In this document: one piece after another, positions 1-64,000 of the stretch | How the letters are laid out: each line of letters begins with the position of its first letter | How positions within the stretch are numbered: position 1 is the stretch's first letter | Origin: Gammaproteobacteria bacterium | GTDB taxonomy: Bacteria > Pseudomonadota > Gammaproteobacteria > JABABF01 | Length of the DNA stretch: 64,000 nucleotides | Assembly: GCA_965205525.1 (NCBI GenBank) | Contig: OZ242171.1 | Location: 518,289 to 582,288, forward strand | Direction of reading: 5' to 3' | Made by a program: the position numbers and the translations under genes | The notes under the pieces: generated by a model | What the model was told of the DNA's origin: nothing | Seen by the model: only the letters and a program-made list of their open reading frames with translations | Database searches by the model: none

Positions 1-2231
1 GCCGAGCAGGTGCATCTGCTGGAGCGGATCATCGCCGCCGAGGGCTGGGAAAAGCACTTGGGTGCACGCTACCCGGGCACCAAGCGTTTCGGTCTTGAGG
101 GGGCAGAATGCTTGGTCCCCATGCTGGATGAGATCATCCAGCGCGCCGGGACAAAGGGCGTGGTGGAGGCGGTGCTCGGCATGGCGCACCGGGGACGGCT
201 CAACGTGCTGGTCAATATTCTCGGCAAGAATCCCGCCGATTTATTTGAAGAATTTGAAGGCGCGAGTGCCGATGCAGAGCACTCCGGGGATGTTAAGTAC
301 CACCAGGGATTTTCATCCAATGTCCTGACCGCAGGGGGTGAGCTCCACTTGGCACTGGCCTTTAATCCCTCTCATCTGGAGATCGTGGCACCGGTAGTGG
401 AGGGCTCTGTGCGGGCGCGGCAGGACCGGCGCCGGGATGTTCATCGCACCAGGGTGGTGCCCATTATCATCCATGGGGATGCTGCCATTGCCGGCCAGGG
501 GGTGGCGATGGAGACCCTGCAGATGTCCCGCACCCGGGCCTATCACACCGGGGGCACCGTGCACATTGTCATCAACAACCAGATCGGCTTCACCACTGCC
601 CGGGCAGATGACATGCGCTCTGCCGATTACTGCACCGACATTGCCAAGATGATCCAGGCACCGGTGTTCCATATCAACGGCGATGACCCGGAGGCAGTGC
701 TCTTTGCCTCTCGCATCGCCTTGGATTATCGCCAGCGCTTTCACAAGGATGTCATGCTGGAGCTGGTCTGCTACCGGCGGCGCGGCCACAGCGAGGCGGA
801 CGAGCCGGCCATGACTCAGCCGGAGATGTACCGCCGCATCCGTCATCATCCCACCGTGTGCACCCTGTATGCTCGCAAGCTTGCCGCCACCGGCATTCTC
901 AGCGAGCAGGACAGCGCGGTTATGAAGCGGGAATACCGGGAAGACTTAGAGGAGGGGCGGCATGTGGTCAAGAGCCTGGTGCGGGAGCCCGACACCAGCC
1001 TCTTTGTGGACTGGAGCCCTCACTTGGGGCGTGGCTGGGATGAGCCTTGCAACACCGGTATATCGCCGGAAAATGTGCACCGCTTAGCGGCGAAGCTGCA
1101 CACTATTCCCGGCGACTTTCGCCTGCACCGCCAGGTGGCGAAGGTGCTGGATGAGCGTTTTCAGATGGCCTGCGGCAAGATGCCCATCAACTGGGGATGC
1201 GCGGAAATTATGGCCTACGCCAGCCTGCTGGACGCGGGGCATTCGGTGCGCTTGGTCGGTCAAGATGTGGAGCGCGGCACCTTTGCCCATCGCCACGCTG
1301 TGCTGCACGATCAGGAGGAGGGCAGAGAGCACGTGCCTCTGGCTGGCATCTGTGAGGCGGGTGCCCAATTTCACCTGTACAACTCCCTGCTGTCGGAGAT
1401 GGCATCGGTGGGATTTGAATACGGCTACGCGGCCACCTCTCCTGGCATGCTGGTGGTTTGGGAGGCGCAGTTCGGCGATTTTGTTAACAATGCCCAAGTG
1501 GTCATAGATCAATTTCTCAGCAGCGGCGAAGACAAGTGGGGGCGTTTGTGTGGCCTGACACTGCTATTGCCCCACGGCTACGAGGGGCAGGGGCCGGAGC
1601 ATTCCTCGGCCCGCCTTGAGCGCTTTTTGCAGTTATGCGGCGGACAGAACATGCAGGTGTGCATGCCCACCACCCCGGCCCAGATATTTCATCTTCTGCG
1701 CCGGCAGGTGCTGCGCCCCCTGCGCAAGCCCCTGGTGGTGATGACGCCAAAGAGCCTGCTGCGTCACCGAGAAGCGGTTTCCACCATTGAAGACTTGGCA
1801 GACAGTGCCTTCCGGCCGGTGCAGGGGGAAATGGACACTCAAGATGCCGCCAAAGTGCGCCGGATGCTGCTGTGCAGCGGCAAGGTGTACTATGACCTGA
1901 GGCAGGCGCGGCGGCGGGCGGGTCGCGAAGATATTGCCATCGTGCGCTTAGAGCAGCTATACCCCTTTCCCGCGGTGGAGCTGGCCCATGCTATCGCCTC
2001 CTTTGCTGGCATTAAAGAGGTAGTCTGGTGTCAGGAGGAGCCGCGCAATCAGGGGGCCTGGTACACCACCCGCCACCGCATACGGCGTGTTTTGGATATT
2101 TTTGATCTGCAGATAAAATTAGGCTACGCGGGGCGGGATGCCGCGGCGGCACCCGCGGGGGGCTATGCCGACCTGCACATTCGTCAGCAGCAGGATCTCG
2201 TTGACCACGCAATTCATGGGCATGTAGAAGC

Positions 2232-2235
<4 letters not shown>
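1..2235 (+). CDS. sucA: 2-oxoglutarate dehydrogenase E1 component, 5'-truncated at window edge
   Basis: Long ORF open at the left edge; C-terminal E1 motifs (RFGLEGAE...[11 protein letters not shown]..., transketolase-like C-terminus); followed directly by E2 (sucB) and E3 (lpdA). Confidence 0.93.
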
Positions 2236-4926
<2,691 letters not shown>

Positions 4927-4935
4927 CCCCTTCCT

Positions 4936-5520
4936 TTGCAGCTGCTGATTGCCGCCTACCGGCGGGTTGAGCGCCTTGCGGCCCATGCCCATGCAGAGGC
5001 GTGGCTCTTGGCGGTTTCATTCACGGAGGCGATATTCCTGCCGGTGCCGCCGGATGTCATGCTGATCCCTATGACCACGGCGCACCCGGCCCGCTGGCTG
5101 CGCTACGCAGTCGTCGCCACCTTGGCATCGGCCCTCGGTGCACTGAGCTGCTATGCCCTGGGGCACTTCGCTTTTGAATTCCTGCAGCCTTGGCTCATCG
5201 CAAGGGAAGGCTGGCACGAGGATTTTCTCAAGGTGCAGCAGTGGCTTACCAGGTGGCAGGTCTGGGTGGTGCTGGTCGCCGGCTTTACGCCGCTGCCCTA
5301 CAAGCTGGCCACTTTCACCGCCGGCACCATGAGCCTGCCCCTCCTGCCCTTCGTGCTCGCCTCCCTCGCCGCCCGTGGGCTGCGTTTTAGCATGGTGACG
5401 GCGACCATGCGCTTCCTTGCGCCGCAACTGGCGAAGCAGCTGCTAGCACGCACCGAGATCTTGCTTTTGGGCCTGGTGCTGGCTCTTTTGGCCGCACTGC
5501 TGCTGTACTTTCTGCTCTGA
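4936..5520 (+). CDS. YqaA/DedA-family (SNARE-associated-like, COG1238) inner-membrane protein
   Basis: 194 aa, several predicted TM helices, motif FTEAIFLPVPPDVMLIPM typical of YqaA-like DedA proteins; true start may be internal. Confidence 0.6.
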   Translation: MQLLIAAYRRVERLAAHAHAEAWLLAVSFTEAIFLPVPPDVMLIPMTTAHPARWLRYAVVATLASALGALSCYALGHFAFEFLQPWLIAREGWHEDFLKVQQWLTRWQVWVVLVAGFTPLPYKLATFTAGTMSLPLLPFVLASLAARGLRFSMVTATMRFLAPQLAKQLLARTEILLLGLVLALLAALLLYFLL

Positions 5521-5546
5521 CCAAGCGGGCCCGCCCGCCCTGCTTT

Positions 5547-5765
5547 CTATTGTTTATAGGCCCGCAGAGCGACAAATTCCAAGGTTTTCTCCAGTACATA
5601 ATCCGGGTATTCATGCAGGCCTTCTTTCACAAAAGTAAAACCGCCATCTTCCACTTTCGGCACCCACATGCGGATGCGAAATTTTCCGTTTTCTGCTTCT
5701 ATGACATGCTCTGTCGGTTTTAGTCCTTCTTCCTCTAGCCTATTTTTAAATTCTTTCTCGTTCAT
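5547..5765 (-). CDS. small hypothetical protein (~72 aa) in an AT-richer patch
   Basis: ORF on - strand beginning MNEKEFKNRLEEEGLK... The listed ORF start at 5789 is a TTG; the ATG at 5765 with upstream GGGGTG is more plausible. No family recognised. Confidence 0.4.
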   Translation of the reverse strand: MNEKEFKNRLEEEGLKPTEHVIEAENGKFRIRMWVPKVEDGGFTFVKEGLHEYPDYVLEKTLEFVALRAYKQ

Positions 5766-6176
5766 TATCTGCACCCCAGCCCAGTACAATAATTTTCTGG
5801 CAGCAGAGCAGAAGTTTTGCTGCTTTTCTCTTTGTCAGTGCATGTCTGCTTGTCTCTTGCTTTCTTCATCGCTTACCCGTTAGAAGGCCCGCCCTTGGGA
5901 CAAATTGTGCAGCAGACGCATACTAGTCAGCATTGTAATTTTGTCAAGCGACGAGAAAAAATGGCTTCCCCCATGCCTTCAGTCTCAGTTCCTCTGCTTT
6001 GCACAGAATGTCCTGGCCCCTCGGTTTCGGTGCGCTTTTGCGTGCTTTAAGCCTTAAGTTTTTCCTGCAGCGGGGGAGCCCAATCTGTACCGGGAGTTCA
6101 TTCTCCGCCGTCGGGCACTCTCTAAACAGGCGCTTTTTCCATCCTTGCATCGGCCTAGGTATATAATCTCGGGAGC

Positions 6177-7355
6177 ATGAATCTCCACGAGTATCAAGCC
6201 AAGCAGATTTTCGCCGATTTCGGGCTTCCGGTGTCTCGGGGAGTGGTGGCAGAGAGCCCCGAAGAGGCGGAGAAGGCAGCTGCGAAGATCGGCGGCACCC
6301 GCTGGGCGGCCAAAGCACAGGTGCATGCCGGCGGGCGCGGCAAGGCCGGGGGGGTTCTGCTTCTGGACAGCCCTGAGGCAGTGAAGGATTTTGCTGCCCG
6401 CTGGCTGGGCAAGCGCCTGGTTACCTGCCAGACAGACGAGCGCGGCCAGCCGGTAAACCAAATCCTGGTGGAGGAGTGCACCGAGATTGATCGGGAGCTC
6501 TATTTGGGGGCAGTGGTAGATCGCGAAAGCCGCCGGGTTGTCTTCATGGCTTCCACTGAGGGCGGCGTTGAAATAGAAAAAGTGGCCGCCGAAACCCCGG
6601 AAAAAATTCTGCGTGCGACGATCTCTCCGCTGACTGGCGCACTGCCTTTTCAAGGCCGCAGCCTAGCCTTCGGCATGGGGCTCTCCTCTTCCCAAGCGGC
6701 CCAGTTTGCCGATATTTTTCTTGCCCTGTACCGCCTTTTCACCGAGCGGGATTTGTCGCTTTTGGAGATCAATCCGCTGGTGATCACCAAGGCGGGCAAA
6801 CTGCACTGCCTGGATGCAAAGCTGGTGGCTGACGGCAATGCCCTTTACCGGCAGAAGAGCTTGGCGGCCATGCGCGATGCCAGCCAGGAGGACGAGCGGG
6901 AGGCCCGCGCCGCCGAGTGGGGTCTGAGCTATGTCGCCTTGGACGGCAGTATCGGCTGCATGGTTAACGGTGCCGGCCTGGCGATGGGCACTATGGACAT
7001 GATCCAGCTGCACGGCGGCAGCCCTGCCAATTTCTTAGATGTCGGTGGCGGCGCCACCAGCGAGCGGGTCAGCGAGGCATTCAAAATCATCCTCTCTGAC
7101 GGCAAGGTGCGTGCCATCCTGATCAATATTTTCGGCGGCATCGTGCGCTGTGACTTGGTCGCCAAGGGTATTGTGGAGGCGGTGCGGGAGGCGGGCGTAA
7201 AAGTCCCGGTGGTGGTCCGGCTTGAAGGGAACAGCGCACCCCAGGGCTTGGAAATCCTGGCGGGAAGCGATCTCAATATCATTGCCGCCGGCACTATCAC
7301 CGAGGCGGCGGAGCGGGCGGTGGAAGTCGCCGCCGGCAAGGGCGCGGCGCGATGA
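6177..7355 (+). CDS. sucC: succinyl-CoA synthetase beta subunit
   Basis: [20 protein letters not shown]-terminus, ATP-grasp domain, 392 aa; GGGAG RBS 2 nt upstream of ATG. Confidence 0.95.
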
Positions 7356-8224
7356 GCATACTGGCGGACGCTGATACCCGGGTGATCTGCCAGGGCTTTA
7401 CCGGCTCCCAGGCGACTTTCCACTGTCAGCAGTGCATTGAATACGGCACCCAGCTGGTGGGCGGGGTGGTGCCGGGCAAAGGCGGACAGCAGCACTTGGG
7501 CCGCCCGGTCTTCAACACGGTGGCGGAAGCGGTGGCAGAAACCGGCGCCGATGCCTCCCTGATCTTTGTGCCGGCTCCCTTTTGCAAGGATTCCATCCTG
7601 GAAGCGGCGACGGCCGGCGTTGGCCTGGTGATATGCATCACCGAGGGCATGCCCACCTTGGATATGCTGCAAGTCAAAGCTTGCTGCGACGATCTTGGCA
7701 CCCGTCTAATCGGTCCCAACTGTCCTGGCGTGATCACCCCCGGAAAGTGCAAAATGGGCATCATGCCCGGCAACATTCACTTGCCTGGACGGGTCGGCAT
7801 CGTCTCCCGCTCCGGCACCCTGACCTATGAGGCGGTCAAGCAGACGGCAGATGCCGGCCTCGGCCAGTCCACCTGTGTGGGAATTGGCGGCGACCCGATC
7901 CCGGGCTCCAGCTTCACGGATATTCTCGCCATGTTTCAGCAGGACGAGGGCACCGATGCTATCGTCATGATCGGTGAGATCGGCGGCACTGCCGAGGAGG
8001 AGGCTGCTTCCTTCATACGCGAGCATGTAGAGAAGCCGGTGGTAGCCTACATCGCCGGTGTTACGGCGCCCCCTGGCAAGCGCATGGGACATGCCGGCGC
8101 CATCATTGCCGGCGGCAAGGGCACGGCGGCGGAGAAGTACGCAGCCTTGGAAGCCGCTGGCGTAAAAACCGTGCGCAGTCTGGCCGAGATCAGCACGGCA
8201 CTGGCGAAAGCCGCCGGCTGGTAG
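7352..8224 (+). CDS. sucD: succinyl-CoA synthetase alpha subunit
   Basis: ATGA overlap with sucC; CoA-binding motif [14 protein letters not shown], 290 aa. Confidence 0.95.
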
Positions 8225-8248
8225 CTGGTATCTGCCCCGGAAAGTGCA

Positions 8249-9274
8249 GTGAGTGCTCCGGTCAGCGTTTTAGGAGGGGGCAGTTTCGGCACTGTTCTTG
8301 CCAGCATCATCGCCGGCAATGGCACCGAAGTGCGGCTGTGGCTGCGGGATTCCGCCGCTGCTCGGAGGATACAGACAACCCGCCGCAATGCCGCCTATCT
8401 GCCCGACTGCGAACTGGGGCCGACACTCATGGCCACGGCGGATATAGCAGAGGCCGTGGCGGGTGTCAGCTCGGTATTCGTGGCAGTTCCGAGCGCATCG
8501 TGTCGCGCGGTGGCCCGCCACGCTGCGCCCCACCTGCCGTCGGGCATACAGGTCATCAGCACTACTAAAGGATTGGAGGCAGAGGGCGTCAAGCTGATGA
8601 GCCAGGTCCTCGCCGAAGAACTGCCGGATGTCAGTATCGGCGTGCTGAGCGGGCCTAACATCGCCGCTGAGCTGGCCGCCTGCCAGCCCGCCGCCGCCGT
8701 CATCGCCAGTTCCGATGAAAATCTGCGCGCCCGCGTTCAGGATCTGCTGCACTGTGATTATTTCCGGGTGTATGCCGGGCTGGATATGTACGGCGTGGAG
8801 CTGGGAGGGGCGCTGAAGAACATTTACGCCATCATGGGCGGCATCGCTGCCGCCCTGGACTTGGGCTACAACGCTATCGGCCTGCTGATCACACGCTCAC
8901 TGGCGGAAATGAGCCGCTTTGCAATCCATCTCGGTGCCGACCCGATAACTTTTCTCGGCCTCGCCGGCACTGGCGACCTGCTGGTAACCTGCCTCTCCCC
9001 AAACAGTCGCAACTACCGGGTGGGGTACGCCTTGGGACAGGGTATGGATCTTAAAGAGGCGCTGGCCCAGGTGGACCAGACCGCCGAGGGAGTGAACACC
9101 CTGCGCATCGTTACAGAGCGGGCGCGGCGGGAAAATATTTACATGCCGCTGGCAGACGGCTTGCACCGCATACTTTTTGAAGGGCATGCCTTGGAAGATG
9201 TGCTCTCCGGCCTGATGCGTCTGGAGCAGAAGGACGATGTGGAGTTCCAAACCGCCCGGCCTCGGGACGACTGA
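8249..9274 (+). CDS. gpsA: NAD(P)H-dependent glycerol-3-phosphate dehydrogenase
   Basis: GTG start; VLGGGSFGTVLA Rossmann motif; 341 aa typical GpsA length and motifs. Confidence 0.9.
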   Translation: MSAPVSVLGGGSFGTVLASIIAGNGTEVRLWLRDSAAARRIQTTRRNAAYLPDCELGPTLMATADIAEAVAGVSSVFVAVPSASCRAVARHAAPHLPSGIQVISTTKGLEAEGVKLMSQVLAEELPDVSIGVLSGPNIAAELAACQPAAAVIASSDENLRARVQDLLHCDYFRVYAGLDMYGVELGGALKNIYAIMGGIAAALDLGYNAIGLLITRSLAEMSRFAIHLGADPITFLGLAGTGDLLVTCLSPNSRNYRVGYALGQGMDLKEALAQVDQTAEGVNTLRIVTERARRENIYMPLADGLHRILFEGHALEDVLSGLMRLEQKDDVEFQTARPRDD

Positions 9275-10143
9275 TGGCGGAAGATTTCCAGCTGGAACTG
9301 CGCGGTCTCTCTTATGCAGTCCGCGCCTGGGGACCAAAGGACGGCCATCCGGTGCTGGCGGTGCACGGCTGGCTGGACAACGCCCTCAGCTTTGAAGTGC
9401 TGGCGGGGCACCTGCTGGAGTACCGCATAGTTGCCCCGGACTTAGCGGGCCACGGTCTAAGCGGGCATCGCCCTCCCCAGGGCTCCTATAACATCTGGGA
9501 TGACCTGCCAGACCTGCTCCTCCTCGCCGATGCACTCTCCTGGCAGAAGTTCTCGCTGCTCGGTCATTCCAGGGGGGCGGCCGTTGCCACCCTCTTGGCT
9601 GCCGCGGTGCCGGAGCGGGTCACCGCCCTGACGCTCTTGGAAGGTTTTCTGCCCCTGTCGGAGCAGGCCGAGAATGCCCCTGCCCAGCTGAGCCAATTCC
9701 TGCAGGACACCTTGGCTGCCCCGGGGAAGAGAGCGCCTTCCCACCCCGACCGGGCGGCGGCGGCCGCCGCCCGCGCTCGCCGCGCCGGGATGAGCCTGCC
9801 GACAGCGGAAATGCTGCTAGAGCGGGGCGTGCGGGATGAGGATGGCAAGTGCCGCTGGCGCAGTGACCCCCGGGTAACCGGTGCCTCTGCTTTCAAGCTG
9901 GACCGGGCCCGCAACAATGCCTTCCTGCGTGCCCTGCAGGCGCCGACCCTGCTGATCCTGGCGCAGAAGGGCTTGGCCGGGATGTCCGAATTGCGTAAGA
10001 TGTGTGAGAATTGCCCCCAGGCTGTGATGTCTGTGCTGCCGGGTCGTCATCATTTTCACATGGAAGAGGAACAGGCGCCGGCGGTGGCAGAGCGTCTTCG
10101 GCGTTTCTTGCAAAATTATTCTCTAGGGGGCAAAACACCATGA
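9274..10143 (+). CDS. alpha/beta-fold hydrolase
   Basis: HGWLDNALSF...GHSRGAAVA nucleophile-elbow (GxSxG-like) and C-terminal His region; 289 aa. Confidence 0.75.
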   Translation: MAEDFQLELRGLSYAVRAWGPKDGHPVLAVHGWLDNALSFEVLAGHLLEYRIVAPDLAGHGLSGHRPPQGSYNIWDDLPDLLLLADALSWQKFSLLGHSRGAAVATLLAAAVPERVTALTLLEGFLPLSEQAENAPAQLSQFLQDTLAAPGKRAPSHPDRAAAAAARARRAGMSLPTAEMLLERGVRDEDGKCRWRSDPRVTGASAFKLDRARNNAFLRALQAPTLLILAQKGLAGMSELRKMCENCPQAVMSVLPGRHHFHMEEEQAPAVAERLRRFLQNYSLGGKTP

Positions 10144-10820
10144 TCCATCTGTATACCGCACCGACACCGAATGGCCACAAAATCTCTATCGCCTTAGAGG
10201 AGCTGGGCATCCCCTATGAGGTGCACAGCATCAACCTGGTGGAGGGCGAGCAGAAGCAGCCGGACTTCCTGCGCTTTAATCCGAATGGCAGGGTGCCGGC
10301 TCTGACAGACGAAGAAAACAAGGTCAGCATGTTTGAGTCAGGAGCCATCCTCATCTATCTGGCGGAAAAAGCTGGCCGCCTGCTTCCCGCCGGGGAGCCA
10401 GGGCGCAGCCAGGTGATGCAGTGGCTGATGCTTCAGATGTCGGGCATCGGCCCGATGCAGGGGCAGGCGGTAGTCTTTCATCGCTATCTTGAGGAGAAGC
10501 TGCCCGCTGCTGTTTCGCGCTTTCAGCACGAGGGGCGACGGCTTTATGGCGTTCTGGACGCCCGCCTGCAGAAGAATGACTTCCTGGCCGGGGAATACAG
10601 CATCGCGGATATTGCCGTGTATCCCTGGTATGCCATCCATAGCTGGGCGGGCTTGCAGCTGGAGGACTTCAGTGCTCTCGCCAGCTGGGCGGAGCGCATC
10701 GGAGAGCGTCCCGCCGTGCAGCGGGGCATGGCGGTGCCCACCCGGATGAACCTGACCGAGCTGGATGAAAAGGAAGCCGAAGACATAGTGAAGCGAGCGC
10801 GCACCCTGCTGATGCGCTGA
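10140..10820 (+). CDS. glutathione S-transferase (Nu-class/YfcG-like)
   Basis: MIHLYTAPTPNGHKISIALEELGIPYEV... thioredoxin-like N-domain with RVPAL...ESGAIL motifs. The ATG at 10140 overlaps the hydrolase stop by 4 nt (ATGA), so the upstream ORF extension from 10011 is rejected. Confidence 0.85.
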   Translation: MIHLYTAPTPNGHKISIALEELGIPYEVHSINLVEGEQKQPDFLRFNPNGRVPALTDEENKVSMFESGAILIYLAEKAGRLLPAGEPGRSQVMQWLMLQMSGIGPMQGQAVVFHRYLEEKLPAAVSRFQHEGRRLYGVLDARLQKNDFLAGEYSIADIAVYPWYAIHSWAGLQLEDFSALASWAERIGERPAVQRGMAVPTRMNLTELDEKEAEDIVKRARTLLMR

Positions 10821-10930
10821 GTGCAATCCCAAGGAGCGGCCGGGCAAGCCGCCAAGCGCTGGAAATCTCGGAAGGGCAGAGACAGCCTATAGCTGGCGGC
10901 AGCGGCCCTTCAATTGCGGCGCGGGCGAGG

Positions 10931-11500
10931 CTATCGCAGGAGCGATAGAAATTCGTTGCGCGTCGCCGCGCTGGCGTGGAAGCAGCCTAGCATCGCGGAT
11001 GTTTTCATAATCGAATTCTGCTTTTCCACGCCGCGCATCATCATGCACAGGTGGCGTGCCTCAATGATCACCCCGATCCCGGCGGCGCCGGTAACATCGA
11101 GGATAGAGGTCGCGATCTGTCTCGTTAACTCCTCTTGGATCTGCAGGCGACGGGCGTACATATCCACGATGCGCGCCACTTTGGACAGGCCCAGCACCTT
11201 GCCTTCTGGGATGTAGGCGATGTGGCATTTCCCGATAAAGGGCAGCAGATGGTGCTCGCACAGGGAGTACAGCTCTATGTCCTGCACCAGGATCATTTCG
11301 CTGGCATTGGAAGGGAAAAGCGCGTTGTTAACCAGGTCGTCCAAGTTCTGCTGGTAGCCCCGGGTAAGAAAGCGCAGCGCCTGCGCCGCCCGGACCGGCG
11401 TGTCCAAGAGACCCGGGCGTTCCAAGTCTTCACCAATTTCTTCAATCAAGCGGATATAGGCTTTTTCCATGGAGGGACCTGCGGGGGCTGAAGACTGCAA
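10931..11500 (-). CDS. folE: GTP cyclohydrolase I
   Basis: [13 protein letters not shown] and HLCMMMRGV FolE motifs; the start may be the internal ATG at 11470 (MEKAY...). Confidence 0.9.
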
Positions 11501-11544
11501 AGAGGGAGAATTCTAACAGGGGGGGCAGGTATAATGCGAATTCT

Positions 11545-12690
11545 TTGTCTCCCGCTCTCACGGCTTGCATACCGTTGTCTGGCAATACCTTCGGTCTTCT
11601 CTTCACTGTAACCAGCTTCGGTGAAAGCCACGGTCCAGCCTTGGGCTGCATCGTAGATGGCTGTCCGCCCAGCTTAGCTCTCGCCGAGGCGGACATACAG
11701 CGGGACCTGGACCGGCGTCGGCCCGGGCGTTCCCGCTACACGAGTCAGCGTCGGGAGCCGGACCAGGTGCGCATACTGTCCGGGGTTTTTGAGGGGGAGA
11801 GCACTGGCACGCCGATCATGCTTCTGGTGGAGAATCAGGACCAGCGCCCCAAGGACTACGCCAAGACCCGGGAGCTGCTGCGCCCGAACCACGCCGACTA
11901 CGTCTACCTGCAAAAGTACGGACGGCGAGATCACCGGGGCAGCGGCCGCGCTTCCGCCCGGGAGACCGTCGCCCGGGTGGCGGCAGGGGCGATTGCCCGG
12001 AAGTATCTGGCCGAGCGCTGTGGCATTCAGATAAGGGGCTGCCTTGTCGGGCTGGGTCCCATCGGCTTGGAAATCTCGGACTGGAGTGCTGTGGAGAACA
12101 ATCCCTTCTTCTGTCCGGACCCGGAGCGTCTGCCGCAGCTGGAAGAATTTATGGAGAAGCTGGTAAAGGAGGGGGATTCCATCGGGGCAGAAATTCTGGT
12201 AGAAGCCCGCTCAGTGCCGCCGGGGCTCGGCGAGCCTGTGTATGACCGCTTAGACGCGGACTTGGCGGCGGCCATGATGAGCATCAATGCGGTTAAGGGG
12301 GTGGCCGTGGGGGATGGCTTTGATGCCGCACGACAGCGCGGCACTGAACATCGGGACGAAATGCTGCCGGAGGGTTTCTGCTCCAATCATGCGGGGGGCA
12401 TTGTCGGGGGTATTTCCACCGGACAGGACATCCTGCTGCGAATCGCCTTAAAACCCACCTCCAGCATTCGGCTGCCGGCCCAGAGCGTGGATGTTGACGG
12501 TCAGCCGGCAGAGGTGGCCACCACCGGTCGCCATGACCCCTGCGTGGGCTTGCGCGCCGTGCCGGTGGCCGAGGCGATGCTGGCCTTAGTGCTGATGGAC
12601 CATTTCCTGCGCAATCGTGCGCAGAATGCTGATGTTGAGCCCGGCATGAAGCCTCTGCCTTCCCGCGCGGGAGACCCTCCGACCCGATGA
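11545..12690 (+). CDS. aroC: chorismate synthase
   Basis: [19 protein letters not shown]-terminal signature, 3 conserved AroC regions, about 380 aa; the real start is probably the TTG near 11574 (MSGNTFG). Confidence 0.9.
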
Positions 12691-13838
12691 CGGTCTCTCC
12701 GCCCTACTGGCGGCTCTCTGGCTTTTATTTCTGCTACTTTGCAACTCTGGGGGCTTGGCTGCCCTACTGGAGCCTGTACTTGGATGAGCAGGGGCACCCC
12801 CCCAAGGTTATCGGCATTCTGCTGGCTGTCACCCTGCTGACCAAGGTTGTCGCCCCCTGGCTTTGGGGCTGGCTGGCCGACCGAGGCGGCGGTTATCTGC
12901 GCTTTGTCCGCTTCGGCGGCTTGATGGCCTGGGTCAGCTTCCTGCTGATTTTTCTCAGCGATAGCCTGGGCTGGCTTCTGGCAGTGCTGGCGCTGACAGC
13001 TTTTTTCTGGAATGCAGTTCTGCCTCAGTTTGAAGTCTTCACACTTTCCCATCTGCGAGACAGGCCGGAGCGTTACAGCCTGGTGCGGCTGTGGGGCTCG
13101 GTCGGCTTTATTGCGGCGGTCGGCCTGCTCGGTCTTTTTTTCAGCGCGGTTTCCATACGCTTTCTGCCCTGGGTGCTGGTCTTGCTGCTGGGGGCTATCT
13201 GGTTCAGCAGCCTGCTGCTGCCGCCGTCGCCGCCCCGCCCCCGGCAGGAGAGCAGACGCTCCTTGGCGACGGAGCTGCTGCGACCGGCGACCCTGGCCTT
13301 TCTCGCTGCGGCTTTCTTGATTCAGCTGTCCCACGGGCCCTACTACACCTTTTACAGCATCCTGCTGGAGGATCGCGGCCACACCCGCCCCCTCATCGGC
13401 ATGCTGTGGGCGCTGGGGGTGGGCTCAGAAGTTCTGCTGTTTCTCGCGCTGCCGAGATTCTTAGGGCGCATTGATGTGCGCCTGCTCCTCTTTGTCAGCG
13501 CCCTGCTGACCGCCCTGCGCTGGGCCATCATCGCCTTCTCTGCCGGCAGCCTCCCATTGCTGATTGCCGCGCAGCTGCTGCACGCCGCCAGTTTTGGCGC
13601 CTTTCATGCGGCCTCCATTGAAAGGGTGCGGAGCAGTTTCCGGGGCGGACTGGAAGGGCGCGGCCAGGCGCTCTACAGCGCACTGAGCTTCGGTGCCGGC
13701 GGTGCCCTCGGTGCCTGGGGCAGCGGGTGGCTGTGGACTCCCGGGGGGCAGGGTGTATTCCTCGCTGCCGCCGGATGCGGGCTGCTGGCTTCCTGTCTGC
13801 TCGCTCTCCTGTTCCTTGGACGCAGGGGCACCCCTTAG
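12687..13838 (+). CDS. MFS transporter, HcaT/MFS_1_like family
   Basis: ATGA overlap with aroC; 12 predicted TM segments; RLWGSVGFI and N-terminal similarity to the 3-phenylpropionate transporter family. Confidence 0.75.
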
Positions 13839-13995
13839 GCCAGTGGCCGGAGGCTGCTGATAGACATAGCCGTCGGGGACTCTCTCTGGGCAGCGGCGAC
13901 TACGCTGCCGTTGCCTGCAAATATGCGGCGGTGCCGGCGGCAAGAATGACGGGCAAGGCGGTGGTGGTGCCTTGGAGAGTGGTCGGGGAGTGAAG

Positions 13996-15213
13996 CTAGG
14001 GTCTGCAGAGATCTGCCGTGAAGCTCGTGCGCCCGCCCCCCACTGCAGGGGTAAATTCCAGGGTGGCTTCAAGACCGGAAATAGAGAGGGATGTGTAGGT
14101 GCCGCTGCTGTCTTGGGGATCCGGCATGAGTGCCAGTTGAGAGAGATCGTCTCCCCCCGTGTATTCCCCGCTAATGGGGGTGCCGGTGGGGTCGGTATCG
14201 GCATCTACCCGCACGCCGCTTATGCTGCCGTCCGCATGGAAATTCATTTCCAGCAGCACACTGCCGGTGGCGGTGCTCACCATGCGCCATCGCAGATCTG
14301 TCAGCGGAGTATCGCTGAGCCGCTGCACATCCATCGGGCCAGTTGGCGAAGTTCTGGCAATGCTCCTGTAGTCCCGGGCAAATCGGCCGGTGAAGTCCCG
14401 GCGGGTTCCCGCTTCCGTGTCAATTTCTGCAAAGCTGAGGTCCGTGTCCGCCGGCAGCGGGGTACTGCGGAATGCACCGCGAATGTCCAGCCCCGCATCG
14501 CTCAATCCGTATATAGAATTCACCGGCAGGGAGGCGGGCAGGGCGAAGGTGCCCGAGTCATCGCTGTCGCTGTAGCGGTATACGCCCGCTGCATGACAGC
14601 GCTGGGCCGCTTGCAGTCTCGCGATAGCATCCGTCAGGGCTGGGTAGTCCTCTCCCGCGGCGGGGAGATTTGGAAAATCTGCCAGGAGACCGGTGCCTGC
14701 AACATAGGGGCCGCCGCTTATCGACTGCACGGCATCGTGCATGATAATGCGGCTATGGAGTTCATTGGCAATAACAATCCGGTCCGTGTCTGAATTGCTG
14801 TGCAGACCTTGCAGGAAGGCGGCGACCTGTTGCACGATTGCTACGTTACCGGAGAGATCGGCCGGGGTGAGGGTCAGTCCCTCTGTGCTGGCTTCGGCCC
14901 TGGTGATAGCAGTGCCCCCCAGCTCCAGGCGATCATCGCTGTCTGCGGCATCGTCGCCGAGAAAGAAGACAACCCTGCTCGCCCTGTCCCTGGGGTAGCG
15001 GAAGCTGCCCAGCGGATCGGTGCGTCCGCTCCTTGAAACACTGTTGCTCTCCAGCACCTCGTAGAAGACACCCTGTACCGGGTCGTCGCTGAAGCGCCCT
15101 GCATAGAAATTTTCTTCCGAGTTTTCATCCTCATCATCGCTGTCTTCGTGACAGCCTGCGCTGAAGCCGAGTGCCAGGAACAGCAGGAGAAAATGCAGAT
15201 AGCGAATTGTCAT
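13996..15213 (-). CDS. lipoprotein of unknown function with acidic post-lipobox linker (candidate exported/T2SS-associated protein)
   Basis: ATG at 15213; signal peptide MTIRYLHFLLLFLALGFSAGC (lipobox LGFSAG|C) followed by HEDSDDEDENSEE; 405 aa, host-like GC; no recognisable domain. Confidence 0.6.
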   Translation of the reverse strand: MTIRYLHFLLLFLALGFSAGCHEDSDDEDENSEENFYAGRFSDDPVQGVFYEVLESNSVSRSGRTDPLGSFRYPRDRASRVVFFLGDDAADSDDRLELGGTAITRAEASTEGLTLTPADLSGNVAIVQQVAAFLQGLHSNSDTDRIVIANELHSRIIMHDAVQSISGGPYVAGTGLLADFPNLPAAGEDYPALTDAIARLQAAQRCHAAGVYRYSDSDDSGTFALPASLPVNSIYGLSDAGLDIRGAFRSTPLPADTDLSFAEIDTEAGTRRDFTGRFARDYRSIARTSPTGPMDVQRLSDTPLTDLRWRMVSTATGSVLLEMNFHADGSISGVRVDADTDPTGTPISGEYTGGDDLSQLALMPDPQDSSGTYTSLSISGLEATLEFTPAVGGGRTSFTADLCRP

Positions 15214-15312
15214 GGGGAGCTGGGGCTCTGTTTTGCTGGGGAAACAGGTGAATTGTAGCACAGTGGACAATGCTTTTGAATGTCTTGTAAGAATCATTAT
15301 GTATTGTCAATC

Positions 15313-15376
15313 TGTACTTTTGCGGCATGATCCTTTGCTAAATTGTCTTGACGGCTCTTCTCATCTTTGAGGATTA
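15313..15376. repeat. degenerate copy of the glycosyltransferase gene's stop-9nt-ATG junction and first ~55 nt (direct repeat partner of 16611-16684)
   Basis: Read on the - strand, the GT gene's TAA stop is followed by tcctcaaagATGagaagagccgtcaagacaatttag, then ATGccgcaaaagtacagattgaca. This is ~85% identical to the GT gene's own start ttcctgaagATGaaaagagcagtcaaggcagtcaagaaaatttggcgaaggatcataccgcaaaagtatagattgata. Confidence 0.75.
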
Positions 15377-16672
15377 ATAGAAAAAGGGATCAGTAGAAAA
15401 TCCCGTCTTTGCTGGTTGGAAATCATCATCATTGGTCATGATATAGTCAATATCATAACCGTCTGCTTTGCCTTCTGCATAGTGAATCATGTAATTTTTT
15501 TTATTTAGGGTTTTCATGACGTTATGTTTTTTGATAAGAATTCCATTGAGTTTTTTATTACGAAAATAAGAAAGCGATAGACTATTATTAAACCAGTTGC
15601 CAGGTCCTGCAATGATGTAATTACAATCAGCTAAAAGATGTATATTCTTTACAGACGACATGGTCTCTTGTTTTATTAATTCCGGATGACGTATAAGCAT
15701 ATCAGCATTCAGAAGATCATAACGTTTTTCATTATCATCATAAATAAAGTCTATTTCTGAATTTTTAGGTAAGAGCTGAATAGCCTCTTCTGAATCGGTC
15801 GTTACAAATACCGTCTTGATGCCAGTTTGATGGACTACTTGCTTAACTATTTCAAGGTACTTTTGAATAGGAATAAAGCGATGCTTTTCAAAATCTTTAT
15901 TTAATCCCCCTTGTCGTATGTGAACACCAATAATTGGATTTTTGAACCCTATTTCCTTCCTTTTCTTTTCAATATGAGCCTTATATTCTTGTTTTAGTTT
16001 CAAGAAAGAGCCTAAAATAAGGCCTCTAGTGTAGATTGGGTGTAACGGTAAAGATAACGGGTGAACAGAATTTAAAAGTTCAGGCAATAACGGCGAATTG
16101 AAAGTTTGAAAAAAGCCAGAGTAAACGACTTTTCCTTTTTGGGGCAAGCCATTGAATTTAATTGCTTTCTTGTTATATTTTGGGTGTATATCTTCCAAAG
16201 AGTGAATGGATATAGGTTCGTAGCAAAAATCATAAACCAATTGACTACTATCATACAATAATGCCCGATTATACAAATAACTATAGGCGAGCCCTTTACT
16301 AAGAGGATCTAAAACAGCGGCTCCAAAACCATAATGGGAGTTCCCAGCATTAACTATAAGGAATTTTGATTCTTGGAAAGGAATTCCAAATTGCAGTAGC
16401 TGAAGTTTGTTAAGTATCATGGAATCCAAGGATTTGAATGTATCCGGTGGATAATTATGTGGCGATATAGTTTTAGATAAAATAAGCCCTGTTTTCTTTG
16501 CATATAATTTGACTCTAAGATTTAAAATGAGATCTTGGAGGTCTTGGATAAATTCCCTCACTCTGCCAGCCAAAAGAGGAGGGAGGACTCTGATTCTATA
16601 TAGTATCAATCTATACTTTTGCGGTATGATCCTTCGCCAAATTTTCTTGACTGCCTTGACTGCTCTTTTCAT
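15374..16672 (-). CDS. fucosyltransferase-superfamily glycosyltransferase (NodZ/FUT8 GT23-like or GT11-like), horizontally acquired
   Basis: 432 aa ORF at ~33-37% GC in a ~62% GC genome, rich in K/N/I/Y. Motifs IGVHIRQGG (compare NodZ IGVHVRHGNGE and GT11 HIRRGDY), VFVTTDS (NodZ VFLCTDS) and LLADCNYIIAGPGNWF (NodZ LLGRCDTVIRFPPTSAF). Starts 9 nt after the gspN stop, same strand. Confidence 0.6.
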   Translation of the reverse strand: MKRAVKAVKKIWRRIIPQKYRLILYRIRVLPPLLAGRVREFIQDLQDLILNLRVKLYAKKTGLILSKTISPHNYPPDTFKSLDSMILNKLQLLQFGIPFQESKFLIVNAGNSHYGFGAAVLDPLSKGLAYSYLYNRALLYDSSQLVYDFCYEPISIHSLEDIHPKYNKKAIKFNGLPQKGKVVYSGFFQTFNSPLLPELLNSVHPLSLPLHPIYTRGLILGSFLKLKQEYKAHIEKKRKEIGFKNPIIGVHIRQGGLNKDFEKHRFIPIQKYLEIVKQVVHQTGIKTVFVTTDSEEAIQLLPKNSEIDFIYDDNEKRYDLLNADMLIRHPELIKQETMSSVKNIHLLADCNYIIAGPGNWFNNSLSLSYFRNKKLNGILIKKHNVMKTLNKKNYMIHYAEGKADGYDIDYIMTNDDDFQPAKTGFSTDPFFY

Positions 16673-16684
16673 CTTCAGGAATTA
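16611..16684. repeat. direct repeat partner: gspN stop, 9-nt spacer and 5' end of the glycosyltransferase gene
   Basis: See 15313-15376. This copy carries an internal 9-bp duplication (cttgactgccttgactgc, AVKAVK). Confidence 0.75.
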
Positions 16685-17647
16685 TTCCTTTTGTAGATTA
16701 TCGTTGGGCGAGGGCTCGGGCGGTACAGCGACAGCAGATGAGGGAGCTCCTGTCCCCGATTCTGTCGCCGCTTCCCCGGAGGCTGTTTCGGGTGTTTGTG
16801 ACTCCGCTGCCTGAGATTTGTATGCTTCCGGCGGCTTGAGGCTCTGCGGTCCCGCACTGCCGGGGGGGATTGCCAGGCTCAAGAGAAAGGCGCCGTCCGG
16901 CTTCGGCGCGCCGGCGATATCCCGCAGGCGTTGTCGCAGCAGCGCCCCCGCATCCTGCCGGGGCACAATCCGTCCGCTGGCTCCGGCCGCACCGCCGCCG
17001 TACCAGAGCATCCCTTGCACTTCCAGGGGGCCGCCGAAATCCTCTAGGGCGGCCAGCAGATAGCCCGCTTCATCCCGGGCCAAATCTGCGGCCAGGTTGC
17101 CGAAGGCGAGTGAGCCCCCCCGGATATTCAGCTGGCTGTTCTGCCAGCCGAGGGAGGCATCCACCTCCCGGATCTCTCCGGACCAGCGAAGATGCCTTAT
17201 CCGCAGACTGATCTCCCCCTCGGCATTCATGCCCTTGGGCAGCCAGGGACTGAGGAGAGGAGCCTTGCCGAGCACCAGCGCATCCCGGAGCAGGATGCTG
17301 CCATTAATCCCCGCAATTGCTGTGCCAGAAATTTCCCTGTCCGCCGCCGTCGCTTCCACTTGCAGCTGCACCCGGGCGAGCAGGAGGGCGGCTGGAGACA
17401 GCCGCCATTGCAAGCGTCCCAGGGACAGCCAGTTGCCCCGCACTTGCACCGCTGCCAGCTCTGCGTTTCCTTGCCACAGGGTGCCGCTCACACCTTCCAG
17501 GTGAAGGATGGGTATCTGCTGGCTGAGCCAGCCCGCCGCCAGCCGCGCCGGGGCGGTGACGGCCAGGGACAGGATAAAAATGCCGGCGCCGAGAGAAACT
17601 ATCAGCGCAGGAGAGGGGCGGAGCAGGGCGGCGAGATTAAGCTGCAT
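16682..17647 (-). CDS. gspN: type II secretion system protein N
   Basis: Last gene of the gsp operon, N-terminal TM segment, GspN-like core; unusual ~75-aa Pro/Ser/Ala/Glu-rich C-terminal tail. Confidence 0.75.
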   Translation of the reverse strand: MQLNLAALLRPSPALIVSLGAGIFILSLAVTAPARLAAGWLSQQIPILHLEGVSGTLWQGNAELAAVQVRGNWLSLGRLQWRLSPAALLLARVQLQVEATAADREISGTAIAGINGSILLRDALVLGKAPLLSPWLPKGMNAEGEISLRIRHLRWSGEIREVDASLGWQNSQLNIRGGSLAFGNLAADLARDEAGYLLAALEDFGGPLEVQGMLWYGGGAAGASGRIVPRQDAGALLRQRLRDIAGAPKPDGAFLLSLAIPPGSAGPQSLKPPEAYKSQAAESQTPETASGEAATESGTGAPSSAVAVPPEPSPNDNLQKE

Positions 17648-17659
17648 GGGGAATGGCCT

Positions 17660-18139
17660 TCAATACTGCAAGCGGGCTTGCACATTGACGAGGCCGGCAT
17701 CCCGGGCCGCGATGATGCTGATCTTCTGGATGATGGTATCGCCCTTGTATTCCAGATCGTGAAACCATCGGGCCACACGGCTGAACTCGGTGTTTTTCAG
17801 CCATACCTGTACGCCGCCATTCTTGCCGGCCTGCAGTCGATCTATGCGTATTCCCCTCGCCCTGGCCGCCGTCTCTGTCGCTTGGGCCAGGTTGCGCTCC
17901 TTGCCGGTGTCGCCCCCCCGGCTCCGCTGCAGCAGCGAGAAGTCTGCAGTCGCCTGCTGCAGCCAGGCGAGATCTGTCGCCAGCCCCCGGTTGGCCGAGA
18001 CCAGCTCCTGATTCTTGGCGGCCAGGGGGGAGAGGACGAAGGCGATGGACAAAAACAGGCTGAGACCGATGGCGGCTGCCACCAGTATCAGCTGCTCTCG
18101 GGCGCTACGCTGCAGAAACCATTTTTGCACTATGTTCAC
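17660..18139 (-). CDS. gspM: type II secretion system protein M
   Basis: 159 aa, single N-terminal TM segment, lies between gspL and gspN, 4-nt overlap with gspL. Confidence 0.8.
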   Translation of the reverse strand: MNIVQKWFLQRSAREQLILVAAAIGLSLFLSIAFVLSPLAAKNQELVSANRGLATDLAWLQQATADFSLLQRSRGGDTGKERNLAQATETAARARGIRIDRLQAGKNGGVQVWLKNTEFSRVARWFHDLEYKGDTIIQKISIIAARDAGLVNVQARLQY

Positions 18140-19401
18140 AGTGCCTTCGCCCCTTCTGCTTTCCCCTCTTCACCGCCGAGTGAGCAGCTGAGCCTGGCCC
18201 GCACCCGTTCGTTCTTGGAGTTGCTGTTCAGGAGGCGGGAGGAGACGCCTGCCTGCTGCATTGCATCCCGTATTTTTTGGATGTCGGTGAATTCCGGCAC
18301 ATCTATTTCCGTACGCATCTGCCCCTTTTCGCTTTCGTAGTTTATTGAAATGAAGCGGGCGAGGGGCACTGTCTGCAAAGCGATGCCGGAACGCACAAAA
18401 ATTTCGCTAAAGCGGCTGACCCGGTTTCCAGACTGGCGTCTTCCTTCCAGCTCCTCCTGCAGGCGAGTCCGTGCAGTGTCAATGCTAAGACCCGCCGCAT
18501 CCGGGAAGACCTGCTGATAGGTCCGAGAGGCCGCGATGCGTATTCGCCGGTTCTCCTCATTTAAAGTCTGGTGCTTGGCATAGTCAGCCGCTCCTTGCAG
18601 CAGCAGGGCACCGATTACAAAGAGCGCCGCGATGCGCCATTGCAGCCAGATGTCCATCCAGGGTATGCGGCGGCTGAAGTCCCCCTGCATGAGATCTATG
18701 ACATCGGCATCTTCCTGCAGAGCACCGATATCCCGGAAGGGCTCTGCGCTCTGCATCGTGCATATTTTCTGCAGTTTTTCTGGCAGGCAGCCGAGGGCGG
18801 CGGATTCTTCCGCCGCCTCCTGCACGGTGATTTGGATGCACTCCGGCAGCAGCAGCTCCGCCAGTTTTTCCAGCAGCAGCGGCCCGGTCTCGCTGTTGCA
18901 GACAAAGCCTGTGCTCCGCGCCGCCGAGACGAGCAGCTGTCCCTCCTCGTAGCTGCACGCCCAGCCCCCGGGAGGTCTCTCCAGCAGCTGCTGCTCCGGC
19001 AGACATAGAGCGGGCTCCAGGCCTGCCCCCTGCAGCTCCTGCAGCCAGCCCTGCAGGAGCTCCCGACTGACAATGGCCAGGTCCAGTGTGTCCGCATCCT
19101 GCCGTCCGGCGGCAAAATGCAGTGTCTCTATGCTGTCGGCTAAGTCTTCTTCCAGCAGGTAAGGTGCACTTTCCTGAATGTGGCGCCGCTCCTTGGAGCT
19201 GAACTGTATCTGCCGCAGCAAGGTGTCCCCGGCGGGGGCAGCCAGCACGAAAGTGCACTTGCCGGCGGCGGCGGCGATCTCCTGGGGTGTATTGCAGGCC
19301 GGCGGGTACGCCGCCCCCGCATCCCCTAAAGAGCGCCAGCGAAACATGCCCGGCTCCCCGGGCATCGGGCGCAGCAGTATGCAGAAATTTTTATCCGACA
19401 T
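18136..19401 (-). CDS. gspL: type II secretion system protein L
   Basis: 421 aa, cytoplasmic actin-like domain, central TM segment (WRIAALFVIGALLL), periplasmic C-domain; position in the operon. Confidence 0.8.
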   Translation of the reverse strand: MSDKNFCILLRPMPGEPGMFRWRSLGDAGAAYPPACNTPQEIAAAAGKCTFVLAAPAGDTLLRQIQFSSKERRHIQESAPYLLEEDLADSIETLHFAAGRQDADTLDLAIVSRELLQGWLQELQGAGLEPALCLPEQQLLERPPGGWACSYEEGQLLVSAARSTGFVCNSETGPLLLEKLAELLLPECIQITVQEAAEESAALGCLPEKLQKICTMQSAEPFRDIGALQEDADVIDLMQGDFSRRIPWMDIWLQWRIAALFVIGALLLQGAADYAKHQTLNEENRRIRIAASRTYQQVFPDAAGLSIDTARTRLQEELEGRRQSGNRVSRFSEIFVRSGIALQTVPLARFISINYESEKGQMRTEIDVPEFTDIQKIRDAMQQAGVSSRLLNSNSKNERVRARLSCSLGGEEGKAEGAKAL

Positions 19402-19422
19402 CGCGCTTTATCCGCAGCGGAT

Positions 19423-20520
19423 CTACAGGATGTCCGTACTGCGCACGATGGCGATCACTTCGGGCTTGCCGTCTGCAAGAAACTTGCGCTCCAGCACGCT
19501 CTGCAGGCGGTCCTCAATGCCGCCGACCCGGGCCCTGCCTTCAAACAGGAAGATGTTGCTGTGCACGGAAAGTCCCGGCTTATCGCACACGGCGATCCCT
19601 CCCACTCTAACAGAGGCGCAGAAGGAACTTACATGCCTGAAGCCGCATCTGAAGATCTGGTCATCGCCGCCTGAAAGGAATTTTGCAGTGTGATCTTCCC
19701 ATACGGTGGAACGTGCCACCAGAATGTCTTGGATCAGCTCCGGGTTGGTGACAGGCAGCAGATCAAACTGCCCGGTTCCTCCTGGCAGTGCCCGAAGCAG
19801 GTTGGTGCTGGCGCTGTTGACATTGATTTTGCCGGCGCTCCGATGGGGCCAGATAGTGAGGTCCCGCTTGATGCGGTTGTACAGCTTGGGGCTGACACTG
19901 GGTATCAGCCGCAATTCGCTGACGCTGCCCATGGGTCCGTTGGCCGTGCGGTAGTCCAGGCCCGCGGCGGCATAGGCATCATCCTCCATGCCTCCGAGGC
20001 CGGTGGGCTCGCTGTCTTTGTCAACCCAGTCACGGACTGCCTGGGCGATCAGGATCGCATCTTCCGGAGTGATTTCCAGCCCATAGGTCTGCAGAAGCCG
20101 TATGAAACGGGCTTGGTGGATACCAACAGGGAATTCCTGTCCCTCCCGGTAGGGTGCAATTGCCATGGAGTTGATGTTGAAGCGGGCACTGAGGTCCGTA
20201 ATGCTGAAGGAGAGAGAGCCCCCGGTGATGGGGAAGGGGGGACGGCTCCGGCTCCAGTTGTCGCAGGAGGCATCAATGTTTTTTCCCTGGCCAGATTTTT
20301 TGCTTTCCCAATGGTCCTCCATCAGCTCCCGCTGGGCCAGGGCCTCGGCCCCGAGCAGATATAAAAACCCCTGCTCGCCGTGGATGTAGTTGCTCTGGTA
20401 GCGGATGTTCAGCAGGTAGTTGCCGGCGATGCCCGTGCCCAGCCCGGCTACCAGGCCCACCACCAAAAGCGCCACCACCAAGGCGGCGCCTCGCTGAATT
20501 TTCCTGGGACCTGGGTTCAT
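19423..20520 (-). CDS. gspK: type II secretion minor pseudopilin K
   Basis: 365 aa, N-terminal GAALVVALLVV hydrophobic segment, GspK-like alpha-domain; position after gspJ. Confidence 0.85.
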   Translation of the reverse strand: MNPGPRKIQRGAALVVALLVVGLVAGLGTGIAGNYLLNIRYQSNYIHGEQGFLYLLGAEALAQRELMEDHWESKKSGQGKNIDASCDNWSRSRPPFPITGGSLSFSITDLSARFNINSMAIAPYREGQEFPVGIHQARFIRLLQTYGLEITPEDAILIAQAVRDWVDKDSEPTGLGGMEDDAYAAAGLDYRTANGPMGSVSELRLIPSVSPKLYNRIKRDLTIWPHRSAGKINVNSASTNLLRALPGGTGQFDLLPVTNPELIQDILVARSTVWEDHTAKFLSGGDDQIFRCGFRHVSSFCASVRVGGIAVCDKPGLSVHSNIFLFEGRARVGGIEDRLQSVLERKFLADGKPEVIAIVRSTDIL

Positions 20521-21218
20521 CAGGTTTCTCCCTGCTTCTGCTTCAATTTATTCTCCCATTCCCGGATGGTCGGGATATTGGGCCAGAAAGGGGCGATCTG
20601 GAACAGACGCCGGATTCTTCCCCAGTCCTCCAGCTCCAGCACGATTTCCACTGCCGGCGGTCTGTAGGAATCCGGCGAATCTTCCAGCCCAAGCTGCCAG
20701 CTGGACTCCCATTGCGAGCCGATCTCACGGTCTTCAAAGGAATCTTCTGAAATGATGGGTTTTAGAAAGTTCACCTGCACATCTCTCACGCCCTGCAAAA
20801 GGGTGACGAGGCGGGGGCGGCTTTCGCCGCTGTAGTCCAGGGCGGTCCATAGCTCCCGCTGCAGCTTGCCATCATCTATACGATAGAGTACCCGCTGCAG
20901 ATTGCTGCGGGCACGACCCGCCGGGTTCTCCCAGCCCGAGCGGGTCAGGGCAAAGAGGATTTCTCCGTCGCCGCCGTAAAAGGCGGTGCGGTGCTCGTCG
21001 CTGTCGGTGCGAATGGAGCGGGGTCGCGTCTGCCTGAGGTCCCGGGACAGGAGCACCATGGCCAGGTTGATCTCCCGCATGCGATCGCTCTGGACCTGGT
21101 TGCGCTCGTTGGCGCTCATAGCCGCATCAAGGCCGCTGAAAGCCATCAGGCCGACTATGGCGGTGATCATCATTGCCAGCAGCAGCTCTATCAGGCTGAA
21201 GCCTGCCCGTTTATTCAT
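20520..21218 (-). CDS. gspJ: type II secretion minor pseudopilin J
   Basis: Prepilin motif AGFSLIELLLAMMI, 232 aa. Confidence 0.85.
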   Translation of the reverse strand: MNKRAGFSLIELLLAMMITAIVGLMAFSGLDAAMSANERNQVQSDRMREINLAMVLLSRDLRQTRPRSIRTDSDEHRTAFYGGDGEILFALTRSGWENPAGRARSNLQRVLYRIDDGKLQRELWTALDYSGESRPRLVTLLQGVRDVQVNFLKPIISEDSFEDREIGSQWESSWQLGLEDSPDSYRPPAVEIVLELEDWGRIRRLFQIAPFWPNIPTIREWENKLKQKQGET

Positions 21219-21655
21219 TATGGTGATGGTGACTTCAGATCGGCCTCTGCATCTTCTGCGTAGGCGACGAAGTCGTTGAAAAAGCCCACCAGGGTTGCCA
21301 GGTTGCTCTCGCTTTCGCCGTCTTCACGCCAGACGGAGACCTCGGTGCGGTAGTAGTGGGGCAGGTCGGTGACCTCGGTGTCTAAGTGCCAGCGCCACCG
21401 GTAGCCGGCCATCTCCACGGTGCCCTCATCCTGGTCCTGAGGCGCCTCGCCGAGCAGCGCATTTTCAATTTGCAGCTCGGTGATCTTATTGCTCGCCACC
21501 CAGTTGGCGATGGTGCGGTTACGCATGTGGGCCGTCCCGTCCAGCTGCACCATCGTGGTGTACAGCAGCGCCGGCAGGGCGATGCCGATGATGGAGACGG
21601 CCACTAGCACTTCAATCAGGGTAAAGCCTTGCTGGTGCGGCCGCAGCCCGCTCAT
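21218..21655 (-). CDS. gspI: type II secretion minor pseudopilin I
   Basis: Prepilin motif QGFTLIEVLVAVSIIG, 145 aa. Confidence 0.85.
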   Translation of the reverse strand: MSGLRPHQQGFTLIEVLVAVSIIGIALPALLYTTMVQLDGTAHMRNRTIANWVASNKITELQIENALLGEAPQDQDEGTVEMAGYRWRWHLDTEVTDLPHYYRTEVSVWREDGESESNLATLVGFFNDFVAYAEDAEADLKSPSP

Positions 21656-22326
21656 AGATCGTCTCCCCCTTCAATCGTCATCTCTCCGTACAGGTTGCCC
21701 TTAAGGCGAACGGCGGTGACCGGGGAATCAAATTCATCCAGCACCGAAAAAATGAGGGTGAACGGGGTGATCTCGCCGCTGGACAGGAACAGCAGCTGGG
21801 GCCAGTGCTCATCCTCTTCCTCCTCCTCCTCTTTGCCCCAGGCCAGATCCTCCTCCTCCTGCTCTAGGCTTACCGCATCCTCTTCAGCCTCCAGCTCAAC
21901 GATCAGGCCCGGCTGCATCTTGCGGGAGGAGAAGCCGCTGCGATTGTCCACAAAGGGGCGCCAGCTTTCGCTGTTCCGGTGGTAACTCAGCCACTGGTAG
22001 CTGTACTGGGAGAGCCCGTCCGCCGCCGACTCCTCGCTTTTGAATTCAAGCCCCAGCTGTCTCCTAAACAGCACCGCCTCCTCGTGGGCCAGCCGCATCA
22101 CCCGGTGAAGCTGTCGCGCCTCTGCCTCGGCATCCGCCTGGGCACTGCGCCCCAGGCCCAGCCCGGCGATAGCGACGACAATGCTGATAATAAAAATGAC
22201 AACCAAGACCTCCAGCAGCGAGAACCCGCTGCCAGCGGCAGATCTTCTGCCGTGCCCTGGGACGGGGAAGGGTGCCAGCGTCTCAGTTAGTCTGCCAGTT
22301 GCCGAGGTCAGAGTCTTCTCCTTCAC
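21652..22326 (-). CDS. gspH: type II secretion minor pseudopilin H with an in-frame poly-Glu insertion
   Basis: Prepilin motif GSGFSLLEVLVVIFIIS. GTG start gives an unusually long 33-aa leader, so the start is uncertain. Contains EAEEDAVSLEQEEEDLAWGKEEEEEEDEHW encoded by (GAG/GAA)n. Confidence 0.8.
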   Translation of the reverse strand: MKEKTLTSATGRLTETLAPFPVPGHGRRSAAGSGFSLLEVLVVIFIISIVVAIAGLGLGRSAQADAEAEARQLHRVMRLAHEEAVLFRRQLGLEFKSEESAADGLSQYSYQWLSYHRNSESWRPFVDNRSGFSSRKMQPGLIVELEAEEDAVSLEQEEEDLAWGKEEEEEEDEHWPQLLFLSSGEITPFTLIFSVLDEFDSPVTAVRLKGNLYGEMTIEGGDDL

Positions 22327-22717
22327 CGCCGGCAGCGCCGTCGGCCCCTAAGGTCTGGATGTCAAAGGGACCTTTTTGGCCGGGCTTGCGGTAACTGTAA
22401 TTCCGTCCCCAGGGATCCTTCGGCAGACGGTCCAGGTAGCCTCCCGCCTTCCAGTTGCGGCCGCCGCCGCCGCTGGGCCTGGAAACCAGAGACTGCAGAC
22501 CCTGCTCGGTGGAGGGATAGGAATAGTTGTCCAGCCGGTAGATCTTGAGGGCGGTCTCAATGGTGCGGAAGTCGGCGAACACTTTCTGGGTGCGGGCCTG
22601 GGATACGCGCCCAAACACCTTGGGACCTACGTAACTCATCAGGATGCCGATGATGACCATGACCACCAGGACTTCTAACAGGCTGAAACCGCTTTGGGAA
22701 GGCCGAATGCGTTTCAT
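22283..22717 (-). CDS. gspG: type II secretion major pseudopilin G
   Basis: MKRIRPSQSGFSLLEVLVVMVIIGIL prepilin leader, 144 aa, highly conserved GspG core (DPWGRNYSY). Confidence 0.92.
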   Translation of the reverse strand: MKRIRPSQSGFSLLEVLVVMVIIGILMSYVGPKVFGRVSQARTQKVFADFRTIETALKIYRLDNYSYPSTEQGLQSLVSRPSGGGGRNWKAGGYLDRLPKDPWGRNYSYRKPGQKGPFDIQTLGADGAAGGEGEDSDLGNWQTN

Positions 22718-22752
22718 GATGATCTCTCCTCGCTTTGCATTGACGACAGGCG

Positions 22753-23976
22753 CTATTGTACCAATTCATTCAGCTCAAACATCGGCAGCAGCACTGCCAG
22801 CACGATGGTGAGCACCATGCCTGCCATGACCAGCACCATTATGGGCTGGAACAGGGACATCAGAGCACTGAGAGTCATTTCCAGCTCCCTCTCCTGGTTG
22901 ACGGCGGCGCGCTCTAGCATCTCCTCCAGTTTTCCGCTGGCTTCGCCGCTGGCGACCATCTGCACCATCATCGGCGGGAATTGGTTGCTTTCCTCCAGAG
23001 ACTTGCGCAGACTGCCCCCCTCGCGCACTGTGCTGCTGATGATATCCGCCGTGTCCTGAAGCACCAGGTTGGAGAACACCTCCCGGGAGATATGCAGGGC
23101 ATCTAGCAGGGGCACGCCGCTCTGGGTGAGAATGCTGAGCGTGCTGGCAAAGCGCGCCGTTTCCATCCCCCGCACCATCTCGCCGATAAAGGGTGTGCGC
23201 AGGAGCAGGCCGTGGAAGGTTCGCCGCCGCCCCTCCTCCTGCAGCAGCTGGCGTGCCACCAGCACGGCCGCGAATATGCCGAGCAGGCAGTACAGCCCGT
23301 AGGCCTGCAGAAAGTCGCTGATAGCGATCAGCCCCACGGTCAGTCCCGGCAGATCCGCCGACGTGCTTTCAAAAATTGTGACCAGCTTGGGGACCACGAT
23401 GGTCATCATGGCGCCTACCACGGCGATCGCTACCAGGATCAGAACGATGGGGTATACCATCGCCGACTTGAGCTTCTGCTGGGACTGCTGGCGGTTTTCT
23501 GTGTATTCAGCCAGGCGTTCCAGCACCGCTCCCAGGAAGCCGGCATGCTCCCCAGCCCGCACCAGGGCACGGTACAGGTTGTTGAATATCTTCGGGTGTT
23601 CGCCCATGGCCTGGGCTAGGGTCAGCCCTTCGTTGATCCGGTTGCGAACTTGCAGCAGGATATCCTTGAGATGGTCCCGGCGGCACTGGCGCGCAGTCGC
23701 CTGCAGGGCCTCGTCCACGGTCAGACCGGATTGCAGCAGCACTGCCAGCTGGCGTGTGATCAGGGACAGGTCATTGATGCTGATCCCCTTCTCAAACAGG
23801 GATAGGTGGAGGAAGGCGCTGAGACCGCCCCCGGGCTTGCTGCCCTCATTTACTTTCAGGGGGCGCAGCCCCTGCTTGCGCAGCAGATCCCGAGCCTGGC
23901 GCTCGGAATCCCCTTCAATAACTCCCTTAACCCGTTTGCCCGTGGTATTCAGGGCTTGGTATGCGTAGGTACCCAT
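22753..23976 (-). CDS. gspF: type II secretion inner-membrane platform protein F
   Basis: 407 aa, duplicated GspF/PilC domain, 3 TM segments. Confidence 0.9.
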   Translation of the reverse strand: MGTYAYQALNTTGKRVKGVIEGDSERQARDLLRKQGLRPLKVNEGSKPGGGLSAFLHLSLFEKGISINDLSLITRQLAVLLQSGLTVDEALQATARQCRRDHLKDILLQVRNRINEGLTLAQAMGEHPKIFNNLYRALVRAGEHAGFLGAVLERLAEYTENRQQSQQKLKSAMVYPIVLILVAIAVVGAMMTIVVPKLVTIFESTSADLPGLTVGLIAISDFLQAYGLYCLLGIFAAVLVARQLLQEEGRRRTFHGLLLRTPFIGEMVRGMETARFASTLSILTQSGVPLLDALHISREVFSNLVLQDTADIISSTVREGGSLRKSLEESNQFPPMMVQMVASGEASGKLEEMLERAAVNQERELEMTLSALMSLFQPIMVLVMAGMVLTIVLAVLLPMFELNELVQ

Positions 23977-23992
23977 TGCGCTCGCTGCCTGC

Positions 23993-25555
23993 TCACTCGG
24001 CCAGAATTACACGGAGCAGCTCTTCAAAAGTAGTTTCCCCGTTCAGCACGCGCCGGCGCCCATCCTGCAGAATGCTGTCGCTGTTCTGGCGCGCGATGCG
24101 GGTCATATCCTGCTCTCCGGCACCCTTATGAATCATCTCCCGCAGCTCGTCATTCACCTGCACCAGCTCGTAGATGCCGGTGCGCCCTCGGTACCCCAGC
24201 TGGTTGCATTCCTCGCAGCCCTTGGCCCGGTAGATGACCGCATCCCGCTCAAGTTCTAAGCGCTGGCGTTCCAGCTCGCTCGGTTCGTAGGGCTCGCGGC
24301 AGGAGGGGCATAGCCTGCGCACCAGACGCTGGGCTATCATCGCCAGCAGGCTGGAGGACAGCAGAAAGGATTCCACGCCCATGTCCTGCAGGCGGGTGAC
24401 GGCACCGATGGCGGTATTGGTGTGCAGAGTGGACAGTACCAGGTGACCGGTGAGGCTGGCCTGCACCGCGATGTCTGCGGTCTCCACGTCCCGGATTTCT
24501 CCAATCATCACTACGTCCGGGTCTTGGCGCAGGATGGCCCGCAGCCCGCGGGCAAAAGTCATGTCCACCTTGGTGTTGACCTGGGTCTGGGCGATGCCTT
24601 CCAGCATGTATTCCACCGGGTCCTCTATGGTCATAATGTTGCGCGAGGTCTCGTTAATATCCGTGAGACCCGCGTATAGGGTGGTGGTCTTGCCGGAGCC
24701 GGTGGGACCGGTTACCAGGATGATGCCGTGGGGCGTATGCAGGGCATTCTGAAAGTGCTGGCTGTTGGTTTCGCTCATCTGCAGCTGGGCCACCGACAGG
24801 CGGCCGGCCTCCGTGTCCAGGAGGCGCAGCACCACCCGCTCGCCGTGGGCGGAGGGGATGGTGGACAGGCGGATATCCACCGCATGGCCGGCGATGCGCA
24901 CCGATATGCGCCCGTCCTGGGGGATGCGTTTTTCGGCGATATCCAGCCTCGCCATCACTTTGAGGCGGGAGACCAGCAGGGGGGCCAGCCGACGGTTCGG
25001 CGACAGCACATCCCGCAGCACGCCGTCCACGCGAAAACGCACGGAGACGTTTTCTTCAAAAGTTTCAATGTGAATGTCCGATGCCTGCTCGCGCACTGCC
25101 TGGGACAGCACCGCGTTGATAAGCCGCACTACCGGAGCATCGTTCTCCCCCTCCATCAAATCGGTGGTGTCGGGGATTTCATCCGCCAAGCGGCCGAGGT
25201 CGGAGTCTGCATCCAAATCTGCGACAGCCTGCTCCGCATCGCTGTCGCCGCTCTGGTAGAACTCTGTCAGGCGAGTTTGGAAATCCTCCTGTCCCAGTAT
25301 TTCCGGCGGCAGCAGGGGGCGGCGAGTGAAGCGGTGCACCTCCATCAGGATGTCTAGGCTCGGCAGGGTTTCCCGGCATACAGGCAGCATCCCCTCGGGT
25401 TTTTCCTCCAGCAGAATGCTATGGTTGCGGGCGAACAGGTAGGGCAGCCGGCGGCGGGTGCCGTTTTCCCCGGCGTCCAGCCCCTCAGCGGCCTCCATCG
25501 CCTCTGGGGCGATGGCCGCGGCGGCAGTATTTTTTTCAGTGACCGGAGTGCTCAT
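23993..25555 (-). CDS. gspE: type II secretion ATPase E
   Basis: Walker [10 protein letters not shown], Asp/His boxes, C-terminal tetracysteine CPSC...CEEC; start chosen at the MSTPV ATG 1 nt after the gspD stop (the listed ORF extends to 25585). Confidence 0.92.
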   Translation of the reverse strand: MSTPVTEKNTAAAAIAPEAMEAAEGLDAGENGTRRRLPYLFARNHSILLEEKPEGMLPVCRETLPSLDILMEVHRFTRRPLLPPEILGQEDFQTRLTEFYQSGDSDAEQAVADLDADSDLGRLADEIPDTTDLMEGENDAPVVRLINAVLSQAVREQASDIHIETFEENVSVRFRVDGVLRDVLSPNRRLAPLLVSRLKVMARLDIAEKRIPQDGRISVRIAGHAVDIRLSTIPSAHGERVVLRLLDTEAGRLSVAQLQMSETNSQHFQNALHTPHGIILVTGPTGSGKTTTLYAGLTDINETSRNIMTIEDPVEYMLEGIAQTQVNTKVDMTFARGLRAILRQDPDVVMIGEIRDVETADIAVQASLTGHLVLSTLHTNTAIGAVTRLQDMGVESFLLSSSLLAMIAQRLVRRLCPSCREPYEPSELERQRLELERDAVIYRAKGCEECNQLGYRGRTGIYELVQVNDELREMIHKGAGEQDMTRIARQNSDSILQDGRRRVLNGETTFEELLRVILAE

Positions 25556-25556
25556 G

Positions 25557-27584
25557 CTACTGTGCCTCGCTGCCTTCTTCCGCATCGCGGGCCAAGCCTT
25601 CCTCCTGCAGTGTCTGCTGCAGATTCTCGGCCCAGTCCGGCAGTACAGGGACTTCTTCTGGTTCTAAGAAGGATACCCCCTGGGTGCGTTTTTGCAGCTG
25701 CGCACTGCGTATGTTGAGATACCTTTTCCTGCTTTCCTTATTCGCTTTTTCGGGGGTGCGGATGATGATCGGGCGGATAAAGATCAGCAGGTTGGTCTTG
25801 TCCACATCCACCGACGTACTTTTGAACAGAAAGCCGAGCAGGGGGATGTCCCCAAGCAGGGGAATCTTGCGCTTGTTCTCCTCTATGGAATCGGTGATCA
25901 GCCCGCCGAGCACGACAATATCCCCGTCTCCCGCCAGCACCGTGGTAGTGATCTTGCGCTGGTTGGTGATGATGTCAGCGGCCCCGGAAGAGCCGGTCAC
26001 GCTGGACACCTCCTGCTCCAGTTCCAGCAGCACCGTGTCGCCTTCGTTGATGTGAGGGGTCACCTTCAGGGTAACCCCCACATCCCTTCTGGATATGGTC
26101 TGGAAGGGGTTCACAGCGTTGTTGCTATTGCCAACATAGGAGCCGGTGAGAAAGGGCACGTTCTGTCCTACCACCACCGATGCCTCCGTGTTGTCCAGGG
26201 TCAGCAGGCTCGGCGTGGACAGGATGTTCACCGCCACGTTTCTGTTCAGCGCGGTGAGAATGGCGCCGAATAGATGGTCGCTGTCGTTCAGGTCGCCGAT
26301 GGCGGCGATCTGGCCTTCAACAGCGGAGGCCCGGCCCGCCAAATTTTCCAGCAGGTCCTGGGCGCCATCGGAATCGCCGACGGCCAGGGTCAGGGCGCGC
26401 AGGCTGCCCGCGCCACCGCTCCCGGAGCTGAACAGGCCGTGGTCGGCATCGGCGAAGAGATATTCAAAGCCCAGATCCTTGTCATTGTCATCCCGCACTT
26501 CCACCACGATTGCCTCCACCAGCACCTGGGCGCGACGGATATCCAGACGGGAGATGATCAGCTCCAGAGCCCGCATGGTCTCGTTGTCCGCGGTGATGAT
26601 CAGGGAGTTGGTGGCATCGTCCGCTTCCACCCGTGCCTTCTGCTGCGACCGGCCTGCGCCCTCCTGCTTCTGGATGTTTTCAATGACCTTGTTGAGGATT
26701 GGGGCCAGTTTGTCCGCCTCTGCATATTTGAGGTATTGCACCCGCGCATTGCTGACCCGCCCGATAGGGGCATCCAGCTGGGCAATCAGCTCCAAGGCCT
26801 TCTGCCGTTCCTGCTCCGGCCCCCGGAGCAGGATGGTGTTGGTGCGTCCATCCGAGGTTATGATCAGGATGTCTCCCTTCTCCTTGCTGTCTTTGGTCTC
26901 CAGTGCCTTGATCAGCCGAATGATCTCCTCGGCATCGGCATATTGCAGTTCCACCACATCCAGCTGGTCCTTGGAACTGATGTCCAGCTGACCGATGACC
27001 TTCATCAGCTTTGCGATGTTGGCCGCACTGTCGGAGATGATGATGGAGTTGGTGGGAGGGTAGGCGGCCAGGTGGCTCTGCTGGGGGAGAAGCGGGCGGA
27101 TGACGGATACCAGCTTACTGGCTGCGATATTCCGAAGGGGCAGCACCTGGGTCACGATTTCAAAGTTTTCACGGCCGGTGGCGCCTTTGCCCACGGGCCC
27201 GGGCTCGGTGCGGGCCGCCTGCTCGGGCACGATGTTGACGATACCGCTCTCCATGTGCACCGCGGTGAAGCCTTGCGCATCCAGAATTGCCAGAAACAGG
27301 TCGTACAGCTGCTCTTCGTCTACCGGCTGGTTGGAGATGATCTGCGCCTTGCCCTTCACCCGGGGATCAATAAGAAATGTCTTGCTGGTGACATCGGCGA
27401 CGAAGCGAATAATTTCAATAATCTCCGTATCTTCAAAGTTGATCGTGTAGGTTTCGGCGCGGGGTGCTCCTCCGGGCAGCAGCAGCATCGCTGTCAGCAT
27501 CCCGCACAAAAGCCGCGTGCGTGCGCCTCTTTGCCCCGCGCATGACGGGCGCAGGGAAGCGAGAGCAAAGGGACGGGTTTTCAT
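25557..27584 (-). CDS. gspD: type II secretion outer-membrane secretin D
   Basis: 675 aa, signal peptide, N0-N3 domains and secretin domain (VVLGGLI...IPLLGDIPLLGFLFKS). Confidence 0.92.
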   Translation of the reverse strand: MKTRPFALASLRPSCAGQRGARTRLLCGMLTAMLLLPGGAPRAETYTINFEDTEIIEIIRFVADVTSKTFLIDPRVKGKAQIISNQPVDEEQLYDLFLAILDAQGFTAVHMESGIVNIVPEQAARTEPGPVGKGATGRENFEIVTQVLPLRNIAASKLVSVIRPLLPQQSHLAAYPPTNSIIISDSAANIAKLMKVIGQLDISSKDQLDVVELQYADAEEIIRLIKALETKDSKEKGDILIITSDGRTNTILLRGPEQERQKALELIAQLDAPIGRVSNARVQYLKYAEADKLAPILNKVIENIQKQEGAGRSQQKARVEADDATNSLIITADNETMRALELIISRLDIRRAQVLVEAIVVEVRDDNDKDLGFEYLFADADHGLFSSGSGGAGSLRALTLAVGDSDGAQDLLENLAGRASAVEGQIAAIGDLNDSDHLFGAILTALNRNVAVNILSTPSLLTLDNTEASVVVGQNVPFLTGSYVGNSNNAVNPFQTISRRDVGVTLKVTPHINEGDTVLLELEQEVSSVTGSSGAADIITNQRKITTTVLAGDGDIVVLGGLITDSIEENKRKIPLLGDIPLLGFLFKSTSVDVDKTNLLIFIRPIIIRTPEKANKESRKRYLNIRSAQLQKRTQGVSFLEPEEVPVLPDWAENLQQTLQEEGLARDAEEGSEAQ

Positions 27585-27614
27585 ATTGTGGGCCTGTTGT
27601 GAAAATATGCGGAC

Positions 27615-28535
27615 TCAGCGCAGCTTGAGCAGCAGCTCCAGATGCCCCTTCCCGCGCTTCATCAGAAAACTGGCTTCGCTGGCATTGCGCATGGAAGCGT
27701 GGGCCTGCTGCAATGCGCTGAGACTGGTGAGATCAACATTGTTGATCGCCATGATCATGTCGTTGCTGCGAAAGCCGAGCTGGATAAAACTGCGGGCATC
27801 GCTGCGTGGACTGATCCGGTAGCCAATGATGTCCTTTCCCTTGCGCACAGCCGAAAAGCTGATGACCTTGCTCAGATCAGTCGGATTTTTCATCAGTTTA
27901 TCGTAGTAGCGCTTGGCGGCCTTGGTAGCCAGCTTGTTGCCGCGCCGGTCAAGAACTTTTGTGTTTTCCGGCCGCTTTTTATTTTTCTTGTCGTACAGGC
28001 TGAGACGCTCCACTTTGCCGCTGTTGAGCTCAATCAGCACGTGGTCCTGCAAAATGCTCTGCACTTTGGCCTTGGCGACCGGCAGCTCGTCGCCGGGTGC
28101 ATATATCTCCTGCTTGTTGTTGTGACGAATGGCGGCCCTGGCAAGGGCGGGGTTGCTTGAATACATGATGCCGGACAGCCTTAGGTTGAGAGGCGTTTCT
28201 GTCGGTTCCGATGCAACGGCATTGGGCGCTTCGTATTGGCCGAAAAGCGGCTGCCCGGTGAGGGTCTCAATCGCGGGGGGCGGACCGCGCAGTTCCGCCG
28301 CCGAGAGGGGCGGAGGCACCGAGGGGGCCAGGTTGATCGGTGCGGGCGCCGTCGGCGCCGGGAGCAGAGACCAGACCAGCTGGGCGCTCAGGTAGACGAG
28401 CCATGTCCCGATTGCCAGGGCCGCGAGGGCCTGCAGCTGTGCTGCGACCTGGGGCCAGTCAAGATTTTCCAAGATTTCCCTGACCTTCCCCAGCGTCGCC
28501 GCGGGGAGTAGCTGTGTTGCTGTGCCAGTAGCCAT
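27615..28535 (-). CDS. gspC: type II secretion system protein C (PDZ-type)
   Basis: First gene of the operon, N-terminal TM segment, Pro-rich linker, HR domain, C-terminal PDZ-like domain. Confidence 0.8.
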   Translation of the reverse strand: MATGTATQLLPAATLGKVREILENLDWPQVAAQLQALAALAIGTWLVYLSAQLVWSLLPAPTAPAPINLAPSVPPPLSAAELRGPPPAIETLTGQPLFGQYEAPNAVASEPTETPLNLRLSGIMYSSNPALARAAIRHNNKQEIYAPGDELPVAKAKVQSILQDHVLIELNSGKVERLSLYDKKNKKRPENTKVLDRRGNKLATKAAKRYYDKLMKNPTDLSKVISFSAVRKGKDIIGYRISPRSDARSFIQLGFRSNDMIMAINNVDLTSLSALQQAHASMRNASEASFLMKRGKGHLELLLKLR

Positions 28536-28936
28536 TTTTGTCCAACATCACCCCGAGAATTCCGCCATATCTGCCCGCTGTGTGCGGCCGAATGGTCAAT
28601 TCGGTCGATTATAGCAGTTATGCAGTCAAACGGCAGAGATTGCACCAAGCATTCCGCCGAGATTTTTGCCGATAATATTGAAGCAGGTTTCCCGATTTTC
28701 TAACAAACAACACCCGATAAAAATACTTGGCAAATGTTCTGGCCCTCGCCTTGGCGGCGGCACTGCCTATCTCCCGTCTCTTTGGCGGGCGGGAGAATGC
28801 CCGGTAAAGGGCAGACGACAAATAGCCCCATCTCGGAAAATCTCCCGGGGTCTGTGGCGGCGGGCATCTGCTATGCTAATAGATTAGAACTTGATTCACC
28901 CCTGCAAGTTCCCTAGTGTTTTTGAATTTTCCGAAG

Positions 28937-30265
28937 ATGGGACAGAGCGATTCTCTGCAGCTGCGAGCGAAGGTCAAGTCCGGTGCCGGATTAGAGCGGC
29001 GCATGGTGGTCAACGTGCCTGCTGCTGAGGTGAATCAGAGGGTGGAGAAGCGCCTGCGGAGCACGGCACGCAAGGTGCGCATTCAGGGATTTCGCCAAGG
29101 ACGTGTGCCCTTGGATGTGGTGCGCAGCCGCTACGGGTCTGAGATCCGTGCAGAGGTGCTAGACGATGTCGTCCGCAGCTCTCTGCAGGAGGCCTTGGAG
29201 AAAAAACAGGTCCGCCTGGCCAGTCGGCCGGTGGTGGAATCCTACGATGCAGAGCCTGACCGGGCGCTGGAGTTTACCGCCGTATTTGAGGTGTATCCGG
29301 AGGTGCCGGTGCGCCGGCCCTGGCGCCTGTCGGTGAAGAAACCGGTGGCAGATATCGGGGAGGAGGATATCAATCGGCTGCAGGAGCGTCTGCAGCTGCA
29401 GGGTGCTGCGTGGCGTCCGGCAGAGCGTCCGGCTCGGGAGAGGGACCGGGTGCTGTTTGAGTATCGCGGCCTCTGTGACGGGCAGGAGGTGACGGCGCCT
29501 GGTCCCCGGGCGGTGCTCCTCGGCCGGGACACGCTGCCTTGGGACTTGGCCTCCGAGCTGCCGGGGATGTCGGCAGAGGAGGAGCGTGCCTTGGAGCGCA
29601 CCGTGCCCGCCGACTACGCCGAAGAAAAATTCCGCGGGCAGAAAATGACGCTTTCGCTGCAGGTCCTGCGCGTGGAAGAGCCGGAGCTGCCGGCCTTGGA
29701 CCACGCATTCTTTGCCTCCTGCGGCATTGCCGAGGGTGGAGAGCAAGCCTTCCGGGAGCGGCTGCGGCAGGAATTGAGCAAGGCGACGGAGCGGGCGGCG
29801 GAGCGGAAAGTCAGGCAGCAGGTGCTAGACGCCCTTCTGGGACGCTATCGGCGGCTGAAGGTGCCTCGCGCTCTGGTGTCCGAGGAGGCGGAATCCATAG
29901 GTCGGCGCAAGGGACTGAAGGAGGGTGCGGCTTCCTCCGACGAATCCCTGCAGGCGGCGGCGGGGCGCCGTGTAAAGCTCGGCCTGATCCTGAATGCATG
30001 GATCCAGAAGAAGGAACTGAAGGCCAACCCGGCGGAGGTGCGTGCAATGATCCGCGCCGAAGCATCCGGGTATCGGGATGCGGATGCGATGGTCAACTGG
30101 TATTATAAAAACGAAGCCGCTTTGCGCAGTGTAGAGTCGGCGGTGCTGGAGGAGCAGGTTGTGAAGATACTTCTTGAGAAAGCGAAGATCCAAGAGACTC
30201 GGGTCCCGTGCCAGTCGCTCTTGGAACCGGAGTCGGAAGAGACTGGGAAGGGCGGCGATGTCTGA
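28937..30265 (+). CDS. tig: trigger factor
   Basis: N-terminal ribosome-binding domain with [13 protein letters not shown] signature; tig-clpP-clpX-lon synteny; the listed ORF start at 28916 was trimmed to the MGQSDS ATG. Confidence 0.9.
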
Positions 30266-30893
30266 GGATCGCAGCATGAAAGCACCCCAGGGGCTGGGCT
30301 TGGTGCCGATAGTCGTTGAGCAGACGGCGCGGGGCGAGCGGGCCTACGACATTTATTCCCGGCTCCTGCGCGAGCGGCTGGTTTTCGTGGTCGGCGCCAT
30401 AGACGATTACATGGCCAACCTGGTGGTGGCGCAGATGCTGTTCTTAGAGTCGGAAAACCCGGACAAGGATGTCAGCCTGTACATCAATTCCCCCGGGGGC
30501 ATTATCAGCGCAGGCCTGGCCATCTATGACACCATGCGCTTTATTCGCCCGGATGTCTCCACCACCTGCATCGGGCATGCTGCGAGCATGGGGGCCTTCC
30601 TTCTCGCTGGCGGCACCAAGGGCAAGCGGTTCTGCCTGCCGAATACGCGGGTCATGATTCACCAGCCGAGCGGCGGTGCCCAGGGGCAGGCATCGGATGT
30701 TGATATTCACGCTCGCGAGATTCTCAGCATGCGCGGGCGTCTAAACGAAATCTTGGCAGAGCACACTGGCCGCTCGGTGAAGCAGATTGCCGCCGACACC
30801 GAGCGCGACCGTTTCATGAGCGCCCAAGAAGCAGTAGAATATGGGCTAATAGACGAGATTATTGAAAAGCGTAAGATTGAGGCAGGCAGCTGA
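30258..30893 (+). CDS. clpP: ATP-dependent Clp protease proteolytic subunit
   Basis: Catalytic Ser in GHAASMGAF and His in MIHQP; start at MSEDRS (the listed ORF extension back to 30174 is rejected). Confidence 0.95.
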
Positions 30894-30940
30894 ACGAGTT
30901 TTTCTTTCCCTAACGAGCACGCAATTCGGAGGGTGACGCA

Positions 30941-32272
30941 ATGTCGGATAGCAATGGTAATGGCAAAAGCGGCGGCAACAAGCTGCTGTACTGCTCTTTC
31001 TGCGGCAAGAGTCAGCAGCATGTCAGCAAGCTGATTGCCGGTCCCTCCGTATTCATCTGCAACGAGTGTGTCGGGCTCTGCAACGACATCATTCGCGAAG
31101 AAGTTGAGGGGGCCGCTCAGGAAAAGCCCTTCAGCAGCATGCCGCAGCCGCAGGAAATTTGCAGCAGCTTGGATGAATATGTAATCGGTCAGATGCCGGC
31201 CAAGAAGGTTCTCTCGGTCGCTGTCTACAACCACTACAAGCGCCTGCAGCATCCCCGGGACGGCAAGCAGGACAACCAGGTGGAAATTGACAAGAGCAAT
31301 ATTCTCCTGATCGGACCGACCGGCAGCGGCAAGACACTGCTGGCATCCACCTTGGCCCGTTTTCTAGATGTGCCATTTACGATTACCGATGCGACCACTC
31401 TCACCGAGGCCGGCTATGTCGGCGAAGATGTTGAGAATATTATCCAGAAACTCCTGCAGCGCTGCGACAATGACGTGGAGCGCGCCCAGCGGGGCATCGT
31501 CTATATAGATGAGATTGACAAGATTTCGCGCAAGTCGGATAACCCGTCCATCACTCGCGATGTCTCCGGCGAGGGTGTGCAGCAGGCGCTGCTGAAATTA
31601 ATTGAAGGCACGGTTGCGTCCATCCCGCCCCAAGGTGGGCGCAAGCATCCGCAGCAGGAATTCCTGCATGTGGATACCTCAGACATCCTGTTTATCTGCG
31701 GCGGCTCCTTCGCCGGATTGGACCGTGTGATCCGCTCCCGCACCGAGAAGAGCGGCATCGGCTTTGGCGCAGATGTCCGGGGCAAGGACGGTGACGTGAG
31801 CGAAATCATGGCTCGTTTGGAACCTGAGGATCTGATTTCCTACGGCCTGATCCCCGAGTTCGTCGGTCGCTTGCCGGTGGTGGTTAACTTGAGCGAACTG
31901 GACCAGGAGGCCCTGGTGCGCATTCTCACCGAGCCCCGCAATGCCCTGGTCAAGCAGTACCAGGAACTCTTCACTATGGAGGGGGCGGATCTGGATATTC
32001 GCGAAGATGCCCTGCAGAGCATTGCCGCCCGCGCTGTACAGCGCAAGACCGGCGCCCGGGGCCTGCGCTCCATACTTGAATCCATCCTAATTGACACCAT
32101 GTATGAGTTGCCCTCCTTGGAGGGCGTGAGCCGCGTAGTCGTAGATGCGCCGGTGGCGGAACAGAAATTGCCGCCCCGGCTGGTGTATGAAGACGCGGGT
32201 AATTCCGCAGCGGCCGCTTCGCGCTCGGCAAGACAAGGCGGGCGCAGGCATGGCAGGCAAACAGGTTTCTGA
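30941..32272 (+). CDS. clpX: ATP-dependent Clp protease ATP-binding subunit ClpX
   Basis: Zinc-binding CSFCGK...CNEC N-domain, Walker A GPTGSGKT, 443 aa. Confidence 0.95.
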
Positions 32273-32273
32273 G

Positions 32274-34703
32274 ATGAAAAGCACTTCGGCAAAGCGTATC
32301 CCGGTGCTGCCCTTGCGTGATGCAGTGGTCTTTCCCGGCATGGTAATGCCTCTATTGGTAGGGCGGCCGCGCTCGGTGGCTGCGCTGCATGCGGCGATGC
32401 AGGGCGACACGCAGATTTTTCTGGTCACCCAGCACAGCCCCTCTATAGAGGATCCGGGACAAGACGATCTTTATCAGGTCGGCGTGCTCGCCGACATACC
32501 CCAGCTGGTGCAGGTGCGCGAAGGTGTGTACAAGGTGCTGGTGGAGGCCCGCAGCCGCGCTTCCATGCAGTGCTATGAACACGGCGAGGAGCATGCCTGG
32601 TGCACCACAGAACAGCATGCGCCGAGCCCGGCCAGTGACGAGAAAGGGCGGGATCTGTCCCGCGCCATCCTGGCCGGTTTTGAGCATTTTGCCAATCTCA
32701 GCAGCAAAGTGCCGGCGGACGCCTACGCAGCGGTCAGCGGCATTGATGAACCGGGTGCGTTGGCGGACCGCGTGGCGGGGCACATGCCGTTCTCCATCAG
32801 TATCCAGCAGGAGCTCTTGGAGGAGCAGGACACCCTCACCCGCTTGCAGCGTCTCGGCAAGCATATTGAGCAGGAAATTGGCGCTTTACAGGTGGACAAG
32901 AAGCTGCGCAAGCGAGTGCGCAAGCAGATGGAAAAATCTCAGCGCGAGTACTACCTGAACGAGCAGATGAAGGCGATCCAGGAGGAGCTCGGCGAAATTG
33001 AAGGCGGTGCCAGCGAAGTGGAGCAGCTGGAGAAACGCTTGTACAAAAGCGGTATGCCCGCCACCGCTCTGCAGAAGGCGAAGTCGGAGCTGAGCAAGTT
33101 CAAGCTGATGTCCCCCATGTCCGCCGAGGCCTCGGTTTTGCGCAGCTACTTGGACTGGCTGGCCAGCCTGCCCTGGAAAAAGCGCACCCGTCTGCGGCAG
33201 GACATCGCCTATGCGCGCCGGGTTCTGGACGAAGATCACTACGGCCTGGAGGAAGTGAAAACCCGTATCCTGGAATACTTGGCGGTGCAAAAGCGCGTGC
33301 GCCGGGTGCGTGGGCCCATCTTGTGCCTAGTGGGTCCGCCTGGGGTGGGCAAGACCTCCTTAGGCCGCTCCATCGCCCGCGCCACAGGGCGGAAATTTGT
33401 GCGTCTGTCCCTCGGCGGAGTCCGGGACGAAGCGGAGATACGCGGGCATCGGCGCACCTACATCGGCTCTCTGCCAGGCAAGATTGTCCAGAAGATGTCC
33501 TCTGCCGGAACCATCAACCCCCTGTTCCTGCTAGACGAGGTAGACAAGATGGGCATGGACTACCGGGGCGACCCTGCCTCGGCCCTCTTAGAGGTGCTGG
33601 ACCCGGAGCAGAATTGCGCCTTTAACGACCATTATTTGGAGGTGGACTACAACCTTTCAGAGGTGGTGTTCGTCTGCACTGCCAACGCCTTGGATATCCC
33701 GCCGCCGCTCTTAGACCGCATGGAGGTGGTGCGCCTGCCGGGCTACACCGAAGACGAGAAGATGGAGATTGCCAAGAATTTCCTGCTGCCCAAGCAGCTA
33801 GAGCACAACGGCCTGAAAAAAACTGAAATTAAGTTTCAGCAGCAGACCCTGCTGGATCTGATCTGCTATTACACCCGGGAGGCTGGCGTGCGCGGCCTGG
33901 AGAGGGAGATTGCAAAGATCTGCCGCAAGGTCGTGCTGAAGCTGTCGGAAGCCGAAAAGGGCCAGGGAAAATCCGCGGACAAGAAGAAGCCATTGGTGGT
34001 GACGCCAAAGCGTCTGGAAGAATACTGCGGTGTGCGCCGCTACTCCTACGGGCAGGGGGATACGAAGAACCGCGTCGGGCAGGTGCACGGGCTCGCCTGG
34101 ACCAATACCGGCGGCGATCTGCTTACCATTGAGGCAACGGTGGTGCCGGGCAAGGCGCGCCAGGTGCTGACCGGCTCCCTCGGCGATGTGATGAAAGAGT
34201 CCATACAGGCGGCAATGACCGTGGTGCGCAGTCGGGCTGATGTGCTGGGCATTCCCGCTAATTTCTTGGAAAAGCGGGATGTGCACGTCCATGTGCCGGA
34301 GGGGGCTATGCCCAAGGATGGTCCGAGCGCAGGCATTTGCATGTGCACGGCTCTTATCTCCGCCCTGACCGATATTCCAGTGCGAAGCGATGTGGCGATG
34401 ACCGGCGAAATTACCCTGCAGGGCCGTGTCCTCCCAGTGGGCGGACTGAAAGAAAAATTGTTAGCCGCCCGGCGAGCCAATATCAAGCATGTCTTGGTGC
34501 CGGAAGAAAATATGAGGAATATCAAGGAGATCAATGAGAAAATACTGAAAGATCTGGACATCAAGTACGTATCTTGGATAGATCAGGTAGTGGATATCGC
34601 GCTGGAGCGGCAGCCTGGCCCTCTGTCCGAGAAGGACGGGGCAGAGGAGCTGGCCCCCAAGGGCCGGAGACGGGAGGGCTCCCGCACAACCCGCACCCAC
34701 TGA
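32274..34703 (+). CDS. lon: Lon protease
   Basis: N-terminus [19 protein letters not shown]+ Walker [10 protein letters not shown], catalytic PKDGPSAG serine motif; start at MKSTS (the listed ORF extension back to 32145 is rejected). Confidence 0.95.
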
Positions 34704-34872
34704 GCAATATGCCGGATGCGGTCTCCCCCAGTGTAATTTAAATCAATGTCCCCAAACTGGACAAGTGGTTTGCAGGACACCGCAAAAGTTTTGGATTTGA
34801 TTTGATGTCAATGGGGCAGGGCTTTCAGGCTGCTTGACTTTCCACCCCCTTTGGGGGCAGAATTAGCCTAGA

Positions 34873-34899
34873 GCATGCCTTTCGGGCATGCCCGTTTTT
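34873..34899 (+). terminator. putative intrinsic terminator downstream of lon
   Basis: Perfect 7-bp stem GCATGCC/GGCATGC with loop TTTCG, followed by CCGTTTTTA. Confidence 0.4.
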
Positions 34900-34935
34900 A
34901 CAAGAACGCTTGAGTGGCCCTTTGGGGAGGTAAAT

Positions 34936-35211
34936 ATGAATAAATCCAGCTTGGTTTCAAAAGTGGCGGAAAGTGCTGGCCTTAGCGAGGCTGCGGCTAG
35001 TGCCGCCGTGGAGGGGACCATCAATGCCATCATTGGTGCCCTCAGCAGCGGTGATTCCGTGACCATTGTCGGCTTCGGCTCTTTCTCCATAAAATCTCGG
35101 GCTGCCCGTATGGGTCGCAATCCGCGCACCGGGGAAGCGCTCCACATTGCGGCGAGCAAGTCCCCGGGATTCAAGCCTAGCAGTGCCTTCAAGGAAGCTA
35201 TCAACCGCTGA
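34936..35211 (+). CDS. hupB: DNA-binding protein HU
   Basis: MNKSSLVSKVAE... 91 aa, GFGSF and RNPRTGE arm motifs; lon-hupB-ppiD synteny. Confidence 0.93.
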   Translation: MNKSSLVSKVAESAGLSEAAASAAVEGTINAIIGALSSGDSVTIVGFGSFSIKSRAARMGRNPRTGEALHIAASKSPGFKPSSAFKEAINR

Positions 35212-35227
35212 ACACATGGAAGGAGAG

Positions 35228-35285
35228 GTGCGCTTTCAGGCGCAGTCTATCGGCCTGAAAGTGCTCTTATCCTATCTTTTTCTGT
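35228..35285 (+). terminator. putative intrinsic terminator downstream of hupB
   Basis: Inverted repeat GCGCTTTCAGGC...GCCTGAAAGTGC (9-12 bp stem) followed by T-rich tract CTTATCCTATCTTTTTCTGTT. Confidence 0.5.
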
Positions 35286-35355
35286 TCGTTGCGCCCGGTT
35301 TTCTGAGTCGTGGGAAACCGCTTGGGGCTGCATGGCCCGGAAACGTGTATAAATA

Positions 35356-37329
35356 ATGCTGCAGCGTATTCGGGGAGGGGTCCGGGGCAAGGGCGCCTAT
35401 GTCATCCTCGCTTTCTTGGCTTTGCCATTGGCAATCCTTGGTTTTGACTGGATTCGTCCCAATACTGGAGGGACTATCGCCGAGGTCAATGGAGAGGAAA
35501 TAGGGAGCCGGGAGTTCAACCAGCAGGTTGCCGTGGAGCGGCAGCAGCTCCTTGCCGAGATGCAGGCTGGTGGGGCTGGTTCGGAAATCAGTGATCAGCA
35601 GCTGGCGAACCGCACCCTGCGCAGACTGGTTTTTCAGCAGATACTGCTGCAGAAAGTTAAGAATACGGGGCTCCGAATATCTTTAGAGTCCATAGATCGC
35701 GAAATTCTGTCAGAGGACACATTTTATGAAGATGGATTTTTCTCTCCCCAGATCTACCAGGCGGCCTTGCGGCAAGGCGGCTACACCCCCGGTTACTACA
35801 AGGACACTGTGCGCAAAGAATTGCTGATTGGACAGTTGCTGAGCCCCTTGCAGAACGCGGAGTTTATATTGCCCAACGAACTGGACCGGATGCTCCGTAT
35901 CTTTGACCAGGAGCGCGACATAGAGTACCTCACGACATCGGTTGATGACTGGCTGGATCCGGTGCCGATAGGCGACGAGGATGTGCAGGAATACTATGAT
36001 GACAGGCCCGGGTTATTTCTGACCAAGATACGGGGGTATGTCGGCTATTTGTTCTTAGAGCGCAAAGAGTTTTACGAAGATGTCCCGGAAGAGGAATTGC
36101 GTGCCTACTATGAAGAGGAGATTTTGGCCCTGTCCGAGCAGCGCTATGTTGCCCATATCCTCTTGGAAAACGGACCTCGGCGCAACGATGAGCAGGCGCA
36201 GTCCGAGCTGCTGGATTTAAAGCGCCAGCTGGATGAAGGTGCTGATTTTAAAGAGCTTGCCCGGCGTTATTCGGATGATATCGGCTCGGCCGCTGCCGGG
36301 GGCGATTTGGGCATTAGCGATGGAGAAAGTTTCCCCGATGCCTTTGAGCAGGCACTTTTTGCCTTGGCCCCAGGAGAGGTTTCTGAGCCTGTGCAGACAG
36401 AGGCCGGCTGGCACTTGCTCCGCCGTTTAGAGGTGCCGCTGCCACCCTACGAACAGCGTCGGGATGCCATCTTGGAGGCGGTGCGGGGTATCCTGAGTGA
36501 GCCACCCTATCAGGCCCTCTTGGAAGAGGTCTCCGGAATGCTTACGCCGCAGTTTGCACTATACAGCGACTTCGCCAAGCCGCGCGGCTATAGATTTTAT
36601 AATCGCAGGTTTATTCTTGAAGAAGCAGAGGAAGTGCTTGCGCGGCCGCAAGTCATGGAGGTGCTTAACAGATATGCGGATGAAATGTTGGAGCAAATAG
36701 AAGAAAGCGAGGAACAGGAGGAGAGAAGATTACGGAATCAGCTGCGAAGAGACGAAGAAAGTCTTGCTATTGACCGCGAGGAAGCTTTCCCCATAGGTGC
36801 CAGTGAACTGATCCGACTAGATGAGGATACAGCCCTGGTTATTCGCATATTTTCGTTGCATCCGCCGCGCGGAAAAACAATGGAAGAAGCCCGCGAAGAA
36901 ATTGTAGATATTTTTCACCAGCGGGATGCAAAAACGCGGGCTGAGGAGCATATGCGGCAATTGGTTGAAGAAGTTCGCCAGGGCGGCGAGCACTCCCTGG
37001 AGGAAGCTGCCCTTGCGGAGGAATATCAGCACCATGTCGTGCCTCGCCTGCAGCGCCGAAATACAGACGAGAATATCCCGGGCAGGATTCTGAACCGTGC
37101 CTTTCACATGCCGCTTCCGGAGCCCGGGCGGCCCTCGATCAGCATGCTGACGCTGCCGGAAGATCGCTATGCCGTGATACAAGTGAAAGAGGTGCGCAAT
37201 AACGAGGAGGAAGAATACGGCGCCGTGCGCCGTGCCTTAGCGGAGGAAATGAGTGATGAGAACGGCAGAATTCTCGCCAACCTTTATCAGTATTCCCTGA
37301 ACGTCACGGCCGAAGTTGAAGTGAACTGA
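35356..37329 (+). CDS. ppiD: periplasmic chaperone / peptidyl-prolyl isomerase PpiD
   Basis: 657 aa, N-terminal TM anchor, parvulin-like domain (LDLKRQLDEGADFKELARRYSDD); synteny after hupB. Confidence 0.85.
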   Translation: MLQRIRGGVRGKGAYVILAFLALPLAILGFDWIRPNTGGTIAEVNGEEIGSREFNQQVAVERQQLLAEMQAGGAGSEISDQQLANRTLRRLVFQQILLQKVKNTGLRISLESIDREILSEDTFYEDGFFSPQIYQAALRQGGYTPGYYKDTVRKELLIGQLLSPLQNAEFILPNELDRMLRIFDQERDIEYLTTSVDDWLDPVPIGDEDVQEYYDDRPGLFLTKIRGYVGYLFLERKEFYEDVPEEELRAYYEEEILALSEQRYVAHILLENGPRRNDEQAQSELLDLKRQLDEGADFKELARRYSDDIGSAAAGGDLGISDGESFPDAFEQALFALAPGEVSEPVQTEAGWHLLRRLEVPLPPYEQRRDAILEAVRGILSEPPYQALLEEVSGMLTPQFALYSDFAKPRGYRFYNRRFILEEAEEVLARPQVMEVLNRYADEMLEQIEESEEQEERRLRNQLRRDEESLAIDREEAFPIGASELIRLDEDTALVIRIFSLHPPRGKTMEEAREEIVDIFHQRDAKTRAEEHMRQLVEEVRQGGEHSLEEAALAEEYQHHVVPRLQRRNTDENIPGRILNRAFHMPLPEPGRPSISMLTLPEDRYAVIQVKEVRNNEEEEYGAVRRALAEEMSDENGRILANLYQYSLNVTAEVEVN

Positions 37330-37333
37330 GCGA

Positions 37334-38530
37334 TTGCAGCGTATGCGCAGCGTTCTGACTTTAAACAAAATTTCCCCGCGCGGCTTGGCGGTGCTGGAGA
37401 ATCGCGGCTTTCATGCGGGGGATGACTGTCCACAGCCGGAGGGCATTCTGCTGCGCAGTCACGCCCTGTCTGCGGCGGCCATCCCCGACTCGGTAGCGGC
37501 CATTGCCCGCGCCGGGGCCGGAGTCAATAATATTCCAGTGGATACCTGCACGGCCCGGGGCATCCCGGTGTTCAATGCGCCCGGCGCCAATGCCAATGCG
37601 GTGAAGGAGCTGGTGCTGGCAGGGCTTCTGCTTTCCTCCCGGGGGATTCTGCAGGGTATTCGCTATGTGAACAGCCTCTCCTCGGTCACGGACGAGGAAA
37701 CCCTTAACCGGCAGATGGAGGCAGAGAAAAAGCGTTTTAAAGGAGTGGACCTTGCCGGCCGTGTGCTGGGGGTCATCGGTCTCGGCGCCATCGGCGCCCG
37801 GGTGGCCGATATTGCACTGAAGCTGGGGATGCGCGTTCTCGGCTACGACCCGGCCCTGTCCGTGGATGCCGCCTGGCGTCTGCCCCGGGAGGTGGAGCGC
37901 AGGGAGATCTTGCAGCACATGGTGCGCGATGCCGATTATCTCAGCCTCCATATCCCAGCTTTAGACAGCACCCGGGCCCTGGTGAATCAGGAGTTCCTCT
38001 CTGCCTGCAAGCCGGGCGCACGCCTGCTTAATTTTTCTCGTCAGGAAGTGGTGGACGAAGAGAGTGTGATTGCGGCCTTGGAAAGCGGTGCTCTGTCCTG
38101 CTATGTGACAGATTTTCCGCATCCGAGCCTGATGGGTCGCGAAGACATAATTCTGATGCCCCACATCGGTGCCAGCACCGCCGAGGCCGAGGAAAACTGT
38201 GCGGTCATGGCTGCCGAGGTGCTGTGCGATTTCCTGGCCACGGGCAATATCAGCAATGCGGTCAACTACCCGGCCATCACGCTGGAAAGGCGTGGCCGCT
38301 ATCGCCTGACTGTCAGCAACCGCAATGTGCCGAAGAAACTTAACGCGATTCTCTCGGTGCTGGCCGATGCCGAGATCAACGTAGTGGATATGCTCAACCG
38401 CAGCCGCGATGACATCGCCTACAGCCTGATTGATTTGGACGAAGTGCCCGATGAGCTGCTGCTGGTGAATATACAGGCCCTGGAGGGTGTGATCCGAGTG
38501 CGGGCAATCCCCGCCGAAGACAGCCTGTGA
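37334..38530 (+). CDS. serA: D-3-phosphoglycerate dehydrogenase-type 2-hydroxyacid dehydrogenase with C-terminal ACT domain
   Basis: NAD-binding GVIGLGAIGARVA, catalytic His/Glu region, about 398 aa with a regulatory C-domain. Confidence 0.75.
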   Translation: MQRMRSVLTLNKISPRGLAVLENRGFHAGDDCPQPEGILLRSHALSAAAIPDSVAAIARAGAGVNNIPVDTCTARGIPVFNAPGANANAVKELVLAGLLLSSRGILQGIRYVNSLSSVTDEETLNRQMEAEKKRFKGVDLAGRVLGVIGLGAIGARVADIALKLGMRVLGYDPALSVDAAWRLPREVERREILQHMVRDADYLSLHIPALDSTRALVNQEFLSACKPGARLLNFSRQEVVDEESVIAALESGALSCYVTDFPHPSLMGREDIILMPHIGASTAEAEENCAVMAAEVLCDFLATGNISNAVNYPAITLERRGRYRLTVSNRNVPKKLNAILSVLADAEINVVDMLNRSRDDIAYSLIDLDEVPDELLLVNIQALEGVIRVRAIPAEDSL

Positions 38531-39063
38531 CAGATTTTTCCGAGGCGGCGCTGCAGGCCGCCGCCCGTCGCCGTCCGCCGCTGGAGCGCTGGCACCCCCC
38601 TTTCAGCGGTGACATTGACATCTGCATAGCCCGGGACGGGCAGTGGTTCCACGAGGGCCGCCCCATTCTCAGGCACCCTCTGGTGCGGCTTTTTGCCAGC
38701 ATCCTGCGGCGCGAAGAAGACGGTGCCTACTATCTGGTCACGCCGGTGGAAAAATGGCGCATCCGGGTGGAGGATATGCCCCTGCGGGCCACCGATATGG
38801 AGCGGGGCGGGGACGGGCGCCTGCTGTTCACCCTGGACGACGGCGAGCAGGTCATCGCCAACGATGCCCATCCTGTCCGGGTGGAGATCACAGAATCCGG
38901 CACCCCGGCGCCATCCATCCCGGTGCGTCACGGACTTGAGGCCCGCATCCTGCGCAGCGTGTTTTACCGCCTGGTGGATTTGGCGGAAGTGCAGCAGCTT
39001 CCCGGGGGCGAAGAGCTGGTGCTCTCTTCGGGGCGCAGCTGTTTTAATCTCGGCCGAGTGTAG
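38527..39063 (+). CDS. DUF1285-family protein
   Basis: 178 aa, ATGA-coupled to the serA-like gene; sequence pattern (WHPPFSGDIDICIARDGQWFHEGRPI...) recalled as DUF1285; function unknown. Confidence 0.5.
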   Translation: MTDFSEAALQAAARRRPPLERWHPPFSGDIDICIARDGQWFHEGRPILRHPLVRLFASILRREEDGAYYLVTPVEKWRIRVEDMPLRATDMERGGDGRLLFTLDDGEQVIANDAHPVRVEITESGTPAPSIPVRHGLEARILRSVFYRLVDLAEVQQLPGGEELVLSSGRSCFNLGRV

Positions 39064-39083
39064 GGGGCAGCGCCTGCGCCCCG

Positions 39084-40733
39084 CTACATATTCGGGTAGT
39101 TCGGCCCGCCGCCCCCTTCCGGCGGCACCCAGGTGATGTTGGCCGCCGGGTCCTTGATATCGCAGGTCTTGCAGTGGACGCAGTTCTGCGCATTGATCTG
39201 AAAGCGCTTTTCGCCGCTCTCTTCCTGCAGCACCTCGTAGACCCCCGCCGGGCAGTAGCGCTGGGCGGGCTCATCGTACAGGGGCAGGTTGCTGCTGATG
39301 GGCAGTGCTTCATCCTTCAGCAGCAGGTGGCAGGACTGGTTCTCCTCGTGGTTGGTATTGGACAGGAACACCGAGGACAGCCGGTCAAAACTGATCACGC
39401 CGTCCGCCCTCGGGTAATTCGGCCTGGGGCATTTAGCCGCCGGCTTCATCTGCTCATGATCCGCCTTGGAATCGCGCAGGGTCCAGGGCACACGGCCGCC
39501 GAGCAGGTTGAGGTCTAAGAAAGCGTAGGCAGAGCCCAGCAGGTTGCCCCAGCGGTGCTGGGCGGGGCCGAAGTTGCGCTGCATGTGAAGTTCCCGCCCG
39601 GCCCAGGATGCCCAAAACCGCTCGTCCTGTGCCGAGGTGTCACCCGGCCGGCCGGCCAGGATGGCCGCAAAAACCGTCTCCGCCGCCACCATGCCGGATT
39701 TCATCGCCGTGTGGCTGCCCTTGATCTTGGCGTAGTTCAGGGTGCCGGCATCGCAGCCGATAAGAAGCCCGCCGGGGAAGCTCATCTTCGGCAGGGACTG
39801 CGGCCCGCCCTTGGTGATGGCGCGGGCGCCGTAGGCCAGACGCTCGCCTCCCTCCAAGTGCTTCCGGATCACCGGGTGGCCCTTGAAGCGCTGGAATTCC
39901 TCATAGGGGTCCAGATGCGGGTTGGCGTAATTGAGATCGGTGATCAGGCCGAGGGAGATCTGCCCCTCCTCCGTGTGGTACAGAAAGCCGCCGCCGAGAG
40001 CGCCGTGCTCTCGCAGCGGCCAGCCGGTGGTATGCACTACCAGGCCGGGCTCATGCCGCCCGGGGGCAGCGCGCCAGATCTCCTTGATGCCGATGCCATA
40101 GTGCTGGGGGTCCCGGTCTTTGTCCAGGTGAAAACGCTGCATCAGCTCCTTGCCGAGATGTCCCCGGCAGCCCTCCGCAAACAGCGTGCAGCCCGCGCGG
40201 ATTTCCATGCCCAGGTTGAAGCCCGCCCGCTGTCCGCCGTCCGCTGCCGTCCCCATGTCGCCGGTGCGCACCCCGATAACCGCGCCGTCTTCCCCGTACA
40301 GCACCTCCTGCGCCGCAAAGCCGGGGAATATGTCTATGCCCAGCTCCTCGGCCCGAGCGGCCAGCCAGCGGCACAGGTTGCCGAGGCTGATGATGTAGTT
40401 GCCCCGGTTGTGCATAGTGCGGGGTGCCAGCAGCCCGGGCACTCGCAGGTGCCCGGTGGCGCTGGTCAGAAAACAGATCTGGTCCCGGCTCACCTGGGTC
40501 TGAAGCGGTGCCCCCTGCTCCTGCCAGTCGGGAAACAGCTCCTTCAGCGCCGAGGCTTCAAATACCGCACCGGAGAGGATGTGTGCGCCGACCTCGGAGC
40601 CCTTTTCCACCAGGCATATACTGATTTCCCGCGCCTGCTCTTTGGCCAGCTGGCCCAGTCGGCAGGCGGCGGACAGGCCGGCCGGTCCGCCGCCTACAAT
40701 CAGCACATCCACTTCCAAAGTTTCTCGTTCCAT
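39084..40733 (-). CDS. electron-transfer flavoprotein:ubiquinone oxidoreductase
   Basis: DVLIVGGGPAGLSAA FAD motif, C-terminal 4Fe-4S motif CVHCKTCDIK, 549 aa. Confidence 0.92.
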   Translation of the reverse strand: MERETLEVDVLIVGGGPAGLSAACRLGQLAKEQAREISICLVEKGSEVGAHILSGAVFEASALKELFPDWQEQGAPLQTQVSRDQICFLTSATGHLRVPGLLAPRTMHNRGNYIISLGNLCRWLAARAEELGIDIFPGFAAQEVLYGEDGAVIGVRTGDMGTAADGGQRAGFNLGMEIRAGCTLFAEGCRGHLGKELMQRFHLDKDRDPQHYGIGIKEIWRAAPGRHEPGLVVHTTGWPLREHGALGGGFLYHTEEGQISLGLITDLNYANPHLDPYEEFQRFKGHPVIRKHLEGGERLAYGARAITKGGPQSLPKMSFPGGLLIGCDAGTLNYAKIKGSHTAMKSGMVAAETVFAAILAGRPGDTSAQDERFWASWAGRELHMQRNFGPAQHRWGNLLGSAYAFLDLNLLGGRVPWTLRDSKADHEQMKPAAKCPRPNYPRADGVISFDRLSSVFLSNTNHEENQSCHLLLKDEALPISSNLPLYDEPAQRYCPAGVYEVLQEESGEKRFQINAQNCVHCKTCDIKDPAANITWVPPEGGGGPNYPNM

Positions 40734-40848
40734 CCTGCACTCTCTTCAAAGGGCAAAGGCAGCGTCAAATTATAGTCTGCAAGCAAAGAGGGCCGGGACA
40801 TGGTAGAATCGCATCTCTTTCTTTTATTCTTTTAGGCACTGCAACTGT

Positions 40849-42003
40849 ATGGCTTGGAACGAGCCCTCCGGAGATAAAAAACCGGATAAATCTTGGGGCA
40901 ATAGCCGCTCGGAGCCGGACTTGGAAGAGTTGCTGCGCAAGCTCTGGCAAACCGTTACGGGCGGCGGCGGTTCCGGCGACGGCGGCGGTTCCAGCGGAGG
41001 CGGCAGCTGGCCTAGGCTGTCGCGCAATGTCCTGCTTGTTTTTGTCCTCGTCGCCGTCACCCTGTGGGCCCTCTTGGGCCTGTACCAGCTGGACCAGCAG
41101 GAGCGTGCGGTTATCCTGCGTTTTGGCAAGTTCCACAGTGTGGTCAACCCTGGCCTGCGCTGGAACCCGCCCCTGATAGACAGGGTGTACCGCATCAATG
41201 TGACTAAGATTTACTCCGAGGCCTACGACGGCAAGATGCTCACCGAAGACGAGAACATCGTGGATGTTCACATCACGGTGCAGTATCAAATCTCGGTCCC
41301 AGAAGACTATGTCCTGCGGGTGCGCGATCCCATTAAGAGCCTGCGGAATGCCACGGAGAGCGCTCTTCGCCATGTTGTCGGCAGCTCCAGCATTGATCAG
41401 GTCATCACCTTTGGCCGTGAGCGGGTCGGTGCCGATGTCAAGACACGCCTGCAAGACTACCTGCACCTCTACGGCACTGGAATTGTCGTCTCCCAGGTAA
41501 ATACCAACGAGGCCAACCCGCCGCAGCAGGTGAAGGCGGCCTTTGACGATGTGAACAAAGCCTTGGAGGATGAGGCGCGCTACAAGAACGAAGCCGAGGC
41601 TTATGCCAACCAAGTGGTGCCCCAGGCTCGGGGCGATGCGCTGCGCGTCCTTGCAGAGGCGGAGGGCTACCGTCAGAAAGTCATCGCCCAGGCTCAAGGG
41701 GATGCAGACCGCTTCAACAAGCTTCTCTCGGAGTACCAGAAGGCCCCCGATGTAACCCGGGACCGCCTGTACCTGGATACCGTGGAGACCGTTTTCAGCA
41801 ATGTCTCCAAGGTCATGATTGATGTGGAGGACGGCGGCAACCTGATGTACTTGCCTTTGGACCGCCTGATGGCACAGGGGAGCGCGCCGCAGCTGGATGG
41901 CGCCGCATTGGATGCGGATGTGATGCAGGATCTGACCGAGCGGGTTATCCGGCGTTTAGAGCAGGGGCGCTCTTCCTCTCAGCGTCGGGATACGCGACGA
42001 TGA
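40849..42003 (+). CDS. hflK: FtsH protease modulator HflK
   Basis: Gly-rich N-terminus, TM segment, SPFH/band-7 domain; hflK-hflC pair. Confidence 0.9.
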   Translation: MAWNEPSGDKKPDKSWGNSRSEPDLEELLRKLWQTVTGGGGSGDGGGSSGGGSWPRLSRNVLLVFVLVAVTLWALLGLYQLDQQERAVILRFGKFHSVVNPGLRWNPPLIDRVYRINVTKIYSEAYDGKMLTEDENIVDVHITVQYQISVPEDYVLRVRDPIKSLRNATESALRHVVGSSSIDQVITFGRERVGADVKTRLQDYLHLYGTGIVVSQVNTNEANPPQQVKAAFDDVNKALEDEARYKNEAEAYANQVVPQARGDALRVLAEAEGYRQKVIAQAQGDADRFNKLLSEYQKAPDVTRDRLYLDTVETVFSNVSKVMIDVEDGGNLMYLPLDRLMAQGSAPQLDGAALDADVMQDLTERVIRRLEQGRSSSQRRDTRR

Positions 42004-42881
42004 GCCCGCGGTCAATGATCCTCTTGGCGGTCTTGGTTGCGGTCGTTATTGCCGCGTCCAACTCGCTGTTTATCGTCCGCGCCACGGAGCGCGCGGTCAT
42101 GCTGCGCTTCGGCGAGCTGGTGGTGGCGGATATCCCCCCGGGGCTGCACATCAAAGCGCCCCTGATGCATCAGGTGCGCAAGTTTGACGGCCGCCTGCGG
42201 ACCGTGGATTCGCGCCCGGAGCGATTTCTCACCCAGGAGAAGAAATTTCTCTCGGTGGATTCCTACGCAAAATGGCGCATCAGCAATGTCGCCCTCTTTT
42301 ACACCGCGACCAACGGCGAGGAGCGGCGCGCCCAGGAATTGCTGGCCCAGCGCATCAACAACGGCTTGCGCAACCAGTTCGGCGAGCGCACCATGCACGA
42401 AGTGGTATCCGGCGAGCGGGATTTGCTGATGACCGAACTGACCAAGCAGTTAGACACGGTTATCCGTGAAGACTTGGGCATAGAGGTGCTGGACATCCGG
42501 GTCAAGCGCATAGATCTGCCCACCGATGTCAGTGATTCCGTGTATGACCGAATGCGGGCCGAGCGCGAGCGCGAGGCGCGGGAGCACCGCTTCAAGGGCA
42601 AGGAACTGGCAGAGGGCATCCGTGCCGAGGCAGAGCGTGAGAGCACCGTGATCAGGGCCAATGCCTACCGGCGCTCTCAGGAGATACAGGGTGACGGCGA
42701 TGCGCAAGCGGCATCCATTTACGCCGCCGCCTACCGGCAGGATGCCGAGTTTTATACTTTCACGCGCAGTTTGAGTGCATACCGGGCATCTTTCAGCAAT
42801 CGTCTTGATCTCCTGCTGGTGGAGCCGAACAGCGATTTCTTCCGCTACCTGAAAGACGCGCGCGGCGGCATTCCTCGGTAA
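42000..42881 (+). CDS. hflC: FtsH protease modulator HflC
   Basis: ATGA overlap with hflK, SPFH domain, 293 aa. Confidence 0.9.
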   Translation: MSPRSMILLAVLVAVVIAASNSLFIVRATERAVMLRFGELVVADIPPGLHIKAPLMHQVRKFDGRLRTVDSRPERFLTQEKKFLSVDSYAKWRISNVALFYTATNGEERRAQELLAQRINNGLRNQFGERTMHEVVSGERDLLMTELTKQLDTVIREDLGIEVLDIRVKRIDLPTDVSDSVYDRMRAEREREAREHRFKGKELAEGIRAEAERESTVIRANAYRRSQEIQGDGDAQAASIYAAAYRQDAEFYTFTRSLSAYRASFSNRLDLLLVEPNSDFFRYLKDARGGIPR

Positions 42882-42891
42882 TCCCGAGGCC

Positions 42892-43086
42892 ATGATTGAA
42901 TGGCAGGACCTGTTCATCGCTGTGGCTCTGCTGCTGGTGCTTGAGGGACTGCTGCCAGCCCTTTCCCCCGAACGATGGCGGCGTCTCGCCGAATGGGCCG
43001 CCAGCCAGCCTCCCCGCATGCTGAGACGCTTGGGGCTGCTGAGCATGGCGATGGGGGCGGCACTTCTCTTCTGGCTGCGCGGGTGA
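42892..43086 (+). CDS. DUF2065 small membrane protein (YjeT-like)
   Basis: 64 aa, 2 TM segments, conserved position immediately after hflC as in E. coli yjeT. Confidence 0.65.
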   Translation: MIEWQDLFIAVALLLVLEGLLPALSPERWRRLAEWAASQPPRMLRRLGLLSMAMGAALLFWLRG

Positions 43087-44270
43087 TGGCGGGCAGAGAC
43101 TATTTCCGAGAGTTGCCAGAGGGCATTGAAGAGATGCTCCCGGCCCGGGCCGCTCACTTTGAAAAGCTGCGGCGCGATGTCTTGGACCTGTTTCACAGCT
43201 GGGGCTATGCGCTGGTGATTCCGCCTCTTTTGGAGTACGCCGATGCCCCCTCCGCGGGAGCCGGCAGCGATCTCCGGGATCTGCGCTTTCAATTTACTGA
43301 TCCCCTGAGCGGCCGCTCTTTAGCACTGCGCCCGGACATCACCCCCCAGACTGCTCGCATAGATGCACAGAGTCTGCGTCACGATGGCAGCCCGGTGCGT
43401 TTGTGCTATGCCGGAGATGTGCTGCACACAAAGCCGCGCCGGCCCTTGGCGCGGCGGCAGCCCTTTCCGGCGGGTGTCGAGCTGTACGGCTCCCGCGATC
43501 TGGCGGCGGACTTGGAGATCATCACTTTGATGCTGGAGACCCTGCGCCGGGTGTTGCCGAAGCCGACCCCCCTGTGTCTGGACTTGGGGCACATGGGCAT
43601 TTACCAAGCTTTGGCCGCCGATACCGGCTTGCAGGAAAACAAGACAGCAGACCTGTTTGACGCCCTGCAGCGCAAAGCTGTAGATGAAATTGAGAAGGAA
43701 CTGCATGGGTGGCAGGTGTCGGATCGGGCCACTCGTCTGCGGGCTCTCTTGGACCTGCACGGCGGTCCTCAGGTGCTGGAGGAGGCGCGCCGCCAGCTCG
43801 CGGGGGCACCGGCGGAGGTGATGGAAGCCTTGGATACCCTGGAGGCCGTGGTCCGGCATTTTGCACCGGAAGTGGATGTGTACCTTGATTTCGGCGAGCT
43901 GCGCGGCTACCGCTACCACACCGGCATAGTCTTTGCCGTCTACGCCCCAGGGCAGGGGGAGCCTGTGGCGAATGGCGGGCGCTATGACGGCATCGGCGAA
44001 GCCTTTGGGCGCGCCCGTCCTGCGGTGGGCTTCAGCACCGACTTGGTGACCTTGGCGGATATCCAAGGGGTGGGAGCGTATTCTCCGGGGGGCATCTTTG
44101 CCCCTGCAGAGGAAGAGGGCCAAGGACAGCGAGAAGCGGAGATTGCCAAGCTGCGTGTCGCCGGCCTGCGGGTGGTTGCCGGCCTGCCCGGGCAGTCCAA
44201 GGATCCCTCCTGCGATCGGCTCCTGGTCTGGCGTGATAACCAATGGCGGGTGGAGCCTGCCGCATCCTGA
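43086..44270 (+). CDS. hisZ: ATP phosphoribosyltransferase regulatory subunit
   Basis: Class-II aaRS-like HisZ core (FRRDV.., RYHTG..); hisZ-purA synteny; start taken at the ATG overlapping the DUF2065 stop (TGATG), the listed ORF extends to 42975. Confidence 0.85.
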
Positions 44271-44277
44271 CAGCCTG

Positions 44278-45540
44278 ATGGGGCGCTCGGTGGTGGTCCT
44301 CGGTACCCAGTGGGGTGACGAGGGCAAAGGCCGCATCGTGGATCTGCTGACCGAGCGGACCGCGGCGGCGGTGCGTTTCCAAGGGGGGCACAATGCTGGC
44401 CACACCCTGGTGATCGGCAAGCGCCGCATCGCTCTGCACTTGGTGCCCTCGGGGATTATGCGCCCGGAAATACAGTGCCTGATAGGCAGCGGTGTCGTGC
44501 TGTCGCCGGGTGCCCTGCTGGAGGAGCTTGCGCACTTAGAAGGGGAGGGCGTAGCAGCGCGAGAGCGTCTTTCCATCAGCCCCGCCTGCCCCCTGCTGCT
44601 GCCCTCTCATGCGGCCTTGGATGTGGCCAGGGAGGCGGGTGCAGAACTGCCCATCGGCACCACCGGACGGGGCATCGGTCCCGCCTACGAGGATAAAGCC
44701 GCCCGCCGCGGCCTGCGCATCATGGATTTAGCCGCCGCGGATTTTGACCAGCGATTGCAGAGACTCCTGGACTTTCATGACTTCCTGCTGACGCGCCTTT
44801 ACAAGGTGCCGCCGACAGACCGGGACGTGGTGCAGGCAGAGTGCCAGGAGGCCCGGGAGCAGATCCTGCCCCTGACCGCCGATGTGCCAGAAATCCTAGA
44901 GCGCCTGCGTCGGGAAGGGGCAAACATCCTGTTTGAAGGTGCCCAGGGAGCGATGCTGGACATTGACCACGGCACCTATCCCTTTGTGACTTCTTCCAAT
45001 ACCGGCGCCGGTTATGCTGCCAGCGGCAGCGGTTTTGGCCCCCTGCACTTAGAAGGGGTGCTCGGCATCACCAAGGTATATGCCACGCGGGTCGGTGAGG
45101 GTCCATTCCCCTCGGAAATCAAAGGCGAGATCGGTGCGCATTTGGCCGAGAAGGGGCGGGAAGTGGGCACCACTACCGGCCGTCCCCGCCGCTGCGGCTG
45201 GTTTGATGCGGCGGCTGTGCGCCGGGCTGTGCAGCTAAACAGCGTCACCGGACTCTGTCTGACCAAGCTGGATGTGCTAGACGGCATGGACACCCTGCGA
45301 CTGTGCGCAGCGTACGAGGGCGGAGCGATACTGATGCCGGAAGGAAGACAAAAGCCGGTTTATGAGGAGCTGCCCGGCTGGCAGGAATCCACCCGCGGCA
45401 TCACCGAACTAAACGAGCTGCCAACCGCAGCCAAAAACTATGTGCAGCGCATTGAAGAACTGACCGGCGCCCCCATAGACATGATCTCAACCGGTGCCGA
45501 GCGCGACCAGATCATCATTCTGCGACATCCTTTCTCCTGA
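44278..45540 (+). CDS. purA: adenylosuccinate synthetase
   Basis: [21 protein letters not shown]-loop, GHNAGHT motif; start at MGRSVVV (the listed ORF extension back to 44098 is rejected). Confidence 0.95.
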
Positions 45541-45594
45541 CATTGCAGCAGTGCAGAACAGCAAACTCGGCAAAAACATCTGAAAGGGAAAAGC

Positions 45595-45756
45595 ATGAAA
45601 GCAATAGAAGGAAACCCGCAATGCATTAAGAAAATATTTCTCGAACATGAGTTGGAGATTCCAGAATTTCAACGCCCGTATTGTTGGGGAGAAAAAGAGT
45701 GCGCTCAGCTGTGGAAACCGACCGTTGACGGAGGCAGAGCATTCTTGAAACCAGAA
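45595..45756 (+). pseudogene. N-terminal fragment (53 codons) of a DUF262/ParB-like nuclease-domain protein (GmrSD-type)
   Basis: MKAIEGNPQCIKKIFLEHELEIPEFQRPYCWGEKECAQLW carries the DUF262 IPxFQRxYxW signature and stops after 53 codons; AT-richer DNA. Confidence 0.5.
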
Positions 45757-45778
45757 TAAATTCCGGGTCCGAGCCAAG

Positions 45779-45915
45779 GTGGAATATCAGTTTGGCATGA
45801 TCAAGCGGCGGGTCGGGTTTTCCAAAGTGCGGTTTTGCGCCAAATCTGAAAAATCGGCAACATCATTGTCCCGTTTGAATCGCATCCAATATATGTTGCG
45901 TGTCCTGCGGATAGA
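45779..45915 (+). mobile_element. C-terminal fragment of an IS5-family transposase (remnant)
   Basis: VEYQFGMIKRRVGFSKVRFCAKSEKSATSLSRLNRIQYMLRV matches the IS5-family C-terminal consensus VEhxFGxxKxxxGxRKVRYRGLxKN...; no intact IS ends recognised. Confidence 0.5.
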
Positions 45916-45976
45916 AACGGACGCTTCGTCTACTCTGAAGTCATCCTCACTCTTAGATACAGAGTGCTTTAGAAAA

Positions 45977-46063
45977 TGGTGCCCAGGAGAGGACTTGAAC
46001 CTCCACGGCCGTGAAGCCACTGGCACCTGAGGCCAGCGTGTCTACCAATTTCACCACCTGGGC
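45977..46063 (-). tRNA. tRNA-Leu (anticodon CAG)
   Basis: Reverse complement reads GCCCAGGTGGTGAAATTGGTAGACACGCTGGCCTCAGGTGCCAGTGGCTTCACGGCCGTGGAGGTTCAAGTCCTCTCCTGGGCACCA: 7-bp acceptor stem, long variable arm, T-loop GGTTCAAGTCC, anticodon loop CTCAGGT. Confidence 0.9.
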
Positions 46064-46172
46064 CGAGGATAGCAGGCAGCCCGCTTTGTAGGGTGCATAC
46101 TCTAGCGATGGCGGATACTATTGTCAATCATCATGCGTTTTTTTTGGAGAATTTGCCGCACACCGGCATGCC

Positions 46173-47525
46173 ATGAAACCCCTGCATCCCCATCCCCCCA
46201 CCCTTTGTTTGTCTTTGGAGGAATTTGCCGCGCACCGCCATGAATTGATGCGGCGCATGGAGGAGGGCACCGTGGCGGTGCTGCCCGCCGCACGGGAGGT
46301 GCGGCGTAATCGGGATGTGCATTACCGCTTCCGTCAGGACAGTGATTTCCAGTACCTGAGCGGCTTTGGGGAGCCGGATGCGGTGCTGGTTCTGATCCCC
46401 GACAGGGAGGAGGGCCGCTGCATTCTGTTCTGCCGGGAGCGCGACCCCGGGCAGGAAGTCTGGACCGGCTCCCGTGCGGGCTCGGAGGGCGCGGTGCGAG
46501 ATTACGGTGCGGACCAGGCTTTTCCGTTGTCACAGCTAGACGAGAAGATACCCGCCCTTTTGGCCGGGCACACCGGCGTGTACTGCTCCTTAGGGCAGGA
46601 TGCCGAGTTTGATGCCCGGTTCCTGGGCTGGCTGGAAAAAATCCGTGCCAATACCCGCAGCGGGCAGAATGTTCCCGCTTCGCTGCTGGCGCTGGAAGAC
46701 GTGCTGCACGAGATGCGGCTCATCAAAACCGAGGCGGAGCTGGCGCTGATGCGAGAGGCCGGGGCGATCTCAGCCCGCGCCCACAGCCGTGCCATGGAAG
46801 TCTGTCGCCCGGGTCTTTACGAATACGACCTGGAAGCTGTGCTCATGCAGACATTTCTCAGTGCCGGTGCCCGGCATGTTGCCTATGATCCTATTGTCGG
46901 CAGCGGTGCCAATGCCTGCGTGCTTCACTACACGGCCAACGATGCACCCCTGCAAGAGGGGGACTTGGTGCTGATTGATGCCGGCTGCGAGCTGGATTGC
47001 TACGGCGCCGATATCACCCGCACCTTCCCCGTCAGCGGGCGTTTCAGCGGGGAACAGCGCGCACTGCACGAGCTGGTGTGCACCGCCCAGGATGCGGCCA
47101 TCGCAGTCGCCCGTCCGGGGCGGACTTTCCAGGATGTGCACGATGCAGCTGTCCGCTGCCTGACGGAAGGGCTTCGGGACTTGGGACTCCTGCAGGGGGA
47201 GACGAATGAGCTGCTGGAGAGCGGTGCTTTTCGCAGGTTCTACATGCACCGCACCAGTCACTGGCTCGGCATGGATGTGCACGATGTGGGTCGCAGCTAT
47301 GAGGGGAAGCAATCCCGCGTTCTGGAACCCGGCATGACGATGACGGTGGAGCCTGGCCTGTACATCGCCCCGGAGGATGGCGAGGTGGAGGAGCGCTGGA
47401 GAGGCATCGGCATCCGTATTGAAGACGATGTGCTGATTACCGACGGCGCAGCGGAAATCATCAACGGCAGCACTCCCCGAACAGCGGCAGAGGTGGAGAA
47501 ATGGATGGCAGCGGCCCAGAGCTAA
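46173..47525 (+). CDS. pepP: Xaa-Pro aminopeptidase
   Basis: M24B core (HYRFRQDSDFQYLSGF, metal ligands ...HWLGMDVHD..., EPGMTMTVEPG); the start may be the internal TTG near 46209. Confidence 0.9.
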   Translation: MKPLHPHPPTLCLSLEEFAAHRHELMRRMEEGTVAVLPAAREVRRNRDVHYRFRQDSDFQYLSGFGEPDAVLVLIPDREEGRCILFCRERDPGQEVWTGSRAGSEGAVRDYGADQAFPLSQLDEKIPALLAGHTGVYCSLGQDAEFDARFLGWLEKIRANTRSGQNVPASLLALEDVLHEMRLIKTEAELALMREAGAISARAHSRAMEVCRPGLYEYDLEAVLMQTFLSAGARHVAYDPIVGSGANACVLHYTANDAPLQEGDLVLIDAGCELDCYGADITRTFPVSGRFSGEQRALHELVCTAQDAAIAVARPGRTFQDVHDAAVRCLTEGLRDLGLLQGETNELLESGAFRRFYMHRTSHWLGMDVHDVGRSYEGKQSRVLEPGMTMTVEPGLYIAPEDGEVEERWRGIGIRIEDDVLITDGAAEIINGSTPRTAAEVEKWMAAAQS

Positions 47526-48703
47526 CGGTGGCAGGGGGCGGCCTCGCTGGTGCCGCCTTCGGCTGTCTTCTGCAGGCGGCCCGCCGGGAGGCGGGACTGC
47601 CGCCGCCCCGTCTGCTGGTGGTTGAGCGGGGTGCGCCGCCGCCTGCGGACTTGCCGGATTTCAGCAGCCCCTCTGTTGCCCTGTCCCGGCGCAGCGTGCA
47701 GATTTTCAGGCGTATCGGCCTGTGGCAGGCCTTGGCGCCCCGGGCCGCTCCGGTCTGCCGGGTGCGGGTAGTGCAGTCAGGGTACCCGGACACCCTGCAG
47801 ATGGACTGCCGGCGGGAGGGCTGGGACAGCCTCAGCTGGCAGGTGGAGAGCCCCCGCCTCCTGCGCATTCTCTGGGATGCGCTGGAGAAGGACGGTGCAG
47901 AGATTCGCCCCGCCGTTTCGGTGACGGCGCCCCGCCCCCTGCCTGCAGGCGGCTTCGCCTTCAGCCTGGAAGGGCAGGGGAAGAGTGCTTCCCTCTCCAC
48001 GGGACTCCTGGTCGCCGCGGACGGTCCCCGCTCCCCCCTGCGGGAAGCTCTTCGTATCGCCACCGTCGCCGCCGCCGAGCCGAACAGCATTCTTCTCGCC
48101 AATATTGCCGTCGCCGCCCCCCCGCCCCCGGAGGTTCGGGAGCATTTCCTGCCCGACGGCGCCCTGGTGGTGCTGCCCCTGCCGCCCCTCGGCGAAGAGG
48201 AGCGTGTGCTGGCGGTCCGGGTCGCCTCGCCGGAGTGCTGCACCGCCTTGGCAGAGGAGGAGGAGGGGCAGTTTTTAGCGGGTCTGCAGGACATTCTGGG
48301 GGAGGCTCCCCGCCTTTTGCGAATCGGCACCCGACGAGTGCAGAAGCTGCAGATAGTGCAGGCGGCGGAGCAGGTGCGCCGGGGTCTGGTGCTCTTGGGG
48401 CAGTCCGCCCATTCACTGCATCCGGCGGGAGCCCAGGGTTTTAATCTTGCCCTCCGGGACGCGGCAGCCCTGGCGCAATTTCTGACCGAGGCGCACTTGG
48501 CAGGACAGCCTCCCGGCGACTTGGGTGTGCTGCAGCGCTACGCCGCTTCCCGCCGTGCCGACCAGTTCCGCACCGCCGCTCTGACCCGTGCCCTGGCCCC
48601 TCGTCGCCGCCCCCTGCCCTGGGTGCGGGGCCCCCTTATCAGCCTGCTCCGGCTGGCTCCCCCCCTGCAGTCGCTCCTGGTGCGCCGTGCCGCCGGATTT
48701 TGA
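47501..48703 (+). CDS. ubiH: FAD-dependent ubiquinone-biosynthesis hydroxylase (2-octaprenyl-6-methoxyphenol hydroxylase)
   Basis: UbiH/UbiF/VisC family motifs (VAGGGLAGAAFG, GQSAHSLHPAGAQGFNL); assigned as ubiH from pepP-ubiH-ubiI synteny. Confidence 0.75.
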   Translation: MDGSGPELTVAGGGLAGAAFGCLLQAARREAGLPPPRLLVVERGAPPPADLPDFSSPSVALSRRSVQIFRRIGLWQALAPRAAPVCRVRVVQSGYPDTLQMDCRREGWDSLSWQVESPRLLRILWDALEKDGAEIRPAVSVTAPRPLPAGGFAFSLEGQGKSASLSTGLLVAADGPRSPLREALRIATVAAAEPNSILLANIAVAAPPPPEVREHFLPDGALVVLPLPPLGEEERVLAVRVASPECCTALAEEEEGQFLAGLQDILGEAPRLLRIGTRRVQKLQIVQAAEQVRRGLVLLGQSAHSLHPAGAQGFNLALRDAAALAQFLTEAHLAGQPPGDLGVLQRYAASRRADQFRTAALTRALAPRRRPLPWVRGPLISLLRLAPPLQSLLVRRAAGF

Positions 48704-49931
48704 TGTCGCCGTAATCGGTGCCGGTGCCGTTGGGGGCGCACTGGCATTGGCCCTGGCGGATTCCTCCCCTCATTCCGCCGGCAGCCGGCCTCTGCGGGTG
48801 GCTCTGGTGGAAGGCCGCTCCCTCTCTGCCGAATGGCCCCCCGCCCCCCGGGAAGCAGAGGATTTTGACCCTCGGGTCAGCACGCTCAGCCCGGCTTCCA
48901 AAAGCTTCTTAGATGATTTGAGGCTGTGGGAGCCTGCGGCAGGGCAGGGCGTATCTGTTTTTCGGCGGATGAGCGTGTGGGACGGGGGCGGTACCGGCCG
49001 CATCTGCTTCCGGGCCGAGGAGGCAGGTGCCGATGCCTTGGGCTGGCTCATGGAAAACCGCCTGCTGGCCGCCGCCACGGCCGAGCGGCTGCGGGCTGAG
49101 CCCGGCATACAGCTCTTGGAGGGCATCTATCTGGAGGAGCTGCTGAGCAGCTCTGGTTCTGTTCTTTTGCGCCTGTCGGACGGGAGAGAGCTGCAGGCCG
49201 CTCTGGTCGTGGGGACGGATGGCGGCTCCTCCCGGGTGCGCCGCCTGGCGGGCTTTCCGGTGCGGGAATGGGATACCGGCCAGACAGCCATCGTCGGCAC
49301 CGTGCAGACGGAACTGCCCCACGGGAGCACCGCTTGGCAGTGTTTTCGTGAGAAGGGCACCCTCGCTATTCTCCCCCTGCACGATTCCAGCGGCAGCGGA
49401 CGATTTTCCTCTTTTGTCTGGTCTCTCAACCGGACGGTGGCAGAAGAGATCATGGCCCTCAGCGATGCCGCCTTCGCCACCGCCTTTGAACGAGCCTGCG
49501 ACAGCTGCCTGGGGCCTGTGGTGCGGGCAGGCCCGCGTTTCTCTTTTCCTCTCTGGCAGCGCTGGGCCTCCCCGGTGCGAGGGCGGATCGTGCTCGCCGG
49601 CGATGCGGCGCACACGATTCACCCCTTGGCGGGGCAGGGGGTCAACCTGGGGCTGGAAGATGCGAGGGTGCTGGCGGAGGAGCTGCTGCGCTGGCGGGCC
49701 CGGGAGGGCAGCACGGGGGATTCCTTTCCCCTGCTGCGCTATCGCCGCCGCCGCAAGGAGCACAGCTTGGGCATGCTGGCTGCCATGAGCGGCTTTCAGC
49801 GGCTGTTTGCCGCCCGGGCGCCGACTGTGCGCTGGCTGCGTGGAATCGGGCTCTGCGGGGTGGACCGTCTGCCTCCCCTCAAAAGGCTTTTCATGCGGGA
49901 GGCGATGGGACAGGAATTGCGCGAAATCTAA
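48687..49931 (+). CDS. ubiI: FAD-dependent ubiquinone-biosynthesis hydroxylase (UbiI/VisC-like)
   Basis: FDVAVIGAGAVGGALA FAD motif, GDAAHTIHPLAGQGVNLG; GTG start overlapping the ubiH end. Confidence 0.75.
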   Translation: MPPDFDVAVIGAGAVGGALALALADSSPHSAGSRPLRVALVEGRSLSAEWPPAPREAEDFDPRVSTLSPASKSFLDDLRLWEPAAGQGVSVFRRMSVWDGGGTGRICFRAEEAGADALGWLMENRLLAAATAERLRAEPGIQLLEGIYLEELLSSSGSVLLRLSDGRELQAALVVGTDGGSSRVRRLAGFPVREWDTGQTAIVGTVQTELPHGSTAWQCFREKGTLAILPLHDSSGSGRFSSFVWSLNRTVAEEIMALSDAAFATAFERACDSCLGPVVRAGPRFSFPLWQRWASPVRGRIVLAGDAAHTIHPLAGQGVNLGLEDARVLAEELLRWRAREGSTGDSFPLLRYRRRRKEHSLGMLAAMSGFQRLFAARAPTVRWLRGIGLCGVDRLPPLKRLFMREAMGQELREI

Positions 49932-49979
49932 TATATAATCATTCTTATTTGCTTTTAGGCAAAATCTGGCAGCAGCACC

Positions 49980-51035
49980 ATGCGCGCATCAGTCCCTGAA
50001 CGTATCCGCTCTTCGCTGCCTGCCTTGGTCCTTGTTCCTGTTCTTTCGTTTTCCCTGGCTGCCTGCGGCAGAGACGAGTCGTCCCCCCCGGAGATCTCCG
50101 TTTATTCCGCCCGCAAGGAGCACTTAATCAAACCCCTGTTTGACCGCTACACGGAGCATACCGGGGTGCGCATTCGCTACCTTACCGATGAGGCGGCCCC
50201 GCTTCTGGTGCGCCTGGAGGCGGAGGGCAAGCACACCCCGGCGGACCTGCTGCTCACGGTGGATGCTGGCAACCTCTGGCAGGCGGCGGAGCGCGGGCTC
50301 CTGGCAAAGGTGGATTCGCCGCTTCTTGAGAGCGCTGTGCCCGCTCATCTGCGCGACCCCGAGAGCCGCTGGTTTGGTCTCTCCCTCAGGGCACGCTCTA
50401 TCGTTTATTCCACCGAGCGGGTGCAGTCCGAAGAGTTGCAGGGATACCCGGAGCTGGCGGAGCTGCGCTGGCGCGGCCGCCTGTGCCTGCGCACCGGGGA
50501 GAAGGTCTATAACCGCTCTCTGGTGGCCTCCTTTATTTATCATTTCGGTGAGGAGCGCACCTTGCAGATCCTGCGGGGCTGGGTGGCAAATCTGAGCTTG
50601 CCGCCCTTCGCCAGCGATACCCATGCCATGGAGGCGGTGCTGGCGGGGAACTGCGATGTCACCATCGTCAACAGCTATTACTTTGGCCGCCTGCAGAGTC
50701 GCTACGCCGAGGAGGGCAAAAGTATTCCCCTGGCAATTTTCTGGCCCGACGGGGAGGGGCGCCCGGGGGTGCATATCAATGTTTCCGGAGCTGGCGTCCT
50801 GCGCCATGCGCCGCACCCGGACCTCGCCCAGGCCCTCTTGGAGTGGCTCGCTGGCCCCGAGGCACAGTATCTGTTTGCCGCTTCCAACATGGAGTATCCG
50901 GTGCACCCGGAGGTGACAGCTGTCCCCCAGGTGGCGGCCTGGGGAAGCTTTCGGGCAGACCGCATGAACGTGGCTGATCTCGGCCGCCTGCAGGCGAAGG
51001 CCGTGCAGCTTATCAGCCGGGCAGGCTATCGCTGA
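49980..51035 (+). CDS. fbpA: Fe(3+) ABC transporter periplasmic substrate-binding protein
   Basis: Lipoprotein-type signal peptide (LSFSLAAC), FbpA/AfuA family core, 351 aa. Confidence 0.85.
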   Translation: MRASVPERIRSSLPALVLVPVLSFSLAACGRDESSPPEISVYSARKEHLIKPLFDRYTEHTGVRIRYLTDEAAPLLVRLEAEGKHTPADLLLTVDAGNLWQAAERGLLAKVDSPLLESAVPAHLRDPESRWFGLSLRARSIVYSTERVQSEELQGYPELAELRWRGRLCLRTGEKVYNRSLVASFIYHFGEERTLQILRGWVANLSLPPFASDTHAMEAVLAGNCDVTIVNSYYFGRLQSRYAEEGKSIPLAIFWPDGEGRPGVHINVSGAGVLRHAPHPDLAQALLEWLAGPEAQYLFAASNMEYPVHPEVTAVPQVAAWGSFRADRMNVADLGRLQAKAVQLISRAGYR

Positions 51036-51119
51036 GCTCTTCCTCCGACGGCGGTATCGGCAAGAAGCTCGCCGCCCTCTGAATAGGAGCGGGCGCATAT
51101 CTCTCTCGCTGCCAGACAG

Positions 51120-52835
51120 ATGACAGTGTCCGGCACCTTCCGCAGGGCAGCGCCCGCATCTGTTTTTCTGCGGATTTTACATCTGACCGCCGGGCTGGCC
51201 GTCCTGATGGTCTTAGCTCCGATTGCGGTCATCCTGCTGAGCTGGGCGGTTGAAACACCCTCCCTGCTGCAACATCTGCCGAGCATCCGTCTGCCGGAAA
51301 TTCTCTCCAACACCCTGGTGCTGATACTGGGTGTGGGCACGCTGGTGACCCTTCTGGGAGTGAGCCTGGCGTGGCTGACCGCCACCTGCGAATTTCCTGG
51401 TCGCCGTTATTTGGACTGGGCCCTGGTGCTGCCCATGGCGATGCCGCCCTACGTGCTGGCCTTTGCTTTTCTCGGCCTCTTTGATATCGGGGGCACAGTG
51501 CAGAATGCGTTGGCGGCATTTTTTGGGCCCGGCATGGTCCAGCTGAATCTGCGCAATCCCGCATCGGTCGTGCTGGTATTCAGCCTCGCCCTGTACCCCT
51601 ATGTCTATCTGCTGGTGCGAAGCGCATTTCTCATGCAGGGGGTGGAGCTGCTAGAGGCGGCCCGGGCTCTCGGCCGGCGGCCGGCAGCCGCCTTTTTGGG
51701 AACGGTGCTGCCGGCGGCGCGCCCCGCCTTAGCGGCCGGGCTGGCACTGGTGATGATGGAGACCTTGGCGGATTTCGGCGTGGTTTCGGTTTTCAACTAC
51801 AACACCTTTACCACCGCTATCTACCGCACCTGGATGGGACTCTACGATTTGGCGGCGGCGGCCCAGCTGGCCTCTTTGCTGCTGCTGGTATCCCTGCTGG
51901 TGCCCTGGCTGGAAAGGCTGGCGCGCAGCCGGGCACGCTATACCAGCACCGCCGTCGCCCCTCGCCGCCGTCCCCTGCTGGGCTTTCGGGGCTGGCTGGC
52001 CGCCTGTTATGCGCTGCTCGTGCTGACCCTCGGTTTCCTGCTGCCCCTGATCCAGCTGGGAGTCTGGGCTTGGCCTTCCCTGTCGGATTTGGGCGAGCGC
52101 TACGGGGGGCTGGTGTTCCACAGCCTTGTGCTGGCGGGGATTACTACCTTGGCGACCCTTCTGCTGGCCCTGCTCTTGGCCCTGCTCCGCCATCGCCGTC
52201 CCACACCGCTGGTGCAGCTGACGGTCTCCCTGGCCAGCACTGGCTACGCCCTGCCGGGCACGGTGCTGGCGGTCGGTCTCGTGCTGGCCCTGGGCTGGCT
52301 CCTGCAGGTGCTGCCAGAGGACGCCCCTTGGGTGCGCTTCCTGCTGCCCGGCAGCTTCGGCATTCTCGTCGTCGCCTACATGGCCCGCTTCCTGGCAGTA
52401 GCCCTGGCACCCCTGGAGAGCGGCCTGGTGCGGGTGCGCCCGGTCCTGACCGAGGCGGCCCAGAACCTTGGCGCAAGTCGTCCCCGCATTCTGCGCCGCA
52501 TCTATCTGCCGCTGCTGACCCCGGCCGCAGGCACCGCTTTTGCCCTGGTGTTCGTGGAGGTGATGCGGGAGATGCCGGCCACTCTCTTGCTGCGCCCCTT
52601 CGGCTGGGATACCTTGGCGGTACGTATCTTTGAGATGACTTCAGAGGGGGAATGGCAGCGGGCGGCAGTGCCGGCCCTGGTGCTGGTGCTGGTCAGCCTG
52701 GTGCCGATGGCCCTCGCCCTGGGGAGCACGGTATCGGGGGCGGGTGGCAGAGCCTTTCGCTTTCCTGTCCTGCGCTGGGAGGCCTTTCGCTTCTCTTCCA
52801 TGCGCCTGCGGGGCGGTTCTCGTCTGCTAGAATAA
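51120..52835 (+). CDS. fbpB: Fe(3+) ABC transporter permease (duplicated-domain FbpB type)
   Basis: 571 aa, about 12 TM segments, 2 ABC-permease EAA-like regions (LGRRPAAAF / LGASRPRIL). Confidence 0.8.
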   Translation: MTVSGTFRRAAPASVFLRILHLTAGLAVLMVLAPIAVILLSWAVETPSLLQHLPSIRLPEILSNTLVLILGVGTLVTLLGVSLAWLTATCEFPGRRYLDWALVLPMAMPPYVLAFAFLGLFDIGGTVQNALAAFFGPGMVQLNLRNPASVVLVFSLALYPYVYLLVRSAFLMQGVELLEAARALGRRPAAAFLGTVLPAARPALAAGLALVMMETLADFGVVSVFNYNTFTTAIYRTWMGLYDLAAAAQLASLLLLVSLLVPWLERLARSRARYTSTAVAPRRRPLLGFRGWLAACYALLVLTLGFLLPLIQLGVWAWPSLSDLGERYGGLVFHSLVLAGITTLATLLLALLLALLRHRRPTPLVQLTVSLASTGYALPGTVLAVGLVLALGWLLQVLPEDAPWVRFLLPGSFGILVVAYMARFLAVALAPLESGLVRVRPVLTEAAQNLGASRPRILRRIYLPLLTPAAGTAFALVFVEVMREMPATLLLRPFGWDTLAVRIFEMTSEGEWQRAAVPALVLVLVSLVPMALALGSTVSGAGGRAFRFPVLRWEAFRFSSMRLRGGSRLLE

Positions 52836-52871
52836 ATCCCTTCTGCAAATATGCTGGCCCCGGAGGGCTGT

Positions 52872-53624
52872 ATGAAAGTGCTAGTGCCCGTCAAGCGGGT
52901 GGCAGATGCCAACATTAAAGTGCGCCCGAAAAGCGACGGCAGCGGGGCGGATTTAGCCAACGTCAAGATGGCTATTAACCCCTTCTGCGAAATCGCTGTG
53001 GAGGAGGCGGTGCGCCTCAAGGAAGCGGGGATAGCCTCCGAGGTGGTGGCGGTCTCGGCGGGGGACAAGGCCTGCCAAGAGCAGATCCGAACCGCTCTGG
53101 CCCTCGGTGCCGACCGCGGCATCCTGGTGGAGAGCGATGCCGAGCTGCAGTCCCTGGCGGTGGCCAAGATTCTGAAGGCGCTGGTGGAGCGAGAACAGCC
53201 AGAGCTGGTCATCCTTGGCAAGCAGTCCATAGACGGGGACAACAACCAGACCGGCCAGATGCTGGCAGCTCTGACCGGCATGCCCCAGGGCACCTTTGCC
53301 TCGGAACTGAAGGTGGAGGGGGAGAAGCTGCGGGTCACCCGGGAAGTGGACGGCGGCCTGCAGACCCTGCAGCTGTGCCTGCCGGCGGTGGTGAGCACCG
53401 ACCTCCGGCTGAATGAGCCCCGCTACGCATCGCTGCCCAATATCATGAAGGCCAAGAAGAAGGAGATTGAAGTTTTAACCCCGGAAGATTTGGGCGTAGA
53501 TGTATCGCCTCGTCTGCGTCTTCTGCAGGTGGAGCCCCCGGCGGAGCGCCAGGAGGGCGTGCGGGTGAGTTCGGTGGAAGAGCTGATAGACAAGCTGCGC
53601 AATGAGGCAAAGGTGGTGTCATGA
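52872..53624 (+). CDS. etfB: electron transfer flavoprotein beta subunit
   Basis: [10 protein letters not shown]...[16 protein letters not shown] conserved EtfB N-terminus; about 250 aa. Confidence 0.92.
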
Positions 53625-54550
53625 GTACGCTGGTCATCGCAGAGCACGACAACCTTTCCCTGAAGGATGCGAGCCGTTGCACCGTGGCCGCCGCCCGCCA
53701 GCTGGACGGCCCGGTGAGCGTGCTGGTGGCGGGTGAAAACTGCGCGGATGCCGCCCGCGCCGCCGCCGCTTTAGAGGGTGTAGACAAGGTGCTGGTCTGC
53801 GATGCTCCCGCCTGTGCCCATCAGCTGGCAGAGAATATCGCCGCCTTGGTGGCGCGCCTTGCCGACGGCTGCACGCATCTTCTCGCCCCCGCCACTACCA
53901 CCGGCAAAAACTTAATGCCGAGAGTGGCGGCGCTTTTGGATGTAGCTTCGGTCTCCGATGTGATCGCCATAGAGGGAGCGGACACTTTCAAGCGGCCGAT
54001 TTATGCCGGCAACATCATTGCCACCGTGCAGTCTGCCGACCCGGTGAAAGTGCTGACGGTGCGCACCACCGCCTTTGATGCCGTGCCCGACGGCGGCGAT
54101 GCAGCCCCCATAGAGGAGGTGCCGCCCCCTGAGGACAGCGGCCTGTCCGCCTTTGTAGAAGAGGCGATGTCCGAGTCCGAGCGCCCTGAGCTGACCGAGG
54201 CCAGGGTGATCATCTCCGGCGGGCGCGGTATGGGCAGCGGCGAAAACTTCAAGCTGCTGGAGACGGTAGCCGACAAGCTGGGGGCGGCCATCGGCGCTTC
54301 CCGGGCCGCCGTGGACGCAGGCTTTGTACCCAACGATATGCAGGTGGGGCAGACCGGAAAGATAGTCGCTCCAGAACTTTACATCGCGGTGGGTATTTCC
54401 GGCGCCATTCAGCATTTGGCGGGCATGAAAGACAGCCGCGTCATCGTGGCGATTAACAAAGACGAGGAGGCGCCTATCTTTCAGGTGGCTGACTACGGTT
54501 TGGTGGCAGACCTCTTTGAAGCCGTGCCGGAACTGGAAAAACTTTTATAA
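53621..54550 (+). CDS. etfA: electron transfer flavoprotein alpha subunit
   Basis: ATGA overlap with etfB; [10 protein letters not shown]-terminus, FAD-binding C-domain ([21 protein letters not shown]). Confidence 0.92.
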
Positions 54551-54578
54551 AGACCTGTCGGTATAAACCTGCTCTGCC

Positions 54579-55082
54579 TCAGTGTTTTCGGAATAGAGGC
54601 TTGGGATCATCCACTGAGCCCTGATAGCTGACATGAAAATCTTCAAAGTGCGCCAGAGATTCTTCTAGTTTTTCCTGGTTTTCCAGCAGGAAGGCATCAA
54701 AGCCGCAGCGTTTCAGATAGAACAGCTGGTCCCGGATAAATGCGCCGACCGCCCGCAGCTCCCCTTTAAAGCCGTAACGCTCCCGCAGCAGCCGCCCGGT
54801 GGAAAAGCCGCGCCCGTCGGTCAGGGCGGGGAAGTCCACGGCGATCAGCGGCAGCCGGGCGCAGTCGTCTTGAAGGGCATCTGCGCTTTCATCGCTGGCC
54901 AGGAGCACCCCGATCTCGCCCCGCTTCAGCCACTCTGAGCGACGCTCCTGCCACAGCGTCAGAGGCACGATGATCGCCCCCGGCGGAATCTTCGGAGGAT
55001 CTCCCTCCCGGCTCTCTGCCCACTGCCAGCTATCCTCGCAGATGCGGGCAACACCCTCTTGCAGTTTAATCAGCCGCGGCAT
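54579..55082 (-). CDS. DUF934-family protein (sulfite-reductase-associated)
   Basis: About 167 aa, overlaps the 3' end of the sulfite reductase gene, a typical CysI-DUF934 pairing; start taken at MPRLIKLQ. Confidence 0.6.
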   Translation of the reverse strand: MPRLIKLQEGVARICEDSWQWAESREGDPPKIPPGAIIVPLTLWQERRSEWLKRGEIGVLLASDESADALQDDCARLPLIAVDFPALTDGRGFSTGRLLRERYGFKGELRAVGAFIRDQLFYLKRCGFDAFLLENQEKLEESLAHFEDFHVSYQGSVDDPKPLFRKH

Positions 55083-56736
55083 AGGCGCGCTCGCGGAATG
55101 CCTCAATGCCGATGCGCCGGCAGGTGTCTAAAAAGCTTTCATCCTCGCTGCGCTGTTCTGCGTACACTTGCAGAATTTTTTCCACCACGGCGGGGATTTC
55201 CTCTTGGGGGAAGGAGGGGCCGAGTATGGTGCCGAGGGTTGCCTCATGTCGTCGGCCGGCGTTGCCGCCGATGGACACCTGGTAGCACTCCCGCCCCTTC
55301 TTGTCCACTCCGAGAATGCCGATATGCCCCACGTGGTGATGACCGCAGGCATTCATGCAGCCGGAGATGTTGAGGTTGATATCTCCCAAGTCGTGCAGGT
55401 AGTCCAAGTCTTCAAACTTGCGCTGCAGGGCCTCCGCCACCGGTATTGACTTGGCGTTAGCCAGGGAGCAGTAATCTCCCCCCGGGCAGCAGATGATATC
55501 GTTCAGGGTGCCGATGTTCGGTGTTGCCAGGCCGTCTCGTCGCAGCGCCTGCCACAGGGCGTGGAGTTTGTCCCGGGGCACATCCGCCAGCACCAGGTTC
55601 TGCTCGTGCGTGGTGCGCGCCTCGCCGCCGGAAAAGGTATCTGCCAAGTCTGCCACCCGCTCCATCTCCGTGTCGCTGATATCCCCGGGCGGCATTCCCG
55701 TGCGCTTGAGAGACAGGGACACGATGGCGTAGCCCGGCTCCCGGTGGGCTTCTGCGTTGCGTTTCAGCCAGCGGTCAAAGTCCGGCTCCCGGAGTCGCTG
55801 GCGGGCAATGCTCAAGGCGACGGCTTTTACATCCACCGGCGGGTAATCCCGTGGGGTGAAATCCTTCTGCACCCGCTCAATCTCTTCTCTGGTCAGGGTG
55901 CCCGGCCCGTCTTTTGTATGCGCCCAGTCCTCTTCTACCAGGCGGGCAAATTCCTCGGTGCCGAGGGCTTTCACCAAGATCTTGATGCGCGCCTTGTAGC
56001 GATTGTCCCGCCGCCCCAGCAGGTTGTAGACCCTGAGTATGGATTCTAAATAGATGAGCAGATGCTGCTCCGGCAGGAAATCACGGATCACCCGGCCGAT
56101 GGCCGGGGTGCGCCCGAGACCGCCGCCGACCAGCACCCGAAAACCGATGGTGCCATCTTTCCCGCGCTGCATCTGCAGACCGATGTCGTGCACCGCCGCC
56201 GCCGCCCGATCGTCCCGAGAGGCGCTCACAGCGATCTTGAACTTGCGCGGCAGGAATGCGAACTCCGGGTGAAAGCAGGCCCATTGGCGGATGATCTCGC
56301 ACCAGGGACGCGGGTCTTCTATTTCGTCTGGCGCCGCTCCTGCGAATTGGTCGGTGGTGATGTTGCGAATGCAGTTGCCGCTGGTCTGAATGGCGTGCAT
56401 CTGCACAGCGGCGAGCCGCTCCAAAATGTCCGGCACCTCTTCCAGCGTAGGCCAGTTGAATTGAATGTTCTGCCGTGTGCTGATGTGCCCGTAGCCTTTG
56501 TCGTAGTCCCGGGCGATGGCGGCCAGCGCCCGCAGCTGGACCGAGGACAGCATGCCGTAGGGGATGGACACCCTGAGCATCGGTGCCAGGCGCTGAATGT
56601 ACAGCCCGTTCTGCAGGCGCAGAGGCAGAAACTCGGCATCGCTCATCTCGCCGGCCTGGTACCTCTGCACCTGGCCGCGGAATTGCCGCACCCGCTCGTC
56701 CACCAGCTGCTGGTCGTGCTGACTGTAACGGTACAT
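55066..56736 (-). CDS. assimilatory sulfite reductase hemoprotein (NirA/Sir ferredoxin-type, CysI family)
   Basis: 556 aa, duplicated nitrite/sulfite reductase ferredoxin-like domains, siroheme/4Fe-4S Cys motifs (CPGGDYCSLANAK, CMNACGHHHVGHIGILG). Confidence 0.88.
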   Translation of the reverse strand: MYRYSQHDQQLVDERVRQFRGQVQRYQAGEMSDAEFLPLRLQNGLYIQRLAPMLRVSIPYGMLSSVQLRALAAIARDYDKGYGHISTRQNIQFNWPTLEEVPDILERLAAVQMHAIQTSGNCIRNITTDQFAGAAPDEIEDPRPWCEIIRQWACFHPEFAFLPRKFKIAVSASRDDRAAAAVHDIGLQMQRGKDGTIGFRVLVGGGLGRTPAIGRVIRDFLPEQHLLIYLESILRVYNLLGRRDNRYKARIKILVKALGTEEFARLVEEDWAHTKDGPGTLTREEIERVQKDFTPRDYPPVDVKAVALSIARQRLREPDFDRWLKRNAEAHREPGYAIVSLSLKRTGMPPGDISDTEMERVADLADTFSGGEARTTHEQNLVLADVPRDKLHALWQALRRDGLATPNIGTLNDIICCPGGDYCSLANAKSIPVAEALQRKFEDLDYLHDLGDINLNISGCMNACGHHHVGHIGILGVDKKGRECYQVSIGGNAGRRHEATLGTILGPSFPQEEIPAVVEKILQVYAEQRSEDESFLDTCRRIGIEAFRERAYAAAD

Positions 56737-56873
56737 GATGGTTCGTGCTTTGGCCTGGGTCCATCACGGAGGGGGATGCCCGGGTGTCCTCGGCGACATG
56801 CAGCGGAAGCGGACATGTCCGGAATGGAGGAAGCCTATAATAGCATGAGCCTTCAGCGGCGGTCTTTTTAATT

Positions 56874-56999
56874 ATGGAACATTCACAAAATCCGAATCCC
56901 GAAGATAACGGCGAAAACAGCGGCGCCGATGCCTTGGCGGCGGTCGCCCTGGTGCTCATCGCCACGGCGACGGCGGTGTACTGGATCAGCGGTCTGTAA
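56874..56999 (+). CDS. possible 41-aa small membrane protein
   Basis: ATG ORF MEHSQNPNPEDNGENSGADALAAVALVLIATATAVYWISGL with a single predicted C-terminal TM helix, TATAAT-like hexamer upstream; below the ORF-track cutoff; no homology recognised. Confidence 0.25.
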   Translation: MEHSQNPNPEDNGENSGADALAAVALVLIATATAVYWISGL

Positions 57000-57028
57000 A
57001 CATTTCCCTGCCCGGGCGCGGGGCACCC

Positions 57029-57241
57029 TCAGACTGCCGTATACCGCAGCACGAGTTTTACCAGCATCAGCAGGCCAAAAACAAACACACTGGCAAATAG
57101 AATGCCCGCCAGCACATAGGCGAGCCAGCTTCCCTGGCTGAAATCCCGTTCCCGATTGCGGCTGCTCTGCACACCGAAGGCGGCGGCCAGCACACTGCCG
57201 ACGATCGCGCCCCAGCCCGGCTTCTTGTCTTTTTTCTTCAT
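57029..57241 (-). CDS. DUF2970-type small membrane protein
   Basis: [34 protein letters not shown]... about 70 aa; its ATG overlaps the metH stop (ATGA). Confidence 0.55.
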
Positions 57242-60200
57242 TGCTTTTCTTCTCGGTAGGCTAGGTTCGGCCGCAGCCATTTTTCCGCCTCTTCCAGGCT
57301 TATCCCCTTGCGCGCCGCCAGCGCCTTCACCTGGTCGCGGCCGATTTTCCCCACCGCGAAATAGCGTGACTCCGGGTGGGCGAAATAAAGACCGCTCACC
57401 GAGGCGGCGGGTGTCATCGCCAAGCTTTCGGTGAGGGCCATCCCAGCGTTTTTCTCCGCGTCCAGCAGGTGGAACAGGGTGTTCTTTTCCGTGTGGTCGG
57501 GGCAGGCGGGATAGCCCGGTGCCGGTCGTATGCCCCGGTAGCGCTCCCGCATCAGGGCCTCGTTGTCCAACTGCTCCTGCGGACTGTAGCCCCAGAATTC
57601 GCGCCGCACCCGCAGGTGCAGGTGCTCGGCAAAGGACTCCGCCAGCCGGTCCGCCAGGGCCTTCACTATGATGGCGCTGTAATCGTCTTTGTCGGACTGC
57701 AGCTTTGCCGCCGCCTCTTCAGCGCCGATGCCGGCGGTGACGGCAAAAGCGCCGATGTAGTCTGCCACGCCGCTCTCTGCCGGTGCAATGAAATCCGCCA
57801 GGGAGTACTGGGGTGCATCTGCCGCCCCGGGGGTCTGCCGGCGCAGCTGGTGCAGGGTGGCGGCGATTTCTTGCCGGCTCTCGTCCCGGTACACGGCGAT
57901 GTCTTCGTCGCCGACCCGGGCCGCCGGCCACAGACCGAAAACGCCGTTTGCCTGCAGCTGCCTCCCCTTCACGATTTCTTTCAGCATCCGCTTTGCATCC
58001 GCAAAAAGGCTGCGGGCCGCCTCGCCGTACTTCTCGTCTTTGAGAACCGCCGGATACCTGCCCCGGATCTCCCAGGCGGAGAAAAAGGGCGACCAGTCTA
58101 TGGTCGGGAGTAATTTCTCCAGCGGGTAGTTCGCCAGGGTTTTCACCCCGAGAAATTTCGGCACCGGCGGGGAAGCGGTTTCCCAGTCGGTCTGAAAGGC
58201 GCGCCGCCGGGCTTCCGCTAGGGGCAGGATCTTGTCCGCTGTTCCCCGCTGCTCGTGGCGGCGGCGAATTTTTTTGTACTCCTCCCGCACTTCCCGCACA
58301 CGGCTCTCCCGCTGTTCCAAGCTTGCCAGGCCGCTGGCCACAGTCACCGCCCGGGAGGCATCCGGCACATAGATCGTCGGGCCGCCGCTGTAGCGGGGCT
58401 CTATTTTCACCGCGGTGTGCGCCTTGGAGGTGGTCGCTCCGCCGATCAGCAGGGGGATAGAGAGCCCCCGGCGCTCCATCTCCCCCGCCACCGCCACCAT
58501 TTCATCCAGGGAAGGGGTGATCAGCCCGCTGAGGCCTACGAGGTCCGCTTCGCATTCCCGGGCAGTGTCTAAGATTTTGTCCCGGGGCACCATCACGCCG
58601 AGGTCAATCACCTCAAAGCGGTTGCATTCAAGCACTATGCCGACAATATTCTTGCCGATGTCGTGCACGTCCCCCTTCACCGTGGCCAGCACCACCCGGC
58701 CCCGGCCACTGCCGCCGCTGCCTTTTTCCGCCTCCAGAAAGGGCGTGAGATAGGCGACCGCACGTTTCATTACCCGTGCGCTCTTCACCACTTGGGGCAG
58801 GAACATCTTGCCGCTGCCGAACAGATCGCCGACGATATTCATGCCGTCCATCAGGGGACCTTCAATCACCCGAATGGGCGCTTTCAGCTCCTTCAGCGCC
58901 GCCGCCGTATCCTCCTCAATCCAGGCGTCCAGCCCCTTTACCAGGGCATGCTGCAGGCGCTTTGCCACCGGCTCCTCCCGCCAGGCCGCATTCGCCGCAG
59001 TGTCGTCATCCCTTGCGCTTTCCTCCCCGGCATAGCGGGGGGCAATTTCCAGCAGGCGCTCGGTGGCATCCGGGCGGCGGTTCAGGACCACGTCCTCCAC
59101 CCGCTCTTTCAGCTCCGCCGGGATTTCGTCGTAGGGCACCAGCTGGCCGGCATTGACGATGCCCATATCCATGCCTGCCTGCACCGCGTGGTACAGGAAT
59201 ACGGCATGAATGGCCTCTCGCAGCGGATTGTTGCCGCGAAAGGCGAAGGAGACATTGCTGACCCCCCCGGACACCAGGGCCCGGGGCAGCTGCTCCTTGA
59301 TGCCCCTGCAGGCGGCCAGGAAGTCCGTCGCATAGGCGTTGTGCTCTTCAATGCCGGTGGCTACCGCGAAGATGTTGGGATCAAAAATGATGTCCTCCGG
59401 CTGAAAGCCGGCCTTCTCCAGCAGCAGATCGTAGCTGCGCCGGCACACCGCGATGCGTTTGTCCAGTGTGTCTGCCTGTCCTTTCTCGTCAAAGGCCATC
59501 ACCACCACTGCCGCCCCATAGCGGCGGCACAGCTGCGCCTGGCGCAGGAAAGCCTCCTCGCCCTCCTTGAGGCTGATGGAATTAACCACGCATTTCCCCT
59601 GTGCGCACCGCAGGCCTGCCTCAATGACATTCCAGCGGGAGGAATCCACCATGATGGGGACCCGGCTGATATCCGGCTCCGCCGCCAGCAGATCCAAAAA
59701 CCGCTGCATGGCCTGCTCTGAGTCCAGCATGCCTTCGTCCATATTGATATCAATCAGCTGGCAGCCTGCCTCCACCTGCTGCCGCGCCACCTCCAGAGCG
59801 GTCTCGTAGTCTCCCTCCCGCACCAGGCGGGCAAAGCGCGCCGAGCCGGTGACATTGGTGCGCTCTCCTATGTTCACGAACAGGGAGTCTTCCCCGATGG
59901 TGACTGGCTCCAAGCCGCTGAGTCGGCAGGCCGGCGGCTTTTCAGGCGGTCTGCGGGGCGGGTGGGGTGCGATTGCCTCGGCTGCCGCTGCGATGTGCTC
60001 CGGCGTGGTGCCGCAGCAGCCCCCCACCAGATTAACCAGGCCCTCTTCAGCGAATTCCCCGAGCAGGGCGGCGGTTTTCTCCGGCGTTTCATCGTAGCCG
60101 CCGAAGGCATTGGGCAGCCCTGCATTGGGGTGGATGCTCACAGGCACCTCCGCTGCCGCTGCCAGCGCCCCGATGTGCGGGCGCAGCTGCTCGCCCCCGA

Positions 60201-60954
60201 GAGAGCAGTTGAGCCCCACCGCCAGGGGCTCGGCGTGGGCGACCGAGTGCCAGAACGCCTCCACCGTCTGCCCCGACAGCGTGCGCCCGCTGGCATCGGT
60301 GATGGTGCCGGAGATGATCAGCGGCAGGGGGTGCCCTAGCTGCTGGGCGCATTCCTGAACAGCGAAGATGGCTGCCTTGGCATTCAGCGTGTCAAAGATG
60401 GTTTCAATCATCAGCACGTCGGCGCCTCCCTCCACCAGGGCGAGGGCGGCCTCGCAATAGACGGGCACCAGGTCGGCAAAGCGGATGTTGCGCTGCCCCG
60501 CATCCTCCACATCCGGAGACAGGCTCGCCATGCGATTGGTAGGCCCCAGCACACCGACCGCATAGCGGGGGCGGTGCGGGGTTTGCGCCGTGAATTCATC
60601 CGCCGCCCGCCGCGCCAAGGCAGCCCCTTCCCGGTTTATCTCTGCCGTAACTTCCTGCAGCTGATAGTCGGACTGGGAGATGGCATTGGCGTTGAAGGTG
60701 TTCGTGCAGATCAGGTCTGCGCCGGCCTCCAGATAGGCTCGATGAATATCCAGCACCAGCTGCGGGCGGGTCAGGACCAGCAGGTCGTTGTTGCCCTGCA
60801 GGTCCACCGGATGCTTCCGAAAGCGCTCGCCGCGGAAATCCTTCTCCTGCAAGCCGTGTTTCTGGATCATGGTGCCCATGGCGCCGTCTAACAGCAGAAT
60901 CCGCTCTTCAAGGGCGGCCCGCAGCGCGGTTTCGGCGGCGGCGGGATTGTTCAT
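57238..60954 (-). CDS. metH: cobalamin-dependent methionine synthase
   Basis: 1238 aa; Hcy-binding, pterin-binding, B12-binding ([10 protein letters not shown]) and AdoMet-activation domains. Confidence 0.95.
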
Positions 60955-61064
60955 GAGAGTCGGCGGCTGGAAGAGGGGCAGTGTCCGGGGCGTATTTTGC
61001 CCTGTGCGGCAGCGGGAGTGCTTTGCCTTACAATGAAGGACCCTTCTTTAGGGAGTAGTCGGCC

Positions 61065-61646
61065 ATGATTACCATCACCGAAGCAGCCCAGCAATACCTC
61101 ACCGAACTCCTCGTCAATCAGGAGGAGGATATTGTCGGGATTCGCATGTTCGTGGAGATGCCGGGCACGCCGAAAGCGGAGACCTGCATCGCCTACTGTC
61201 GTAAACAGGACTGCACAGAGAAGGACGAAAAAGCCGAGTTTGAGGGTTTCACCGCCTGGTTTGACCACCGCAGCCTGCCCTTCTTGGCGGAGGCGGAGGT
61301 AGACTATGCCAAAGACCAGATGGGGGGACAGCTCACCATCAAGGCGCCCAATGCCAAGGTGCCCAAGGTGGACGAGGACAGCCCCTTGGAAGATCGGGTC
61401 AATTACATTCTCTACAACGAGATCAATCCCGCCTTGGCCTCCCACGGCGGCGAGGTCTCCCTGGTGGAGATCGCCCCAGAGGACATCGCCATCCTGCGTT
61501 TCGGCGGCGGCTGTCAGGGCTGCGGCATGGTGGACCTTACCCTGAAGGACGGGGTTGAGAAAACCTTGATGGAAAAGCTGCCGCAGCTGAAAGAGGTGCG
61601 GGACGTAACCGACCACTCCGATCGCAGCGGCGCCTACTATAGCTAG
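61065..61646 (+). CDS. nfuA: Fe-S cluster biogenesis protein NfuA
   Basis: A-type N-domain plus Nfu C-domain with CxxC (GGGCQGCGM), 193 aa. Confidence 0.9.
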
Positions 61647-61654
61647 AACGCGAC

Positions 61655-62815
61655 TCAGCGGGAGGCGGCCACTGCCAGCTGCGGACGCTCCATCCGCTCC
61701 GGCAGCACTTCCCGGAGCCGCCTGCGCATGTCCCGCAGTGATTGCTCCGTGGTTTCCCAGTCCATGCAGGCATCGGTGACGGAAACCCCGTAGCGCAGCT
61801 CAGAAAGATCTTCGGGGATGGATTGATTCCCCGCATTGAGGTTGCTCTCCAGCATCACGCCGACAATAGAGCGGTTGCCCTCCAAGAGCTGGGTGCCGAC
61901 GTTTTTCAGCACTAGGGGCTGCAGCCGGTAGTCCTTTTCCGAGTTGGAATGGCTGCAATCCACGACGATGTTAGGGCGGGTTTTTATGGCCGCCAGCTTC
62001 TGCTCGCACAGCTGGATGTGCACTGAATCGTAGTTCGGCCCCTGGCTGCCCCCCCGCAGCACGATGTGGGCGTGGGGGTTGCCCCGGGTGCAGATAACCG
62101 TCACCTTGCCCTCCTGATTGACACCCAGAAAACGGTGCGGGCGGCTCACCGACTGCAGGGCGTTGATGGCCACATCAAAGCTGCCGTCTGTGCCGTTCTT
62201 GAAACCCACGGGGGAGGAGAGACCGCTGGCCATTTCCCGGTGGGTCTGCGATTCAGTGGTGCGCGCGCCGATGGCGGACCAGGCAATCAAATCCTGCAGG
62301 TACTGGGGCAGGATCGGGTCCAGGGCTTCGGTGGCGGCGGGCAGGCCCATTTCGGCCAGGTCCAGAAGCAGCCTGCGGGCGATTGCCAGCCCTTCTTCCA
62401 CGTGGAAGGAATCGTCTAGGCGGGGGTCATTGATCAGCCCTTTCCAGCCCACTGTGGTGCGCGGTTTTTCAAAATAGGTGCGCATCACCAGAAACAGGGT
62501 GTCCTTCACCTCTTCGGACAGGGCTTGCAGGCGCTTGGCGTATTCTCGGGCCTGTTCTGCGTCGTGGATGGAGCAGGGCCCCACCACGACGAACATCCGG
62601 TGATCCTTCCGCTCCAGAATGCGGCACAGGGTTTCACGGCTTTCTTGCACGGTCCGCAGCGCTTTCTTCCCCAAAGGAATCTGTCGCCACAGCTCCGCCG
62701 GCGAGGGCAGTGCCCTCTGCCCGGTAACATTGAGGTCGCGAACAAGCCCCGGGTCCAATCCCGGCGGCAGATCCGAAGGGCTGCCCGACTGCTTTGTCAT
62801 GGCTTTTGCCGACAC
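61655..62815 (-). CDS. 3-deoxy-7-phosphoheptulonate (DAHP) synthase, class I (AroG/F/H type)
   Basis: VVVGPCSIHD, KPRT, GNPHAHIVLRGG motifs; about 386 aa with a longer N-terminus than E. coli AroG. Confidence 0.9.
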   Translation of the reverse strand: MSAKAMTKQSGSPSDLPPGLDPGLVRDLNVTGQRALPSPAELWRQIPLGKKALRTVQESRETLCRILERKDHRMFVVVGPCSIHDAEQAREYAKRLQALSEEVKDTLFLVMRTYFEKPRTTVGWKGLINDPRLDDSFHVEEGLAIARRLLLDLAEMGLPAATEALDPILPQYLQDLIAWSAIGARTTESQTHREMASGLSSPVGFKNGTDGSFDVAINALQSVSRPHRFLGVNQEGKVTVICTRGNPHAHIVLRGGSQGPNYDSVHIQLCEQKLAAIKTRPNIVVDCSHSNSEKDYRLQPLVLKNVGTQLLEGNRSIVGVMLESNLNAGNQSIPEDLSELRYGVSVTDACMDWETTEQSLRDMRRRLREVLPERMERPQLAVAASR

Positions 62816-63106
62816 TTTTGAGTAAAAGGGGTGGGTATTCTAATAGATATCTAGGATTTTCAGCAACAGGCGATTGCAAGGCTGCCCTCGGGATCGGTCC
62901 TGCTGATAAACTGCGGCTCACTTGCTGCAGACATACGCCGACCCCTCTCCCTTGTATAAGCCGCGCTCTCGCCTGCTGCGGTGCCGCCTTTGAGGGCGCG
63001 CTTCATCGTTTGCGCCTCAGGCTATACTTTTGAAATATCCGCTGACTGGGAGCCGTCTGTGCAACTGGCCACCCGACAAGGTGTCGGGTTGCGGCAACAG
63101 AGAATT

Positions 63107-64000
63107 ATGCTGTTTGATATTGCCCCACTGAAAGAAGCGCTGGAGCAGGGCGACACCGTGCTGACGCCCAATCGCCGCCTGGCCTCCGCTGTACGGGAGT
63201 CCTGGGGGCTCTCCCGCAGACAGGCGGGGCATGGCGCCTGGCGGGTGCCGCCGGTGCATGCCCTGGATGACTGGCTCGCCATGCAATGGCGGGAGCTGGT
63301 GTTCAGCGGCAGCAAAGATGCCTGTGCCAGGCGTCTTCTGAGCGAAGCGGAGGAGCACTGGGTCTGGGAAAGAATTATCCAAGACAGCCGGCAGGGCCAT
63401 CTGCTGCGCTCCGGGGAGGCCGCCCGCCAGGGGGCCAAGGCATGGCATACCTTCCTGCATTGGCAGTGCGGCGAAGCGGAAAAGGAGCGGTTTCGCGGCA
63501 TTGATGACTGCGAGGCATTCTTGGAATGGAGTGCGGCTTTTTCCCGGGAGTGCAATAAAAAGGGCTGGTTCAGCGTCGCTGACAGAGACCTCAAGCTGCA
63601 TACCGCTTTTCGCGATGGCCTCCTGTCCATCCTCCCCCGCCTGGTGCTGCTCAACTTCAAAGAAGAGACCCTGTCGCCCCTGCAGCGGGCCCTGCTGGAG
63701 GCTGCGGCAACGGAGCTGCAGCGGGTGCAGCCCGTGTCTAAGGCAGGGGGGAGTGCCTTCCGGCTGGCCTGCGAAGATGCCGATACCGAGCTCTATGCCG
63801 CTGCCCGCTGGGCGCATGCGCTGCTGGTCCGGGATGCGGCGGCGACAGTGGGTGTGGTGGTGCCGAATCTCACCGCCCGGCGCCGGCGGGTGGAGCGCAT
63901 CTTTTTGGAGGTTTTTGACCCGGGCGCACTGCTGCCCGACTCTTCTGAGGAGGGTGCCCCCTTTAATATTTCAGCCGGAGAGCCCCTGGCCAGGGCCCCG
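63107..64000 (+). CDS. PD-(D/E)XK-nuclease/inactivated-helicase family protein (AddB-like probable DNA repair protein, TIGR03623-like), 3'-truncated at window edge
   Basis: ORF open to the window end, not in the ORF track because it has no stop; N-terminus ...GDTVLTPNRRLASAVRE... matches the characteristic TPNRRLA start of this family. Confidence 0.6.
   Translation, partial: MLFDIAPLKEALEQGDTVLTPNRRLASAVRESWGLSRRQAGHGAWRVPPVHALDDWLAMQWRELVFSGSKDACARRLLSEAEEHWVWERIIQDSRQGHLLRSGEAARQGAKAWHTFLHWQCGEAEKERFRGIDDCEAFLEWSAAFSRECNKKGWFSVADRDLKLHTAFRDGLLSILPRLVLLNFKEETLSPLQRALLEAAATELQRVQPVSKAGGSAFRLACEDADTELYAAARWAHALLVRDAAATVGVVVPNLTARRRRVERIFLEVFDPGALLPDSSEEGAPFNISAGEPLARAP

Follow-up and report, generated by a model that had tools for sequence, protein, structure and literature searches.

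Type II secretion system (T2SS) operons may encode a pilotin or a dedicated lipoprotein substrate alongside the machine; the Escherichia coli T2SS-beta operon, yghJ(sslE)-pppA-yghG-gspC..M, includes lipoprotein genes, and T2SS pilotins are about 130 aa long. Glycosylation genes are known near type IV pilin genes, where the pilin-glycosylation genes TfpO/PilO and TfpW encode membrane oligosaccharyltransferases that act in the periplasm, and we know of no pseudopilin that is glycosylated. The described enzymes nearest to the one reported here belong to family GT23 of CAZy and comprise FUT8 (PF19745), the core alpha-1,6-fucosyltransferase of eukaryotes, built of a coiled coil, a catalytic domain and a C-terminal SH3 domain, and NodZ (PF05830), with which rhizobia fucosylate chitooligosaccharide Nod factors in alpha-1,6 linkage. 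In FUT8, His363 and Arg365 are conserved residues of the GDP site, for base and beta-phosphate (bioRxiv 10.1101/2020.02.14.949818).

Here we describe a gene for a GT23-like fucosyltransferase that directly follows a T2SS operon in a 64-kb stretch of gammaproteobacterial DNA (hereafter the window) and that is of foreign origin, with Dehalococcoidia as its donor lineage. As in the E. coli T2SS-beta operon, a co-oriented lipoprotein gene is fixed in the T2SS operon of this clade, but unlike the lipoproteins of known T2SS operons it shows no similarity to any family detected. As with TfpO/PilO and TfpW, a glycosylation gene shares its orientation with neighbouring genes for a machine of the type IV filament family, to which a second locus (L010, below) adds a Wzy_C-type gene; the window enzyme differs from them in being a soluble GT-B nucleotide-sugar transferase, and the relatives of its host are without the association.

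Organization of the Locus

A sequence-only reading of this stretch had described gspC to gspN in unbroken order on the minus strand, followed by a glycosyltransferase (GT) gene of 432 aa and then by a lipoprotein gene of 405 aa and host-like GC, and the ORF map matches this layout (Table 1). The gap between gspN and the GT gene is exactly 9 nt, with the gspN stop at 16684-16682 and the GT ATG at 16672-16670; the GT protein contains each of the three motifs reported, IGVHIRQGG, VFVTTDS and LLADCNYIIAGPGNWF, and the lipoprotein most likely starts at 15213 (MTIRYLHFLLLFLALGFSAGC) within the ORF at 13996-15297. The identities of gspM, gspL and gspC are verified by Pfam, while those of gspD-K rest on orthologous operons and tblastn; over 9.3 kb the operon is 81% identical at the nucleotide level to the operons of two related genomes (L012 and L015), whose genes bear Pfam T2SS D-N labels.

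Table 1. Features of the T2SS operon, the transferred fragment and the adjoining lipoprotein gene (window coordinates).
Feature	Position	Strand	Remarks
gspC-gspM (T2SS operon)	17660..28535	-	host DNA, ~61% GC; ORFs and Pfam T2SSC, T2SSL/GspL_C, T2SSM
gspN	16682..17647	-	321 aa; Pfam T2SSN E 6.6e-27
fragment left end	16682..16702	-	GATAATCTACAAAAGGAATAA = DNLQKE-stop, 3' end of upstream GT paralogue; supplies gspN stop
spacer, 9 nt TTCCTGAAG	16673..16681	-	inter-paralogue spacer from donor array
GT23-like (FUT8/NodZ-type) GT-B fucosyltransferase gene	15374..16672	-	432 aa, GC 0.345, intact
fragment right end	15298..15373	-	9-nt spacer and dead 5' end of next tandem paralogue
AT-rich filler, about 38 nt	15260..15297	-	between donor-like sequence and host intergenic region
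promoter-like site TTCAAA-17-TACAAT, TG upstream	15252..15280	-	consensus match only; precedes lipoprotein gene
acidic lipoprotein gene, 405 aa	13996..15213	-	signal peptide, lipobox ..FSAG-C21, then HEDSDDEDE

A GT23-Like Fucosyltransferase

The FUT8/NodZ-type (GT23) fold that had been read from the motifs of the GT protein is borne out by profile search, in which the protein matches Pfam FUT8_N_cat (PF19745) at E 8.8e-7, scoring 28.5 bits where 27.6 is the cut-off. A precomputed match to PF19745 exists in all 25 relatives except P0023 and P0024, the 25-sequence family profile matches FUT8 chains at E 1.8e-11 and NodZ at 0.007, and the fold is that of a GT-B fucosyltransferase whose nearest structures are GT23 members. 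The motif GFKNPIIGVHIRQ aligns with FUT8 GFKHPVIGVHVRR, and motif I aligns to HVR in FUT8 GVHVRR. The GDP-binding His and Arg are present as H251 and R253, the motif I His-x-Arg, which are invariant in 25 sequences and align to FUT8 His363 and Arg365. The helical region N-terminal of the FUT8 catalytic domain aligns too, with part of the basic N-terminal stretch of ~110 aa that had been taken for an extension; the stretch is there, but it is conserved family-wide and is no add-on.

The window protein differs from FUT8 in sequence (~17-18% identity), in having no signal-anchor and in being bacterial and presumably cytoplasmic. The FUT8 catalytic pair Glu373 and Lys369 is not clearly conserved in it: no equivalent of Glu373, the catalytic base, can be clearly aligned, and the loop after HIRQG is variable in the family and holds no conserved Glu. 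HMMER alignments end before motif III, where the GDP-site residues Asp453 and Ser469 of FUT8 lie. The residue after HIRQG is Gly in the window protein and Asp in most of the family, and the Ser-containing part of motif III is GPGNWF in the window protein. These variants make the activity and specificity of the window enzyme uncertain; both are shared by the donor-side orthologues P0002 and L017 (HIRQGK and AGPGNWF), and they therefore do not reflect decay in the window host.

With respect to NodZ, the family member at L010 passes the Pfam cut-off (30.2 vs 28.3 bits), whereas the window protein falls under it (13.7 vs 28.3 bits), has ~100 extra N-terminal and ~60 extra C-terminal residues and lacks a nod-gene context. 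Since NodZ is soluble and uses a GlcNAc-type acceptor, it is the most plausible mechanistic model for the window enzyme. We infer a cytoplasmic, inverting, GDP-L-fucose-dependent enzyme that would fucosylate a precursor of a surface glycan (LPS, EPS or protein-glycan), and by analogy with FUT8 and NodZ the linkage may be alpha-1,6 to a GlcNAc-type acceptor. Genes for GDP-fucose synthesis were absent from the 64-kb window.

Donor and Junctions of the Transferred Fragment

The low GC content reported for the GT ORF was confirmed (0.345, with GC3 0.31, against 0.611 for the whole window), and 15101-16750 is the sole strongly deviant GC segment in the 64 kb, with a minimum of 0.30 where other dips stay at or above 0.43. 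Window positions 16702-15298 align with positions 8483-9893 of locus L017 at 88.3% identity over 1426 nt, both non-coding junctions included. L017 is a tandem array of GT paralogues, and its contig shows synteny with OZ242209, the chromosome of a Dehalococcoidia sponge symbiont. NJ trees pair the window GT protein with P0002 as its sister and nest it within the radiation of Dehalococcoidia paralogues. Because the nearest sampled donor allele is merely 88% identical, the true donor is unsampled. Deviant GC, an empty site in relatives and donor-like sequence that includes the non-coding flanks establish horizontal acquisition.

At the left end, the L017 counterpart reads GDDNLQKE-stop, 9 nt, ATG, the C-termini of P0004 and P0005 are DDNLQK(E), and the 9-nt spacing recurs in L017 with near-identical sequence (TTCTCAAAA and TTCTCAAAG). 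The 9-nt gap had been taken to argue for co-transcription with gspN; as evidence of adaptation to the T2SS operon it fails, since the spacer and the last 7 codons of gspN are inherited from the donor array. For T2SS biology this is a caution that adjacency and tight spacing may be donor-inherited. The gspN gene, its last 7 codons foreign, now terminates NDNLQKE-stop; host homology to L012 stops at 16827. The T2SSN domain (residues 48-254) is intact, and the P/A/S/T-rich C-terminal tail is shorter than in relatives, whose GspN proteins have 369-463 aa.

At the right end, a second copy of the 9-nt spacer follows the GT stop (TCCTCAAAG, 15365-15373), and the paralogue remnant behind it reads MRRAVKTI-stop-QRIMPQKYRLTIH, with a Trp codon changed to TAG. 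The starts of paralogues in L001, L002 and L017 match this remnant at 82-85% identity, the right end aligns to L017 9770-9893, and the N-termini of P0003, P0004 and P0006 read QKYRLTIH. The GT 5' end is thereby repeated after the stop (direct repeat D1, ~80 nt, 58 nt at 84%; 15298-15355 vs 16597-16654), and the GT gene itself holds a 9-nt in-frame tandem duplication (GCAGTCAAG x2, 16646-16663). The direct repeat just 3' of the GT stop had been missed by the sequence-only reading. Past 15298 the donor loci gave no further match to the window, and host-like sequence (TGTGCTACAATTC...) is back from about 15259, as judged against the intergenic regions of L012 and L015. The insert does not qualify as a mobile genetic element such as an IS, an integron cassette, a phage or a genomic island: it consists of the GT gene and paralogue remnants, with neither an integrase or transposase gene nor an att-like site, the paralogue 5' end is the only repeat, and a search of IMG/VR gave 0 matches.

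The Empty Site in Related Genomes

The transferase had been described as no standard T2SS accessory, and the relatives agree: in L012, L015 and L016 the lipoprotein gene lies directly 3' of gspN, with gaps of 10-148 nt, so that these orthologous operons have the same junction without the GT gene, and the same operon position is not kept in related genomes. No GT remnant was detected by tblastn in these three loci or in L013, which covers the lipoprotein side only, and L014 (lipoprotein side only) is likewise without the gene. ClpX is 81-88% identical to that of these related genomes and 71-75% identical to that of named Gammaproteobacteria.

We consider it probable that the gene was acquired in a recent cross-phylum transfer from a Dehalococcoidia-type GT array and that its position after the T2SS operon results from where it landed. 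A gammaproteobacterial sponge symbiont would recently have gained, by horizontal transfer, a ~1.45-kb fragment (window ~15260-16702) from an array like those of Dehalococcoidia sponge symbionts, in which paralogous genes for GT23-like fucosyltransferases lie in tandem. The fragment would be slightly larger than one array unit, comprising the final 7 codons of the upstream copy with its stop, a 9-nt spacer, the full gene, a second 9-nt spacer and the initial ~22 codons of the copy that follows. Integration may have proceeded by illegitimate recombination, with the insertion displacing the end of the low-complexity tail of gspN and most of the gspN-lipoprotein intergenic region and producing an in-frame fusion. 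The T2SS position and the 9-nt gap would follow from where and how the fragment landed, with no sign of an evolved accessory. In a consensus scan, nothing that convincingly resembles a promoter or terminator turned up in the gap from gspN to the GT gene, and nothing in the sequence speaks against read-through from gspN. The GT gene would lack its own promoter and depend on transcription that continues from the T2SS operon. Since the array unit of the donor can be seen along with the two junctions and the empty sites, the fragment offers an unusually clean, base-pair-resolved case of what would be a very recent cross-phylum transfer among sponge-sharing bacteria.

Distribution of the Family

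The GT23-like family that comes to light here is a very small subfamily without previous characterisation, with 25 protein clusters among 5.8 billion and no members in JGI metagenome contigs or IMG/VR, and its named occurrences are confined to MAGs of symbionts from assemblies of sponge-type metagenomes. Family loci are often tandem arrays, and at most loci measured their GC is below that of the flanks, suggesting a low-GC source for the family that has yet to be sampled. The largest expansions are found in Dehalococcoidia, where no T2SS genes were seen in the family loci; to our knowledge, monoderm Chloroflexota are without a T2SS. The contexts of other members speak for a role in glycan synthesis: they occur beside a GT11 and a PfkB kinase gene, beside GT2, epimerase and UDP-Glc dehydrogenase genes, and with a Gal-3-O-sulfotransferase-like gene, a GT10 or a GT9/NeuB LOS-like cluster. 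Other gammaproteobacterial copies follow mdh, rpoE-rseAB-degP or trp genes or lie within glycan clusters, and L010 apart, none of the remaining family loci examined showed T2SS adjacency. The role of the family would be to diversify symbiont surface glycans in the sponge holobiont, and because fucosylated surface glycans are plausible in host recognition, the family is a reasonable target for studies of sponge symbiosis.

Alternative Explanations

It is unlikely, in our judgement, that the gene is an inert passenger, a very recent neutral insertion that is either expressed to no use or lacks a substrate in this host, and that is set to decay. Several features would fit such a fate: the gene shows no amelioration (GC3 still 0.31 in a 61% GC genome, with a weak AT->GC excess of 57 vs 36), its codon usage is strongly mismatched to the host, where the AT-rich codons may limit expression, fucose-nucleotide genes are absent nearby, dead paralogue ends flank it on both sides, the site is empty in all sampled relatives, and dN/dS against the closest orthologues is 0.40-0.46, above the family background of about 0.27 across paralogues. 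However, the 1.3-kb AT-rich ORF is intact with all family-invariant residues kept, and together with the dN/dS values this makes a functional gene likely. Because the in-frame fusion spares both the gspN domain and the lipoprotein gene, the host at least tolerates the insertion, and the genome retains an older, divergent family member (P0037) on the 1,998,239-bp contig of the window, which suggests that the pathway context is present. If the event is very young, ORF intactness is weak evidence against an inert passenger.

Rather improbable is a functional coupling to type II secretion, whereby the GT would be kept behind or inside T2SS operons by co-expression and would help to glycosylate a target that the system handles or displays, the candidates being a lipoprotein that is secreted or at the surface, for example the 405-aa protein, the GspN tail rich in P/A/S/T, and a glycan linked to lipid that an O-oligosaccharyltransferase would use. 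The secretion-coupled glycosylation proposed in the sequence-only reading is for the most part unsupported: three relatives have the identical T2SS-lipoprotein arrangement without the GT, the 9-nt spacing and both junctions are donor-derived, and most family loci, including the Dehalococcoidia expansions and the gammaproteobacterial copies listed above, are unrelated to the T2SS. Moreover, no Wzy_C/PglL-like gene lies near the window operon, and a literature search found no T2SS-linked glycosyltransferase and no T2SS operon with a fucosyltransferase.

In favour of a secretion link is a second T2SS insertion, in Ca. Oxydemutatoraceae OZ243040 (L010). Two family copies are fused there into one 857-aa protein, encoded co-directionally between gspE and gspF; the operon includes gspA and gspB as well, and a Wzy_C+TPR (O-antigen-ligase/PglL-like) gene precedes it. 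The L010 copies are 37-38% identical to that of the window and occupy a different operon position, which argues that the two insertions are independent. In a naive, post hoc estimate, the chance that two of ~7 independent gammaproteobacterial loci fall in an operon that takes up ~0.65% of gene junctions is P ~9e-4. Coupling also draws on the fixation of the lipoprotein in the operon of the clade and on the GspN of relatives, which carries seven 20-aa PAAAASPGTTTPKSPV-type repeats that we take to resemble bacterial O-glycosylation sequons. Two independent insertions of a GT23-like family within T2SS operons are a testable lead. The L010 case also counts against a pure accident of landing site.

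Quite doubtful is the wider proposal that the GT23-like family moves from Chloroflexota to Gammaproteobacteria and is repeatedly captured in T2SS operons as fucosylation tied to what the T2SS exports or displays. If true, the tied targets would be the clade-specific acidic lipoprotein, the mucin-like tail of GspN or a host-mimicking surface glycan, and the locus would represent the first module to join a glycosyltransferase with a T2SS and would be a candidate for what lets sponges tell symbionts from food bacteria.

An assembly artefact, in which reads of co-occurring Dehalococcoidia from the same metagenome were joined chimerically, is extremely improbable: the source is a metagenome-assembled genome, and the GT-bearing contigs and those of the relatives were all taken from ENA metagenome assemblies that carry similar accession numbers, but the 1.45-kb block has host sequence on both sides in a 2.0-Mb contig, is 88% rather than ~100% identical to the nearest sampled donor, and is bounded by an exact in-frame fusion that gives gspN its stop on the left and by unique filler on the right.

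The Clade-Specific Lipoprotein

The lipoprotein has only 3 homologues besides the window copy, at 63-72% identity, and gave no Pfam or NCBIfam match at E<=1 and no PDB match; its AF2 model has a pLDDT of 40. A role as a T2SS pilotin of the GspS/PulS/YghG type was considered and rejected, given the lack of a family match and the length of 405 aa. By inspection, C21 of the lipobox (MTIRYLHFLLLFLALGFSAG-C21) and its flanking residues are invariant in the 4 orthologues. In the promoter-like site before the gene, the TACAAT -10 element is host sequence that L012 and L015 share, and the filler supplies the -35 element.

Layout and Composition of the T2SS Locus

The arrangement described in the sequence-only reading, in which a gspC-gspN type II secretion system (T2SS) operon is followed after 9 nt by a 432-aa low-GC ORF (the fucosyltransferase-like gene, hereafter GT) and then by a 405-aa lipoprotein gene, is correct at the positions in the table below. 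The gap separates the gspN stop codon (16684-16682) from the GT start codon (ATG, 16672-16670). Within the operon, Pfam matches were obtained for T2SSC, T2SSL/GspL_C, T2SSM and T2SSN, and the other gsp genes were identified via orthologous operons with 81% DNA identity and Pfam T2SS D-N labels. GT has a GC content of 0.345 (GC3, 0.31) against 0.611 for the whole window, and its block is the sole strongly deviant GC segment within the 64 kb. Two mild low-GC dips (0.43) lie at 5551-5950 and 45451-45800, the latter adjoining the window's single tRNA gene (45980-46063, minus strand).

Features of the T2SS locus in the window
Feature	Position	Strand	Description
gspC-gspN	28535 down to 16682	-	ORFs of the T2SS operon
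GT	15374-16672	-	432-aa ORF; fucosyltransferase motifs quoted in the sequence-only reading present
Lipoprotein	13996-15213	-	405-aa acidic protein; signal peptide and lipobox Cys

Identity of the GT Protein

By sequence, GT is a GT23-type enzyme of the GT-B fucosyltransferase fold, and the fucosyltransferase affinity proposed earlier is borne out by profile-HMM searches. The protein scores barely above the gathering threshold of Pfam FUT8_N_cat (28.5 bits; threshold 27.6) and under that of NodZ. Its relatives comprise just 25 clusters in a search of 5.8 billion proteins, all but P0023 and P0024 with a precomputed PF19745 match and several per contig; the profile of these 25 clusters matches FUT8 chains in the PDB (E 1.8e-11) over two separate stretches, one spanning the helical and first Rossmann region and the other motifs I and II, with NodZ at 0.007. 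H251 and R253 of GT are invariant across the family and pair in alignment with FUT8 His363 and Arg365 within GFKHPVIGVHVRR, residues that are part of the GDP site common to all fucosyltransferase structures (bioRxiv 10.1101/2020.02.14.949818). The predicted donor site is thus plausibly intact. The FUT8 catalytic pair Glu373/Lys369 and Asp453/Ser469 are without assignable equivalents in GT, and in its C-terminal region, where confidence is low, an SH3 domain is not discernible. A direct origin from FUT8 of a sponge host is unlikely, with 17-18% identity to the non-sponge animal FUT8 sequences compared. The top structural match of GT in BFVD is a protein of Mimiviridae sp. ChoanoV1 (E 8.8e-10).

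Unoccupied Sites in Related Genomes

Related T2SS operons, which the sequence-only reading suggested might be surveyed for the gene, lack it: in three relatives of the window with complete operons (L012, L015, and L016), a lipoprotein homologue lies immediately 3' of gspN, with no transferase or transferase remnant between the two genes, and none was found in L013 and L014 either, where the lipoprotein gene is present but the gspN side is not. Downstream, chorismate synthase and GTP cyclohydrolase I are common to the window and all relatives, and L016 additionally shares an MFS gene. Homology of L012 to the window ends at 16827 and restarts at 15221, with ~700 nt of L012 (GspN tail repeats and intergenic sequence) corresponding to ~1600 nt in the window. 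GspN is 321 aa long in the window vs 369-463 aa in relatives, and despite its shorter length retains the entire T2SSN domain. ClpX of the window is 88, 88, and 81% identical to that of the L012, L015, and L016 genomes and 71-75% identical to that of Spongiibacter, Halioglobus, Cellvibrionales, and Arenicellales; host taxonomy, based on ClpX relatives and gene order, therefore places the host within the Gammaproteobacteria, which makes the transfer one between phyla.

Origin of the Insert in a Tandem Array

The insert is a copy of one unit from a tandem array. In a BLAST search against the compared loci, window positions 16702-15298 matched positions 8483-9893 of L017, a donor-like contig, at 88.3% identity over 1426 nt, and the order of elements is the same in both: the 3' remnant of a paralogue (GDDNLQKE-stop in L017), a 9-nt spacer, the orthologue (434 aa, 86% amino acid identity to GT), a spacer, and the start of the next paralogue. 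The final seven codons of gspN (NDNLQKE-stop) agree with the C-terminus of GT paralogues (DDNLQKE), and the GT stop codon is directly followed by a degenerate copy of the GT 5' end (58 nt ungapped, 84%; ~80 nt if a 9-nt indel is allowed), which reads MRRAVKTI-stop-QRIMPQKYRLTIH and agrees with the N-termini of other paralogues. Beyond position 15298, ~38 nt of AT-rich filler without a match precede host intergenic sequence, whose TACAAT element is shared with L012 and L015. A 9-nt spacer also separates the neighbouring paralogues P0005 and P0006 in L017, so the gap between gspN and GT is the array's own inter-gene spacer and not the sign of operon coupling for which it had been taken.

L017 is syntenic with OZ242209, a 2.2-Mb chromosome of a Dehalococcoidia metagenome-assembled genome (MAG), the shared gene order being rpoC, a class II aminoacyl-tRNA synthetase gene, citrate synthase, a methyltransferase gene, the GT array, a PfkB kinase gene and a GT11 gene. 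In neighbor-joining trees, GT is sister to P0002 and nested inside the Dehalococcoidia paralogue radiation. The transfer and the identity of the protein are both highly probable.

Neither mobility genes nor inverted terminal repeats were found at the insert, and the only repeat flanking it stems from the 5' end of a paralogue; an origin from a mobile element (IS, integron cassette, or phage) was accordingly rejected. A circular one-unit intermediate was likewise rejected because the insert exceeds one unit and is not permuted.

The Dehalococcoidia MAGs OZ242209 and CBDBCK01 (L002/L003, L004, L005, and L017) carry tandem arrays of 2-5 GT23-like paralogues per locus, with ~10 paralogues per genome, whose genes have 33% GC inside genomes of 46-50% GC, with low-GC GT11 genes near the arrays. 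The first ~80 nt of the array genes are 82-85% conserved, vs ~70% for the gene bodies.

Age and Proposed Mechanism of the Insertion

The GC3 of GT equals that of donor-side genes, and base changes on the window branch show a small excess of AT->GC (57) over GC->AT (36), an amelioration test that is weak and unpolarised and was left out of the dating. The closest allele in the sampling differs by a dS of 0.17, so the actual donor is a relative outside the sampling. The dN/dS is 0.40-0.46 against the nearest orthologues and ~0.27 among paralogues. The GT ORF is intact. These sequence comparisons are consistent with the gene having been acquired recently after evolving under purifying selection in its donor, a pattern that speaks to the donor and not to the new host.

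We propose that a linear fragment of a little more than one array unit, derived from a Dehalococcoidia-type symbiont, was taken up by the host and joined into the 3' end of gspN by illegitimate recombination. Since no promoter-like or terminator-like site occurs between gspN and GT, the gene is probably now transcribed by read-through, and, given GDP-fucose, its product would be a cytoplasmic, inverting enzyme that fucosylates the precursor of a surface glycan. For this predicted functional part the chances appear evenly balanced, and transfer, identity and function taken as one overall explanation are somewhat favored. That the insert is instead an inert passenger seems unlikely. Both GT23 enzymes and horizontal gene transfer were known before; what is new is a GT23-like subfamily of sponge symbionts with its tandem-array biology and movement between phyla, an event reconstructed to the base-pair level, and two independent insertions of the family into T2SS operons.

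Distribution of the GT23-Like Family

A genome scan identified carriers of the family in two Dehalococcoidia MAGs, Ca. Poriferihabitaceae, Ca. Oxydemutatoraceae, and two unclassified Gammaproteobacteria MAGs. All contigs come from metagenome assemblies. Papers on sponge holobionts mention those lineages that bear names; a literature search on sponge symbionts and fucosyltransferase returned nothing relevant. Copies are mostly tandem, with 2-5 per locus and ~10 in OZ242209. Of 12 core-family loci measured, 10 have a gene GC that is 5-13 points under that of the whole locus or flanks (0.33 vs 0.41-0.46; 0.47 vs 0.56; 0.52-0.54 vs 0.61), the exceptions being L008, with a gap of ~4 points, and L018, where the gene is no lower. 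When 1.84 billion representatives were searched exhaustively by profile, only 27 clusters reached E<=1e-30, and the wider family at E<=1e-3 amounted to 641 representatives. Scans of IMG/VR and of JGI metagenome contigs with the family profile yielded nothing related. Among the distant members are a Parcubacteria protein, a gene from a GT9/NeuB LOS-like cluster, and a 617-aa protein. The 617-aa homologue (profile E 1.9e-50) is encoded on Tara and marine metagenome contigs (L022-L024; GC 0.23) that are giant-virus-like, with a TFIIS zinc ribbon, NAD-dependent DNA ligase, many ORFans, GT47, GT25, and methyltransferases. The contig of the window (1,998,239 bp) holds a second family member outside the window (P0037, 426 aa), which is divergent, older than GT, and host-like in composition.

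Elsewhere, family members often adjoin glycan genes (GT11, GT10, GT2, epimerase, UDP-Glc dehydrogenase, Gal-3-O-sulfotransferase-like), which supports a role of the family in building surface glycans. At L009, a Sulfotransfer_2/galactose-3-O-sulfotransferase-like gene (12753-13739), a further case of a sponge symbiont with a glycan-modifying enzyme of eukaryote type, lies directly 3' of a three-copy GT23-like array. The Ca. Poriferihabitaceae locus L006 (6437-11146) consists of three tandem ~1.77-kb units, each with a 390-aa GT23-like gene, followed in two of the three by a small ORF (135-197 aa) without a Pfam match.

Relation to Type II Secretion

From the position of GT behind gspN, the sequence-only reading had proposed a secretion-coupled glycosylation. 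Functional coupling to the T2SS finds no support in the empty sites of relatives or in the donor-derived spacing, and most family loci are unrelated to secretion, being situated behind mdh, rpoE-rseA-rseB-degP or trp genes, or within glycan clusters. A tblastn search of the window Gsp proteins against all family loci did, however, match L010, a Ca. Oxydemutatoraceae locus (OZ243040, 89-19575) with the order Wzy_C+TPR gene, gspC, gspD, gspA, gspB, gspE, fusion, gspF-gspN. The fusion is an 857-aa protein of two family copies joined in frame, its GT part having a GC of ~0.5 vs 0.64 in the flanks; the copies share no more than 37-38% identity with the window GT and occupy another operon position, so this second T2SS insertion, which counts in favor of coupling, was an event independent of that in the window. 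Our own post hoc calculation gives a naive P of ~9e-4 for two T2SS insertions, taking ~7 independent gammaproteobacterial loci and the operon as ~0.65% of gene junctions, and on this account we retain coupling as a doubtful alternative.

Two further observations are relevant to coupling. The gene directly upstream of gspC in L010 (Wzy_C+TPR) is O-antigen-ligase/PglL-like, and the GspN C-terminus of relatives carries seven 20-aa (60-nt) PAAAASPGTTTPKSPV-type repeats that are 96% identical (L012, 9426-9843; also L015), forming a P/A/S/T-rich, mucin-like tail; this repeat array is missing from the window GspN. These repeats presumably resemble bacterial O-glycosylation sequons. A literature search on T2SS with glycosyltransferase or pseudopilin glycosylation returned nothing relevant. 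At L011 (6270-11143), a co-directional GT23-like gene right after the rpoE-rseA-rseB-degP envelope-stress operon is a further case in which the family follows the last gene of a conserved operon. That the low-GC block in the window is an assembly chimera is highly improbable.

The Orphan Lipoprotein

The lipoprotein and its only three homologues (63-72% identity) are the only 4 such sequences among 5.8 billion, and profile searches against Pfam, NCBIfam, and the PDB detected no similarity. An AF2 model from the 4 sequences has a pLDDT of 40.5. Among the conserved features are C206 and C403, invariant in addition to the lipobox Cys, and the C-terminal sequence FTADLCRP; a role as a dedicated substrate of the T2SS or as an accessory protein is conceivable.

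Follow-up and report, generated by a model that had tools for sequence, protein, structure and literature searches.

A probable slice of a tandem FUT8/NodZ-like fucosyltransferase array in the last gene of a type II secretion operon

The locus among the closest described systems

Tandem arrays of paralogues with truncated terminal copies are generic products of unequal crossing-over and deletion. The family of glycosyltransferase (GT) genes considered here forms arrays of this kind: every gene junction shows the periodic boundary, the number and order of the copies are variable, and head or tail stubs lie at the edges, as in the arrays L001 and L016. One member of the family lies in the window analysed here (this term designates the whole stretch of DNA, 64,000 nucleotides long), which belongs to a high-GC gammaproteobacterium-like genome. 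This locus differs from the arrays in that it holds only 1.08 units, in that the relatives of its host lack the family at the site and in that the array context is known only from other phyla.

The family can also be compared to integron gene cassettes, since it is made of single-gene units with conserved boundaries that are assembled into variable arrays. However, the GT arrays carry neither an integrase nor an attC-like imperfect inverted repeat, their boundary is coding, and the insert found in the window has ends that are out of register. In the same way, the insert resembles the small genomic islets that arise via illegitimate recombination: it shows a sharp GC step, is absent from relatives, is devoid of mobility genes and has its closest homologue in another phylum. 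It differs from them by its unusually small size (one gene) and by its position within the last gene of an operon, which gives GspN a chimeric C-terminus.

Concerning the gene product, the closest characterized enzymes are the FUT8 and NodZ alpha-1,6-fucosyltransferases (CAZy GT23). Residues R365 and D368 of FUT8 are essential. The window protein has matches to FUT8_N_cat and NodZ, and FUT8 and NodZ are the best matches of its predicted fold, but it is only ~16-19% identical to these enzymes, lacks the SH3 domain and begins with a clade-specific basic N-terminal head. Furthermore, at the position equivalent to FUT8 D368, the window copy carries Gly, and the Dehalococcoidia copies P0002 and P0026 carry Lys, where the family consensus has Asp. 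The motif-I Arg that is equivalent to FUT8 R365 is invariant in the family (R253 here).

The fucosyltransferase gene and its flanking repeat

The GT gene is intact and occupies positions 15374..16672 of the minus strand, which also carries the other genes, repeat copies, junctions and spacer described below. It encodes 432 aa, has a GC content of 34% and was assigned using Pfam, a profile search and an AlphaFold model submitted to Foldseek. Its product passes the cut-off of the Pfam family FUT8_N_cat (PF19745) only marginally (28.5 bits for a cut-off of 27.6), and its NodZ match remains below the cut-off. A profile built from 16 family members retrieves the FUT8 chains of the PDB with an E value of 1.5e-11; in the matching zone, the family sequence GFKnPiiGVHiRqGD is aligned to GFKHPVIGVHVRRTD of FUT8. 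The AlphaFold model of the 432-aa protein has a mean pLDDT of 65.5, with values above 85 in the C-terminal Rossmann half. When this model is used as a Foldseek query, FUT8 comes at the top (E 1e-11), followed by NodZ (E 2e-7, TMt 0.50-0.55) and then by plant FUT1 and POFUTs. The global TM is only ~0.45, a moderate fold support. From the Pfam, PDB profile and Foldseek matches, the protein is a predicted GT23-like (FUT8/NodZ-like) fucosyltransferase.

The sequence-only reading of this DNA had described a low-GC cassette whose GT gene is bracketed by a direct repeat, the downstream copy stopping early as MRRAVKTI* and the upstream copy containing a 9-bp tandem duplication. All these observations hold. 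The GC content of the insert is 0.35, against 0.62 elsewhere in the window, and no other such island occurs in the 64 kb. The two copies of the repeat, called A and B, align between minus-strand positions 16684..16597 and 15376..15298 with 65 identities out of 79 (82%) and one 9-nt gap; without gap, the identity is 84% over 58 nt, and the start-to-start spacing is 1299 nt. This resemblance is far above chance. The best local score of copy B against the rest of the window is 31, and shuffled copies reach 11.4 +/- 1.0 with a maximum of 15. Furthermore, a 27-nt degenerate core pattern matches the window twice, at copies A and B only, and finds no match in 100 shuffles. The longest identical run shared by the two copies is only 11 nt, so RecA-mediated excision between them would be unlikely.

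Copy A (16597..16684) comprises the stop codon of the preceding ORF (TAA, 16684-16682), a 9-nt inter-gene junction, the ATG at 16672 and, with it, the first 25 codons of the intact GT gene (the "head"). Junction A, read directly as ttcctgaag (16673..16681), belongs to a class that is also present at the array boundaries of L016 and L001. Its equivalent at the other end, junction B (tcctcaaag, 15365..15373), is preceded by the stop codon of the GT gene (TAA, 15376-15374) and followed by the 67 nt of copy B proper (15298..15364, ATG at 15364). The latter is what remains of the head of the following array gene, MRRAVKTI*QRIMPQKYRLTIH, and is collinear with positions 11315-11381 of L016. It reads MRRAVKTI* because an in-frame TAG (15340-15338) stands in place of the TGG that encodes a conserved Trp in copy A, and its peptide resembles GT heads over residues 1-22 only. 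Copy B is a pseudogene fragment, a dead one, located at the right edge of the demonstrably foreign segment.

The 9-nt gap of the alignment is accounted for by the tandem duplication of gcagtcaag (AVKAVK) at 16646..16663, whose units lie at 16663-16655 and 16654-16646. This duplication is private to the intact GT gene, being absent from all 24 homologues compared. Each window copy is about as close to its positional counterpart in L016 (identities of 0.87 and 0.84) as the two copies are to each other (0.82). A concerted-evolution test of the two window heads gave 2 concerted sites and 1 orthologous site, from very few informative sites.

Array boundaries, empty sites and breakpoints

The 25 homologues found lie on few contigs, with several per contig, and nearly all belong to tandem arrays, in MAGs of Dehalococcoidia and of several gammaproteobacterial families. 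Searches by tblastn reveal 2-6 adjacent copies or pieces at most loci: six at L004, four at L005, three each at L006 and L009, three plus a stub at L016 and three plus an internally deleted copy at L001. The last two, the closest arrays to the window, are carried by Dehalococcoidia contigs from the ENA sample ERZ25069326. Housekeeping and sugar-metabolism genes surround the arrays. At every gene junction of L001 and L016, the same boundary unit is found, that is, a stop codon, ~9 nt, an ATG and then MKRxVKKIWxRxxPQKYRL; the genes that precede it often end in ...DDNLQKE*. A regex search for this motif recovers 6 gene boundaries in L001 and L016, plus the 2 sites of the window, and the pairwise identity among the boundary sequences ranges from 0.77 to 0.96. 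The head is among the best-conserved stretches between paralogues (0.80-0.87), and the least conserved one is formed by the next 60 columns (0.26-0.28). The boundary sequence recurs once per gene because each array gene precedes a short junction and the conserved ~22-codon head of the next paralogue. By these comparisons, the repeat that flanks the window GT can be recognized as the periodic gene boundary of a tandem fucosyltransferase array.

The arrays themselves vary. For one Dehalococcoidia locus that is present on three contigs of one sample, copy number and order differ between contigs. In L001, the head stub of the internally deleted copy ends within ~4 nt of the position where the window stub ends, and L016 has a 3' stub upstream of its first gene.

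Window positions 16702..15298 align with 9971..11381 of L016 as a single block, with 88.3% identity over 1426 nt. Within this L016 block come, in order, the tail of the 3' stub located upstream of P0026, a junction, P0026, a second junction and 67 nt of the following gene. P0026 is the L016 orthologue of the window GT (84% aa identity), and the gene that follows it is an intact 400-aa ORF (MKRVIKKIWQRIIPQKYRLAIHT...GDDNLQKE*), whose ending is the tail that gspN carries in the window. By blastn, homology stops at window position 16702 with L016 and extends to 16706 with L001. The left edge of the foreign segment (16682..16706) is therefore the 3' end of an upstream array copy, joined to gspN in the same reading frame; besides the blastn limits, it is defined by matching tails and by the start of the GC drop. 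Similar tails, for instance GATGATAATCTACAAAAGGAATAA, precede the starts of GT genes in L016 and L001. Because homology reaches 16706 and because the motif caacgataatctacaa is common to the window tail and to the tail ahead of P0004 in L001, the last seven codons of gspN and its stop codon (NDNLQKE*, 16705-16682) are foreign, being the tail of the upstream array copy. The sequence-only reading had missed this foreign tail in gspN.

The native part of gspN (16707..17647) encodes the T2SS protein N (Pfam T2SSN, E 6.6e-27), is the last gene of the gsp operon and is 65-72% identical at the protein level to GspN of the three loci L013, L014 and L015. Even the nearest relatives of the host locus are thus only 72% identical in GspN. 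As the earlier reading had recommended, these relatives were compared at the same locus and proved to be empty sites. In all of them, the orthologue of the window's downstream gene comes immediately after the operon gspD-E-F-G-H-I-J-K-L-M-N, and chorismate synthase, GTP cyclohydrolase and other genes come next; the GT is absent from the syntenic site in 3 of 3. No head- or junction-like sequence was detected at these empty sites beyond chance words of 10-14 nt. The DNA homology between the window and L013-L015 ends at 16827, inside gspN, and restarts at 15221.

GspN has 321 aa in the window and 369-463 aa in the relatives, in which it ends with P/A/S/T-rich tandem repeats that the window protein lacks. 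This difference in length and in the repetitive tail indicates that the foreign segment would have replaced the distal tail of gspN; part of the spacer downstream of gspN was probably replaced as well. The insertion inside the last gene of the T2SS operon has thus remodelled the C-terminus of GspN. The GT, which has the same orientation as gspN and is separated from it by 9 nt, closes a 12-gene operon, and it is plausible that it is expressed by read-through with the gsp operon.

On the right, a spacer of 76 nt (15222..15297) separates the head remnant from demonstrably native sequence and shows no significant match to array loci or paralogues. Its GC content climbs from 0.31 to 0.56, and it contains a promoter-like TTCAAA-17-TACAAT (15280..15252). 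Comparison by blastn-short with all loci found only chance words. Against the native spacers, the observed score was reached by 381 of 500 shuffles for L013 and by 45 of 500 for L014, so that neither is significant and the resemblance to L014 is weak. Because these 76 nt match nothing, the right joint lies somewhere in 15222-15298. The native downstream gene (13996..15213), which encodes a lipoprotein-like product (MTIRYLHFLLLFLALGFSAGC...), is the orthologue of the 405-406-aa gene located directly after gspN in L013-L015. Its true start is the ATG at 15213, and DNA homology resumes 8 nt before it (15221).

The demonstrably foreign segment thus spans 16706..15298, that is 1409 bp or ~1.08 array units, its left breakpoint being placed to a few nt and its right one to 0-76 nt. 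Relative to their respective ATGs, the left breakpoint is 34 nt upstream and the right one 67 nt downstream, so that the two do not occupy the same place in the repeat unit. Between gspN and the downstream gene, no ORF has the size expected of a transposase or integrase gene, and neither recombinase, transposase or tRNA genes nor a flanking inverted repeat or hairpin signature were found around the insert. A tblastn search of the 64-kb window revealed no GT fragments beyond those at the locus.

Origin of the segment

The foreign segment is very likely a slice of a tandem FUT8/NodZ-like array that was acquired horizontally and joined to the 3' end of the gsp operon by illegitimate recombination. 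In the donor array, the boundary would recur with each gene, and copies A and B would be two consecutive boundaries. A slice of ~1.41 kb, in which one complete gene with a junction on each side is preceded by the final 25 nt of one copy and followed by the initial 67 nt of another, would have entered a 62%-GC gammaproteobacterium-like genome. Its joining to the end of the type II secretion operon, by non-homologous recombination, would have replaced distal gspN and probably part of the spacer that followed it. As a result, gspN now ends in seven foreign codons, the GT is the new last gene of the operon, and the truncated head of the next copy is left as a dead fragment. The comparisons establish that both repeat copies are foreign, that the segment is collinear with an array and that the relatives' sites are empty, and they place the breakpoints; the direction and vehicle of the transfer, the way in which the ends were joined and the co-transcription with gsp are inferred. 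Since the two ends of the slice correspond to distinct points of the repeat unit, they point to a random cut of an array rather than to a site-specific event or a target-site duplication. It should be stressed that repeats bracketing a foreign gene can thus correspond to consecutive boundaries of a donor tandem array.

The same stubs could also be what is left of a multi-copy GT array that once occupied this site in the host genome and was reduced by deletions to one copy, a tail stub and a head stub. This differs from the acquisition of a slice only in the original length of the insert, which may have been greater than it is now. Such arrays are unstable, as illustrated by the three contigs of the Dehalococcoidia locus that vary in copy number and order; the deleted copy of L001, with its head stub ending almost where the window stub ends, and the 3' stub of L016 point the same way, and the head stub of the window has gained a stop codon. 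However, no feature of the window demands decay in place, tblastn detects no further GT fragments in the 64 kb, and the lack of GC amelioration points to a short residence. In addition, both stubs may have arrived with the slice because L016 has them in a matching arrangement. Decay in place is thus possible but rather unlikely. As its second option, the sequence-only reading had proposed that the locus is left over from paralogous GT genes in tandem, the second of which was deleted. This option is right in essence but has to be amended in two respects: only other organisms provide evidence of the array, this slice being all that is evidenced in the host genome, and besides the head remnant of the second copy, the upstream edge holds the tail of the preceding copy, fused to gspN. 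Its first option was a scar left by the insertion of a cassette through recombination at a short homologous junction. Under an insertion scar in general, the repeat would be a target duplication or would result from recombination of a short target junction with the incoming cassette. A direct repeat flanking a compositionally foreign gene does evoke such an event. Nevertheless, the unoccupied sites of L013-L015 contain no repeat-like sequence and both copies are array-derived, lying within the continuous 88% alignment with L016; since neither copy derives from the target, the scar is unsupported. Moreover, the copies are 82% and not ~100% identical, each being as close to its L016 counterpart as to the other, the segment ends at different positions of the repeat unit, and mobile-element genes and flanking inverted repeats are lacking. 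The same structure, with an intact second gene (the 400-aa ORF) after the orthologue, is found in L016, an arrangement that the earlier reading had itself named as speaking against a scar. An insertion scar is hardly credible.

Site-specific mobility of single GT units, with the tail-junction-head module acting as a recombination site in an integron-like manner, would account for several properties of the family. Between paralogues, few parts of the unit are as conserved as the ~100-bp boundary (0.80-0.87, against 0.26-0.28 just after it), the content and order of the arrays vary between strains, and the family crosses phyla and is low in GC in every host. These properties are counterbalanced by the absence of any integrase or recombinase gene beside the arrays or the window insert, by the coding nature of the conserved stretch, which is kept as a peptide, by insert ends that are out of register (-34 and +67 relative to the ATG), by the lack of a hairpin or inverted-repeat signature and by the absence of the family from the viral contigs scanned, so that such a system is very unlikely. 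A broader proposal is scarcely more probable and should be considered very doubtful: within one host-associated community, single fucosyltransferase units would pass from array to array and from phylum to phylum by means of the module (~100 bp), and the insert would be one of these units, captured behind the T2SS operon and perhaps coupling the fucosylation of surface or secreted targets to T2SS expression. Finally, the splicing of low-GC reads of a co-occurring organism into a high-GC contig during assembly is highly improbable. The closest homologues do come from metagenome assemblies (ERZ25069326), but the 1.4-kb insert has native sequence on both sides in conserved synteny and an in-frame fusion to gspN, and it has changes of its own (the AVK duplication and the TAG of the stub). 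Because it is only 88% identical to the Dehalococcoidia copies, the insert is not co-assembled Dehalococcoidia sequence.

The window GT shares 83-84% aa and 88% nt identity with the Dehalococcoidia proteins P0002 and P0026 and their genes, and only 34-40% identity with the copies of a 62%-GC gammaproteobacterium (L009, L010). The Dehalococcoidia copies have a GC content of 0.34, equal to that of the cassette. The best donor-side match has 88% nt identity (dS 0.16-0.19) and none closer was found, so that the real source is unsampled and the immediate donor is none of the Dehalococcoidia copies at hand; the direction of transfer would then be deduced from GC alone. Furthermore, in all the hosts examined, the GC content of the GT copies is ~10 points lower than that of their flanks, and for this reason Dehalococcoidia need not be the ultimate source. 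The comparison of the window GT with its Dehalococcoidia orthologues gives a dN/dS of 0.41-0.47, and thus the intact gene is not decaying freely. The differences specific to the window comprise 48 AT-to-GC and 34 GC-to-AT changes (p = 0.15), a trend only, with no significant GC amelioration. This lack of a significant shift toward the host suggests a short residence of the insert.

Phages find no support as a vehicle because no relatives were retrieved when viral contigs were scanned with the family alignment. In the JGI metagenomes, neither an exact scan for the head motif nor an alignment-based scan found anything, and the literature on fucosyltransferases of sponge symbionts yielded nothing relevant. 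The mechanism is ordinary; the setting is that of a rare FUT8-like gene that crossed between phyla and was added to a T2SS operon. The locus provides a clear example, with resolved breakpoints, of one eukaryote-like (FUT8-type) fucosyltransferase gene that a high-GC gammaproteobacterium-like genome shares with an array of the Dehalococcoidia type. The family has 27 members at E<=1e-30 and 586 at E<=1e-3 in a set of 1.84 billion cluster representatives. The GTDB genomes that carry it are those of two Dehalococcoidia MAGs, one Ca. Poriferihabitaceae, one Ca. Oxydemutatoraceae and two unclassified Gammaproteobacteria MAGs. It is thus rare, being found so far in a handful of MAG lineages, and some of their names (Ca. 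Poriferihabitaceae) point to sponge hosts. As a conjecture, this rarity, together with tandem amplification and AT-richness, would suit a fast-evolving surface-glycan function in symbiosis.

Motif and 3' end of the fucosyltransferase

The family consensus at residues about 251-257 of the FUT8/NodZ-like fucosyltransferase is HIRQGD, aligned with HVRRTD in FUT8. The window gene carries HIRQGG at this position (window 15905-15925) and its Dehalococcoidia orthologues P0002 and P0026 carry HIRQGK. The Asp-equivalent is lost in this subclade, whose activity or specificity may therefore be altered. A hairpin followed by a T-run (GGGATTTTCTACTGATCCC TTTTTCTATT) overlaps the final codons of the gene (window 15386-15404, - strand); it was scored as terminator-like by a simple scan and has a weaker counterpart in the Dehalococcoidia loci L016 and L001.

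Arrays in Dehalococcoidia and Ca. Poriferihabitaceae

A single Dehalococcoidia locus, bordered by thrS, citrate synthase and methyltransferase genes on one side and by PfkB on the other, is found on three contigs (L001, L002/L003 and L016), among which the copy number and order of the glycosyltransferase genes and their deletions all vary. The arrays read P0004-P0002-deleted copy in L001, P0009-fragment-P0003 in L002/L003 and stub-P0026-P0005-P0006 in L016. All come from ENA ERZ25069326 / OZ242209, and their differences are strain-level array dynamics inside one sample. Low-GC genes of the alpha-1,2-fucosyltransferase family Glyco_transf_11 lie a few kb away from these FUT8-like arrays (L001 7576-8631; L002 15698-17818; L016 18190-19245), which suggests a larger AT-rich fucosylation island adjoining the PfkB and PALP genes in Dehalococcoidia.

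The Ca. Poriferihabitaceae locus (L006 6464-11125) holds three array copies, all belonging to a single 90%-identity cluster of 15 members from a few genomes. The copies are evenly spaced at about 1769 nt, and their shared cluster indicates a very recent tandem amplification.

Repeats and start site in the flanking host genes

The C-terminus of GspN in relatives of the host consists of three to six tandem copies of a P/A/S/T-rich unit of about 20 aa (PASQPAAAASPGTTTPKSPV), whose number varies among genomes (383 vs 463 aa for the protein). The tail region corresponds to L013 8830-9152, L014 8830-9392 and window 16682-16830, where GspN has no such repeat because the foreign segment has cut the repeat away.

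Directly upstream of the lipoprotein-like gene that follows the foreign segment, the 76 nt at 15222-15297 include a promoter-like TTCAAA-17-(TG)-TACAAT (window 15252-15280, - strand), and TATAAT or TACAAT is present at a similar position in relatives. The mechanical ORF call for this gene (13996-15297), which starts at an ATG exactly where the head remnant of the next array copy ends, is 28 codons too long. The final 45 nt or so of the gene (window 13996-14040) recur in relatives as one or two further copies in the spacer past it, with 84-86% identity (L013 10610-10653; L014 10979-11023 and 11111-11155); it is a small repeated element.
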